From the NCBI GenBank assembly GCA_964016885.1, contig OZ024742.1, positions 122,884,001 through 122,948,000 on the forward strand: a DNA stretch of 64,000 nucleotides, given 5' to 3'. The notes below the pieces were generated by a model. That model saw only the letters and a program-made list of their open reading frames with translations, was not told the DNA's origin and searched no databases. Positions within the stretch are counted from its first letter, which is position 1; each line of letters starts with the position of its first letter. The position numbers and the translations under genes are program-made. This DNA is from Eledone cirrhosa (lineage: Eukaryota). This document shows positions 1 through 64,000 of this stretch, piece after piece.

Positions 1-182
1 TGTGTGGAAAGAATCAATCTTATAACAACTCTCATATCTTCTCATCAAATTGCGCATATACCATTTTTGTAAAAACACTCAAAATAGGGATACATTTGTT
101 CAGACAATTTCTTACCCTTCAATCATTGTGCGCGCGCGCAGACTCACATACACACACACATGAAAACATGCACACACACACA

Positions 183-251
<69 letters not shown>

Positions 252-254
<3 letters not shown>

Positions 255-496
255 AATGGATTATAACCTTACGTCACTGTTGGTTCACCAACTTGAGCAC
301 TGAATGTTCATGTATAGTGCGTGGTTTTATACGTTTGGTATTATAAGCAGAATGTAATGTTAATAATATGTAGGTACAAGTCTATTGATTCAAGAATTGA
401 GCCCCATCGATACAGAGCGAAATTTGAGCTGATCAATCGTGAAACGCGTGCCATGCCTGAATAAATCTAATGATGATAATCTGACACCTCGTTCCA
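252..496. mobile_element. candidate solo LTR
   Basis: Starts TGTAAT, ends CGTTCCA (same termini style as the 30206-30437 LTR), AATAAA near 460; no clean TSD. Confidence 0.35.
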
Positions 497-1902
497 ACTT
501 ATTATATAAATGTACATATAGACACAGAGAATGCGAGTCGTTCTATGTCTAGCTTAGTCAGAAATAGAAAAACGTCTATCACATTTTTCCTGGACGTCTC
601 AGAGTTAATGTTCTATTTTTGAAGTAATAAGAAAAAGCACATCACACTATATCGATTTCTCCGTGGAGAAGAGATCATATCCAAACGTTTATAAATTAGT
701 GAACTATACTAAACGTACTGAACGTCTAGCTGACATTGTTAAGCATAGCGACAAATTAAGACTACCGAAGAATATACTTGTTTAAATCGCCAACGATAAG
801 CCATATTTTAAAATATAGTAAACATGCAAAAATAATGTAATAGTTTATATAATAAATGATGAGCTCATGCGTGGAGTAAAGACCATTGGAATCAAAGACC
901 TTACCGTTCAGGTAGCGGCTAGATGCTTTAGAACATTCCGACAAGGAATCGTGGGAACTGTTATCGTCCTAAATTAGCTAGATGAATCAGATTTCAGGTT
1001 ACAACAAATATCGTAGTTATAAGCATAGTTATATAGGGTACAGATAAGTGTGATTAATGAATTTCGATATTTCATATGCATGGTAGATAAAAAAAAAGAA
1101 TTAATACACAATTAAGCATGGTGCAATATCGCAGTAATTTGTAGGTACTTGGGAAGAAGACAGATCTGCTATATAATTGCATACTTAATTGAATGCATAA
1201 CAAAGGCATAATATTATATTGCATCCTCATACATATCCAAATATATATCATTGAGCCACACTGTGAATGGTTGCCAAAATCATATATATATATTTCTATG
1301 GCCTTGTCTATTTTATACGTATTTACCCTTTAAATTTTATATACTCCCGTAACGTTGAGTAAAACTTTAGGCAGTATTCGGCTGCGCCTTCTAGCAACCA
1401 GCCTACTCGCCGACAAGCACCAATCATAACCTTTCTGCCTTGACCATTAGACACATGACGAATCTTAGCCATTTTCAATTCATTTCTAGCGGGGATCATG
1501 TAAGAAAAATCTTTGTCCAATTGAGTTTATCTCCTGATGATTTCCAACCTCGTTGATTTGTCCAAGATCGGATATATCCATAAACGGAATGAAACTGCCG
1601 GTAGTAGAGATGTATTGATGAGTTTCGTATGTTTATGTGCATTTTTTCTTCTAACTTTGATTTTACAACTAATTATGTATGGTTAACTATATGTCTAGTC
1701 AATTTCTACAGGCTATCAGAAATAATGGGTAAATTTTCTATAGCTGTGAATCGCGGATAAAGAGCTATATCATTTATCTACTATTACTTCATGGGTATAT
1801 TTTAAACCTATAGCCGCGTTTAAATGATTTTTTGTGTGGTTAATTTATGCTGATTGGGAGAAGAAATAATGTATATATTTTATCTAATGATTCTATGGAC
1901 TT

Positions 1903-1906
<4 letters not shown>

Positions 1907-1954
<48 letters not shown>

Positions 1955-1957
1955 TAT

Positions 1958-1991
<34 letters not shown>

Positions 1992-1993
1992 GG

Positions 1994-2033
<40 letters not shown>
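1907..2033. repeat. compound (TA)n/(CA)n microsatellite
   Basis: Directly visible; source of the YIYI/THTH pseudo-ORFs. Confidence 0.95.
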
Positions 2034-2036
<3 letters not shown>

Positions 2037-2047
2037 CATATATAAAC

Positions 2048-2398
2048 AAAGAGGGTGTGGTAAGATACCAGGTGGACCATAGCAAAACAGGGTACTCAAT
2101 ACTTAGTGCAGTAGAGCGGGTAATATGGAAATAATCAAGACCCCGACGGCTGAGCTCCGGCCATTTCGACATCTAGCTCTATTAATGCCGTGCGTGCATA
2201 CCTTACTAGCTTGGCATCCTCAGGTCACTTTCCATCTTACCCCTTCCCCTTTTTTTCAGGCATGTTTAGCCCCCCGCCGCTATGAAGTAATTTAACTATG
2301 TACACGACATCCCAGATCATTTACCACTCTCCGAAAAGAGTTCGCATATAGCTGTCGAAACGACCGGAGCTCAGCTGTCGGGGTTCTGACTCGTTTCC
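2048..2398 (+). mobile_element. non-autonomous repeat with internal inverted repeat, probably Penelope-like derived
   Basis: GACCCCGACGGCTGAGCTCCGG..TTTCGACA (~2139-2171) is inverted at ~2354-2390; a second, internally deleted copy is at 41981-42146 and a fragment near 3331-3365. Confidence 0.55.
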
Positions 2399-2759
2399 TA
2401 TAAATATATATCAGTATATATATAAAATGAAGTATGTGTGTGTGCGTGTGTATGTCTGTGTGTCTGTGTATTACCTATAGGGGTCTACATCTTACGACCG
2501 ACTTTCATGAAACTTGACAGGCTGATAGATTAGTCATCGGGGAGTGTTTTCCATAGATCAGCGTATCGCTTTTTTTTTATTCCGGGAATATTCTGCAGAT
2601 AAAAATTGATGAGGGGATCACCTTTTAGGTATCGAAAATTAAGATTGTTGGCTCTAACTCCCACATTTTGCCACCGATTTCGTTCAAATTTTAAAGCTAA
2701 TAGAATTTATCATTGTACATCATGTAATGGCTTTATATTTTGCATTTGTTGTTCTGGGA

Positions 2760-3050
2760 CGTGTAGAAATGTAATGTACTTATTCACGTGACAGTCATAA
2801 CAAATCAAGTTACATTTATAAAAAAAAATGTTTGAGCCACTTTTTAAAGTGAAAATTACAATAAAGAATCCTGAAACGCGAACTGGCGCGAAGTTGAAGT
2901 GCTTATTCACGTGATGCATCAAACAATCAAATTTCACTCACATATGAAAAAACAATTTGACTCTCCTTTTTTTAAAGGCAAATACAATAACAACTTTGTA
3001 ACGCGAACTGGGGCGAAATTTATTATAGTTATTCACGTGGCTATCATCAA
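2760..3050. repeat. degenerate ~125-bp tandem repeat, 2-3 units
   Basis: TTATTCACGTG recurs at ~2780, ~2903, ~3029; AACGCGAACTGG at ~2875 and ~3000. Confidence 0.6.
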
Positions 3051-5751
3051 CCCACCAACTTTTCTAAAAATCCTAGCATTTCGAGCCCCTTTTTTCCACA
3101 TAAAACAGAAGTAACATTCTAACACCAACTAGATTCGAGAAAAACCACAAACATTCCATCTCAATTCTACTTTTGAAAAGCATAAGAACTGTGAAACCAG
3201 TAAAAGAAACAAATAAATATTCTTAAAAAGACTCGTGGCATTTTCGATTTCATCTTTTTTCCTTATACTTTCACTCATGTAGGACATCTCGTTTTTTTTT
3301 TCAATTAAATAAAAGAAAACAGTTTCTTTAACCCCGACGGCAGAGTTCAAGCCGTTTCGACGGCTATTTCTGGACTAAATTAATTTTTTAGCGTGGTGTT
3401 GATATAGCAGAACTCTTCAACGGGTAATTCCGTATATGGGCATGCGATAATCATGAATTTCTGATGGTTGTAGTAATCAAAAGGAGTGGTCAAAGTTCCT
3501 GTAAACACAGTTAAATCTTTCATGGCGGTGAGCAAGGGGTGGGGGTGTTGGGCTGAACTTGCCTGTAGAACAAATAGGGAGTGGGTGAAGCCGGTCAAGC
3601 GTTAAAAGTAAATTCTATACAGCAAATTCTAAGGAGTGTGGATAAAATAGACTGGCTAAAATGCAAGCGAAAATAGAATTATACAGGAATCTGAAAATGG
3701 GAAATTATAAAATTAAAAAAACTAGAGTCTAAAACAAGAAAACCGGGATTAATAAAATACATCTAATACCCCGGTGCTCCATCTCATAACGGTAAAATAT
3801 CAATAACGATGCACCCGCTAAAAAAAGAAAACTATATTTTTAGCTGGTGTTGTGTTTTCTGCCAATGCTATATAGATTTCACGGGGGGACTGTACTGAGG
3901 CTACAAAAACCTCAGAGTAAGCGAAAGAGGAAAAAAGGAAAAGGAAGAGGAGAGAGGGTGGAAGGAAGTGAGAAGAAGAGATAAAATAAAAAAGTAAAGT
4001 ATTATATCTACCTATGGATGCTGGGGTTTCCCCTATCTAGTTCGCCAAGTGGGGAAAAAAAAGGATGTTACAGACATTGTCTACCCACCCGGGTCGTGAG
4101 GGGGTTTGAAGGCAAGGTAAGTCCCACTCAATCGGTGTTTACATGCGGTTACAAGTTCGTCTTTTTTGTTTAGGAGTTGGTCCTTCGTAAACAGCATGCC
4201 CATATATATATATATAATGTTAATTATTCATGTTTTACAACAAAGCCAGGTTGCTTCAGCAAGGGAAGGTGTTTCTTAGTCAAGTTAATCCCTAAACTTC
4301 TTCGAAGAAATGCCGTCTGTTAACCACGCCAATCACATATATATTGTTGGGTTGGGTGCATTTGTACAAAATTCTAGGGAGTAGTGTGCATGAGGGGGAA
4401 CACTAGTCACTGATAGTCGGATTACTGTTGAAAGTCTCATAGCATTAAACGTTAATTTGATTTACTAACGGTCGGTTAATACATTTTAAAATTGTGTTTC
4501 TTAATTTTAATTGTGTGTATTTATGTGTGTAATGCGTAGACCAAAGAAAGTTTCACTTGTTCTATTAAGTTTATTTGTATAGTACTCGTGCTATGAGCGT
4601 TGGATTGTAATAATAGTAGGAATGCTGAGTTGATGCAGGATATGGAAACACTTTTGGGGGTTTGTAGTACAATTATTGTGTTGTAACTTTTATACGACAC
4701 CTATTATTGACAAAGATCTATGTAATTTCGACTATGTAATGAGTAAAATTAATTAAACTGTACATAATACTCTGGATACAAAGAGCTATAATATTAAACA
4801 TATGCATTAGATTACCATAAACGTAGATTTAGAGAAGGTTTATTCCAAGGAGTTCTGGAAAGTAATTTCAGTTAATTGATGTGCCTCAAAAAGTATCGTT
4901 ATATTCGTAGAAGACGGAACACTAAGTAATTCCTCATTGATTTTCTAAGCCATAAAATATTTTGAATAAAATACTCGATAAAATCGATTCCATCTTTATT
5001 ACCAACGGGGCGAATAGCAGTAAAGTTTGATTATTTATTTCGCTAGGTTATATGTATCACACTAAAACGCTGCCAATATAACTTTGATAGTAACAGTCAT
5101 GACTGAAGGGTGACTAGTTAATTAGGGAAGGCGATGTACGGCAAATATTGAATAGAAGAATCAACACGTGTATACCTCTGTTAGAGCGTATATCCTTTGC
5201 TTCAATCTAATTCTATTTAACTTATACAATGAATTAAGCCAATAAATCATATGTATAAACTATTGGAAATCGTTAACTATTTGTATCTACTTGTGTTTAT
5301 TCTATAAAACAACGTATATCTATATCCGAGTTACTTTGTGTCACCTTTATGTTGATTCAACGGATTACTATTCAATAATTTTGTCCGATAGAATTTTGCA
5401 CAGAATTTAGATAAATAACAACTCTGGCTACAAATGTTGAAGTATAGTATACATTTACAATTTCCTTTTAAAATCAGTTTTCATGGGTTTTAAGTCATGA
5501 AAATTGACTAATAATTTGAAATATCACCCTCAATGAAACCTACAAAAATGTATTAAAAGAAGCGTGTTATATATCTCTCGATCCTTCTCACTCTCACCCC
5601 CCTCCATTCTCTCTCTGATTATATATATAAATATATATATAGTATGTTTGCACAAGTATGTGTTTGTGTAAATATGTATATATGTGTATATGTGCATGTC
5701 ATGTAGCTTTCGCGTGCTACTGCTAACATGTAACACACATCCTGATAAATG

Positions 5752-6965
5752 ATCGTGTTGTTGGCGACTAAACAGGCAACTGCACAGAGCTAGTTTCGTG
5801 AGGAGGGTGATTTTGGGGATATCCTGTAATCTTTGTAGTCACACGGAAAAAGACCATGAACTTCTGATGGAATGCTTCTCGGCAGCTTGTGATGAATTGG
5901 GGTTGAAAATCACCCTGAAAAAGACAAAATTGATGTACCAGCATGCAACCGGAAAGCCACGTATCCCACCATCCATAAATTTGAAAGGGAATATATTGAA
6001 AGTTTTAGATTTGTGTAGCTAGGTGGTACTCTCTCCAGAACCAACGATGGTAAAATTGTAAGCTACCGATGGTTTTAAGCTGAAGATAATCTTGTGGACA
6101 CAGTCAGGTATCGGTATGTGCACGAAAGCTGGTGTATCAAGCATGTGTTCTTACAGTCTTGCTTTACGAATGTGAGACGTAGACAATATACTGTTGACAT
6201 ACCCAGAGGCTTGGACGCTTCGTCCAGCAATGCTTTCTCTCCATCCTCAAGATTTCAGGGTGATCTCGTACACCAGACACCGATGTGCTGCAGCGAGCCT
6301 GTCCACAATGGTCCTTAAAGAGTGTCTCCGGTTGTCACGTTACACATTACACTTAGAGGAAAACAGACTCCCAAAACATGTATTGTATGGGGAACTGCAA
6401 GAAAACAAGTACTTTAAAGACTGCTTGAAAGATACACTTAAGAAGGTTAACATCAACATCAAAACATGTGAAAATATTTAAAGAGAGAACCCAATAGTGA
6501 TATTTGATTGTTAGTGGTATTAAGAAATGTGAAAAGAAGCGGAGGGGCTACACTGAAGTGAAGCGAGCAACTAATTATATAGGGAATATTAGTCCTCGCC
6601 TAGAACAGGGTTCGAAAGTAACTCTTAGCTGTGAAGTATGCAAATAAGTATGGATGTCAAAAGCTGAGCTACGAAGGCGTGGCAGATGTCCTCCTCATGA
6701 AAATAACACCTTTGAGTCCCTCTTATACCCTGATTCAGCTACTGTGCCAATATGCGTCATTTTGCTTGTAGGCTATCACTGAACCACAAAGCATTTCACG
6801 CCAATCAAAGTCAAGCAGTCAGGAAACTTATCTGCACACTGTATGATATGACACTTCTTGGTTTACTGAACCATCTATGATGTCATCAACAGCAATAACC
6901 TCAATAAAACGTTTTTTCAATGTCTGTTTTTTTCTTCTTCGAAGAAATGACCATACTCGGACACA
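5752..6965 (+). mobile_element. RTE-clade LINE relic (RT C-terminal part)
   Basis: MECFSAACDELGLKITLKKTKLMYQ and ENRLPKHVLYGELQ..YFKDCLKDTLK are typical RTE/BovB-like motifs; stops and frameshifts present. Confidence 0.8.
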
Positions 6966-7004
6966 GATTGGCTTGCACTATATATGTATGTATTTCTCTA
7001 TTGA

Positions 7005-7292
7005 ATTGAAGTGATCTGAGTGTGGAAAACATTTGCTTGAGCAAATCTGGTCTCAGGAACCACAGTCGCAGCTATGTTAAAAGAGAACCAGTCAACTATG
7101 ATCTCCGCGGTATTGTGAGGGTTCACAGGCAACCTGATGCAAGATATGGCGCCAGGCCAGGGAGATCCATCGTTGTCGTCAGTGTGCGAAGGAGTCCAAG
7201 CTTCTAGCAGGCTTAGTAAGCCAATCCGAGCGTCACACATCTGATTCTAACAAGCGGTTGCAATACTCTTAGAAGAGTTTGCAGCCATCATG
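7005..7292 (+). mobile_element. RTE-like LINE 3' fragment with C2H2 zinc-finger remnant
   Basis: ICLSKSGLRNHSRS resembles the terminal zinc finger of RTE-type ORFs; adjacent to the RTE relic. Confidence 0.4.
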
Positions 7293-7555
7293 TATATATG
7301 TATTTTGTGTGTATGTGTGAGTGTGTGTGTGTGTTTGTGTTGAAAGCAGGACAGTACACAAATAGAAACATGTGACAAAACACAAACATAAATAATCCAC
7401 GTGGAAAACGACACAGGACACAACTTGGCGAAAGAAAAATCAATTTTGCCTATATCCAATCCGATTAAGACCCTTCTCAATGCTTCGCTTTATAGTCTAG
7501 GAGATTCTGCATTAATATAATATTGAATCTTGAATAGATGCAATTGCTAACGAAT

Positions 7556-7885
7556 TCCAATCCAATCCAATCATCTTCCGTCTGTTGGAGTAACTCCTCC
7601 CTGGTTGATTGGCATCAATTTCAGTTTAGTTTTGGGTATGTCAGGGGATGAAATGAAATAACCAATTGACCAATTAGAGGTTGTTGAAACCTTCTAAACA
7701 ATTGTTCGGGTGGAATATCGCCTCTCCTTTAAGATCTCTTGCTTTTAGTACTGCTGGGATCCTGCTTACGTTCCTTCATTGATCAGTTTCTGGTGGCGGA
7801 GCCGGTTTAGTCGCCGACGATTTCAAAGTTGAAGAAGGTTGTAACGGATTACATAGTACCAGTAGCTGGCAATTGGGACCTAGCA
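7556..7885 (-). mobile_element. short retroposon with (ATTGG)n tail, copy 1
   Basis: Plus strand starts (TCCAA)n and shares CTGTTGGAG and CTGGTGG..GGTTTAGTCGCCGAC..TAGTACC blocks with copies at 12172, 14524 and 40422. Confidence 0.7.
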
Positions 7886-8877
7886 TAAACTTTGCCTATA
7901 TAATATTAATCAAATTAAGAACTTATGGGCTCGATTGTTTGATGTAAGAGCTAAAAGTGAAAACGTGGTAATTAATACAAATATATGCATGAAATGTATC
8001 TAATACGCCCTAATATAAACCAAAGTAACCGCCAGATAATTTCTATTTCTATCGATCTAACTTAGCTCATGTCTGGTTGCTACGCAAGGGTATAAGAAAT
8101 TTTACTTCCATGAATCTTCTAGAAAAAAAAAAATTATATGATTGAAATGCCCTTTCTTAGAAATATACGCAAACCTCTAAAAGGTCACTAGTTTAAGGCA
8201 ATATTATTTATCACAAGTATATGAAAAGTATAATTGTAAGTCAAAAGTGTAATCTTTCAAAGTATAACAAATAAACAAGATAAATTATGTTATCTGAATG
8301 AGTATATAAATTAGTCGTACACTTTTTAAAGAACGTTTAGCAGCATCTCTAGCATAAAAACAATTCACCAATATAAATCGGTTATAATGGAAATATTAGC
8401 AATGCCAAAAAGCACACCAGGAGAATTATATCTGAAGAAAAAAATGATATAATCTAATCAATGTGACGGCAGGATGTGGAGAGATTTCCTGGGAGAAATA
8501 TTCAATCTATTACTAACACATAGAGAGTTTCCGTTAATATTCCGAGCTCATATATTTTGTTTCCAAAGTGATATCATCTCTAGCGAGTAAACAGCATAAG
8601 CCTTGTCTGTTTTCCTATCAATTATTATCTTCAATGAGAAATATTCACTTCACGAATTTCTGCATGTTACAATACCTTATCATATGTGGTATCCTATAAA
8701 CATTTGATAAAGAATAATTTCAAATAAGATATTGTAATACATGTTACAAGTTTAGCCATCTTAGTAAATCAATATCAAAATGCCGTGAGAAATCATCATT
8801 GTAATTAAATGATACAAAAATTGCCTTCTTCTTAGGAATAACTCAAAAATTAATATATACACAGAGACAAACACACG

Positions 8878-8878
<1 letters not shown>

Positions 8879-8950
<72 letters not shown>

Positions 8951-8965
8951 CATATACATATGTAT

Positions 8966-9046
<81 letters not shown>

Positions 9047-9110
9047 CATATATATGTGTGTGTGTGTATTTGTGTGTGTTTGTGTGTGTGTGTGTGTGTA
9101 TGTATGTGAA
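8879..9110. repeat. (TA)n/(TG)n microsatellite
   Basis: Directly visible. Confidence 0.95.
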
Positions 9111-9277
9111 AGAGACAGTGTGTGTGGCAATCTGCCTGTCTGTGTGGGAGAAAAAGTTATGCAGCAACTGCAGGATATATGTTATCAGACATGTTAACAA
9201 TAATCTGTATTACCTGCAGTCATAGTTGTACCAGTGCTAGTTGCAGACACGTCACACTTGATTACCAATGACTGTGG

Positions 9278-9719
<442 letters not shown>

Positions 9720-10479
9720 TAAAATTAAATTATTAAAAACTCTGACTGGATGAATAAACATGATAGACAAAGACAATATTCTATCTAATTTCACTTATAT
9801 ATAGATATCCCTGCCATGGTTTCGTATAGGGAAGAATTATAATAGGAACCACCAATAATTGAAGAATCCGCTACACTATTCAGGGGAGTTTAATTCTTCA
9901 TGTGTAAGAGAAATGGAATAAAATATAATATATACTGTTTCCATATCCGAGGCAGCTTGGGGAATTAAAAATAAAACGCGTAGTGTTAAGTTCTCAAATC
10001 TCCTAGTGTATTGAGATTACTTGACAGTTTTATAATGTCGCTAGAAATAGCAGCCTGAAGACCATCTGGTACAGCTCAGCAAATTAAGGAAGTTTAATAT
10101 TAATTAAACGTTAATTTCGTCACTAATACTTAAACATCTGAATGAAAGAAATCTCTCAGAGAAGCAATATTATATGGTAAAATGAAATGAGAAAAAAGTC
10201 TGAGAGTTTCCAATATAGCTAGACAAATATTCAAACGACTTACATATAGATCTCCCTACCATAATTGAATATGTTGCCACACTCTTCAGGGAAATCTAAT
10301 TATTCAAGTCTAAGAGAAATGGAACAATATATAATGCATACTGATATAATACATGTTATTTCTAGCGACACTATAAGCCTGTCAAATAGTCTTAATGCCC
10401 TAGGAGATTTGAGAAAGAAACACTGCGCGTGTTTTCTTATTTATTTTACCAAGCTGTCTCGGGTAAGGAAACAATATGT

Positions 10480-11790
10480 CTCAGTTTCTTCTTGACACGA
10501 TTCTGCAGCTCGTTCATAGCGACGAGCTGCGAAAAGGCTTGTCTTCCAAACGGCGACTACAACTGTTCAACGTTTAAGCTGAATATCTGGAGATGCTGTA
10601 GCTGCAGCATATAATCGGGATACAATTAGCCACAGCATACTCATCCATCCACGTAGAGGGTGCTGGTAGCAGATGGACCGCCTCACAAACGAGACCCGTC
10701 CCCGCCACAAGAAGATGAAGCGGAGTCGTTCCAATTTGGCGTGGCGTTAACGGTAGTAATGCATGACGGACGCGATGTGTGCGTTCGCCATCTCCGCCCA
10801 CTCTTTCAGGGACAGCTTCCTCTCGGCCCATTTCTGGGTGAAAGTGGCTAGTTTGTTCATAGTCTCGTTTCACTTCTTATCCAAATTGAGGTCTGGTCCG
10901 AACTTTACCGGCCCGTCGAACTTCCGGCGATGCTTTTGAAAGACATGGAGTTGCCTCTCCAGGTGTCGAGCTGCAAACCCACTGAGAATGTCAGGTTTAG
11001 CTTTAACCCCGTCAACTTTTCATATTCATCCAAGAAGGCGCCCACCACCTCCATTTCCTAGGGCTTGGAGATCATCACGGTGATGTCATCCGTATATGCC
11101 GACACTGCCTTTCCACATCCCGGTTCGATCGTGATGCCCTGGAACAACTCCATCTTCCACAGTAAAGGTTCGAGAGCGAATACGTACAAAACGGAGAAGA
11201 GAGGGCATCGATGACGGACCTATCGGGATATTTGAAACGTTTCCGAATGATGACCATTTACTTTGACCACCGAGCCGATGCCGCTGTGCATTGCAGCGAT
11301 CCGACTTCTGAAGAAGAGATTGAAGCCAGCTGCCTTGAAGACAGCTTCCATGTATCTATCGCCGACCCTTTCGATGCATCTAAATTCATCAGAACCCTTA
11401 CAGAAGGCAGTTTTCCACCCTACTCTATCTTTGATGTAACGCATGAGATGGAGGTTATTGTGTAGGAACTTGGTCGGGAGTGCACGAGTCTGCGTCTCCC
11501 CTACCAAATTCTCGACGACAAGCACCAACCTCTTCTCTAACAACTTGACCGAAATCTTAAGCTCTGTGTTTAGCAGAGTTATTGGCATGAAGTTGTCTAA
11601 TGCATCTCTCTCGTTCTCATTTTTCCTTATCATCGCCTCTACGCTCCATCTCAGAACAAGGAATACTCCCGTTCTGTTTCCAGTTGCATTAGAACCTTTC
11701 GAGGAGATCGGAGAATATGCCTGCCATATCTACGTAAAGCTCTTAGGCCAGACCATCCGACCCGAGCGACTTGCTCCTCGTGCTAATGAA
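10480..11790 (-). mobile_element. Tx1-type LINE ORF2 (RT) relic
   Basis: NFMPITLLNTELKI..LVGETQTRALPTKFLHNNLHLMRYI; GCATATACGGATGAC (YTDD) near 11085-11099; homologous to Tx1 C ORF2. Confidence 0.85.
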
Positions 11791-12171
11791 CAGTGCTTAT
11801 TTATAGATGACAATTAAGGGTTGTGAATAGCTATTTTGAAAAGGATCTCTCTATGTTACAGAGCACCACCCACCACGTTCGTTATATTTAAGTTTTAAAT
11901 TAACTTAATTCCTTTGTATTTCTCTCATATGTTTCTTGACTAGAGTAATTGTTTACCATTTCTTTTCTCTCCTCCATACACGTATAATTAAAATTGCTTG
12001 GCTCACGTTACTGATTAAATATTTAGGGTCGCTATTAATATAATAGGATGTCTAAATTAAATTTCATTCCGAATAATTATCTATCATTGGAGTTTAAGAT
12101 GAGACCAGGAGTGATTTAAATATGTTCCGAGTATCAAATTATACAGGATAATGCCCAATGTTATTTTTTGT

Positions 12172-12582
12172 ATCCAATCCCATCCATTGTCATCTCACTC
12201 CTGTTGGAGGAACCTTTCATTGGGTGACCACAGCTTTCTGTTTGGTTTTGATCCTGTGAAGGATGTAGCTTTACTCACGTTTTGTATTGTTATTTAGTCC
12301 AAGGTCGTGTGGATTGCCTTTGACTGTGGTGTTCATCCGCTCTTTTAACCTCTGCTGAGGTTACTACTTACTCTTCTCCTCAGACCAGCAGTGTCTGGTG
12401 GCAAGGCTGGTTTAGTCAACGACCACTCGAGCAGCAAGTAGTTTGTACTGGGTTACGTAGTACCTGTTGCAAGTTTGACCTGAACTATATCTGGTGGAGA
12501 AGCCGGTTTAGTTACCTACCACTCGACCGTGAAGCAGTTTTACTAGGCTACATGCAGCCAGTAGCAGCCAGAAGCCTGACCT
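12172..12582 (-). mobile_element. short retroposon with (ATTGG)n tail, copy 2, 5' block duplicated
   Basis: Same blocks as copy 1; CTGGTGG..GGTTTAGT..CCACTCGA occurs at ~12395 and ~12492. Confidence 0.7.
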
Positions 12583-14523
12583 GATATTACTTTGTATAGG
12601 GCTTGTTAATTGATGTTGTGGATGTGCTTTGGTCCGGAAAATGACTGGCATTAACCGTTGTTACAGGAAATGATGATCAGAGACTTTATTACAGCGAAAT
12701 TTTCTATATTTTCATAAGTAATACAAATTACAGAAAATATTATAATCACAAATACTCAATGCATTATGTATTGTTACTGAATCATAGCAATACGCAGAAC
12801 ACTGAAAATAATTCAATTTACTATTCTTCGTAACGCGATGAAAGAAAATAAAAAGAAACTGCTTTTTCTAACACATGAACTATAGAAATAAGTGCAAATG
12901 CTAAGGTTATAAATGTAAATTAAATTTGGGGTAAAGTAAATGAGATCAATGGTGTTGTTAAGAATTCCTAGATAAACATATTGCTAGAAGTCTAATTCAA
13001 ATATATTTAGCTATCCATTGTATATTCGGTATTAATATGACCACGAATATGTTAGATGCGTATATTGCATTAAAAGAAACCGTCCATTTATGGTAGTATA
13101 ATCGTGAATGTTTTATTCTAAAAAGACTATCCGAATAGATATTTTATAGTGCTTTGTTGCAACAAAAGGAAATTAAAATTGAATCATGTTGAATATAATG
13201 ACGATAGTACTCTTTAGTACAAACAATTCTCTGCATTTACAAATGTATATCATTAAATGTGACATAACTGTGCATTGGAAATAATTATAATAAATAAACT
13301 CTATAAATAAATAATTGTTTGTATAATTACATTTGGGAATATCGAGACATGTAAGATGAAATATAACGTGATATCCAATTTTGTTTCATTTTGTGACACG
13401 TTATATAATATTTTCCAAGTTACCATTGCATTGACCCCAGTTCGTTAACGGTATTTCTCCATCGGCATTAGAATGACGAAGCCATTCACGACAGCATAGT
13501 AACAAAAGGATATGAGTTTGCTACTTCTTCGATTCTGCCAATGCATCGCTTTCCTCTATTGAAGTGGTAAGATTTTGAAAGACAGATTCACCACACCAAG
13601 ACGAAAAAAAAACTGTGCTGGATTTGAAACATTGGGAACTAAGTGGACACAAACCATGATCTGTTTAGTAACTTCCTTTCAAATTTTATCTTTGAAATAC
13701 CATGTTTGTCTTTGTATTTGTCATTCACAAATCGATAAAATGTATACGTCTCAGAAAATTTAATCTGAACAATTCATTATCTCTCCTCTCAATTTATATA
13801 TACATTTTGTTCTGAGAGTTTCCCATAATCTGAGGAAGGTAATTTTTGTACCGAAATATACGAAATATTATAAGATAATACTAATACATACCAGGTAATA
13901 CAAACTCATTCGTTGTCTTCAGTTAGCGCGCATTTTATGTGTGTGTGTATGTGTGTGTATGTGTGTGTATATACACATAATTATATGTTTAGACACACAT
14001 ACACACACGCACACATATATACGCGCAACATGCGATGAGATGTGATTTCCCGTAATATATGCTTATCAATGTGTTATTTAATACAACAGAAACTCTTGGT
14101 TATCATAAATTACTTCAAATTGCATCAACTCAATTAATTTACTTGCCCAACCAATTAGACATACCGTTGTCTATTCAATTAAGCGAAATATATTCTATTA
14201 ATTAATTCAATCATCGTCCAACAAATTACATTAGTAGGTCACTATTCACTCTTTAATATTCTGAGACTCCATATGTCCGATGATATTCTATGTTGTTGCA
14301 TGACAGCAGGGAAGAAATGAACATATATTTTTTTTAATTGAACATTTCTAAATAAAAATATAACTCATTTTCATTCTTTTTTTTGTGAGATGCAATGATA
14401 TGTGTCTGGTTTTATTTATTGTGTATGGTGGCTGGTTTCATTTATTTCAACTATGTTTTATCAACACTCTCTGTAGGGAAAATTGGTTCAGCGAATGCCA
14501 TAATACTTACTGTTCAGTCCCAT

Positions 14524-14882
14524 GCAATCCAATCCAGTCCAATCTAATTCAATCCAAGGCCTTCTCACTCCTGTTGGAAGAACCTCACTCTGATTGACCT
14601 TCATCGCTTTCTCTTCAGGGGTTTTGCAGTACTCACCATGATTGGCTTATTGCGGGTTAGGGAGGCTATTTAATCCACAGTTGAGGTGGATGGCGTTTAC
14701 TCTGAGGAGTTCAATCCCTTTAAACACTGTTTTTTTTTGGGGGGGGGGGGGGGCTGCTGGGGTTCTACTTACCATCCTCTCCAGCTAGTTTCTTCTGGTG
14801 GAACAGGTTTAGACGCCGGCCACTCGACCTTGAAGCAGGTTTTACTGGCTTACGTAGTACCGGCAGCAAGCTGAAGCCTGTC
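14524..14882 (-). mobile_element. short retroposon with (ATTGG)n tail, copy 3
   Basis: (CAATC)n followed by CTCCTGTTGGAAGAACCTC ... CCACTCGACCTTGAAGCAGGTTTTACTGGCTTACGTAGTACC. Confidence 0.7.
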
Positions 14883-15223
14883 ATGTCTATAGTTCAAATA
14901 GTTAGGAAATATATAGTATACAACAGAATACTTAAACAATGAGAAGAAGAAATCAGCAGTACAATCACTACATACACAACTCTAGAAAAGTTTCGGTATT
15001 GTGGAACGTCGTCATAGCTGCATAGATTTCTTTGCTCTATGATAAGGGAAGTATGCAGGTATTGATAGATTTATTAATTCTATCAAAAATGTATCCACTC
15101 TTTAACAGTATGTATAGAAAAAAAGGAAAAGCTTTGTAACTCATGAAGTGATTGTATCACATCTAAAGACACTAATCAATCATTAATGGCAATGATGATG
15201 ATGATTCTAATGATGTTGATGAT

Positions 15224-15563
15224 CAATTTTGGGGTAGGGGAAAGTCGATTAAATCGGCCCCAGTGCGTGACTGGTACTTTATTTTATCGACCCCGTAAGA
15301 ATGAAAGGCAAAGTTAACCTCGGTAGGATTTGAATTTAGACCGTAAAGGACCATAACTCTATGCTGCAAAGCACGGCGTCCATCCCCTACCGATACTCCC
15401 AATCCGCCGCCCTTAATAAAAAATAAAAATGATAATAACAATGGTTTCTAATTTAAGCACAAGGCCAGTAACTTCGAGGGGAGGGGAATATCGAATACAT
15501 CGACTGCAGTGTGTGATCGGTACTTTATTTTATTGACACCGTAAGGATGAAGGACAAGATAAC
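15224..15563 (-). mobile_element. two head-to-tail tRNA-derived SINE copies
   Basis: TACTTTATTTTATCGACCCCGTAAG..AAAGGCAAAGTTAACCTCGG core at ~15275-15322, again degenerate at ~15521-15563; joined by an AAT-rich spacer at 15413-15442. Confidence 0.8.
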
Positions 15564-16741
15564 ACTATAAATTCCAGGCCCTTTGATTGATTTTGACACT
15601 CTTTCACTCTCAGTCCACGTTTTTCAAGGAGATACTTACTAAAACAAAATCGTAAAATTGCAGTTATTTTCTAGGACAAACGGAATCCAATTCTACGTAG
15701 CAGCCATTTTCCCGTGACTAGGGCTCTTTAACCGATTTTTATAAGCTCTTTTATCGTAACTGACTGTAGTTATAGTTATATTTTGTGTCCGAACTTTCTA
15801 CATCTTATAAATCTATTTCCTCGGTACTTACGAGTTTCGAACATTTGAGCTTCCCCTACGACATTTGTTTATATTTTCAAAAAGCTGTTTGATTCAGCTC
15901 CTTATTTAGACAGTAGATATTATCAGAGATCCCTTAGCTAAATGTTTAGAGAAACTAAACTGTATCTGGGAAATACGGAAGTAGATCCTCCGTAGCGACT
16001 GCTGTAACATTTCACAGCCTCTACGGGGCTTTTTTCCACTGACTGTAATAGCTGTTATTTTCTACGTAAAAAACAAGCACACACCTCTTACTTTATCAAC
16101 TCTAGAACTAATTGAGTATATTTTTACATGTTTTTACATGAAATACTATAAACAGCTTAAAAAATATGTAGGCAGTATAATTCACGCTTTTCCTTTACAA
16201 TTTACATATGTTCTTATGTAACATGCGAAGAAGTGCGTGGATCATAAAACATTGTATCTCTTCTAGTGGTCAGCATTTTCCGTGGTGGGCACATGGTTCA
16301 GACCTAAGCTTGTTTTGTTTCTATTCACACTGATAAACTCAATAAACTGCAAGGAGAAGTAATGCATATATTGATTTCGATCGATTTCGTCATTGATTGC
16401 GTTTATAAACTACACTAATGTTAATTAAGGTGTAGCATCAAAATGTAAATTTTTTGGCGGTTAATATTTATTTTCAAAAGGGAAACCTACACACGTTTTT
16501 TAAAATAATGTGGTTTAATGTAAAGTACAATATGTCACATTTCAAGCAAGAAAGTTTGATCTTAAATATGTCAGAGATCGAAGATACGGCTAATTAAACA
16601 GTATGCAAATTTTCAACGATATCTAATGATAGGGTAGCGAGAGTTAATTCAAGTTGATTGATATGACCAAGGAATGTATGTATATTTAAACGATATAGAT
16701 ATTCATATATTCTGATATATGTAGGTGTGTAGACACCCCAT

Positions 16742-16823
<82 letters not shown>

Positions 16824-16841
16824 GTAATAATAATAGTAATA

Positions 16842-16881
<40 letters not shown>

Positions 16882-18789
16882 ATATTCATTTTAATACGAA
16901 ATTTACTTATAGTTTTAGTCATGGAGAAGTCATTCTTATACGAAAATGGATATACCTATACTCTACTAACGATTCGAGTACCTTTTCTTTAACCGTGGCT
17001 TCCTCCCCATTTACATCGGGATCCTATATATATATTGTATAAAGTATTGTTATTTTTTAGGAAAAACAAGCAAGGCGTGAGTAGAAATTTAAAGAGGGAT
17101 TTATTATATAATCTGACACGTGTTCCATCGCTGATTACGTACTTGACTACGAGAACTAAAGAGAGATGTTTTTTTTTTATTCATTCACTGGCATTACATC
17201 TGTTAGAGGTGAATCCTCAGAGAAAAGCGATAATACAAAAATGTTTTTTTTAGGGTAGAAGGAAAATAGAAGTGACATAGATAGCAACATGTATTTTTGT
17301 ACTATTTGAGTAAGAAATGTCATTGGCTGAGAAGGAATTATTCTATAGATCAAAGAAAATGTTGGGTAATGAAAGAGTGTGTTGTCATGTAAAGAAACAG
17401 GCTATAAATTAATTAGCTTTGGTAGTATATACGTAGCTATTATAGATAAGGGGAATTTTGTAAATGTATATTTGGTGCAAATTTGTTGTCATAAAAATCG
17501 ACCAGTGAAAGGGGATAAGTTCAAAGGGAAAATGGAAATGGAGTTGTAGGATCTAATTATAGGTTAGCTTGGACTGTATTTAGGTATGATTTTAGGTATT
17601 TATGGTTACAGTTGAATATTCTAGAGTCTAATGACTCGGCACTGTTTACGGATTATTCGAACCTTACCTAACAAAAAACTTCCATATCGAATTTGCTAAC
17701 CTTAAATGTAGAATAAAAAGAGACGATGCTCTTTTATTAGTTAATACTTTCAATGATCAAAAGCTGGAACGGAGGAGAAAACCTATTAGATCCTTCTTTA
17801 AGCGTACGGACCCGGAAAGAAATTTGAAAATAATTATAAACTAGCTAATTTTATACATGTTAGCCTCGACCTCAACTTTAACCTATTTGAGCCTTATCAT
17901 GAACATGATGAAAATCTAACTCATATTAGCCGATACTCTAGCTACCCTAAATTCGTAATTCCATCATCATTGAGTATCACTTAGGATTTCCAGATTAATT
18001 CCATTTAACCCAAAACGTTCCTTTATTTTCCCCCCTTGCTACTGTATATATCCTTCTTACGAGGTAATAATCGAACAGTGCCTACATTAATATATCTTTG
18101 TAGTTCGGACTTATCTTCGTCAGAATATCAAGAGACGAAAATATGTCATTTATACCTTCGTGTTTCGATATAATTTCAACAGGTATTTTAATTGTTACTT
18201 AAGAAAAGCGACCGTAACGCTTTCCCACGGGTGGTTGTATTGTATTCGTTCTATGTTCGAAACCTGCGTCTCAGTCACAACATTAGTAAAAATTACTTTC
18301 ATAGTTATGAGTAGTATATATAGTAGTTTCATTTAGTAAAATATTTATGTGTGTGAGTGTGAATGTAATTATTTCCAAATGTATTAATAAAATTGTTCAC
18401 TTTTGTACCATTGACCGTATTATTGTCATTCGATTCCCTTTCAAACTGTACGTGCATCCTGCTGTAAAATGTTCTTGTTCAAGTTCCATGGTAGTTATCT
18501 GAGTAAGTTTGTTCATTTTCAAAAATGAAATAAACTTCTTTGACAGTACATGCTATCTGTGTCTCATAACTATCTTGAGTGGATGCAAACTAGAAAAATA
18601 TGTTTAGAAATGACTTTCCTTCTGCAATCAGGAGAAAAACGCACGAAAACATGTTTTCATCCCTTTATCTACCAGATGTAAAAGATAAATTCAATTTTAG
18701 GTAAAGAGAAAACAATTGAAAAATTGTAAACCAAAAGTACAGGTAAACGTGTCTTTCGGGACAAATACAACAACAACAAGAATAATAAT

Positions 18790-18886
18790 TGTTTCTACGT
18801 TAGGCACATGGCCAGCAATTACCCAGTGTATTGCTGGTACTTTATTTTATCGACCCCGTAAGGATGAAAGGCAAAGTTAACCTCGG
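18790..18886 (-). mobile_element. 5'-truncated tRNA-derived SINE
   Basis: TGTTTCTACGTTAGGCACATGGCCAGCAATTACCCAG..GTTAACCTCGG preceded by (AAC/AAT)n. Confidence 0.85.
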
Positions 18887-19567
18887 TCACAATGTTATGA
18901 GCAAATAATACAACACATGCCATACAAAATGTGATGATGTACATACATTAAAGAAAGGTGTATTAAAATTCAATGAAACGAACGACAGCTCTTTGTAAAA
19001 ATATAAAAGTACACCATGGCAACTAATTAACACATTACATTCAGTAAACTGGGTCCTATCAATCTATACGTCAGCATATCTAGTCTTGGTTATGTGACAA
19101 TGGTTCTTACATGTTCCATTTTACTTTTTTCATTTTTTCATTTTTTTGAAAGATTGTTCACAGATGTAGCAATTGTTCAATGTCTGATTTACTAATTGGA
19201 TTATATGCCTCTTTTCTTATATTTGGGCAGTTTTCAAATTTCCCGCCTCTCTCGACCCACACTCTCATGTACCCTGTCCGTTTGGCGCAGTACATCTTTC
19301 ACCCGCCGAAAAATACCCCTTTCATCACTTTCGTCAAGAGCATATGGAATCTCTCTTTGATAGCTGCATAACAAAGAAAAGTTACATTCCTTCTTCTAAA
19401 GAAACATTGGCGGTATTACTCTGAAAATATTGTTTTCTTAAAAGTAGAAACACTCCACTGTTATACCATGGATACCTTTGTAATTGAGAGAATACTGTCA
19501 AAACTAGCAAGTATCAAATTCTGGTCCCTTCGGTGGTATTCCCGTTGCCGTTCTTAATGTTTATATT

Positions 19568-21110
19568 ATAAAGCTGTTCAGAAATTAATGCAGGATTTCT
19601 GTTTGTATTTTTTTTGACATTTTCTAAAGAATAAAATCTCATGTAAGGTTTGTAAAATTATGTTTAATATTTAAACTCCCCAAGTATTAGTCGATCCCCG
19701 ACAGATTTGTAGTGGAGCCCCTGACAGTGGATACTTCTGGTGTCCTTGGCCCTAGGGCTACCTCCCTACTTACCACTTTAGCCGCTGAGCTGGTGAGTCG
19801 CAGGTATGAGACGCGGGAGATGGAATAGGTCTTCGAGCGTATCTCTCTTACCATCCTCTATTCTGTCCACCGTGTCCGTGGGGCCGCCATCTCGTGGGAC
19901 CCCATTTGCTCATAATAGTTAGAGATGCGGAGGGCGAGATAAGATGGAGGCGATGGCAGTGGGGGTTCGGATCCTCTGTGTTCAGACCTGGTGTACGTGT
20001 ATGTGTATGTTTACCATTTTCGGTGAAGCGTCAATGAAATTATTTCTACTGCTACCGTCGCTACCATTAATCTTGAAACTTATGTTATAGTCTTTCTTAC
20101 TGTATAATTTATTTTAATAAAAATTGCATTCTTCTCAATTTTCAGATCTTCAGCTTATTTCTATGACTTTGTACTCAACCGTTGTGCAGTCGAAACGATT
20201 AGAAACATGAATGAAGTTTGGGTTAAAGGAAGTGTTCAAAAATGTACAATTCAACGTTGGATTAAAACGTTCCGTCATTATGAACTTATTCTTAAAGTTA
20301 AGTAACTTCATAGGCGTCCTGCCATCGACGACAATACTTTGAAGAATTTGGTAGTGGTAAAACCTCGCACAACTCTTTGAGAGATTATATGAACATTTGA
20401 ACTGAATGAGAAAGTCGAAAAAGCTTGAATAATACGCTCTGAATAATACAAACACTAGAACATTCGCTTCCTTCGCATCAGAAAAAAGAATAATTTCTTA
20501 GCCGTAGTGTATCATCCAGCGGAAAATGAATCCAATACAACAACCGGAAACGTTCAGCATGGTGGTTCCACCACGACGAAGGTCTTATACACACCGGAAA
20601 ACCAATGATTCACAAACAAAAAAAAAAGATTCATAGTCACATTTTTGTAGTCCGTAGCCAGATTAATCCAATACGCAATGAATACAGCTGAGACGTATTG
20701 TCAGGAAATTGGTGGCATGCATAAGAGATTGTAACGTATGTGTCTAGCATTGATCAAAAGAAAAATTTATTTACACATCGAACAAACAACACCCCAGATA
20801 TTGAACCATTTGGGCTAGGAAACTGTGCTTTATCCCCGATTCTCATCGGACATTTCACATGTCTATCACATAGGCAATGTTTTCTGAACCCTCTTTCAAC
20901 GAAAAGTCTTAAACAACAAAACAGTCGCAGCAAATGCCTTTCAAGATTATATCGTCTCCAGAACATCAGAATTCTATTATCGGAGCAAATAATCCGGCAA
21001 GAATCTGTGAACTCTATTGGTTAATACTATGATGAATAAAGTTTATCCTGTATTGAGGTGTGATATTTTAAAGTGAATATTAAAAAACCTAGACTCAACA
21101 CTGAACAACT
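19568..21110 (+). mobile_element. mariner (Tc1/mariner) DNA transposon relic
   Basis: From ~20160: YDFVLNRCAVETIRNMNEVWVKGSVQKCTIQRWIKTF..RRPAIDDNTLKNLV; FLSRSVSSSGK*IQYNNRKRSAWW (cf. FLDRIVTGDEKW); degenerate YSPDL region ~20830; weak TIR-like ends CTGTTCAG / CTGAACAAC, so boundaries are approximate. Confidence 0.8.
19708..20144. mobile_element. GC-rich insertion in the mariner 5' region, candidate solo LTR
   Basis: TGTAG...TTCA termini, AATAAA near the 3' end, flanks GATT/GATC (imperfect 4-bp TSD). Confidence 0.35.
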
Positions 21111-22149
21111 ATTTATTTTCTATTGGAATTAATGTTTTCTGGTTGTGTGACTGAGAATTTATGTTAAATATGCCGCGTCCTTAGGTAATTTTCCCATTAT
21201 CACATTTGCGTGAAATTCCCTGTTTGAGATGTTTGTTAATGTTATCAAGACTGCTGATACATCCATTGTGCCGAGAAATCCTTACTGCTACTTCTGACGA
21301 GCTTCTCATTGGAGCTAATTAAATATTGCAAATGACCGACAGCGGGAATATTTTCAGTTAAATAATACGATGTTAAGAAATATGTCGTTCAACATCATAA
21401 AATTGAGGTGAATTCTTATGCAATTCGAATTGTTTTTTCATTATTACTGGTGTAAAACATTGCAACGAAAAGCAATTCCTTTTCTTATGAGATGGATCGA
21501 TCGTTCCAAGGATCAACCTGCTTACGGCAAACAACAAAATAAGATGGCTGAAAAACCTGGAAAATACCTATTGAGATCAGGCGCTACATTTATTGGGTTC
21601 ATATAAATTGAATGATTATATCCGAAACGCAACGACTATGATGACTGTTAGAAAGATATAACTACTATAAAGTAACAACTGTGTGGGCAGACTAATTAGT
21701 TCGTCCTTATCGAGGCATGAGCTTCTCTGAGAAATTCGTTGTTTTTACCTACCACTAAAGCTCTATAGAAATAATTACATATGAATTATAAGGAACACAC
21801 TCTCAATTAATTAATCGTTTTTGTTTCAATATATTAACTAATGCTTGAAAAACATGCTTCCTTCTACCTCAGTTGGATAGTCCTTTTGTACTTCCTTACA
21901 TTTAATGTAATGCACGAAATAAACTTTTGCGTTAATCTGAAATTAGTCTTGGCTGGGACGCCACGGGGCAATGTTATTTCACATAAAAGAAAAAAAACCC
22001 ATTGTAACATGATTCATTCATGCTAACAGCTATGAATACTTCAATATTCATCACAAATGTCTGTTTTCTGAAAACATCTACAGTAATGTAGCATAAGATT
22101 TAACATAACACTCCCACAAATTATACTTGATATCATGACAATTTCGTAA

Positions 22150-22530
22150 TACCATCTGTCACAGAGTACGGCGTTCTTAAAGAAATGAATCCGTTACATG
22201 CATGCAAAACTCTACCTGCCAGAGATTTCAATACAATATCTTATAAAATTTAAGCACAGATGGACCACCCACTAGTACTCAGCCAGTCTGACAACATATT
22301 CTACGACAAAAATGACAATATGCTTATAATTGACATAGCAGCATCACATACGTATAATGCCGTGATGAAGTGGACAGAAAAGCTAATGAATTACATTGAA
22401 ATATCTATTGAAACGAAAACATTATAATATACATGAAATGTGCTCATTATCTAATGTTTAATTAGTACAACTGATATAGTATACAATAAGTATGGACATA
22501 CGCACGTTCGAAGAATAATAATAGTAAGTT
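22150..22530 (+). mobile_element. R4-type RLE LINE 3' relic
   Basis: PDNIF...IIDIAAS...EKLMNY resembles the PD..D..K restriction-like endonuclease end; ends in AATAATAAT. Confidence 0.45.
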
Positions 22531-22707
22531 CAAAAAATGTGAGACAATTCATTCAAATTATATGTTGCCTCGAATTATTCGTATACAATGTCGGTTAAGA
22601 TGTAGTTAACTATTAGCAATGCAAGGAACGTAGTCCTTAATGAATCATTAAAATCATAAAATAAAAACAACGGCAGCAACATCGAAAATAATGATACTAC
22701 TAATAAT

Positions 22708-22884
22708 TGTTTCTACTTTTGGCACAAGGCCAGCAATTATTCCAGTGCATTACTGGTACTTTATTTTATCGACCCCGTAAGGATGAAAGGCAAAGTTAAC
22801 CTCGGCGGGATTTGAACTCAGATCATAAAGGGAGGTAACTCTATGCTTCAAAGCATGGCGTCCAACCCTTACCGATACTGCCAA
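22708..22884 (-). mobile_element. tRNA-derived SINE, near full length
   Basis: Minus strand has box A-like TGGCAGTATCGG, box B GAGTTCAAATCC, core and 3' GAAACAATTATTA. Confidence 0.9.
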
Positions 22885-23234
22885 ATAACTCTGTAGATGC
22901 TGCAGCAGCAGCAGCTGACAAAGACATCCCCTTAAAACACTGAATAGGTAGGAAGTGTAAATGTAAAACTCGCAAACCTGGTTAAAAAGCGCCGAACGAA
23001 AACCAACGACTGACGGACTTCTAATTACAGTATCAGATCAAATCCCCACCACCACAACCACCACCACCAGAACTACTACCACAAGAAACCAGTAAAAATT
23101 TATAATGAAGAATACGATAAGTAAATGCAAAAAAGGTTGTGGTGGTGGTGGTGATGGTGAAACAATTAACCATGTTGTCTCTGTCTGGCATATCTTAGTC
23201 TATCCAGTCTCAGTCAAAAATGAATATATCCACA

Positions 23235-23830
23235 AACGTTTTGGGATTTAAATTTGGGATTTAAATAGTCAACAGAAAATACGTTGCACAGACAAACATT
23301 GGAGAAGGTGCACGTGTATGACAAAGTAACCAGGCTTTACTACATACCAATACACACACACATCTGGAGATCAAATCCAACTAACCAGATGTGTTCAAAA
23401 CAATAAGGTAAAGGATATATTCTAATTGATGTATCTATCTCTACAAACAAGAATACATCTATCACGGAAATAGAGAAATAACCCGAATGTGGTTTATGAA
23501 AAAGCAAACATCTCTATAATAATAGATGCCCTGGGAATGAAAACGAAACCCACTCATACTTTTAATCAAACCCCAGGACTTACAATTGTATAGATTCCAT
23601 ACAATTATAAGTCCTGGGTTTGATTAAATGTATGAGTGGGTTTCGTTTTCATTCCCAGAGCACCTATTATTATAGAGATGTTTGCATTTTCATAAAAGAA
23701 CATATAGAAAATAGCACTACGAGGTACTGCGCGCATATTATGAAGAGTATTCAACAATAATGCACAATCCCAAGGCACATAATGATGCTCAGTAATGCAA
23801 TGGTTACATACGCAATAAATATAAAACTAA
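23235..23830 (+). mobile_element. R4/Dong-type RLE LINE 3' relic with internal foldback
   Basis: ILIDVSISTNKNTSITEIEK, IIIDALGM and KIALRGTAHI match the end of the 59990-60829 protein; ends in a (TGA)/(TAA) repeat. Confidence 0.7.
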
Positions 23831-23858
23831 TGATGATGATGAGGATGGTAATAATAAT

Positions 23859-25480
23859 CTTTATTTATTTGTCACTTATTTGTCATAAATGGCAAGTTCA
23901 GCTGGAATTTACGAGAAAACGAATAGAAAAGGAAATAAGTTAAAAAGTAACTATAAATTATTAACAGCAGAAATCCTCAACACGGGGACCACCACCCCGG
24001 AGGTAATTTAGGAAACCACATATCAGAAACCATCATATTCACCAAGAGACCATAGAAAGTGAAGTCGCTAACCAACAACCGCATCCTGACTTTCCTCGCT
24101 ACATTCAATCTAATTTTAACAAATGTACAAGGGGAAGCACTTCCCTCTCTATTCTCATCTTCCTTTCCAAGTGGAATTTGAAAAATACAATGAAGGAATT
24201 GCTAGTCGCGTCCTCCACTCAATCTCTCTCACCAGAAACCCCAGAGAGAGGAAACCTGCCTTCATTTCCCTGCCAAAGGAAGGTGGCGGTGTGATGTCGG
24301 TTAAACACAGGATCCATCCGATACACTATAATAACTAGTTGACAAAACTACAAGCCAACAATGCTCGGAATCTGGGAAGTATTGTCGCTCTGCGTGCATC
24401 TTGTATTGAACCTTCAGCAGGTAAAGATCAATCTAGACTCCGAGCAACTTACCGGTCCTTTTGTCCAGCGTGTGCGTCACTATTGTATGGTGTGGACATG
24501 TCGTGTTGCAATTATAAGGACTTGACCAGCTTCATTTTCGCTCGCATCAAATATTCTAATTATACAATGAAGTTAGCGCCTACATCTACACCAGGAAGGG
24601 TACATCGTCCGCATATGTCAACGAGGCCCTTCCACAACAAGGTTCTCGAGAGAATGCTCTTAATCATTTCCCAGCTTCGTGAGCAGTACTGTGGAGTCCA
24701 TACTTACAGAATGGATGAGGAAGTAAATCCTTAATCGACCGGAAAAGTGACTTGAAACAGTTCCAATAGGTAGCCATTTACTCTAGACAACGAGCAGACG
24801 CCGCTGTGTATTGAAACGATCCAGACTCCGAAGGCAGATCCGAAACCGGCTGCAATGAGTACAACTGCTAAGTAGAGATGGTCTATCCTATCGAATGCTT
24901 TAGACTGGTCTAAATTCATCAAACGCCCACTACACCCTCTATGATGAAAGAAATGAGATGGAGGCTTCGTGTATTTATATGCCAGGGTTTGCGCATGTCT
25001 GCGCTTCCCGACCAGACATTCTTGATGACAAGCCTCAACCTCTTCTCTAACACATTAGTCAAAATATGAATGCTTATTCACGTCTCTCATCCTCACCGTT
25101 TTTTCCACAGCTTACAGAACCGGGAATTATCCCGCTCTTTTGCCAGTTACATAACACAGCTACGAGGATATTGGTGAACGAGTCTGGCACGTCTACGTAA
25201 ATCCAATAGGTTAACCCATGCAACCGACAAGGTTTTACCATATCTCTGCTGGCATTTTCGGCGTTTCACAGCACTCTGCATCTTCCATCTAGAATTGGGA
25301 CATGCAATCGTTTTAGAAACTATACTCAACTAGCTTTTTTTCCTGGCATGCCCCGAACAGGTGTGTAACGTACCGCTGGAAAGACGTTCACATCTGCTTA
25401 AATTTCAGAAGCACGTGCCCATCACGATCAGTCAAAGATAGAATTGCTCCACAAATATTTCATTTTAGCTATCTATCTTC
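23859..25480 (-). mobile_element. Tx1-type LINE relic (RT and 3' end)
   Basis: NLDQSKAFDRIDHLYLAVVLIAAGFG (24731-24922); 3' end AATAAAG followed by (ATT)n at ~23850. Confidence 0.8.
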
Positions 25481-25899
25481 TGGTGATGGTCACGGCGGTA
25501 TCAAAGTTTTCAAAATAATTTTATTGTTTTCTTTTTCCCATGCACTTTTTTTTTGCTACTTTGTCGCTGCATTTTGAACTAGTAGAATTTGGCTGTTCCA
25601 TTTTCAATACAGCCAGCACTTCCTTATTTTCCTGTCCACCATATATTCTCTTTTTTTTTCTTTGTATTAATTGACTTGTTTTTGACAAATAAGCTCGGAT
25701 TTATCCATTTATTCATCAAAGGCTACAGATAGAGGCAGACTAACAAGCTCCGTAGAAAAGACGGCTGGGTTAACTGCACAACAATATATAATCTTCGCAC
25801 AAAAATTGTTCAAAACCACGTACTCAAACAATAAACTTACTACACCAATCTCTATCACACCTTAATAACAGCGATAACATAATCATCATCAACAAAACC

Positions 25900-26830
25900 A
25901 TGCACACAGAATGCATCACCCTAAGGCAGATACAAATAGAATATATCTCCTTAGAAAAGAAAGAGGACGTGTATTAATCCAGTTAGATATTGCTTTGAAA
26001 ACCGCAACAATTGGATTATCTACATATCTAAGGGAGGCAAATGTTTGGATGATCAAACTCGTTTTGAAACATGAAAGCATCAAAAGATCATACTCCATTG
26101 CAAAAGAGATCTGAAGGTGGAAGAGGTCTTATCAGCATAGAAGACTATGTTCAGATAGAGAAAAACAACCTGCACAAGTTTGTGACTGACAGAAGGTAGC
26201 CAATGCTCAAAATTGTACTGAAGGAGAAGACAGTAGACCAGGTGATGTCCAAGGAGGAAATAACAACAAGGAGGAAGAGCAACCTTTATAAAAATTGCTT
26301 CATAGTACCTTCTTTAAGAAAACGGAATTTAGAGATCCACAGTCATGGAACTGGTTAAAAAGAGGAGACCTTAAAGAAGGAATGCTAATGGCTGCGCACG
26401 AGCAACCCTCAGAACGAAGTGGGTGAAACACCATTTTTGACAACAAGGAGGCTAGCTCACTGTGTAGGATATGTGGAGAGAGAGAGAGGAGACGGTGGCT
26501 CACATTGTATCAGAGTGTAAACACCTAGCCCAGACTCACTATAAAGGCTGGAGTTATGATGTGATAGGCAGGGTGATCCACTGGCATCTATGCAAAGTAA
26601 ACAATTTACCACATTCGGAAAAGTGGTATGAGCATAAGCCAGAGTCGGTGATAGAAAACGATCAGGAGAAGGTGCTGATTGTCAAATGAGCACTAGGTAC
26701 TATGTCCACGAGTTTTCAGGAATGGTTAACGAACTTTAGCCCTGTCCCCTTTTTTGAATCTTTCAAAACGCATGCTCGCTGGGAACAGCAAGAACCCTCC
26801 GATACGTCCTGAATATATGTGGCTTCAGGC
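25900..26830 (+). mobile_element. R4/Dong-type RLE LINE fragments
   Basis: HHPKADTNRIYLLRKERGRVL; SWNWLKRGDLK; CRICG..EETVAHIVSECKHLAQTHYK (CCHC finger); HSEKWYEHKPESVIEN. Confidence 0.8.
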
Positions 26831-26838
26831 AGCAGCTA

Positions 26839-26965
26839 TTGTTGTTGTTGTTTGAGTCGCAGTCATTGACGTTATTTAACTGGAAAGTTTGTCCAAATGA
26901 TGTTCATTTGGACAAACTTTCCAGTTAAATAATTTCAATGACTGCGACTCAAGCAACAACAACAA
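26839..26965. repeat. near-perfect palindrome, ~62-bp arms, 3-nt loop
   Basis: ..AACTGGAAAGTTTGTCCAAATGA-TGT-TCATTTGGACAAACTTTCCAGTT.. Confidence 0.95.
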
Positions 26966-26984
26966 CAACAACACCAATAATAAT

Positions 26985-27170
26985 TGTTTCTACTTTAGGC
27001 ACAAGGCCAGCAAATTACCCAGTATATTACTGGTACTTTATTTTATCGACCCCGTAAGGATGAAAGGCAAAGTTAACCTCGGCGGGATTTGAACTCAGCC
27101 TGTAAAGGGACGTAACTATGCTAGAAAGCATGGCGTCCAACCCTCTACCGATACTGCCAATTCACCGCCC
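26985..27170 (-). mobile_element. full-length tRNA-derived SINE with 18-bp TSD
   Basis: Box A/B present; AACAACACCAATAATAAT duplicated at 26967-26984 and 27172-27189. Confidence 0.92.
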
Positions 27171-28003
27171 TAACAACACCAATAATAATAATAATAATAA
27201 TATTCATCATAATAATCATAATGAAGTATAACATGCAGGAATATGTTTATACAGGCTGGTATCGCATGTACAATTGTATTTTTAGAGAAATGAGAATGTT
27301 TTGAGAGAGCCAGTATGTCTACCCGAATGAAATGTACAGAATATATAGAGAGGGCGAGAAGTGGAATGTTATTACATAAAATTCAGTTTTCGACACCAGT
27401 AGTGTACTTGAACGCTTCTATAAAATGTCTGAACAACGTGCAAACAATTCCCAGTGTGTAAACACTCTACAAGTAATGTACAAACAGATTCAGCAATTAA
27501 CTGTTGTTTTATTTTCTTATCTTTTTGCATGCCCACATCAAGTTCCATAAAAAACATATTAAATATTTAACTTCTAAATAATCAGACATATATTTAGATA
27601 AGTGAATAAATATATTTGAATAGAATAAAAAGTCATGAAATGGTATTTTTGTCCCTCTTTGTTCTTGGTGTATTTTCGAATACGTTAGAATATCTTATAT
27701 AGATGCCATATAATGACAGAATCAGCTACAAAATACATCTGCTTATATTTATCAATGGCACGCCAATATCGGTGTTGTATTTCTGCTTCTTATGTTCTTG
27801 ATAGGTATATACAGTGACTGATTTGACTATCACAATCCAAAAATCTTCTACATGGTCATTCAACCCACTGGAAATAGCATCTAAATATCCCTTAAATCAC
27901 ATCACAGTCTTAGCGAAGGAAAAACCCTTAAATAAGGCCACCCTTCATATATAGCAATGTGCGATGGTCTGTGATGAAATTCCATTATTCAGTGGATTGG
28001 TCA

Positions 28004-28197
28004 GGCCGTGGATTGGCAGTATCAGTAGAGGGTCGGACGCCATGCTTAGCGGCAAAGAGTTACTGCCCTTTATGGTCTGAGTTCAAATCCCGCCGAGGTT
28101 AACTTTGCCTTTCATCCTTTCAGGGTCGATAAAATAAAGCACTAGTAATACACTGGGATAATTGCTGACCTTGTGCCAAACGTAGAAACAATTATTC
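28004..28197 (+). mobile_element. full-length tRNA-derived SINE
   Basis: TGGCAGTATCAG..GAGTTCAAATCCCGCCGAGGTTAACTTTGCCTTTCATCC..CTTGTGCCAAACGTAGAAACAATTATT. Confidence 0.9.
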
Positions 28198-28299
28198 ATA
28201 GACAGATTCGGCGTTGGCGAGCATCAAAATATCAACAATGATTATAACAAAACCAACAGGTCCCTTAACATGCCTCATTCTGCATTGTGGCTCTCTTGC

Positions 28300-29060
28300 T
28301 GTCCATGTTTTCCTGTTTATTTGAACCAGCTGTTTTGCAAAATCTGCATGCAACAGTTACTACAAATCGCACTGCGGGAGCGTGTAAGGTTTTAACATTC
28401 ATATTTCTTCAATAAATTATTTGAAAATATCAATATAACTGTTTTCTAATAAATTTCAATATCTCCGGTATATACACTTTTAAATAATTGAATATAGTAA
28501 CTGACGTATCACAGTATTGCCTCCCACATTTTAAAGATATCCATTTAAATATGTTAAGTATGTCAATTTATTTGCTATGATTGCTTTCAACTATCTGACA
28601 TCTAATTGCATTTTGAAATTTGACACACATCGGCTTCTGTCGCTATACTAAATGACATGTGATACATATTACTGGCTATAGAAACATTTTGATGTTCACT
28701 GTAATATTTTGGTTGCGTGTGTAGTGGACTATTGCCGAAACTCATCTCCACAGACATCTAAATTGTTCATCGACAAAGTCATTTTGTGTGGAATTTTCTT
28801 TGTGTTTGGAAGCCTTACGGTATCTGTTTCACTTTCTTACTGAATTTGATATTATTAATCACTCACATGATGGAAATTATCCTGAAGTTATCAAATTGTT
28901 GAGTATTTTCTTTACATTTCTTCGGGATCCAGCAGTTCTGTAACCGCTCTGCAAAATGTAAAGAATCAGTGTTGCTATGCTCCAAGTGATAGGAAATATG
29001 TCTCCTCAACATGACTGAACAATCATAACACATTAATGAACAATCATATGTGCTTTTATT
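28300..29060 (-). mobile_element. highly degenerate LINE RT relic, RTE-like
   Basis: IPKKCKENTQQFDNFRIISI resembles the RT motif-1 region (PKKG..NYRTISL). Confidence 0.4.
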
Positions 29061-30026
29061 CAAATAATTGCCGTCACACGTGGATTGTATCGTGCCAAGA
29101 TAATATTGTTATCACCGGTATTGGGTTGAACATACTTCCTTTGTAGACATGTTAAAATATAGACAATAAATCAAATTGTGAGAATAAACGGGATATGTTT
29201 CTTCAGGACATCGCAAAGAATCCATCATTTGTTTATCTGTGACCAATTAACTGTGCAGTGATCTACACAGACTTTCAGATTAAGTTCTCATTTTAATAGA
29301 AATAACAACACAAGCTGCAATGATAATAATTTATAACATTAGCATTGAAAATCCTTTGCACATATGACCGGCTCTTCAAAAATACGTTAACAGATTATTC
29401 TGTTTCGAAACAGTTTAAAATTCCTTATATGATATAGCGGTCTGCGACACCATCCTGGTGTTCATGTTGGGTGCATTAGTTTCTATCATCTCTGCTATTC
29501 TGCCCCCCCCCCCCACACACACACACACATACACTCTCAAGAGCGTGAAACTAATAAACATTTGTTTCTACTGCCTCTCTATTTTTGTTCCCGTCCCAGT
29601 TTTCACTATATATATATATAATTTAGCGAAAATCGCATTTCGGCGAGTAGAAATTAGCGAAAAGCAACTTCCGATTTGTGTTGGCAAGCGCTCAATGGAT
29701 GGAATATACCAGAGCGATAAACATACGTTAAACAGGCCATACAAACTGAGACGATGTTTAAGCCATTAACCACCAAGCCAAAAAAAGCGAGCAAGCTAAT
29801 CGGGTCAAACAAAATAGGATATGATTGAAATATTTACGCGGACTCCCGGGAATGATGGTAAAATCCAATAGAGGGTTTCTGCGACACCTAAATCATAATA
29901 ACGTCTGCTTAAAAAAATAATATTAATAAGCTTTTGGTATGATGATCGAACAAGGATATTACTTTTTCAACAGGTATTTTGTTCTGCGCCAGGCTTCGAA
30001 TCTCACAATGTTCTGAAAGCACATGT

Positions 30027-30156
<130 letters not shown>

Positions 30157-30205
30157 AGAGACACAAATTTGTATTTAAGTATGTTTAATGGTGAGGTTCA
30201 CGAGC

Positions 30206-30437
30206 TGTAACAGCCAATACACATCGCGAGACTCGCAACTTTGCCCCGAGTGAGGAGAGAGCTGGTAGGGGAGCCAAAATCGCCAGAAGACTCCACTTCC
30301 ACATGTTCGACTACACACCTATACGATACTTCAATATTTTGTGACTAATCACTGAATGCACCATGTTACCGTGTTTTCCTCAACATATGACTGGACTTCC
30401 CAAAATAAAGTGTTTATTGTCACGTGAGCCCGTTCCA
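30206..30437. mobile_element. solo LTR, Gypsy-like 4-bp TSD
   Basis: TGTAAC...GTTCCA termini, AATAAA at ~30404, exact GAGC duplication at 30202-30205 and 30438-30441. Confidence 0.65.
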
Positions 30438-31218
30438 GAGCTAAATATATATAAGGCAACATTTTGTAGGTGCTGTTGATTTACATGTTAAATGAGGACG
30501 AATTATATGAGATGCGTCAGATAATTTCAGATTATGTCTGATTTGGCGATTATATCGCAATTATTCTAACTGGTCCAATATTTTAACTGGTCCATCATGA
30601 ATGGTTGAATAACGAAATAGATTTCCATAGTTTCCATAGGGTGTCTTTTTGATTTACTTGTGGCAGACAACTAATGCACATGGAGGCAAATAATATAGTT
30701 ATTTGAATCCACTCTAATCTTGGAAACTCCATGATTTTGGAACCAATGAAAAATGGCTTAGGCCCGATTATAATTATGTCTTTCGTTTGGAACCGGGGGA
30801 TTTATATCCTCTGTGATGGACTAGTCATCAGCGCTTTGCCCCACCTCAGGTATTCGAATGTGCAATGTAAACAGATGTGGCTGTAATGTTTCAAAAGTAG
30901 GCCAGTGAAACTATAGGCACTGGGGTCGTTCTAGCTCGAAAGATAATCTAAAAATTGTCGGTAATGCTAGGTGAGCATACACAAATATAAAATGCTCTCA
31001 TAAGGATTAATTCATTTTCTGTTGATTTCCTTTTGCTGCCTTAATATGGAGAAAATATTCAGCAGTTTCTACATTCTTCAGCAATTAGCGAATACACAAC
31101 TTACTTAAGCACAGTTCACTTTTAATGAAGTACCAGTAACGTAGTGGGGAAATTCTTATCTATTTTCCCCTTTCCTGTCAAATTGTTGGCCTTCTGCTAA
31201 AAATAGAAACAGGTATTA

Positions 31219-31441
31219 GCGTAACGCTGAATTGGCAGAATAGGTAGATTCGTGGAAAAAATATCATTGGGATACTTGTTCCGTATCATTACATTCTGAG
31301 TTCAAATTCTCACATGGTCAACTTTGCCTTTGGCGCTATCAGGGTCGAAAAAATAAAGTGTCAGTCTCCAGGCTTCATTAATTATATTGACCTTTCCTTT
31401 CCTCACAAATTCCTGGCTTTGTACCTAAAGAGAAATCATTG
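31219..31441 (+). mobile_element. diverged tRNA-derived SINE, preceded by another SINE 3' fragment
   Basis: TGGCAGAATAGG, GAGTTCAAATTC, AACTTTGCCTTT..GGGTCGA, ends AGAAATCATT. Confidence 0.75.
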
Positions 31442-31934
31442 TTAGGGTTATAGTAGGTGAGATACCTATGAAAATAAACAAAATAAGTATTAAAGAAAGT
31501 ACCATGAATTATTTCTTTGACCCTCTACTTTTACATTCATATTCATTCGATTATTACATTTCAATAGATTAGATTAAGAAGCCATTATAATTTCTGCAGG
31601 ATATTTATCTGTGATAAGGTTGAAAAATCACCAGGAAAGAAATAACTGACAGTTAGTCACAGGAATTTAATTATATATTCCAATATTGCATAATATTTTT
31701 AATAAAAAGATTTTAAAGATGCATTAGATTATTCAATTATATATACTGTAAATTCACGCCAAAATCACACGGTTTAAACAGACAATTTTATTGTAAAAAA
31801 AGAATTACGTCCCCTGTAATGACCCATATTTTCCTCGATATAACCCTGAGAAACAAAACCAGTTACGTCCCTTGTGTTCAGCAAAGATATAAGCGGCCAA
31901 CCACGCATACTAAAAAAACATTCTTCAAAATACT

Positions 31935-32120
31935 TGTTTCTACTTTTCGCACAAGGCCAGCAATTAATCAGTGCATTACTGGTACTTTATTTTATCGACC
32001 TCGTAAGGATGAAAGGCAAAGTTAACTTCGGGCGGATTTGAACTCAGATCATAAAGAGCCGTAACTCTATGTTGCAATGCATGGTGTCCCACTCTCTACC
32101 GATACTGCCAATCCACCGCC
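31935..32120 (-). mobile_element. full-length tRNA-derived SINE
   Basis: Colinear with the 26985-27170 copy. Confidence 0.9.
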
Positions 32121-32321
32121 ACAACGAAAATATATAAACATAGCAGAAAAAGGGACAAGAGACATGTATAAATAATCTCAAAATTAATTGGAATATTAAT
32201 ACAAAAACCTTCTAAAAAACCAAAAGGTCTATCATTGCATTATTCAAACCCTGTTTTCCCTATAACGCTTTATTTGTAAAGAAACCGGTAACATTTTAAT
32301 ATTTTCAACATATATATATAT

Positions 32322-32650
32322 GTATAAACGTTTGTATTTGTAAAGCCAAAACAATGCAGGTATGGACATAGAATAAAAATGCAAATGCAAAAGATATTGT
32401 TGACAATTAGTCTTTTACCTTAAATTTATTTAAATGTCCTTAATTTTCGACAGCATGACGTGGCAACCTATTTAGAACACTGATTTAACAGCTTTAATTT
32501 CCTCCGAAGAAGACATATTATCTCGAAAATTAAGGACATTTAAATAAATTTAAGGTAAAAGACTAATTGTCAACAATATCTTTTGCATTTGCATTTTTAT
32601 TCTATATCCATATTGCATTGTTTTGGCTTTACAAATAGAAACGTTTATAC
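32322..32650. repeat. long inverted repeat (~128-bp arms, 72-bp spacer), Penelope-like termini
   Basis: 32322-32450 is the near-exact reverse complement of 32523-32650; junction carries CCGAAGA..GAAA. Confidence 0.85.
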
Positions 32651-32754
32651 GTCATTACACAATGCTTCAAGTGAACTATAACTTCCTCCATATATATATA
32701 TATATATATGTATATATATGTGTGTGTGTGTGTGTGTACGGGTGTGTGTGTGTC

Positions 32755-32802
<48 letters not shown>

Positions 32803-32816
32803 CGCGCGCGTATGTG

Positions 32817-32895
<79 letters not shown>

Positions 32896-33110
32896 CCTCT
32901 TGATTTATCAGCATAAAATCTAATCAATCAAATCTTTTGAGTATATGTTTTTTCAGACAAAGTTTACACAAGAAACACCATATGAATAATAATGTTAAAA
33001 AGTATTGGAATATACATAAACATCTAGATACGTAATTCGTAAGTAAAGTATTCCTCTATGTATTCATACTGACGCGGTAAAACCAAAAGAAACGTCTTCT
33101 GCTACATAAT

Positions 33111-33808
<698 letters not shown>

Positions 33809-34116
33809 TAACAATGCTACCAGGAAGATTGATACGTTCAATAGAATTTCGGAGTTAATTATTAGCTTTGGTTTCTCAAAGACAAACAGAAACATATATA
33901 TTATTCTATGTTAGTCGTTCACCTCGCATGTGGCGTATTTCCACTATTTTATTTTGATGTTATTGATGTTATTATTATTGTTTATATTTCTTTTCACATA
34001 TACTTTTAGTTGAGGATCTGTTAATGCTGACTTCTTACATTATTACTTTTACTGATATTGTTTTTGCATAAGATCTTGACCTGGGACATTTCTTCCTTTC
34101 CTTCATATATATATAT

Positions 34117-34177
<61 letters not shown>

Positions 34178-34317
34178 ATATAAATATATATTATATATAT
34201 CTATATATCTATCTTACTATCTATCTCTCTATATATATACACATACACAGTCACAAACACACACAGATATATATATATATATATATATATATACATTTAC
34301 ACACACCTATATATATT

Positions 34318-34368
<51 letters not shown>

Positions 34369-36201
34369 ATGATTTGGCAGGGTCATGTTGCCAATAAGAA
34401 TCTTGCTAAAGAAATATATATATATATATGTATGTATACATGTATGTATGTGTGTATGTATGTGTGTCCATATGTATATATCGGTTCAATCCCACTTTTA
34501 TAATATTAATTTTCGTCCTGAATTTCAGCTGCATCCTTTGATATGTTGTATGATTTATCGTTTCTTCCTCATCTTTTATTCCTTAGTATCTATTTTCTGA
34601 ATAAATTATACAAATAACGTCTTCATCTCCTCTTTGTCCCGACGTTTCTACATTTATTCTATCTTGTTTTTTGTATGTTTATATTTAATAATTGTTTACT
34701 TCATTATGCGTACATCTTGTAGTTTCTTATTTCCCTTTCCAAATATATACTGGAAATGTTTTCTATCAACCTTTTCCTACATTTGCTCATTGCTTTTTTT
34801 CTTGTGTGTGTGTGCTTAATATAATTACATCGTAGGACTGAACTACTGTTTAATACGTATCTGTTTTTTTTCTTATGTTACATAATCTTTGGCATTTATT
34901 CTTTTCCATTTTTGTAAATATATATTTCCTTATGACCTTTTACTTTTATAACATACAAATAAGTTGGTTTCGTTCTCTCGTTTCTAGGATTCGAAAAAAA
35001 ATGTATATATATTCAGAATTGGTGATAGAAGAAGCTCAAATATATTTTCAGCTTCAAAAATAGAACGATCGTTTGTGTGTCTTATCGGTGTAATCAAACA
35101 AACGGGTGTTTTTTTTAATATTTAACAGGTTTTAGGATGTGAGCATATCGTATTCATATAAGAAAAAGGTGTTATTCGGACCTTGTTCAGGGGTAACATC
35201 GAGATAGAGCTGCCGGATTTGAAATGATATCCTGTTTGTAAACTTGGACCAAATTAATGCAACGGATTGGACTACACTAATTGTGTCCTGGCACCAGCTG
35301 ATGTTATAAAGCCAGGTTCCAATAAATTCTACCACTCACAAACCTGAAGTTGCCCCTCTGATTAGCAAGGTTTTGATCGACATCAGGTTATAGTAGAAGA
35401 CACTTATCTAATATAGCGTGCAGTGTTATTGAACCGGAGATACACATTGCAATATGAATTGCTAAACAACACAACGATGCCTGAACTGTTAAAGTTGATC
35501 GTTTTATAAATCCCAGCATCAATTGAGACATTCTTACATGCGTTCTATCAAATATTAAATTACGAAAGACAGTTTGGCATTTGAGTACGGCATTGGCATA
35601 TTGTACATAGACTATATGTTCCTAATATAAAGTAAGGTCTGTGGTAAAATATTAATGGAGTGAGCAAATAAAATTCCATTGCCTATTTGTAAAGCATATA
35701 AGACGCATATTCCTCCTACTAATAGTCTCCCCAAGACTATCATGCATCTTATTATTTAAAGGTCAGGTTATAGAATAAAGTTAGATCTAGACCTCACTAG
35801 ATGCACGGTCTCGCAATATATGCATTTCATATTAAACTACCGAAAATTACACAGAGCAACTCATAAACTTGTGAACCAATGTCAACAAACTAAGATGTGT
35901 ATAGTTTAAAATGATAGTGAGATGGTGGCCGTTGTGATTGTTGAATCTTTATATTACCGCTAGCATTTCTGAAAAATAATGAAGACAAACTTCTGGATGT
36001 TTACAAATATCTTTTCAATGTTGGGAGAAAACAAATTTGGTAATAAGGCAATTGAGCAATAGGGATGAGGAACCCATAACAATCGATGTATCGTTATATA
36101 TATCTCTCAAAAATTAAGAGGCAAACTTAGTTAATATGAAAATCTTTTAACAATGTTTTGGCTTTCTGTATGCTATTTTAAATTTTTAAACAATAAATAA
36201 T

Positions 36202-36240
36202 TGTTTCTACTTTAGGCACAGCAATTACCCAGTGCATTAC
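36202..36240 (-). mobile_element. 39-bp SINE 3' terminus with 15-bp TSD
   Basis: TAAACAATAAATAAT at 36187-36201 and 36241-36255. Confidence 0.85.
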
Positions 36241-37142
36241 TAAACAATAAATAATACTCGTGGATTATAATATCCCGTATTTTTATGTTTTTATTCCCGT
36301 CTATAATTATAGATAAAGAGACAAATTGGAGTTGTCTTGGAGAAATTAACGTTGGGTCAATTTCAAGCGCACAAAATATAAGCAACAAAGAAAGATACAT
36401 CTATAATTAAAAACTAAATAAAAAACTAAATAAAATTTAGTGTATACTGGATAAAAACGTAGTAACATTTATTTGATGTTTTGATAAATAAATAAAAGTC
36501 AGCAACATATTTTAAGTTAAAATAAAAAAGAGATGAAGTCTGTGAATTTTTATAATGCCAACTGAATGACTGGATATTACTGAGGTATGTCACTTATTGA
36601 ATTCATTGGTAACTAGGAGAGAAATAATGATAGCCAAGTTATTATGAAAATAGGGAATCAGTAATGCGACAGACAGCACCGAAGATAACATTCTCTATAA
36701 ATAATATAGCACGGGTTCTTAAACAGCTTATAAGAGTTATATATCACAGCATATGATTAGTTTAATAACAGATATATTCCAGACAGGAATCTCAACACAT
36801 AGCCTTACCAATAACGTTTAGTAAAAAACAATAGAGATGAGATTTAAAGGAAATTTATTTGATCTCTAAATACACTGGTCAACAAAATTAAATGAATTGT
36901 ACTCATTATGAATGCAAACCAACTTTCTTAGACTAATTGTTCCTGCTGATTTCAAAATTTCACTCCATTTGTATGCAGCACGTATCAGTGTTTCAGTAGA
37001 TACATGCAAATATTTAAATATTTGTATATATGAAATCATTAACGTAATAAATAAAGACATATTATTTTTAGAAAGTAAATGAGTTTATTGAGTTAAAAAG
37101 CATCACCATCATTCTACAAGGAGTGAATACACAAAAAACTGG

Positions 37143-37495
37143 TTAAAACAAAACAGACAAAGTTAGAACAACAGAGTTAGAAACATTGTGATTTGGATTT
37201 CCTGCGGTATTCCTGATCTGGTTGATCACTGTAAAGTGTCCAGCAGTAGTCAGCCAGCATACTTTCATTCCAGAACCTTGGTACCGTTTTTCCATAGCAC
37301 TAATGTCCTGGTGAAATATTTCACCATGTTCTTCAGACATTGCTCCAAGGTTATCTGCGAAGAAATCCAGATGGGAGTCCAAGAAATGTACTTTCAGAGA
37401 CATGCGACAACCCATTGCTGAGTAGCATTTCAGAAGATTCTTGATGCCATGCTTGTAGTCCATTACCTTCTTGTTGCCCAAGAAATTCTCACAGA
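37143..37495 (-). pseudogene. DNA transposase C-terminal fragment, Chapaev/CMC-like
   Basis: GCRMSLKVHFLDSHLDFFADNLGAMSEEHGEIFHQDISAMEKRYQG motif; family name is from recall. Confidence 0.75.
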
Positions 37496-38149
37496 TCGAA
37501 TGAAGTAAAATATATGCATACTCGTGTGTGCGTACATGTCTGTGTCTGTTATTATATATAGTAAAGAATTACGTTGAAGGCTTTGAGCATCTGCATATCA
37601 ATAAATATTGTAGCATATAACCAATTCATTTCATCAGAATATAGAATTAACAACCGATTACCCCTTCAAACAACCAGCTATAGGCTAATAATCACTGATC
37701 TATTACTGAAATGTATGAATGGGTATGTAACTCGTATGGATGCCGTTTTGAAAAAAAACGACGTTTCTAGGGCATTTTAAAACCGGGTGGAGCTCATCTC
37801 CTGTCCAGCTGGAAACACAGCAGATTTCTCAGTGAGTGAATGAAAGAATGTGAGAAAAATACATAGACGACACTAATACTTGAGCGATACGTTTCTATCG
37901 ATCTTCAATTGACGAAAAGCAAATTTGTCCTCGACAGAATTTGAACTCAAACAGTAGGGAAAAAATACCGCAACACATTTTATCTGGCGTTCTAAAGACT
38001 CTGACAATTCGCTGTCTTGGAAAATAGAAATAGCGGAATACGAATCTTCTATTGGCATTATGTAAACATATGGCTCTCTAAAACCTGATCTTTAAAGCTC
38101 GGCTATATCCGAAAATCCAGAAATAAATATTCTAAGAGCGGATTTGGAA

Positions 38150-38900
38150 ATATTGACGAATAATATATGGCACACATATGTTATCCCAGCGAAAATAAAA
38201 GCCACATATAAATCTTCAGCCACCACATGCAAATCTCATATTATTACCTAAATAATAGGTGCTAAAAAGATTTAAAGGCAAAGATAGAATTTCTCAACGA
38301 CAGCGATGTGCATAGAATACCTCCTATATATATATAAGCGCAGGTCTTCGAAAAGATTAATGAGTTTAATGAAGAAAGTAGAGAAGGTCATCTCCTGGGA
38401 TGGTAACAGGTTTCAGAGTCAGATGATTGTAGAAGCTACCTTCACAAGCAGACTAGAGAATTTGAAACTTAGAATTAATGTGGTAAAAAGACCTGGACAT
38501 ATCATTTTAATCTCAAAGAAATAGGACGAAACTATTTAAGAAAAAGGAAATCGATAGTAAGGAATTGTAAAACTAGCAATATAATGTACAGTGTGACATG
38601 TACCGAGGGACAATATAAGGGCACCATCTCAATGTACATTGGAGTGCGGAACCTTACTTAATGAACGCATAAAAACCCTAAACGGGAATATATGAAAGTG
38701 ATCATTAGTGTCCTATCAACCTGTCCCACAAGAACACGGAGGCTCCTTAAGAAACATCGAAGTGCACATCATCTCCAAACATGGAAGTGGTCTAAATTTA
38801 AGACAGATTACGGGAGCAATTTATTCATCAGAAATCTAAGCTGGCGCGTCAATAGAAATATGAATGGAATGACTAGAGCATCACCAGCGCCACTGACCTG
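38150..38900 (+). mobile_element. Penelope-like element relic (GIY-YIG endonuclease)
   Basis: KTSNIMYSVTCTEGQYKGTISMYIG at ~38569-38643. Confidence 0.6.
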
Positions 38901-39599
38901 AGCTACTGGATGATATTAATCTTTCATATATAATGATATGCGTTGTTGTTTACACCAAGGTGGACCTCTACCATAAAAATCCCATCACGTTAAAAGTATC
39001 GAGTTCTACATTACTCAGCATGTCCTTTATTTAATTAGGTTGAAATGTAAAAAGGAATCTGTGAAGGTATTGTTGTTGTAACCATCCAAATATTGTGCCA
39101 TGTCTGTTTCTTATCCGCTTTTCTCTTCCATTATACTGTTGCGACTTATGTCTGTAATTTTGTGGAGAAATTTAGTACTAATCTAAAATGGTTTCGTGTC
39201 ATCCAAAACTTAATCGTGAATCTTGGAAAAGTGTATGATATGGACATTCATGATTACAAATTTATACGTTACGTTGAAATATTGGCAAATCTCGTGGGTA
39301 AATAAAGAAATATAGTGCATGGCAATAATATTTATCATCAGGACAGATTCCATCGACCATGATCAAAAGCGTTCCGGTTGTTCTAATTCTATTTTATTAT
39401 TTTTCACAAACATTATCCAATGTGTGTTATGTCTTTTATGACTGACGGGCAGGATTTGAACATTTCTTGCAGATAAGGTGACCTTCTAGAATCTCATTTG
39501 TTAGCTCGTATATAATATTGTATGTATAAAAGTACGATATATTACGTATAGTTCCATATTGCTTACGCCTGTGTGGAACTTCATGGCAGAATGACCGCT

Positions 39600-40240
39600 A
39601 TTTATTGTTGTTTTTGGTGTCTGTTCTACATGTTTGAGTGTTCAATGTTTATAACATATATTGCTGACTGCTGGTTGCGTTTAAGTTCTTTTTGGTGTCG
39701 GTATATTTGTTTCTAGGAAATAATGCCTTAGTTTTTTGAGTGTTTATTGTATATAACAAAGCTTCCTATTTCATGAGGTTTGGTGCAATGTAAAATCTCT
39801 TTGATCATGATTCTTAATATTCTTCCATCGGTTTTATGATGTCTATTCATTTGGTTTTTGTAGTTAAACTATGCATCTGTTGTCTAATTTATATTTTGCG
39901 TTCGAGTGTTTGGGTTATTTATTCAGCGGTTAAAATCTTATGTTGTTTTTATCTATAAATTTGTTAGTACATCCATTGTTAATTAGATTTTGTTTAAAAC
40001 GTTTTACTTTTATCAGATAATGTTCACTGCTGTAGGATATTAACAGTGCTCTTTTAAGTAGATATTTAATGAGAGGTGTCTTATATTTATACCAACATTA
40101 TCGGTGTACATTTAAATATATATGCTGCTATTGTGTTTCTTTTTCTCTTAATATATTTGTTGTTGTTTTGTTTACTGAAGCCGTATATTGCTTATCATCC
40201 CCAAACTAATGTTTTCTAACATTGACACATTACCACCCAT
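39600..40240 (-). mobile_element. Penelope-like element relic (RT thumb region)
   Basis: PLIKYLLKRALLIS and KRFKQNLINNGCTNKFIDKK on the minus strand (cf. the PLE L..RA..I / L.NNGY...I pattern). Confidence 0.5.
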
Positions 40241-40421
40241 TACCTATGAGAGAAGGAAGATGATTAGAAATACCTCAGTGATTTACTGGTACTTTATTAC
40301 TGACTAAGGAACAATGAAAAATGTGATCTATCCTTGAGGGAGCTATACATTAACTTCGCTAGTATAAGCAATGTGTAAGTCTAATTTTTTCTGGCAGTTC
40401 GTTCAATGACTTAGGTACTAC

Positions 40422-40768
40422 CAATCCCATTCAATCCAATCCAGGGACTCCTCTCTATTGCTGGAGGAGTGCCTCTCTGATTGACTTCCACCATTTTCTG
40501 TTTGGTTTTCATTATGTCAAGTATGTTGACGTAATCACCACCCTTGGCCCATTGGGTGTTGGTGACGTTATTTAATCCATAGTTGAGGTCGATGGATGGC
40601 AGTTGACTCTGCTGAATTCATCCATCCTTTTGTCAACTCTTATTTTTTATGCTCCTGGGGTTCCACTAACCCTCCTCCGCAGATTAGGGTCGGGTGGGTT
40701 AGCCAGATTAGTCACCAACCACTCGACAACGAAGCAAGTTATACTTGTATCAGGCAGAAGCCTGACCT
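40422..40768 (-). mobile_element. short retroposon with (ATTGG)n tail, copy 4
   Basis: (CAATC)n, GCTGGAGGAG, TTTAATCCATAGTTGAGG, TTAGTCACCAACCACTCGAC, GAAGCCTGACC shared with the other copies. Confidence 0.7.
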
Positions 40769-40952
40769 GTTAGTTAGTATATATTATAGTAAATATAGAT
40801 ACACTAGTACAGTCCAGATTTTCGAATACAAGATGGAGCTTAATGAGTATTGAAGAGGGTGTAGCGACCAGAATATTGTAAATAAAAATGTAGATATTTT
40901 CACGTATGATAATGATAATTCTTCATCTCAGCCATCAATAGTACACATATGT

Positions 40953-41223
<271 letters not shown>

Positions 41224-41629
41224 CAAGGTTTAGCAAATAAGAAAAAGTTTCAAAATAAATTTCAAAACATTCACTGTACTCACTATGGTTACCTTTACCG
41301 AATCCGTTTCGAGTCTTAAAAATAAATGGACAGTCCTTGCGGCCTTCCATTGAAAATATAAACTCTCGTCAGAAGGTTCTTTTCACTCGGAGAATATAAA
41401 ATTCCCGAGTTCAAATTACGAACTGGCGCTATTTAAATTTGTTCCCGAGATGAGAATGAATGATGTGGAAGCAATTCTGTCCAGTGCCGTGTGTAAAGAT
41501 AGAAGCAGAGCCCTGGACGCTTTTTTGCGTGTAGGGATATATACTTTATTATTATGATACTCCCCTTGGTCGAGATAAAATTTGGTCGTTTTGACTGGTA
41601 CTATTTATAGTGGCAATTGACTGACCTCC

Positions 41630-41840
41630 CTGCCTCAGACGCATTCCCCTTATCAGATGGCAGGAAATAGTCCCCAAACACAGAGGTCGTGGAACGTGCA
41701 AATTTGGGCAGCATGTTCACCATTCTCAGTTACAGGCGTCTTCGTTGGCTAGGCCATGTCATTAAAATGGCCTCAGGTCACATTCCAAAATAAGTATAGT
41801 ACAGTTAGCTGCCTGAGGGCTCACAACGTGCAGGGTGGCG
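41630..41840 (+). mobile_element. RTE/BovB-like LINE fragment
   Basis: NTEVVERANLGSMFTILSYRRLRWLGHVIKM..HIPK motif. Confidence 0.7.
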
Positions 41841-41936
41841 AGGTTAGTCTAATCAAATTTACCATATGTTAAGCTGAAAACTTCAATGATGCTGAAACCC
41901 ATTGATGATTATCCCAGTAAACATATCCTGAAAATC

Positions 41937-41980
<44 letters not shown>

Positions 41981-41981
<1 letters not shown>

Positions 41982-42146
41982 AAGAAAGTGTGGTGAGGAA
42001 CCAGGTGGACCATGACGCACCAGAGTACTCGATAGTTGGGGTAATAGAGTGGGTAATATGAAAAGAGTCAGGACCGCGACGGCTGAGGTAGATCTTGCTG
42101 TCGAAACAGCCGGAGCTCAGCCGTCGGGGTCCTGCCTCTTTTCCAC
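41981..42146 (+). mobile_element. internally deleted copy of the 2048-2398 repeat
   Basis: GTGTGGT..CCAGGTGGACCAT..GGTAATATG..GACGGCTGAG / CTCAGCCGTCGGGGTCCTG. Confidence 0.65.
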
Positions 42147-42212
42147 TATATATATAGAGAGAGAGTAGAACGTCTGTTTACAACCTAAGATCTCCGAACA
42201 GCTCTCTCGCTC

Positions 42213-42287
<75 letters not shown>

Positions 42288-43658
42288 TTATAGACATATA
42301 TATGCAAATGCGTGCGTGTATATGTGTTTGTGTTTGTCTGTTAACCTACTTGATTCCAATCAAGGTATATGTTAGTAACATGGGCGTTCTATTGTGTGAT
42401 TGAAATATATTGTAACCAGAATAATTCCCGAATGACTTGTAAGGACACCGTATTCTCATACGGTGTTTCTTTGGCATTTTAGACCTGGCGGAACCCATCT
42501 CCTCTCCAGTTATGACTACAGCAGATTTCTTCCATATAATGGGAGAAGGAGTGAATGAATGGGAGTGAGAAAGATATAAAGGGGAAGAATCAGCCCCAGT
42601 TCTTGACTGGTGCTTGGTATTGAGCTCGAATGTATAAAAGGCAAAGTTGACTTCGGATGGATATGAACTCAGAGAGCAGAGAACTGGAACAAATACAGCA
42701 AGGCATTCTATCCGCCGTTGCTAGATCAATGACGTTATTCAAATGTGTCCTCTTTTTTCAACAATACGATGCCATTTGAGGGATATTTGTCAGTTACTTC
42801 TAGCAAGATAAGCAATTATATAGAGATCGTTAGATCGTTTGCAATCTTTATGTATTTAGATATAGTCGACTGACATTTCAGTGTTTTGGCAATGGTCCTT
42901 TTCAGTTTCAATGACTATAGACAAACAGACGACCACGCTTAGCGATAATCGCCAACGGAGATGTTACACACACAACCACGCACACAAAAACCTATTCAAA
43001 AAAACACACAAACGTATATAAATACTTGCATGCACTCGAACACGCACACATATTTAAACATTATGTATTAGATGTATCTGTACAAGTGTGCTAATAACTT
43101 TGTGTCGATTATATAGATACCAACACTTATACGTATCATATTTGCCCAGCAATTATAAAAACAACACACGCTCCTACAGACATGTATATAATAATAATAA
43201 TATAAAAAAATAATAAAGTAAGGAGCGCGGGACTGCGTACGGTTTATAACTTTTTATCGCACTAGTAAAATAAGTTGGATTACTTTGAATAAACAATGAA
43301 TGTTACATAATTTATCTACTAAATTTCGTGGCTGTTGATTAAATATATTTTGTTTATTTAAAAATTCACTTCTTTAAAATGTCTGAAATGTCAACACTTC
43401 CGGTTGGCGATCGCTTAAATAAATATACTAATTTTCTGTCACTAATTTTCTCCTAATGCAGTTTATATATAATATCGTATTTTTTTTATGTATCATGGAT
43501 TACGTTACTGATTACATAAGACAGTGTAACACAGTCTTCGTTCAATTTCTATGTATATTGTGAATTACGATTTTATGTGATGTATCATATTTACATGTAT
43601 ATATACTTGCGTATAATATCAATATACACACTACACATGCTAGCAGAAAACCACCCGA

Positions 43659-43700
<42 letters not shown>
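43659..43700 (+). repeat. (AAT)14 at the 3' end of Tx1 A
   Basis: Directly visible. Confidence 0.97.
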
Positions 43701-43702
<2 letters not shown>

Positions 43703-43949
43703 TTTCTTTATTAACCACAAGGGTTTACATAGAGTAGATATTAAGGACAGTAGAGGAAGATACAGGACGGTACAAATGGGTGTAAAAAACAAGAAACAGA
43801 GGATGTAATAATAGAACAATGAAAAATTTCCCCAATAGGGGGGAGACTTCCGAGGGACATTCGCGGAGAAAGCCCATTAAAAAGCGACAGTGACCCTGAC
43901 CACCAGGGCAAGTGCCCTCTCCCACTTTTACAGACACATACTCAGATTA

Positions 43950-46900
43950 GGCCCATTCACTCGGGCGATACTTGCTTCTCTCACCCATCTTTCAACAAAA
44001 TGCTGGGAAGAGAGCACTCCCTCTCTACTCTGATTTTCCTTTTCAAATGAAATTTGAAAAAGTTAATCAGGGCATCACCGAAGAGGTAAGTGCTCGTCTT
44101 CAGCCCTTTCAAACGTGTCCACCATACTATCTCTTTCGCCATGGCCACCAGACTGATAAAAACTGCCTGCCTTTCTCGGCTAAAGGAAGAGGGCGGGGAA
44201 ATCCTCACGATGGACTCAGCTGATAGCTGGATCCGTCCTACACGTGACAGCAGGTTTTCGATAAACCCACAAGTCAGCAATGCTCGGACCCTGGACGAGT
44301 GCGTGCAGGACGGTTTTGTCGCCCTGCGCGCATCTCGGACATGCCCGGCTGACGGCGCCTCCATGCCTGTAGAGTTTATCCCGAACTGGCAAAGCTCCTC
44401 GGTAGCACTGCCAGGCCAGGGATTTCTGGAAGTTGTCCACAGGCCCCGGCCCGAAAGTCCTTCCGAAGAGATTGGCTAGTTGATTTTCGTCGACGCCTAG
44501 AGTTTCTCCAAGTACTTCATCACTCTTCCCCTACACTAATCCTCTATAGAACGCCAAGGTGGAGTTTCCACCGATCACATTGCCCGATTGGTCGAGGGCT
44601 GTGAGCGCCTGAAGACATTCCAGTCTCCAAGCGCCCTCTCTCGGTCTTCGCTTGACCCAGGACTGCAGCTCCGTCAAGGAGACGAGCTGGGGAAAGACGC
44701 CTCTAGCAAACGGCGACCACACCTGATCACCGTCGAGGAAGAGGTGAAAATGTCGTAGCCTGAGCGCGTGTCTGCGCATCATCAGCCACGGCATTCCCAG
44801 CCCTCGACGTAGCGGGTGTTGACAGCAGATGGACCGCCTGACCATCGGAGCGCGTCCCTTCCACAAAAAAACGAAAGAGCAAACGCTCCAGCGCAGTCAG
44901 GCGGGGATTAGGACGAGGTGCGACGGTCAGGCGGTAGCAGATGACGGACGCGATATACGCGTTAGCCACCTCCGCTCGACCTTTCAGGGATAGCTTCCTC
45001 TCGGCTCATTTTTGGGTGAGAGAAGCCACCCTGCTTGTCACTAGCTTTTGTACGTCTGGAGATCCGAACAGAACCAGACCCCGAGCAATTTAACCGGTCC
45101 GTCCGTCCAGCGCCCGACGACGCTGTTGGACGGCATGGACCTGCCTCTCCAGGTGCCCAGCTGTAGGCCCACTTTTTTAATCCTGGTTGATCATTGCTCC
45201 TGTCACCTCTTCGTATTCTCTTAGTGTAGTGCCGATCGCCTCGATGTGTTTAGCGTTCGCCACCACTACGGTGACATCGTCCGCTATGCTGACACGGATC
45301 TTCCGCATCCTAGTTTGCGCGGGACCCCCCTCAACGTCTCCAGTTTTTGCAGTAATAGCTCGAGAGTCAATACGTACAAGAGAGACGAGAGGGGATATCC
45401 TTGGCGGACGGAGCGCATGATGTTGAACGATCCGAAAGGTGACCGTTCACTCTCACCACAGAGCAGATGTCGCTGTGCATGGCAGCGATCCAGCCTCTGA
45501 AGACGGGCCCAAATCTAGCCGCCCTCAGGACTGGCGCTAGGTAACGATGGTCGACCCTATCGAAGGATTTCGACTGATCTAAATTGATCAAGGACCCACC
45601 CGTGCCAGGTTCCCTAGCTACCCTGTCTACGATGTATCACATGAGGTGGAGGTTGTCGTGGATGGATCTGTCGGGAATGGCGCATGTCTGCGCCTCTCCC
45701 ACCAGACCACCAACGACAAGCGTCAACCTCTATTCTAGCACCTTGGCCAAAATCTTGAACTCTGTAGAGTTATGGGCCTAAAAATATCTATGTTATCCCC
45801 CTTGTTCGGATCCTTTTTCAGCAGCGCCACAGCTCCTCGGCTCACAGAGCTGAGAAATCTCCCGATCTGTAGCCAAGAGGCCTCCGAACAAGTCTGGCAT
45901 CTGTACGTAAAGTTCATATGGCAGACCATCCAAACCAGGCGATGTACCCCTTGTGCAGCCAGTCATTGCCTTCCGTACTTCAGCGGCTGTTATCGGCTTT
46001 TCGCAACACTCCGCCTCAGTGGACCAGAGCCGCGGCAATCCGTCGAGGTAGACACTAAAGTCCATCCCTCGACCCGGCCCGCGACCGCCCGAACAGTTGA
46101 GCGAAGTGTCGCTGAAAAGCTTCACACATTTGCCCAGGATCGAGTAGCATGCGCCCGTCGTGGTCCACCAAAGACCGGATCGTGGCTTTGATGCCACGAC
46201 GCGCCTCCGCCACTCGGGGCCATTGAAAGGCTTTCGTCCCCTCGTGTCTGTGAGCTCGCACCCTAGCTCTGACAACGCAGCCTTCGTGCTTTGCATTGAA
46301 GAATTGATCAAGGGCCGATTTCGCCGCAAGTACGTCGGTCGCGATGCCTTTGCTAAGGGCCTCGCGATGCGTTTGCTAAGCGCCTCGTCTAACTAATTCT
46401 CCCCTGCTCTATTTTTCTCTATTGCTAAAGCCTTACTAAACCTAATGGACTCTATTCTAATTCAACTTGTTGTTGACTATGGCCCCCGTCAACGCCCGCT
46501 TAACTAGTTCGCTAATCCGGTCTCTGTAGCCCTTGCGCGCTAGTAAGGACGCCTTTAGCTTCCAGTAGCCGGGTCCTCGTTTATGAAGCCTATATAAGTC
46601 AAGCACACAAATCACAAATTTGTGGTCCGTGTAGCTGACTATCTTGAATTATGGACAGCGTATGCTAGACCTATCTATTTCTCTAGAAAATACTCTATCT
46701 AGATATGATCTGGATGACCCTATACGATTTGTCCAAGTCCACATTGGCACATTCGGGAAATCCAATCGGTACCTGTCAGACAGTTCAAAACGCGTGAGCA
46801 GGCTGGTGAGGCTCTTGCACCCTCCTCCCCTATCCGCTTATCCCACACAGTCCCAGCGTGCCTCTAAGATCCCGTTCCAGTCGCCCACTAACACTAAAGA

Positions 46901-47298
46901 GCGGGACGTCCCAAGAAAGGACTCCAGACGCCGGAAGAAATCAGGCCGCCCTGCTCCTGTCGGGGCATAGACGGCCACTAGCCTGAAAGCTTGCCCGTCT
47001 CCGCTGGTCACGTCTAGCACCACCAACTTACCTTCTGGGTCCAGGAAGATGGCCCGTATGGCGAGTCCAAACCTCTCCGAAAAAGCACGGCAACTCCACC
47101 CCCGTTCCCGGACGGCTGGGAGATTCGTACACATCGTAGTCGCCGAAGATCGGTGCGAAGGCCCGTGCATCGGAGATTCTGGTCTCGCTGATGGCCACTA
47201 CATCTATGTTTAGTGTCCCGAGGTCGTTGAGCAGGTGGCCCTGCTTCCATGACGACCCAAAGCCACGCGCATTTATGCTGCCTATTGTGAGTGGTCAT
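43950..47298 (-). pseudogene. Tx1 A ORF2 (APE endonuclease, RT, C-terminal zinc-binding region), disrupted
   Basis: VAVYAP..LVGDWNGIL (APE); SPGLDGLPYELY; NLDQSKSFDRVDH (RT); CPRC..TVLHALVQ; a 1-bp loss disrupts the YADD codons near 45285. Confidence 0.88.
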
Positions 47299-47332
47299 GT
47301 TGAAATAGAGTGGAAAAGATGGGACGGACCAC

Positions 47333-49211
47333 TTACCTTACTTCTCGTAGAGGAAGGATGGTTTCTCCATCATTTTCACTGCTTGTGGCCTCCTCCGGAA
47401 GGATGTCCTTATAAATCCTCCTGGGGAGTGCTTGTCGGAAGTCTCCGATGTCTTTGGGGAATTTTTGTTTTAGTGTCATGTACGTTTTCTGTGTGATGCG
47501 AGTGATTTGTATGTGTGGAGGTCGTGTGAACTTTTGGGTTGTTGTGTAGTCTTTTTCTGTGATGCTGGTGTTGTGTTGGATGTAGTGTAATAATTGATTG
47601 TTGTTCAAATTTTATGCTGTGTAGTGTGTATCGTTTTGGTTGTTTTGTTTTGTTTGGGTCTGTTGAGGATTTGTTTCTGTTTCGCTTTTTGGTGACTTTT
47701 GTGGTGTTGGGTTTAATGATGGTGATGGCGTTGGTGTTTGTGGTGATGGGGTTGGGGACGCTGGTGTGGATGGTGGCATATATATTCTAACTTTTTTGAT
47801 TGATAGTTTATTTGTTTCCCTCTGTATTTTGTTTTCGGATAAGGAGGGAAGAGCATTTTTTCTTTTTTGGTTTCTTTTTTTCTTTTTTCCTGATACCGTT
47901 TCCCACTCCTCGTCGTCACAATCTGTCTCCAGTTTTGATAGGCCGGGGAGTGGAAAATCCTCCACAGGCCTTGGTTTTGGTTGGGCGTGGTGGATGCTGT
48001 AGGCACTGGTGCTTGTTCTGGCGCGTTGGGTGGTGGTGGTGTTGGTTTTGCTACTGATGCTGGTGTTGTTGCTGTTACAGTTGTTGCTGCCATCTCCGCT
48101 GCTGGTGGTGTTGATGGTTGAGTCACTGGGGTGTGTAAGAGATGTGGCCTCAACCTTTTAGCCTTAGGGCAGAAAGCCCTTAGGTGGGTTCCTTCACCAC
48201 AAACGACACACCTAGGCCTTCTGCCCACGACGATTGCGGTGAGGTGGCTGCCGTCAGTGAGGTCTATTACCTCTGGGATCTCCTCAATGCTTTTTTGGTC
48301 CGCTTGAATCAGGAGCTCCATCCCAGATCCGGACCAGTTCTCCTGCTTTTCTTTCCCTATTTCGATTATATTGGTGTTGGCTTCGATGCCGGCGAGGACG
48401 GCAGCTATTAGCCAGGGAATTTCGATGGCCGGTGGAAAGTGGGTCACCCTGATCTTCACGAGTCTCTGGCCACAATAGCTTGGGACGAGTGTGAAGTCAT
48501 CCCTTCTCAATGGGGCCATGGAGTGTTCTCTGGCCTCCTGTGGTGTTTCAAAGAACACGTCCACGGTTCCATATTTCTGCCCGCGTCTGATGTGGGTTTT
48601 TTTGCCCACACATGTCCCAAAGCATTTTGGATTTGGGACTCGGATTCCCGTCCACTCGGCGCGATTTTATGTTAATCGTCCGATAAGACACGGTGCATAG
48701 GCGCCGATGCCTCATTTTATTAGGTGTGTGTGTAGGGGGGGCTGACCCTGTACCCATCTTTCTTTACCATTTTTTTGGCTTCTTCTACTTTCTCCTGTGT
48801 TACCTGGAATGCTTCGCACTCTTTTGCTACTCTGGCAAAACTCAGGGTGGTTTTCTTAATTTCATTGTTGCTGTTGTTGTTATCGTTATTTTTGTTATTA
48901 TTAATTTCAGTTTCAGTTGTGATGGTGGTGGCGTCAGTGGTGTTCGGTATGGAAGAGTTCATTTTGGTTGAATTCATTTCGATATCACGAGTTTTTTCTT
49001 TTGTTTCTGTTGTCGCTGTGGTGGTGGTGGGTGTGGCGGCATTAACACCTGCATACATTGGTAATGGCGTGAAATGAGTGTCTGCCCGAGACAAATGAAA
49101 AATATTGCTACTGCTTATATTTTTAGTGTTGGCAAACGTAGTAATATTTACAATGGTAGTGTAGGTGTGAGGTGTTAGTTTGTGAGAAAGGTGTGACCCT
49201 GAGTCGTCCAT
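47333..49211 (-). pseudogene. Tx1 A ORF1 (RRM-like region and CCHC zinc knuckle), frameshifted
   Basis: Segments 48720-49211, 47713-48609, 47612-47965, 47333-47608; CVVCGEGTHLRAFC = C-X2-C-X4-H-X4-C. Confidence 0.85.
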
Positions 49212-49424
49212 GATTTTTCAAAGAAAAATCTTTGTTTGATAATTATAAAAGTTAAAATTTTGGGCTCAAGGCCCCAATCTGTTTGAGTGTACTTTTCAGA
49301 TAACAATGTATGTGCACTTATATACAGTTAACAATAAAATTTTCCATAAATGGCAATTTTAAACAACTGAAAATAACAAACCTCTGCGGAGCTCACGATG
49401 ATACGATTTACTACGTAGGTCGCC

Positions 49425-49475
<51 letters not shown>
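49425..49475 (+). repeat. (AAT)~17 spacer between Tx1 A and B
   Basis: Directly visible, one ACT variant unit. Confidence 0.97.
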
Positions 49476-49739
49476 GATTTCTTTATTAACCACAGGGGTT
49501 TACATAAAGTAGACATTAAGGACAGTGCAGGACAATGCAGGACGGTACAAATGGGCATTTCTGCGTGTAAAAAACAAAAACAGAGGATGTAACAAAAAAT
49601 AACAATGAAAAATTCCCCAATAGGGCGGAGACTTCGGAGGGACATTTGTGGAGAAAGCCCAGTAAAAAGCCACAATGACCCTGACCACCAAGGCAAGTGC
49701 CCTCTCCCAGTTTTCCACCTTTAATTTACAGATATATAC

Positions 49740-51715
49740 TCATAGTAGGCCCATTCACTCGGGCCATTCTTGCTTCTCTCACCCATCTTTCAACAAAATG
49801 CTGGGAAGAGAGCACTTCCCTCTCTACTCTGATTTTCCTTTTCAAATGAAATTTGAAAAAGTCAATCAGAGCATCACCGAAGAGCTAAGTGCTCGTCTTC
49901 AGCCCTTTCAAACGTTTCCACCATACTATCTCTTTCGCCATGGCCACCAGACAGATAAAAACTGCCTGCCCTTCCCGGCTAAAGGAGGAGGGCGGGGCAA
50001 TCTTTACGATGGACTCAGATGATAGCCGGATCCGTCCTAAACGCGACAGCAGGTGTTCGACATAAACCCACAAGTCAGCAATTTTCGGACACTGGACGAG
50101 TGCGTGCCGGACGGTTTCGTCGCCCTGCGCGCATCTCGGATATGCCCGGCTGACGGCACCTCCATGCCTGTAGAGTTTATCCCGAACTGACAAGGCTCCT
50201 CGGTAGCACTGCCAGGCCAGATATTTCTGGAAGTTGTCCATAGGCCCTGGCCCGAAAGTTCTTCCGAAGAGATTGCCTAGTTGATTTTTGTCCACGCCTA
50301 GAGTTTCCCCAAGTACGTCGTCGCTCTTCCCCTCCACTAATCCTCTATAGAACGCCGAGGTGGAGTTTCCACCGATCGCATTGCCCGATTGGTCGAGGGC
50401 TGTGAGCGCCTGAAGACATTCCAGTCTCCAGGCGCTCCCTCTCGGTCTTCGCTTGACCCAGGACTGCAGCTCCGTCAAGGAAACGAGCTGGGGAAATACG
50501 TGTCTAGCAAACGGCGACCACACCTGATCACCGTCGAGGAAGAGGTGGAGATGTCGTAGCCTGAGCGCGTGCCTGCGCATCATCAGCTACGGCATGCCCA
50601 GCCCTCCACGTAGCGGGTGTTGACAACAGATGGACCGCCTGAACATCGGAGCGCGTCCCTTCCACAAAAAGCGAAAGAGCAAACGCTCCAGCGCAGTCAG
50701 GCGAGGCTTAGGACAAGGTACGACGGTCAGGCGGTAGCAGATGACAGACGCGACGTACGCGTTAGCCACCTCCGCTCGACCTTTCAGGAATAGCTTCCTC
50801 TCCGCCCATTTCTGGGTGAGAGAAGCCACCCTGCTCGTCACCTCGTCACAGTTTTTGGCCGTCTGGAGGTCCGGACCGAACCAGACCCCTAGCAATTTAA
50901 ACGGTCCGTCGGACCTGCCTCTCCAGGTGCCGAGCTGCAGGCCCACTGACTTTTCCTGGTTGATCATTGCTCCTGACACCGCTTCGTATTCTCTTAGTGT
51001 AGTGCCGATCGCCTCGATGTGTTTGGCGCTCGACACCACTACGGTGACATCGTCCGCATATGCTGACACGGATCTTCCCTTCCTAGTTCGCGCGGGACTC
51101 CCCTCAACGTCTCCAATTTTTGCAGTAATGGCTCGAGAGTCAATACGTACAAGAGGGACGAGAGGGGACATCCTTGGCGGACCGAGCGCATGATGTTGAA
51201 CGGTTCCGACAGGTGACCGTTCACTCTCACCACAGAGCAGATGTCGCTGTGCATGGCAGCGATCCAGCCTCTGAAGACGGGCCCAAAGCCAGCCGCCCTC
51301 AGGACGGCCGCTAGGTAACGATGGTCGACTCTATCGAAAGCTTTCGACTGATCTAAATTGATCAAGGACCCACCCGTGCCAGGTTCCTTAGCTACCCTCT
51401 CTATGATGTATCCCATGAGGTGGAGGTTGTCGTGGATGGATCTGTCGGGAATGGCGCATGTCTGCGCCTCTCCCACCAGACCACCAACGACAAGCGCCAA
51501 CCTCTTTGCTAGCACCTTGGCCAAAATCTTGAACTCTGTGTTTAGCAGAGTTATGGGCCGGAAATTATCTATGTTATCCCCCTTGTTCGGATCATTTCAC
51601 AGCAGTGCCACCGCTCCACGGCTTACAGAACTGGGAATTCTCCCGTTCTGTTGCCAGTTGCAGTAGACGTCCGCCAAGAGGCCTCCGAACAAGTCTGGCA
51701 TCTGTACGTAAAGCT
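49740..51715 (-). pseudogene. Tx1 B ORF2 3' part (RT), disrupted
   Basis: NLDQSKAFDRVDH, SVRQGCPLS, SAYADDVTV. Confidence 0.9.
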
Positions 51716-53707
51716 GGTCGTCGGCTCTTCTAAGAGAATGTCTGAATATACTCTTCGATTGATGGTTCCTCCTAGGTCCCTGAAATCACCAACTGCGTTG
51801 GGGAATTTCGTTTTAATGTTTGTGTATTGTTTCTGTGCTATTTTTAGCAGTCTTATGTTAGTTGGCGTTTTGAGTGGTGCTGGTATTATGTAGTCCTGTT
51901 GTGAAATGTCTGTGTGTTGAATTATGTAAGTCATTAGTTTCTTGTTGTGTGTATTTATTGCCGTGCATTTGTTTTTCTGGGGGTGGGGTGTGGTTCTGCT
52001 ATTTTCTTGTCGTTGTTGCTGGGTGTGTGTGTTTTTTTGTTGTGTTTGCGATGTTGGTGCTTGTGGTGGTGGTGTTGAAGGTGTTGTTGGCGGTGGGGTT
52101 GTCGCCGGTGGTGATGGTGATGCTAGTGTGGGTGGTAATGGTGTTGGTGGTGTTGCTGCTGTGGGTCTCTTTGCAGTAGACTTTACCCTTTTCTCATTTC
52201 TTTCCTCCCTTTTCAAAGGCGACGATGCGCTGCTTCTGCGTTTGTGCCTTCTTACGACCTTTTGCCATCCCTCTCCCACCTCACACTCCATGTCTGATTC
52301 TGTGAGGTCGGGGAGGGGTACCAGCTCCACTCTTTCACTTGTTGTTGTTGGTGATGTTTGCACTGAAGTCTCTGTTGCAGCTGCATTTGGTATTGCTGTT
52401 GTTGTTGTTAATATTTCCACTGCTGCTGCTGTTTTTGATTTCCGTGGCGTGGGTATGGGTGCCACGGACCTATCGTTCCTGGTTGCCGCTTGTCCTGTTG
52501 CTGGTAGCCGTGGAGCCGGATTCGGAAGGAGGGGGGTTTTCTCCTTCCTCAGGGTCTTCTCGTTGCAGAAGGCCCTGAGGTGAGTCTTCGATCCACAGCG
52601 AAAGCATTTCGGGCGTTTGCCCTCAACACTTATGGGCAGTTGAGTGCCGTTATCGAAGTCTATCACATCCGGGATAGCTTCGATGCACTCCTGGTTGGTT
52701 TGGATTAGCATCTCAATGGAGGTGCCGACCCAATCTTCTCTTACTTTTTTCTGTACTTGCAGTACAGTTGTTTTGTCCTCGATTCCGACGAGGACAGACG
52801 CGGCCAGTCAAGAAGGGGCCATTCCGGGGGGGGGGGGGACGTGGGTCAGTTTGACCCTCACAATTTTTTGCCCGCAGAAGGAGGGCACCAACACCATTTC
52901 CTCGCTCCTTAGGGTCACTACGGATTGGGCCTTTGCCTCCTGGGGTGTGGCAAAAAGTACGTCTACGGTGGCATATTTTTTGCCTCGGGTGATGTGCGTT
53001 TTCCGCTGCCACACAGACCCCAAGGCTTTTTGTATTTGGGCCTCTGTGGCTCTTTCCACCCTACGGGATTTTGTACTTACTGTACGGTACGTGACCGTAC
53101 AGTGCTCTTGGGTTTCGAAAAATTTTTCCGCTGCCTTGCAGATTGCTCGGTGTCCATTTTTTGTCACCATCTTCTTCGCTTCCTCTAATTCCTCATTTGT
53201 TATGAGGATTGTTTCCAAGTTTTTCGCAATACCTGCAAATGAGATTGGTTTTTCTTTGCTGCTGTTGTTGTTGTTGTCGTCAGAGCTGCTGTTACTTTTG
53301 TTGTTGCTGCAGGTACTACGACTACTGCCTTCGCCGCTGTTGCTGTGGTTGTTGTTGGTGTTGCTGCTGCTAATGCTGTTGTTGTTTATGCTGCTGGTGA
53401 TGCTGTTGCGGCTGCTACTATTGTTTTCATTGTCACTGATGCTGTTGTTATTACGGCTGCTACTGCTATTATTCCTGACGTCAGACGAATGAACTGGGTT
53501 TTCGTATTTCCCGCACACCTGTTTCGTCGCTGTCGTCTTCGTCGTGGAGAAACCTTGCACGCTTTGCACGAGACTTTTCTTTTCTTTCGTCGCTTGCGAA
53601 AGAGAAGGGAGGGAGAGAGACAATCTTCTCTCTGCTGTAGTGATGATTGAGGAAGAAGAAGACGGAATGAGTGGGAGTGACCTATGCAAATTCTTTTTCG
53701 TAGCCAT
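51716..53707 (-). pseudogene. Tx1 B ORF1, one frameshift at or near a poly-C run
   Basis: ORFs 52808-53743 (MATKKNL..) and 51623-52711; CFRCGSKTHLRAFC knuckle. Confidence 0.85.
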
Positions 53708-53923
53708 GTTGACTTTTTTGTTTAAAATAAATATTGGGTACAAAACCCCAATAAGCAGTTATTTAACCCCGAAGGGCCAAATAACGGGCAGAAAGACCCC
53801 TCTCACGAAGAGGAGGGTGTTTTTGTCTACAAGTTGGACTAAGTTTTAAACAATTTACAATTGTTAAAGCGTTCAAAATGTACAGTACCTTACAGAGCCG
53901 AGCCTCAGTCAACCATAGCATTC

Positions 53924-53956
<33 letters not shown>
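53924..53956 (+). repeat. (AAT)11 spacer between Tx1 B and C
   Basis: Directly visible. Confidence 0.97.
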
Positions 53957-53958
<2 letters not shown>

Positions 53959-54231
53959 TTTCATTTATTGGCCACAAGAGCCGACATATAGGGGACAATA
54001 CAAAAGACTGGGACAGTGGGGTTTTACAGAAAAATCGAGTAAACAATATGAATAACAATAACAAAGTAACAATAACAAAGTAACAATAAAGTAACAAGAA
54101 AATTACAAGAAGAATTCGCCAATAGGGGGGATGACCTCCAGGGTTCGCTCAGGTACCCCAACAATCCTGAATGACCCGACGCTTCGAGAGCACCCTGGAA
54201 GGGCACCCCTCTCCTCCTCAAATTTACCTAC

Positions 54232-57200
54232 CTACAGCCGCCTGACCAGAGTAAGCCCACTCACACGGGCCATTCTCGCCATATTCACCCACCTTTCAGC
54301 AAATGTACTGCGGAACAGCACTTCCCTCTCCACCCACACCTTCGTTTCCAAGTGAAGCTTGAAAAGGTTGATGAGGGATTTACCGAAGTGAAAAGTGTCT
54401 GTCTTCAGTCCTTTCAACCTCATCCACCATACAACCTGTTTCGCTACTGCCACCAGACAGAGGAAAATTGCCTGCCCTTCCTGGCCAAAAGAAGGCGGCG
54501 GGTCGATCTTCACTATAGACTCGGCCGATAGCCGGATCCGTTCTACACGCGACAACAGCTGTTCAATATAACGTCACAAGTCAGTAATGCATGGACACTG
54601 GACGAGTGCGTGCAGAACTGTTTCGTCGTTCTGCGCGCATCTCGGGCAGGTCCGTTTGACAGCACTTCCGTGCCTGTAGAGTTTATCTCGGACTGGCAGT
54701 GCCCCCCGGTAGCACTGCCAAGCGGGAGATTTTTGGAAATTATCCATCGTCCCCGGCTCGAAAGCCCTTCGGTACAGACTGGTTAGTTCGACTTCGTTGA
54801 CTCCCAGAGCCTCTCCGAGTGCGTCGTCGCACTTTGCCACCACTAATCCTCTATAGAACTCGAGAGTGGAAGTTCCACTGACCGCATTGCCAGCCTGGTA
54901 GAGTGAAGTGAGTGCCTGGCAACATTCTAGATGCCAGTCACCCAGTCTCGGTCTCTTCTTGACCCAGGATTGCAGCTCAGTCAAAGAAATGAGCTGCGGA
55001 AAGGCCCGTCTCACAAACGGCGACCACACCTGTTCACCATTTAGGCAAAATATCTGGAGATGCCGCAGCCTCAGCGCGTGCCTTCGCATCATTAGCCACG
55101 GCATGCCCAGCTCTCCACGTAGAGGGTGCTGGCAGCAGATGGAACGCCTCACCAGCGGAACCTGACCCCTCCACAAGAATTTTGAAGAGGAGCTGCTCCA
55201 AGATGGCGAGGCGTGAACGGGGGCAAGGGACGACGGTTAGACGGTAGTAGATGACGGACGCGATGTACGCGTTCGCCACCTCCGCCTGACCTTTCAGTGA
55301 TAGCTTCATCCCAGCCCATTTTTGGGTGAGACTGGCTACCCTGCTCGTCATCTCGTCCCAATTCTTATCCACCTGGAGGTCTGGCCCGAACCAAACCCTA
55401 GCAACTTTACTGGTCCGTCCGTCCAGCGCCTAACGACGCTGTTGGACGGCATGGACTTGCCTCTCCAGGTGCCGAGTTGCAAGCCCACCGTCTTTTCCGG
55501 GTTAAGTTTTGCTCCCGTCAACTTTTCATATTCCTCCAATAAGTTGCCGACCACATCGATTTCTGAGGTGTCCGACACCATCACGGTGATGTCGTCCGCA
55601 TAAGCCGACACAGCCTCTCCGCGTCCCGGTTCGATCGGGATGCCCTGCAACAGCTCCAGCTTCCAAAGTAAAGGCTCGAGAGTCAATACGTACAGAATGG
55701 AAGAGAGAGGGCACCCTTGACGCACCGATCGGGAGACCTGAAACGGTTCCGAGAGGTTGCCATTAATTTTGACCATCGAGCAGGTGCCGCTGTGCATTGC
55801 AACGATCCAGCTTCTGAAGACGGGGCCGAAGCCAGCCGCCTTGAGGACAGCCTCCAGGTACCGATGGTCGACCCTATCGATTGCTTTCGATTGATCTAAA
55901 TTGATCAGAGACCCACCGAAGCCAGGTTTACACCCTACCCTCTCTATGATGTATCGCATTAGGTGGAGGTTGTCGTGTATGGACCTGGTCGGGATGGCGC
56001 AAGTTTGCGCCTCCCCAACCAAATCACCGACGACAAGCGCCAACCTCTTCGCTAACACCCTGGCCAACATCTTAAACTTTGTGTTGAGCAGAGTTATGGG
56101 CCTGAAATTGTATAATGTGTCCCTCTTGTTCTCGTCTATCCTTATCAGCGTCACTACGAACTGGGAATACTCCCGTTTTGCTGCCAGTTGCAGTAGAGGA
56201 AATCGAGGAGATTGAAGAACAAGTCTGGCATATTTACGTAAAGCTCGTAGGGCAGAACATCTAAACCGGGTGACTTGCGCCTTATGCAGCCGACAAGGGC
56301 ATCCTGAATCTCGGCTGAAGTAATTGGCCTTTCGCAGCGCCCAGCGTCAGCGGTCGAGAGTTGCGACCAGCCATCAAGGTAGAGACTGAAGTTCGCCACC
56401 ATCTCTGACGCGCCCCTTCCCCCGAACAACCGAGCAAAATGTTGGCGAAAGGCGTCACTCATCCGCTTGGAATCCCTCAGCTCGTGTCCGTCTCAGTCCG
56501 TCAAAGACCGAATCGTGGTTTTTATACAACGATGCGCCTCTGCCACGCGGGCACATCGAACAGCTTTGGTTCCCTCGTTTCTCAGAGCACGCGCCTTAGC
56601 TCTGACAATGCAACCTTCGTGTTTCGCATTGAAGAAATGGTATAATGCTATTCTCGCCGCTAGCACGTCAGTTGCAATGCCACTACCAATAGCCTCGTCT
56701 AACTTATCTACCAACTCCCCCACCTTTCTATTTTTCTCTAACGCTACTTATTTGCTAAACTATATCGACATTACTCTAATCTCTCTTTTGAGAGCCCCAC
56801 CATCTCTTGTTGACGACTCCCCCTGTCAGCTTTTTCTTAACTAAATTGTTGACCTGGTCCCTGTAAGCCTTACGTGCCGGAAAATTGCATGTTTAACTTC
56901 CAGTAACCAGGTCCTAACGAACGCGTCTTATCTAGGTCTACCATACACATCACAAACTTGTGATGTGAATAGGCGACCGTTTCAAAACGTGGACAGCTTA
57001 CACTATTTCTGTCTATTTTCCTAATGAATATCCTGTCTATATACGATCTAGATGACCCTATACCGTTAGCCCAGGTCCACACTGGCGCATTAGGGAAATC
57101 TAGTCGGTACCTGTAAGATAGTTGGAACTGGCTGATCAGGTTCTTGAGGCTTTTGCACACCCCGCTCCTATCGAATATTCCCACACAGTCCCAGCGTGCG

Positions 57201-57630
57201 TCTAAGATGCTGTTCTAGTCCCCGCTAACAGTAAAGGGCGAGACGTGCCCAGAAAGGCTTCCAGGCGTCTAAAGAAGTCCTACCGTCCTTCCCCAGTAGG
57301 AACATAGGCGGCCACCAGTCTAAAGGCACCACCTTCGTTATTGTTCACGTCCAGGACCAACAACTTCCCGTCCGGGTCCCGGAAGATCGACCTTATCAGG
57401 CCTTTCATAAACAGCACTACCACTCCGCCTCCCATTTCCGGCCGGCTAACAGATGCAAAGATCTGATAGTAGTCGAAAATCGTGGCTAGTCCGCGCGTGT
57501 CGGAAATCCTGGTCTCGCTGACGGCAATTACATCCATTACTAGAGACCTGAGGTCATTGAGAAGGTGACTCTGCCTCCAGGACGATCCCAGGCTTCGAAC
57601 ATTTAAACATCCTACTCTTAATACGGCCAT
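54232..57630 (-). pseudogene. Tx1 C ORF2 (APE, RT, CCHC), disrupted
   Basis: MAVLRVGCLNVRSLG..VIAVSET; RSYIDRIF..SHHKFV..GPGYWKLN; VRQGCPLS; AYADDITV; CPRCAQNDETVLHALVQC. Confidence 0.9.
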
Positions 57631-57662
57631 GTTGGCAGGTTAAAAAGAGAGAGAGGAAAGGT

Positions 57663-59589
57663 TTACTTACCTTCCGGGCTCTTGTGAAGGTCGGGTTGTT
57701 CGTCCTCCATAGTTGGTGGGGTTTCTTTTGGGAACCCCTTTAAAAGTCTTGAAGTTGATTTTACGTTCGGTGTTCCCACGTCCCGAGGAAAGCTGTCTCG
57801 TATTTCTTTGTATAATTCGATCGACATTCGCACCAGAACCGAATCTTCCGGCACGCGAAATGTGCTCGATTTAAAAATGCCCCCCTCTTTTCACTTCGTG
57901 CTACGAGGGCCATCAGTTCTTTGTTGGCTCTCCTGGCGAGCACGAAGTTTTGTATGTTTTGTTGGTGTGATTTTATTTGTTTGCGTGGCTGTGGTGTTGA
58001 TGGTTTTGGTGGTGTTGTTTCGGTTGTGTCTGTGTATATTTGTTCTTTCGTCTGTTTAGGTTGTTTGCGTTTTGGAGATTCTGGTCATGGTGATGGTGGT
58101 GTTGATGTTGGTGTTATTTGAGAGATGTTTGCGTGGGTGGTGTCTGCGTTTTTATTGTGGGTGATGTTGTGCTTTGTTGAGATTTTTTTTCTTTTTGTGT
58201 TTCCTTTTTTGTATTTTGGGGGATTTTGGTTTTCCCTCATCTTCACTACTGGTAGATGAGGAGTCTGTGTCTGTAAGTGTGCCTGTATGTATGTTTATGG
58301 TATTATTGGTGTGTGTATTTTTCGGGGGAGGGAGAATTTGACAGCTTTCCTCGTTTCCCCCCTGGGTGGTCAATGTTGGTGGTGGTCTTTCTATTGATGT
58401 TGTTGTTGGTGGTTTTGCCGGTGCTGGTGTTGGTTGAGGTCCTCGCCCCGGCGTCGGCAGCAGTGGAGCCTTTCGACCCCTTGTCTCTTTCAGCAGTTGA
58501 GGGCAGAAGGCTCGCAAATGGGTTTTTTCCCCACAAACAAAACACTGTGGCCTTTGGCCTTCGGTCATAATGTGAATTACCGTCCCATTCTAAAGGCGGA
58601 TGTGGTCCGGGATTGTCTTCACATTCTCGGGCCTGATCTGGAGAAGGATCTCCAGATCAACCCCGGACCAGTCCTCTCTGGCCGTTCTGGTCACTTCTAT
58701 AGGGACTGTATCGGTCCCCTCCACAATCACACATCCCAGAAGCCACCACATGTCAAGTCCTGGTGGCATTCTGGGAATGCGGAGACGGGCCGTTCTTTTC
58801 CCCATGTGGGAGGGGTACATTAAGACCTAGCTGGTTTTGCAAGGAGTCATAGCGTGTTTCATAGCAAGGGTTTCTGACTCGAAAAACACCGAAATGGTGC
58901 CGTACTCTCTGCCCCTCTCTATGTATTCGGTGTCTTCTCTGATGCACATCAGCGCGACTTCGACATCTGCTTGTGGGATTAAAGCTGCCCTTTTGGTTTG
59001 TGCTGAAATGCATCTATAATGCACCGTTCTGCGCTCCACTGCCTCAATAGCTTCTACCGGGATATTTAAGTTGGACCAGGTTTGCTCTTGCTTGATGAGC
59101 TTCCATGCCTGGGCCAACTTTTCATCTTTGTTTGAGAGGTCCATGTTGAAGCATGGCCTCTTTTTTGCTGCTGCCGCAGCGAAAGTGTTCTTCTTGTTTT
59201 CGTTGGGGGTGTTGTTGTCGTTGTCATTGTTCTTGTTGATGTTGTTATCACTGTCGCTGTTATCATTGTTGTCTTTGTTGCCACCGTTGTTCTCGGTGCA
59301 GTTGGTATTGTTGCTGTTGGTGTTGTCGCTATTTGTTTACAGATTAGTGGTGTTGATATTGTTGTTGCATTTGTTATTTTTTTTTGTTATCTGTATTTTG
59401 GTTGTCGCTGTTACTGTCATTTTTTTCAAAATTAGAGTTCTTATTGGTATCATTGGTGTCTTTCTTTACATTGTTTGTGGTGGTGTTTGTGTTATCAATT
59501 TGTGTTAATTTCTCTGTAGCGCTCCTCTCAACTTCTACGTCGTTGTCGCACGACAGCTGACATATCGCTGGGGGGCGTGGCTCAGCCAT
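57663..59589 (-). pseudogene. Tx1 C ORF1, frameshifted
   Basis: MAEPRPP start, Asn/Thr-rich N-terminus, YIERGREYGTISVFFES, CFVCGEKTHLRAFC knuckle. Confidence 0.85.
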
Positions 59590-59794
59590 TTTTTTTTTCT
59601 CTGTAAATGTTTTAACATGTAAAAAAAGTTCAAATATTTGGGCCAAAAGGCCCAAATATTATACTTTCCCCTTCACAGGGCAACGTCTAAGGGTTTATAT
59701 CCCTTACACGACAAGAAATATTTAACAAATAATTTTAACAGGCAGATAAAGCGACTTACTGGGAGCGAGCCAAAAAGACGTCCGAACAGACCAC

Positions 59795-59795
<1 letters not shown>

Positions 59796-59852
<57 letters not shown>
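59796..59852 (+). repeat. (AAT)19 between Tx1 C and the R4 element
   Basis: Directly visible. Confidence 0.97.
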
Positions 59853-59853
<1 letters not shown>

Positions 59854-60973
59854 TCTAAGGGAATCACATGATTGGATGATCAAAGTCGTTTTGTAACACG
59901 AAAGCATCAACAGATCATATTCCATTACAAAAGATGCACAAAGATACAGTAATGGACTACAAATTTCAGAAGTCCCATTTACTGCTGAAATGGAAAACAC
60001 AGAAAAAGCAAAGCAGGTAAAAGTAACTGCAAAGAAAGAACTGCTACAGAAACTGGCTAAGAAATGGCAAGAAAAGCCTCTGTATGGAAAATACCCAGAC
60101 CGAGCTAATAATCCTGATGTTGACAAAACTTTAACCCATCAGTGGTTGGCATCCTCTAGACTGAAATCGGAGACTGAAGGACTGATTATATCAGCACAAG
60201 ATCAGTGTCTGCCAACAAAAAATTACCAAGCCAACATAATAAAAAATGGATGCAGCCCATTATGCCGTGTATGCAAAAAACAACCAGAGACCATTGACCA
60301 TATAATTTCAATGTGCAGTCCTATAGCTCCAACCGAATACCTAAACAGGCATGACAGAGCTGCACAATACATACATTGGATAATGTGTACGCATTTTGAC
60401 CTGCCCCATCAAAAGAATTGGTGGGAGCATCAACCACCTCCCATACTTGAAAAAGATCACATCTCAATCCTGTGGAACTTTAGCATCCAAACAGACCGAA
60501 AAATAGATGCAAATAGACCTGATATAATATTGAAGGACTTTAAAAAGAGGGTATGCCTGCTAATTGATATGTCTGTTCCAATAGACAAGAATGTATCTAT
60601 AAAAACATTTGAAAAATTGAGCAAGTATAAGGACCTGGAGATAGAAATTGGAAAAATGTGGAAATTGAGAACTAAAACAATACCAGTGGTTGTAGGCGCT
60701 CTGGGAATGATGCCTAAGGGGTCTATTGATTACTTATCGCAAATCCCAGGAAACCCGCGTATAGGAGAAATACAAAAGATAGTACTAATGGGAACTGCCC
60801 ATATACTAAGGAAGATTCTGTCAATATAAGTACATCACAAGTCTAAACACTAAAGATGCATGTGTGAGTATGTATGTTCTTTCTTGAACATGGCGGACCT
60901 TGTTGTCTCTTGAGGTCACTCGTTGTGACTTGGTGATAACTCGTATGAACATAAAGCAAGATAAATGCAACTG
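59853..60973 (+). mobile_element. 5'-truncated R4/Dong-clade RLE non-LTR retrotransposon
   Basis: Flanked by (TAA)n on both sides; encodes CCHC and PD-D endonuclease; ~145-bp 3'UTR. Confidence 0.88.
59990..60829 (+). CDS. C-terminal part of R4-type ORF: CCHC finger and restriction-like endonuclease
   Basis: CRVCKKQPETIDHIISMC, RHD, NRPDIILKD..LIDMSVP..KLSKYKDL..PVVVGALG; open for 279 codons but only a fragment of the element ORF. Confidence 0.85.
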   Translation: MENTEKAKQVKVTAKKELLQKLAKKWQEKPLYGKYPDRANNPDVDKTLTHQWLASSRLKSETEGLIISAQDQCLPTKNYQANIIKNGCSPLCRVCKKQPETIDHIISMCSPIAPTEYLNRHDRAAQYIHWIMCTHFDLPHQKNWWEHQPPPILEKDHISILWNFSIQTDRKIDANRPDIILKDFKKRVCLLIDMSVPIDKNVSIKTFEKLSKYKDLEIEIGKMWKLRTKTIPVVVGALGMMPKGSIDYLSQIPGNPRIGEIQKIVLMGTAHILRKILSI

Positions 60974-61001
60974 TAATAATAATAATAACAATAATAATAA
61001 T

Positions 61002-61055
61002 TGTTTCTACTTTTGGCACAAGGCCAGCAATTACCCAGTGCATTACTGGTACTTT
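61002..61055 (-). mobile_element. SINE 3' fragment whose (ATT)n tail is the right boundary of the array
   Basis: TGTTTCTACTTTTGGCACAAGGCCAGCAATTACCCAGTGCATTACTGGTACTTT. Confidence 0.88.
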
Positions 61056-61373
61056 AGTAATCTTTTCTCGTCAATGTTTCGCCAGATCTTATGTTCACTT
61101 ATATCACTGACTTGATTTTTCACCCTTTACGTTGCTTTACCATTCTTGTTTCTTTATATGTCTTTATTTCTCCACCCAATTCTTTTTATCCCTATAACTG
61201 TATTTACTTATTGCTCGTGCTGGTCTGAGGTATATGATCTTTAATGCGAAGAAATACCTATGATGGCCAGAAGATCACTGTTGACGGATAGTAATCGACT
61301 TCTCTGTAATCGACTCCTCTCCCCAAATTGTTGCTCTTCTGTCAAAATCAGAAACCATCATTTCATGATTTGA

Positions 61374-61592
61374 AGGGCAGTGGATTGCCAGAGTCATTAG
61401 AACGTCGGACAACTAATTAGCTTTATTTCTCCCAGGTCTCCATCTTTTGAGTTCAAATCCTGGGGAAATCATGTTTGACTTTCATCTTTTCGAGCTCGAT
61501 GAAATATATTAAAATTCAAGTTCAGGGTCGATTTACTCGAAATACCGTTCCTCTCAAATTGCACACATTGTGCCTGAATTCGAGATCATTAT
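61374..61592 (+). mobile_element. diverged tRNA-derived SINE
   Basis: GAGTTCAAATCC box B, TTTCATCTTTTCGAGCTCGAT core, ends TTGTGCCTGAATTCGAGATCATTAT. Confidence 0.7.
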
Positions 61593-63024
61593 CTTTTGGC
61601 TTTACCACTTGCCAAAAGAAAATTTTGGACGCTCTGTGATTTGTGTAATTGAAAATAGCGTTAGCAATATTTGCCGACAATTTCTGAAAAGTGTCGCGAA
61701 GAGAAGGCCCGTGCTACGTCTCCCTGTGATACTTTTTTAATGTGTTACACTGATGGCTATCCTGTATTTGTGTATATTAGGAACTACATTGTTTATTGTC
61801 GCTTTCAGTTTTTAAGAGAGTAGTTTGTGATATGAGCGATGTATTCCTCTTATTCCAAGGATGTTCTGCAATAACATAGTGGCTTTCGCATTATCTCAAG
61901 CTGGAAGGTTTTCCTGTGATGTGATACAATAATGATTGATGGACAGGCTAATTATTTATTGGAATTTTGTCATAAACTGAATCATATAAATTTGAATTTT
62001 CCCCATTGTCATTATTATGAGAACAGAATCTCAATATTCTGAGGCGATTCCGGCAAACCAAGCCAGCACTGGCATTTATTTTTGCAGTAAATCTTCTTAT
62101 TGTTGCTTCAATTCATATGTCTCGCCTCGCACCTGGTGACCAGAAGCATACAGGATATAGACAAACGATAACTTAGAAACAACTACACAACACGGTGAAA
62201 CGTTTTGACGCGAGCATAAGCATTTCGAATATGCATGTGTTAATATATGGATAGTGTTTTTCGATATGAACAGTTTTAAAATTATGAATATACATATGAA
62301 TTAACGTAGCTTGCATTATTATCCATTTTGTATTACTGAAGTAAATTTTATATGCATTCTGCTTCACTTTCTAGGTGCTGTATGTCCTCTAAGCATTGAT
62401 TTCGTATATGTCGATAATATTATGACAGAGAAAGTATAACATTTTTTACATGGTTTGAATTCAGGATATAATGCAAGTGAAGCTAGCTACAACAATAAAT
62501 TTGGCATTTCGAGAAATATCGTGTTATCCTGTGAAAGCTACAGGATTGGTTTCAGACATGTTGCTCCGGAGACTAATAGCCTTCCGAATTTGTCACGAGG
62601 GAAATCAGGGTATGTCATAAAGTTGTGTCTTTGTGAGTTTGTGTGTGTGTACGTGCACATTTTGAGAAATTAAAACATGAATGTGAACCTAAATTTCTAA
62701 AGATGAAGGGAAAATGAAGTTTCCCTCCATATATTTTTTTCTTTTTGCTTTGTCTCTTTTGTTAGCAACGTTGAGTATAGTCTTAAACTTATATATATAT
62801 ATGTATATCGGTGAAACATATGCTATAATAATTTAGAAATATTTCACCTAGACACCAAGACCGATATTACAATATTTGTAGCCATGAATAACAATCGTGA
62901 GCTGACGAATGACATATTTTTAAATATTTCTCAGAAAACTGAATAGATTATTTATGAATCTAAGGCTCATTTAATAGAGCAAATTAAAAATCGTCATGAA
63001 CAGATGACGAAATTTCCTGTTTAT

Positions 63025-63173
<149 letters not shown>

Positions 63174-64000
63174 ATACTTGGGGAGGGTCATATTTGTGTA
63201 ATATTGCCAGAATTAATAACAGAACACACTCACTGTTTGGTTGGTTTTCGCTTCTCGCTTCTGTGTCATTTATATCGGTAATATAACTTACTCGGTCCTC
63301 AATGTTGCCATTGACTGACCGGCGGTCAAAAATAATACAGTTACAATATAGACACAAACACATATATATTGTTTATCATAAATCTTTCGTTGCACATCTG
63401 CAACATCGTCAGTGGTGTTATATTATCCTCCTGTTGTATTGTATGTCTACGCCATTTTTATTCAGTCTGTCTATATATTTATTTATTTATTTGCTTCTTT
63501 GTTTATTTTATTTTGTCTTCTTTGCGCATGCGTTTGCGTGTGTATAGTGTTTTGTTTGCTGTGTGATGGGTGACTAGTGTGTGTTTATGTGCTTGTTGTT
63601 ATTGTGCTTGTGTATGTATTTATTTATTTATTTATTTATTTAATTTTATTTACTTATTTATACTTCTCTTAGGTCAGTGTTGTTTGTTTGCGTGTTGTTG
63701 TTATTCCATTCATTATTTCTGTTTAGCCTTGGTCTTCTAATTTCTATTTCACTAGCCTCTCTGATTTGCCTATCTACTGGGTCATTTCTATGTTTAGATA
63801 TTATTCTAATTTCTATGTTGTCTATGTTACCCTCATGTTGTTGTCTAGCATGTTCGTATAGTACTGACCCGTTTTTTCGTCCTTTTAGTTCCCCCAGTGT
63901 TGGTCTATCCTTTCACCTATGCTACGAGCTGTCTCACCTATGTATGTTGTTGTCATGTTTCTGCAGGTACCCTCTGTACATCTTATGCTATAGACTACGT

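What the first reader, a model, noticed from the sequence alone, without database searches (positions are those of the whole stretch)
43659..61055. 17-kb retroposon array built inside one (AAT)n microsatellite: candidate (TTA)n-targeting Tx1 family and a multi-clade guild
Seen: three different Tx1-type LINEs, an R4-type LINE and a SINE end lie end to end, and every junction is a near-pure (AAT)9-19 tract with no other spacer. Tx1 and the SINE read toward (ATT)n; R4 reads toward (TAA)n. The 5' end of C abuts an AAT tract that is not a Tx1 tail, so the repeat looks like a target and not only a tail. Known: Tx1-clade families are often sequence-specific (Kibi TC repeats, Koshi TTC repeats, Keno U2, Mutsu 5S) and R4-clade Dong targets TAA repeats. 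Inference: APE- and RLE-type elements converge on one microsatellite, each insertion leaves new target on both sides, and arrays grow themselves, possibly seeded by a SINE tail. I know of no described (TTA)n-specific Tx1 family but could not search.
Basis: partly seen in the sequence, partly recalled or inferred. Interest (0 to 1): 0.85.

Follow-up and report, generated by a model that had tools for sequence, protein, structure and literature searches.

The report
Octopus retrotransposons that target ATT microsatellites
Several jumping-gene families in this genome, likely an octopus, sit almost always inside (ATT)n simple repeats, where they stack head to tail with unrelated retroelements into long arrays, likely because each insertion leaves new target sequence for the next.

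Summary
In detail: three L1-group (Tx1-type) LINEs, a Dong/R4-like fragment and a SINE end are joined only by (AAT)9-19 tracts. The pattern is genome-wide.

Of 87 other full-length copies, 86 start right after (ATT)n. Of 23 5'-truncated copies, 17 abut ATT repeats or an ATT-led duplication, against 1 of 24 for a CR1-like control family with the same ATT tail (background 1-2%). Five truncated A/B copies carry 13-18 nt target-site duplications that include non-repeat bases, so the target existed before insertion.

Full-length copies never show such duplications (0 of 46) and have longer upstream tracts. This suggests transcripts carry upstream repeats, as proposed for Drosophila R1.

The guild includes at least four Tx1-type families, three Dong-like families in the opposite orientation, and a SINE whose 3' end and duplication signature resemble the Tx1 elements. 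One other array also grew by tandem duplication.

Ten literature searches found no (ATT)n-specific Tx1 family, but Repbase and Dfam could not be searched. Tx1 membership by tree, enzyme activity, spanning reads and an empty allele remain untested. Verdict: a new variant of known microsatellite-targeting retrotransposons.

The parts
43659..43700 (.). (AAT)14 tract: tail of element A plus remaining target; left edge of the array
43701..49424 (-). Tx1-type LINE, family A, full length but broken by frameshifts and stops; ORF1 pieces about 47600-49210, ORF2 from about 47290
   Evidence: 90.8% to a natural full-length A copy; nearest fetched copy 94.3% in ORF2
49425..49475 (.). (AAT)11-ACT-(AAT)5 tract between the 3' end of B and the 5' end of A
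49476..53923 (-). Tx1-type LINE, family B, both termini present, with an internal deletion of about 1.5 kb (end of ORF1, APE, start of RT) near 51715
   Evidence: intact relatives have ORF1 about 700 aa and ORF2 1139 aa
53924..53956 (.). (AAT)11 tract between the 3' end of C and the 5' end of B
53957..59795 (-). Tx1-type LINE, family C, full length but broken by frameshifts and stops
   Evidence: RVT_1, zf-RVT; 92% to another full-length C copy
59796..59852 (.). (AAT)19 tract between the 5' end of C and the truncated 5' end of D; not the tail of either
59853..60973 (+). 5'-truncated Dong/R4-like LINE (D): C-terminal CCHC and restriction-like endonuclease region, ORF 59897-60829, and 3' UTR
   Evidence: the 975-aa ORF of a longer copy matches only R2 structures; RLE motif read by eye
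60974..61001 (.). (TAA)9 tract, shared tail of D and of the SINE
61002..61056 (-). 3'-terminal 55 nt of a 184-nt SINE with A-box-like and B-box-like motifs; its last 25 nt resemble the Tx1 3' ends

Best explanation
This is a nested array of retrotransposons that sit in (ATT)n/(AAT)n repeats, likely built by repeated target-primed insertion of a Tx1-type LINE lineage (families A, B, C, E) whose APE endonuclease is predicted to nick the AAT strand. SHOWN: copies are flanked by the repeat genome-wide; truncated copies carry 11-18 nt target-site duplications beginning with ATT (once ATC); Dong/R4-like families and a SINE occupy the same tracts. INFERRED: (1) The APE nicks the AAT-reading strand opposite the start of an ATT unit, and the freed ...AATAAT-3' end pairs with the RNA's (AUU)n tail and primes reverse transcription. 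(2) The second strand is cut about 11-18 nt downstream, which gives the duplications. (3) Full-length RNAs likely carry some upstream (AUU)n, so the cDNA end anneals to the target and gives uniform ATT|G junctions with longer tracts (about 60% for this step). (4) Every insertion leaves repeat on both sides, and any ATT-tailed element supplies new target, so arrays feed themselves; unequal crossing-over can enlarge them further. (5) Dong/R4-like elements use the same repeat with an unrelated restriction-like endonuclease and read the other way. (6) The SINE is likely mobilised by the Tx1-type machinery.
For: 5'-anchored non-self copies with >=2 ATT units at the junction: C 29 of 29, A 28 of 29, B 29 of 29; the queries held no ATT tract. 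3'-anchored copies followed to a full-length 5' end: 32 of 32 after ATT (16 C; 14 A/B; 2 A/B; some are the same copies as above). Truncated copies with a non-Tx1 flank, curated by hand: A/B 17 of 21, C 0 of 2, total 17 of 23, against CR1-like control G 1 of 24 (Fisher p 6e-7) and background 1.2-2.0%. Duplications with non-repeat bases: 5 of 21 truncated A/B copies (L133, L136, L312, L313, L319; 13-18 nt) and 3 of 17 E copies (L282, L291, L302; 11-13 nt), against 0 of 46 both-ended full-length copies (p 0.002). Median upstream tract 33 nt in 58 full-length against 12 nt in 21 truncated A/B copies (p 1e-6; 18 nt and p 4e-4 when zeros are dropped). Intact ORF2 has APE, RT and zf-RVT domains; its best solved relative is L1 ORF2p (E 3e-50). 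A, B, C and E form one clade (SH-aLRT 99, quick tree). SINE: at least 10 of 70 copies show 10-20 nt duplications starting with ATT, and its 3' end resembles the Tx1 ends. Upstream neighbour of 90 5' ends: another Tx1 3' end in 28, a SINE end in at least 12. Precedent: melanogaster-type R1, with precise full-length junctions, duplications on truncated copies, and tandem R1 arrays built through the duplication (PMC2718515, passages and section 18).
Against: 6 of 23 truncated A/B/C copies and 4 of 17 truncated E copies have no ATT flank; 5 A/B/C copies are fused to neighbours by deletion or otherwise unscorable, and 3 longer truncated E copies are also not ATT-led. Samples are the top 30-40 hits per search, so they favour well-preserved copies. 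No biochemistry, RNA data, spanning read or empty allele. No ribozyme or promoter was found that would place the RNA start upstream. The tract-length contrast could also come from preferential completion in long tracts or from age. The SINE is looser: most of its copies in the window itself lack upstream ATT, and the 70-copy sample was drawn mostly from beside Tx1 elements.
Confidence: 0.85

Rival explanations
1. The (ATT)n is only part of the element: a head and tail carried on the RNA, inserted at ordinary sites.
For: Full-length copies always begin ATT|G and have longer upstream tracts than truncated ones, so some upstream repeat may be RNA-borne. Tail variants appear to be inherited between copies.
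Against: Truncated copies, which have lost any head, are still ATT-led in 17 of 23 cases; five carry duplications with non-repeat bases that start in the repeat. The ATT-tailed control G shows 1 of 24. 28 of 90 5' ends sit directly in another Tx1 tail.
Confidence: 0.04
2. No sequence-specific nuclease is involved. Microsatellites are fragile or slip-prone, breaks arise there, and any RNA with an (AUU)n tail primes by base pairing, with or without the APE.
For: Tail and target are complementary by nature. The SINE also uses short ATT sites, including the same non-microsatellite site in family A twice (L232, L238). Activity was not tested.
Against: The CR1-like family has the same ATT tail yet is not targeted (1 of 24). 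Duplications of 11-18 nt in a fixed register suggest staggered cutting. The APE reading frame is intact in young B copies. Other abundant microsatellites (TA, TG, TTC) are not used directly: next to TTC runs the junction still has ATT units (L070, L083, L102).
Confidence: 0.07
3. The array is an assembly join through AAT repeats, or arrays arise only by tandem duplication.
For: No record spans the array. The C4:222.06-222.13 Mb array holds ten near-complete B units differing by only 4-78 substitutions in 6 kb, with a repeated upstream fragment, which points to duplication or an assembly effect there.
Against: The window's units are different families, each 2-6% from its nearest fetched copy, so duplication cannot make them. 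The tracts are under 60 nt. The same junction types recur at more than 100 loci on many contigs.
Confidence: 0.04

Closest known systems
Kibi (TC)n, Koshi (TTC)n and crocodilian (TTCC)n/(TTTC)n Tx1 families (PMC4494074 passages and section 15; PMC3812793 passages)
   Same: APE-type, L1-group elements that insert specifically into a microsatellite; the >20% flank criterion of PMC4494074 is far exceeded here.
   Different: The target here is (ATT)n/(AAT)n, which none of the passages read lists for Tx1; the host is a mollusc; at least four families share the site. The tree figure and supplements of PMC4494074, which list more targets, could not be seen.
Dong, DongAg, DongBg (TAA-repeat targets; PMC3812793 and PMC3774820 passages)
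   Same: Element D and families F and H: R2-like RT, C-terminal CCHC and restriction-like endonuclease region, (TAA)n tail, 5' ends often at TAA tracts. Dong-R4 is reported as abundant in cephalopods (PMC13282606, PMC10294476, PMC8967140).
   Different: D itself is ordinary. What is not in the passages read is the sharing of its repeat with an APE-type lineage. No HDV-like ribozyme was detected in two long D copies, whose true 5' ends were not established.
Drosophila R1 in 28S rDNA (PMC2718515 passages and section 18)
   Same: APE-type; tandem arrays formed by insertion into the duplication left by an earlier copy; melanogaster-type R1 has precise full-length junctions attributed to upstream target on the RNA, and duplications on truncated copies.
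   Different: R1 is another clade with a unique rDNA site. Here the target is a dispersed trinucleotide repeat that the elements and other families regenerate.
SINEU / Tx1-Mar of crocodilians (PMC4494074 passages)
   Same: A SINE that shares target preference with Tx1 families, likely trans-mobilised by them.
   Different: Here the SINE has a tRNA-like head (A/B boxes read by eye) and the shared target is a microsatellite; the pairing is inferred from about 25 nt of 3' similarity and the duplication signature.
Octopus L1-Tx1 families in repeat annotations (PMC13282606: part 1 of 3 of the text, word search of the whole text, one supplement)
   Same: L1-Tx1 (80 families, 56 Mb) and Dong-R4 (51 families) are annotated in Octopus vulgaris, so related sequences are probably already in libraries.
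   Different: The word 'target' does not occur in that paper's main text; no target preference is described there.

Membership tests
Tx1 clade (L1 group) | ORF2 with N-terminal APE, RT and C-terminal zinc finger | tested here: met
   Intact B copy L194: Exo_endo_phos E 2e-12, RVT_1 E 2e-27, zf-RVT E 3e-8
Tx1 clade (L1 group) | RT and APE closer to L1 than to other non-LTR groups | tested here: met
   Best PDB hits are human L1 ORF2p, E 3e-50; R2 E 7e-21. Only these two groups appeared among the hits.
Tx1 clade (L1 group) | Two ORFs; ORF1 with a CCHC zinc knuckle (feature recalled, not from a call) | tested here: met
   ORF1 about 700 aa with C-X2-C-X4-H-X4-C, overlapping ORF2; the same motif is in A and C. 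No significant Pfam hit for ORF1.
Tx1 clade (L1 group) | RT groups with named Tx1 families (Tx1L, Keno, Kibi, Koshi, Mutsu) rather than other L1 lineages | not testable with these tools
   No named Tx1 reference came; the tree (quick method) has only unnamed relatives
Tx1 clade (L1 group) | Target preference (>20% of flanks, criterion of PMC4494074) | tested here: met
   86 of 87 full-length and 17 of 23 truncated copies
Tx1 clade (L1 group) | Endonuclease cleaves the target in vitro | not testable with these tools
   Bench test; the single-sequence fold was unusable (pLDDT 38.6)
Dong / R4 clade (element D) | Single long ORF with R2-like RT and C-terminal CCHC plus restriction-like endonuclease | tested here: met
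   969-975 aa ORFs; all 5 PDB hits are R2 proteins; CCHC and PD..D..K pattern read by eye
Dong / R4 clade (element D) | Inserts in (TAA)n | tested here: met
   About 6 of 12 followed copies end 5' at a TAA tract, 2 ambiguous, 4 not (automatic and noisy boundaries); about 11 more truncated copies beside Tx1 elements do (biased sample)
Dong / R4 clade (element D) | RT tree with named R4/Dong elements; 5' HDV-like ribozyme | tested here: inconclusive
   No reference sequences for a tree; Rfam gave no ribozyme hit in L430 or L431, and their true 5' ends are unconfirmed
tRNA-derived SINE mobilised by this Tx1 lineage | Pol III A/B boxes, 3' end shared with the partner LINE, same insertion signature | tested here: inconclusive
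   Boxes by eye only, no Rfam hit; about 18 of 25 terminal nt match C by eye; duplications of 10-20 nt starting with ATT; no statistical or experimental test

The most novel reading that the evidence does not exclude
An undescribed octopod Tx1 lineage has evolved (ATT)n specificity, converging on the repeat long used by Dong/R4 elements. It transcribes upstream repeat into its RNA to make precise full-length insertions and mobilises an abundant octopus SINE. Together these families form a self-feeding guild that makes its own target and builds multi-clade arrays at thousands of sites. Intact B copies make the APE testable as a trinucleotide-repeat-specific nicking enzyme.
Probability: 0.4. Interest if true: 0.75.

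Novelty: new variant of a known kind. Interest (0 to 1): 0.6.

Why it matters
Microsatellite-specific LINEs are known, but how an APE recognises a simple repeat is poorly understood (PMC3812793 says so). This genome holds intact, young B copies (ORF1 about 700 aa, ORF2 1139 aa) with a very strong target preference, so the question can be tested directly. An APE element and an RLE element using the same repeat in one genome is a clean case of convergence. The targets are renewed by the elements' own tails, which links three conspicuous features of octopus genomes: many LINEs, many SINEs and many AAT microsatellites. It also warns that AAT markers and repeat annotation in these genomes are entangled with retroelements. 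The SINE-Tx1 pairing, if right, names a partner for an abundant SINE family.

Tried and rejected
Sequencing runs: 8 runs listed, 4 laid. No record spans the array and no joint skips it, so neither long-read support nor an empty allele was obtained. X3 and X5 are one sample and match the unique flanks with 0-2 differences, so they may be the source and are not independent. Run X1 (another organism label, share 0.08) has contigs about 97-99% alike to parts of B, C and D; this hints at the families in a relative but says nothing on flanks.

Ribozyme search: Rfam on 43000-62000 gave 3 chance-level hits, and a home-made HDV descriptor found none in the 5' ends of A, B and C.

The APE fold from a single sequence failed and was not used. 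The ESM Atlas, homolog searches and cluster look-up gave no Tx1-named reference. The only species-named hit was an Argonauta hians protein, 57% identical.

Metagenome scan: 80 loci, best-segment identity 23-47%; only 2 hold an (AAT)4, so there is no sign of ATT targeting in distant relatives. The careful tree did not finish; the quick tree is reported.

Automatic boundary calling over-extended into shared flanks and was replaced by reference-only alignment and hand curation. Rows dropped before the truncation count: internal deletions and inversions; L310 (a tandem of the 96-nt 3' end); L135, L140, L141, L156 and L158 (fused to another Tx1 or SINE); L150 (unresolved); 16 of 29 copies and 9 of 29 that were not followed upstream; E rows L283, L287 and L299.

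Earlier scan notes: 3 look-ups, nothing found. Literature: 10 searches, none showing an (ATT)n/(TAA)n-specific Tx1 family; one search returned mostly irrelevant papers.
Full report
OBSERVATION. The array is as described. Five AAT tracts of 9-19 units separate four LINE copies and a SINE end between 43659 and about 61056, with no other spacer. A, B and C lie on the minus strand and end in (ATT)n; D lies on the plus strand and ends in (TAA)n. The rest of the window has one comparable tract. A and B are 88.8% alike over their 3' 2.2 kb but share almost nothing 5' of ORF2; C is 72-75% to both. The window is at C3:122.88 Mb of a 3.0-Gb animal assembly. An Argonauta hians protein at 57% identity and my recall of octopus SINEs point to an octopod.

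WHAT THE ELEMENTS ARE. Intact B relatives are about 6.0 kb, with ORF1 of about 700 aa carrying a CCHC knuckle and an overlapping ORF2 of 1139 aa. ORF2 has APE, RT and zf-RVT domains, and its closest solved relative is human L1 ORF2p. The window's B copy lacks 1.5 kb including the APE; A and C are full length but broken. A fourth family, E, turned up among neighbours. A, B, C and E form one clade with one unnamed protein at 78% identity, sister to unnamed proteins at about 40% (quick tree, SH-aLRT 99). No named Tx1 sequence was available, so 'Tx1-type' rests on layout, L1-group affinity and target preference. D belongs to a family with a 969-975 aa ORF whose PDB hits are all R2 proteins. Two more Dong-like families (F and H, about 40% amino-acid identity to D) occur in the same orientation as D. 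First-look candidate counts were 1525-2435 for the termini of A, B and C; these are not copy numbers but suggest thousands of copies.

IS THE REPEAT A TARGET? I searched the genome with terminal stretches that held no ATT tract and read the flanks of the top 30 loci per search. Among non-self full-length 5' ends, >=2 ATT units lie at the junction in 29 of 29 C, 28 of 29 A and 29 of 29 B copies; the exception is an ATT tract with one substitution. All 29 non-self C 3' ends are followed by ATT. Copies found by their 3' end and followed upstream gave 32 full-length 5' ends, all after ATT; some are the same copies as above.

TRUNCATED COPIES. These are the key test, since they cannot carry a head. 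After dropping internal deletions and fusions (listed under Tried and rejected), 17 of 21 A/B and 0 of 2 C copies abut ATT repeats or an ATT-led duplication; one of the 17, L313, begins ATC-ATT (curated by hand). For E the count is 10 of 17, with 3 more at another element's 3' end and 4 with none. The control is a CR1-like family (motifs; clade name from recall) that also ends in (ATT)n: 1 of 24 visible 5' ends meets the same criterion (Fisher p 6e-7). Background is 1.2-2.0%. Five truncated A/B copies and three E copies carry duplications of 11-18 nt that include non-repeat bases. This shows that the site existed before insertion and places the first nick opposite the start of an ATT unit.

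MECHANISM. The simplest reading is target-primed reverse transcription from an APE nick in the AAT strand, with a staggered second cut. One contrast needs explaining. None of 46 both-ended full-length copies shows a duplication with non-repeat bases (one of the 46 is a B-C fusion), against 5 of 21 truncated ones (p 0.002). Upstream tracts are also longer on full-length copies (median 33 against 12 nt). Stage and Eickbush report the same contrast for melanogaster-type R1 and explain it by upstream target sequence on the RNA annealing to the target (PMC2718515, section 18 and passages). R2 elements with upstream self-cleavage behave alike (PMC3774820 passages). I put about 60% on this step here; no ribozyme was found. 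Each family has a 5' UTR of about 200-216 nt, with a stem-loop predicted some 45-60 nt before the likely ORF1 start.

THE GUILD AND ARRAY GROWTH. Of 90 5' ends, 28 sit directly in another Tx1 tail, at least 12 in a SINE tail (a pattern count that misses some) and 2 in a CR1-like tail. Among 309 distinct tracts in the first 243 loci, a sample chosen by Tx1 hits, the far sides are dominated by Tx1 ends, SINE ends and the 3' ends of Dong-like families D and F. About 6 of 12 followed D copies end 5' at a TAA tract. The SINE shows 10-20 nt duplications starting with ATT in at least 10 of 70 copies, including two insertions of different length at the same non-microsatellite site of family A. Its last 25 nt resemble the Tx1 ends. 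It is looser than the LINEs: most of its copies in the window lack upstream ATT.

ORDER OF EVENTS AND A SECOND ROUTE. In this array, nearest-copy identities are A 94.3, C 94.5, B 96.2 and D 98.0%. This fits B and D entering internal tracts after A and C, but it does not prove the order. The SINE's outer edge is only a 7-nt ATT-like site, so seeding by its tail is plausible but unproven. A second array at C4:222.06-222.13 Mb holds ten near-complete B units only 4-78 substitutions apart, followed by older B, A and other Tx1-type units, so tandem duplication (or an assembly effect) adds to insertion there.

ARTEFACT CHECK. No record spans the array, so its exact adjacency is unconfirmed. An assembly join is unlikely: the units are distinct families, each 2-6% from other copies, the tracts are under 60 nt, and the same junction types recur at more than 100 loci.

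LITERATURE. Tx1 targets in the passages read are Tx1D, U2, (TC)n, (TTC)n, (TTCC)n/(TTTC)n, Mariner, Harbinger and LTR elements, with U5, 5S and satellites named in a figure legend (PMC4494074; its figure and supplements were not visible). TAA repeats are listed only for Dong, DongAg and DongBg (PMC3812793 passages). Cephalopod repeat papers list L1-Tx1 and Dong-R4 as abundant, and the passages read give no target preference (PMC13282606; PMC10294476; PMC8967140). Passages of PMC4640811, PMC4758252, PMC8869645, PMC4824008 and PMC3747384 added nothing on this target or on the octopus SINE's partner. Ten searches found no (ATT)n-specific Tx1 family. Repbase, Dfam and subscription papers, including Kojima and Fujiwara 2004, could not be read, and a Repbase entry noting this target is quite possible.

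VERDICT. It works like Kibi, Koshi and R1, with a target not found in print for this clade and shared with Dong-like elements. Novelty: new variant of a known kind. Interest 0.6.

Noticed in passing
G000:C4:222061274-222138700 (L216-L223): Head-to-tail array of at least 13 Tx1-type units; ten near-complete B units differ by 4-78 substitutions and all ten have open ORF2 frames of 1195-1204 codons. Looks like a LINE turning into a satellite by tandem duplication.
   Followed up: partly
window 43701-53923; L194, L207: Families A and B share ORF2 and the 3' UTR (about 91%) but have almost unrelated 5' UTR and ORF1, which suggests a 5'-half swap.
   Followed up: partly
L151-L170, L224-L243: An unusually high share of copies is full length (16 of 20 followed C copies), and many carry large internal deletions with both termini kept; the searches favour well-preserved copies.
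   Followed up: partly
L238 (opposite strand, about 3550-3770) and L232: Two SINE insertions of different length at the same internal site of family A, each with a 19-nt duplication: a possible hot spot outside microsatellites.
   Followed up: partly
L310: The last 96 nt of an A/B element are repeated at least 16 times in tandem, with no ATT tract between units.
   Followed up: no
window 10478-11781 and 24095-25444: Two older, degenerate Tx1-type ORF2 remnants (65-75% DNA identity) with no ATT tract at their visible ends.
   Followed up: partly
window 26940-27222: A SINE with an 18-nt duplication inserted between an (AAT)7 tract and the end of a Dong-like F copy: a small version of the same guild.
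   Followed up: partly
5' UTRs of A, B, C (about 49250-49290, 53725-53760, 59630-59665): Each has a G/C-closed stem-loop with a short loop shortly before the ORF1 start, despite otherwise unrelated UTRs.
   Followed up: partly
L160/L011, L235/L139, L150: Copies with an inverted internal segment, resembling twin-priming inversions of L1 (term recalled).
   Followed up: no
L262: The CR1-like control family (474-aa open frame) has an (ATT)n tail that is itself used by Dong-like F and by Tx1 elements (also L069, L110).
   Followed up: partly
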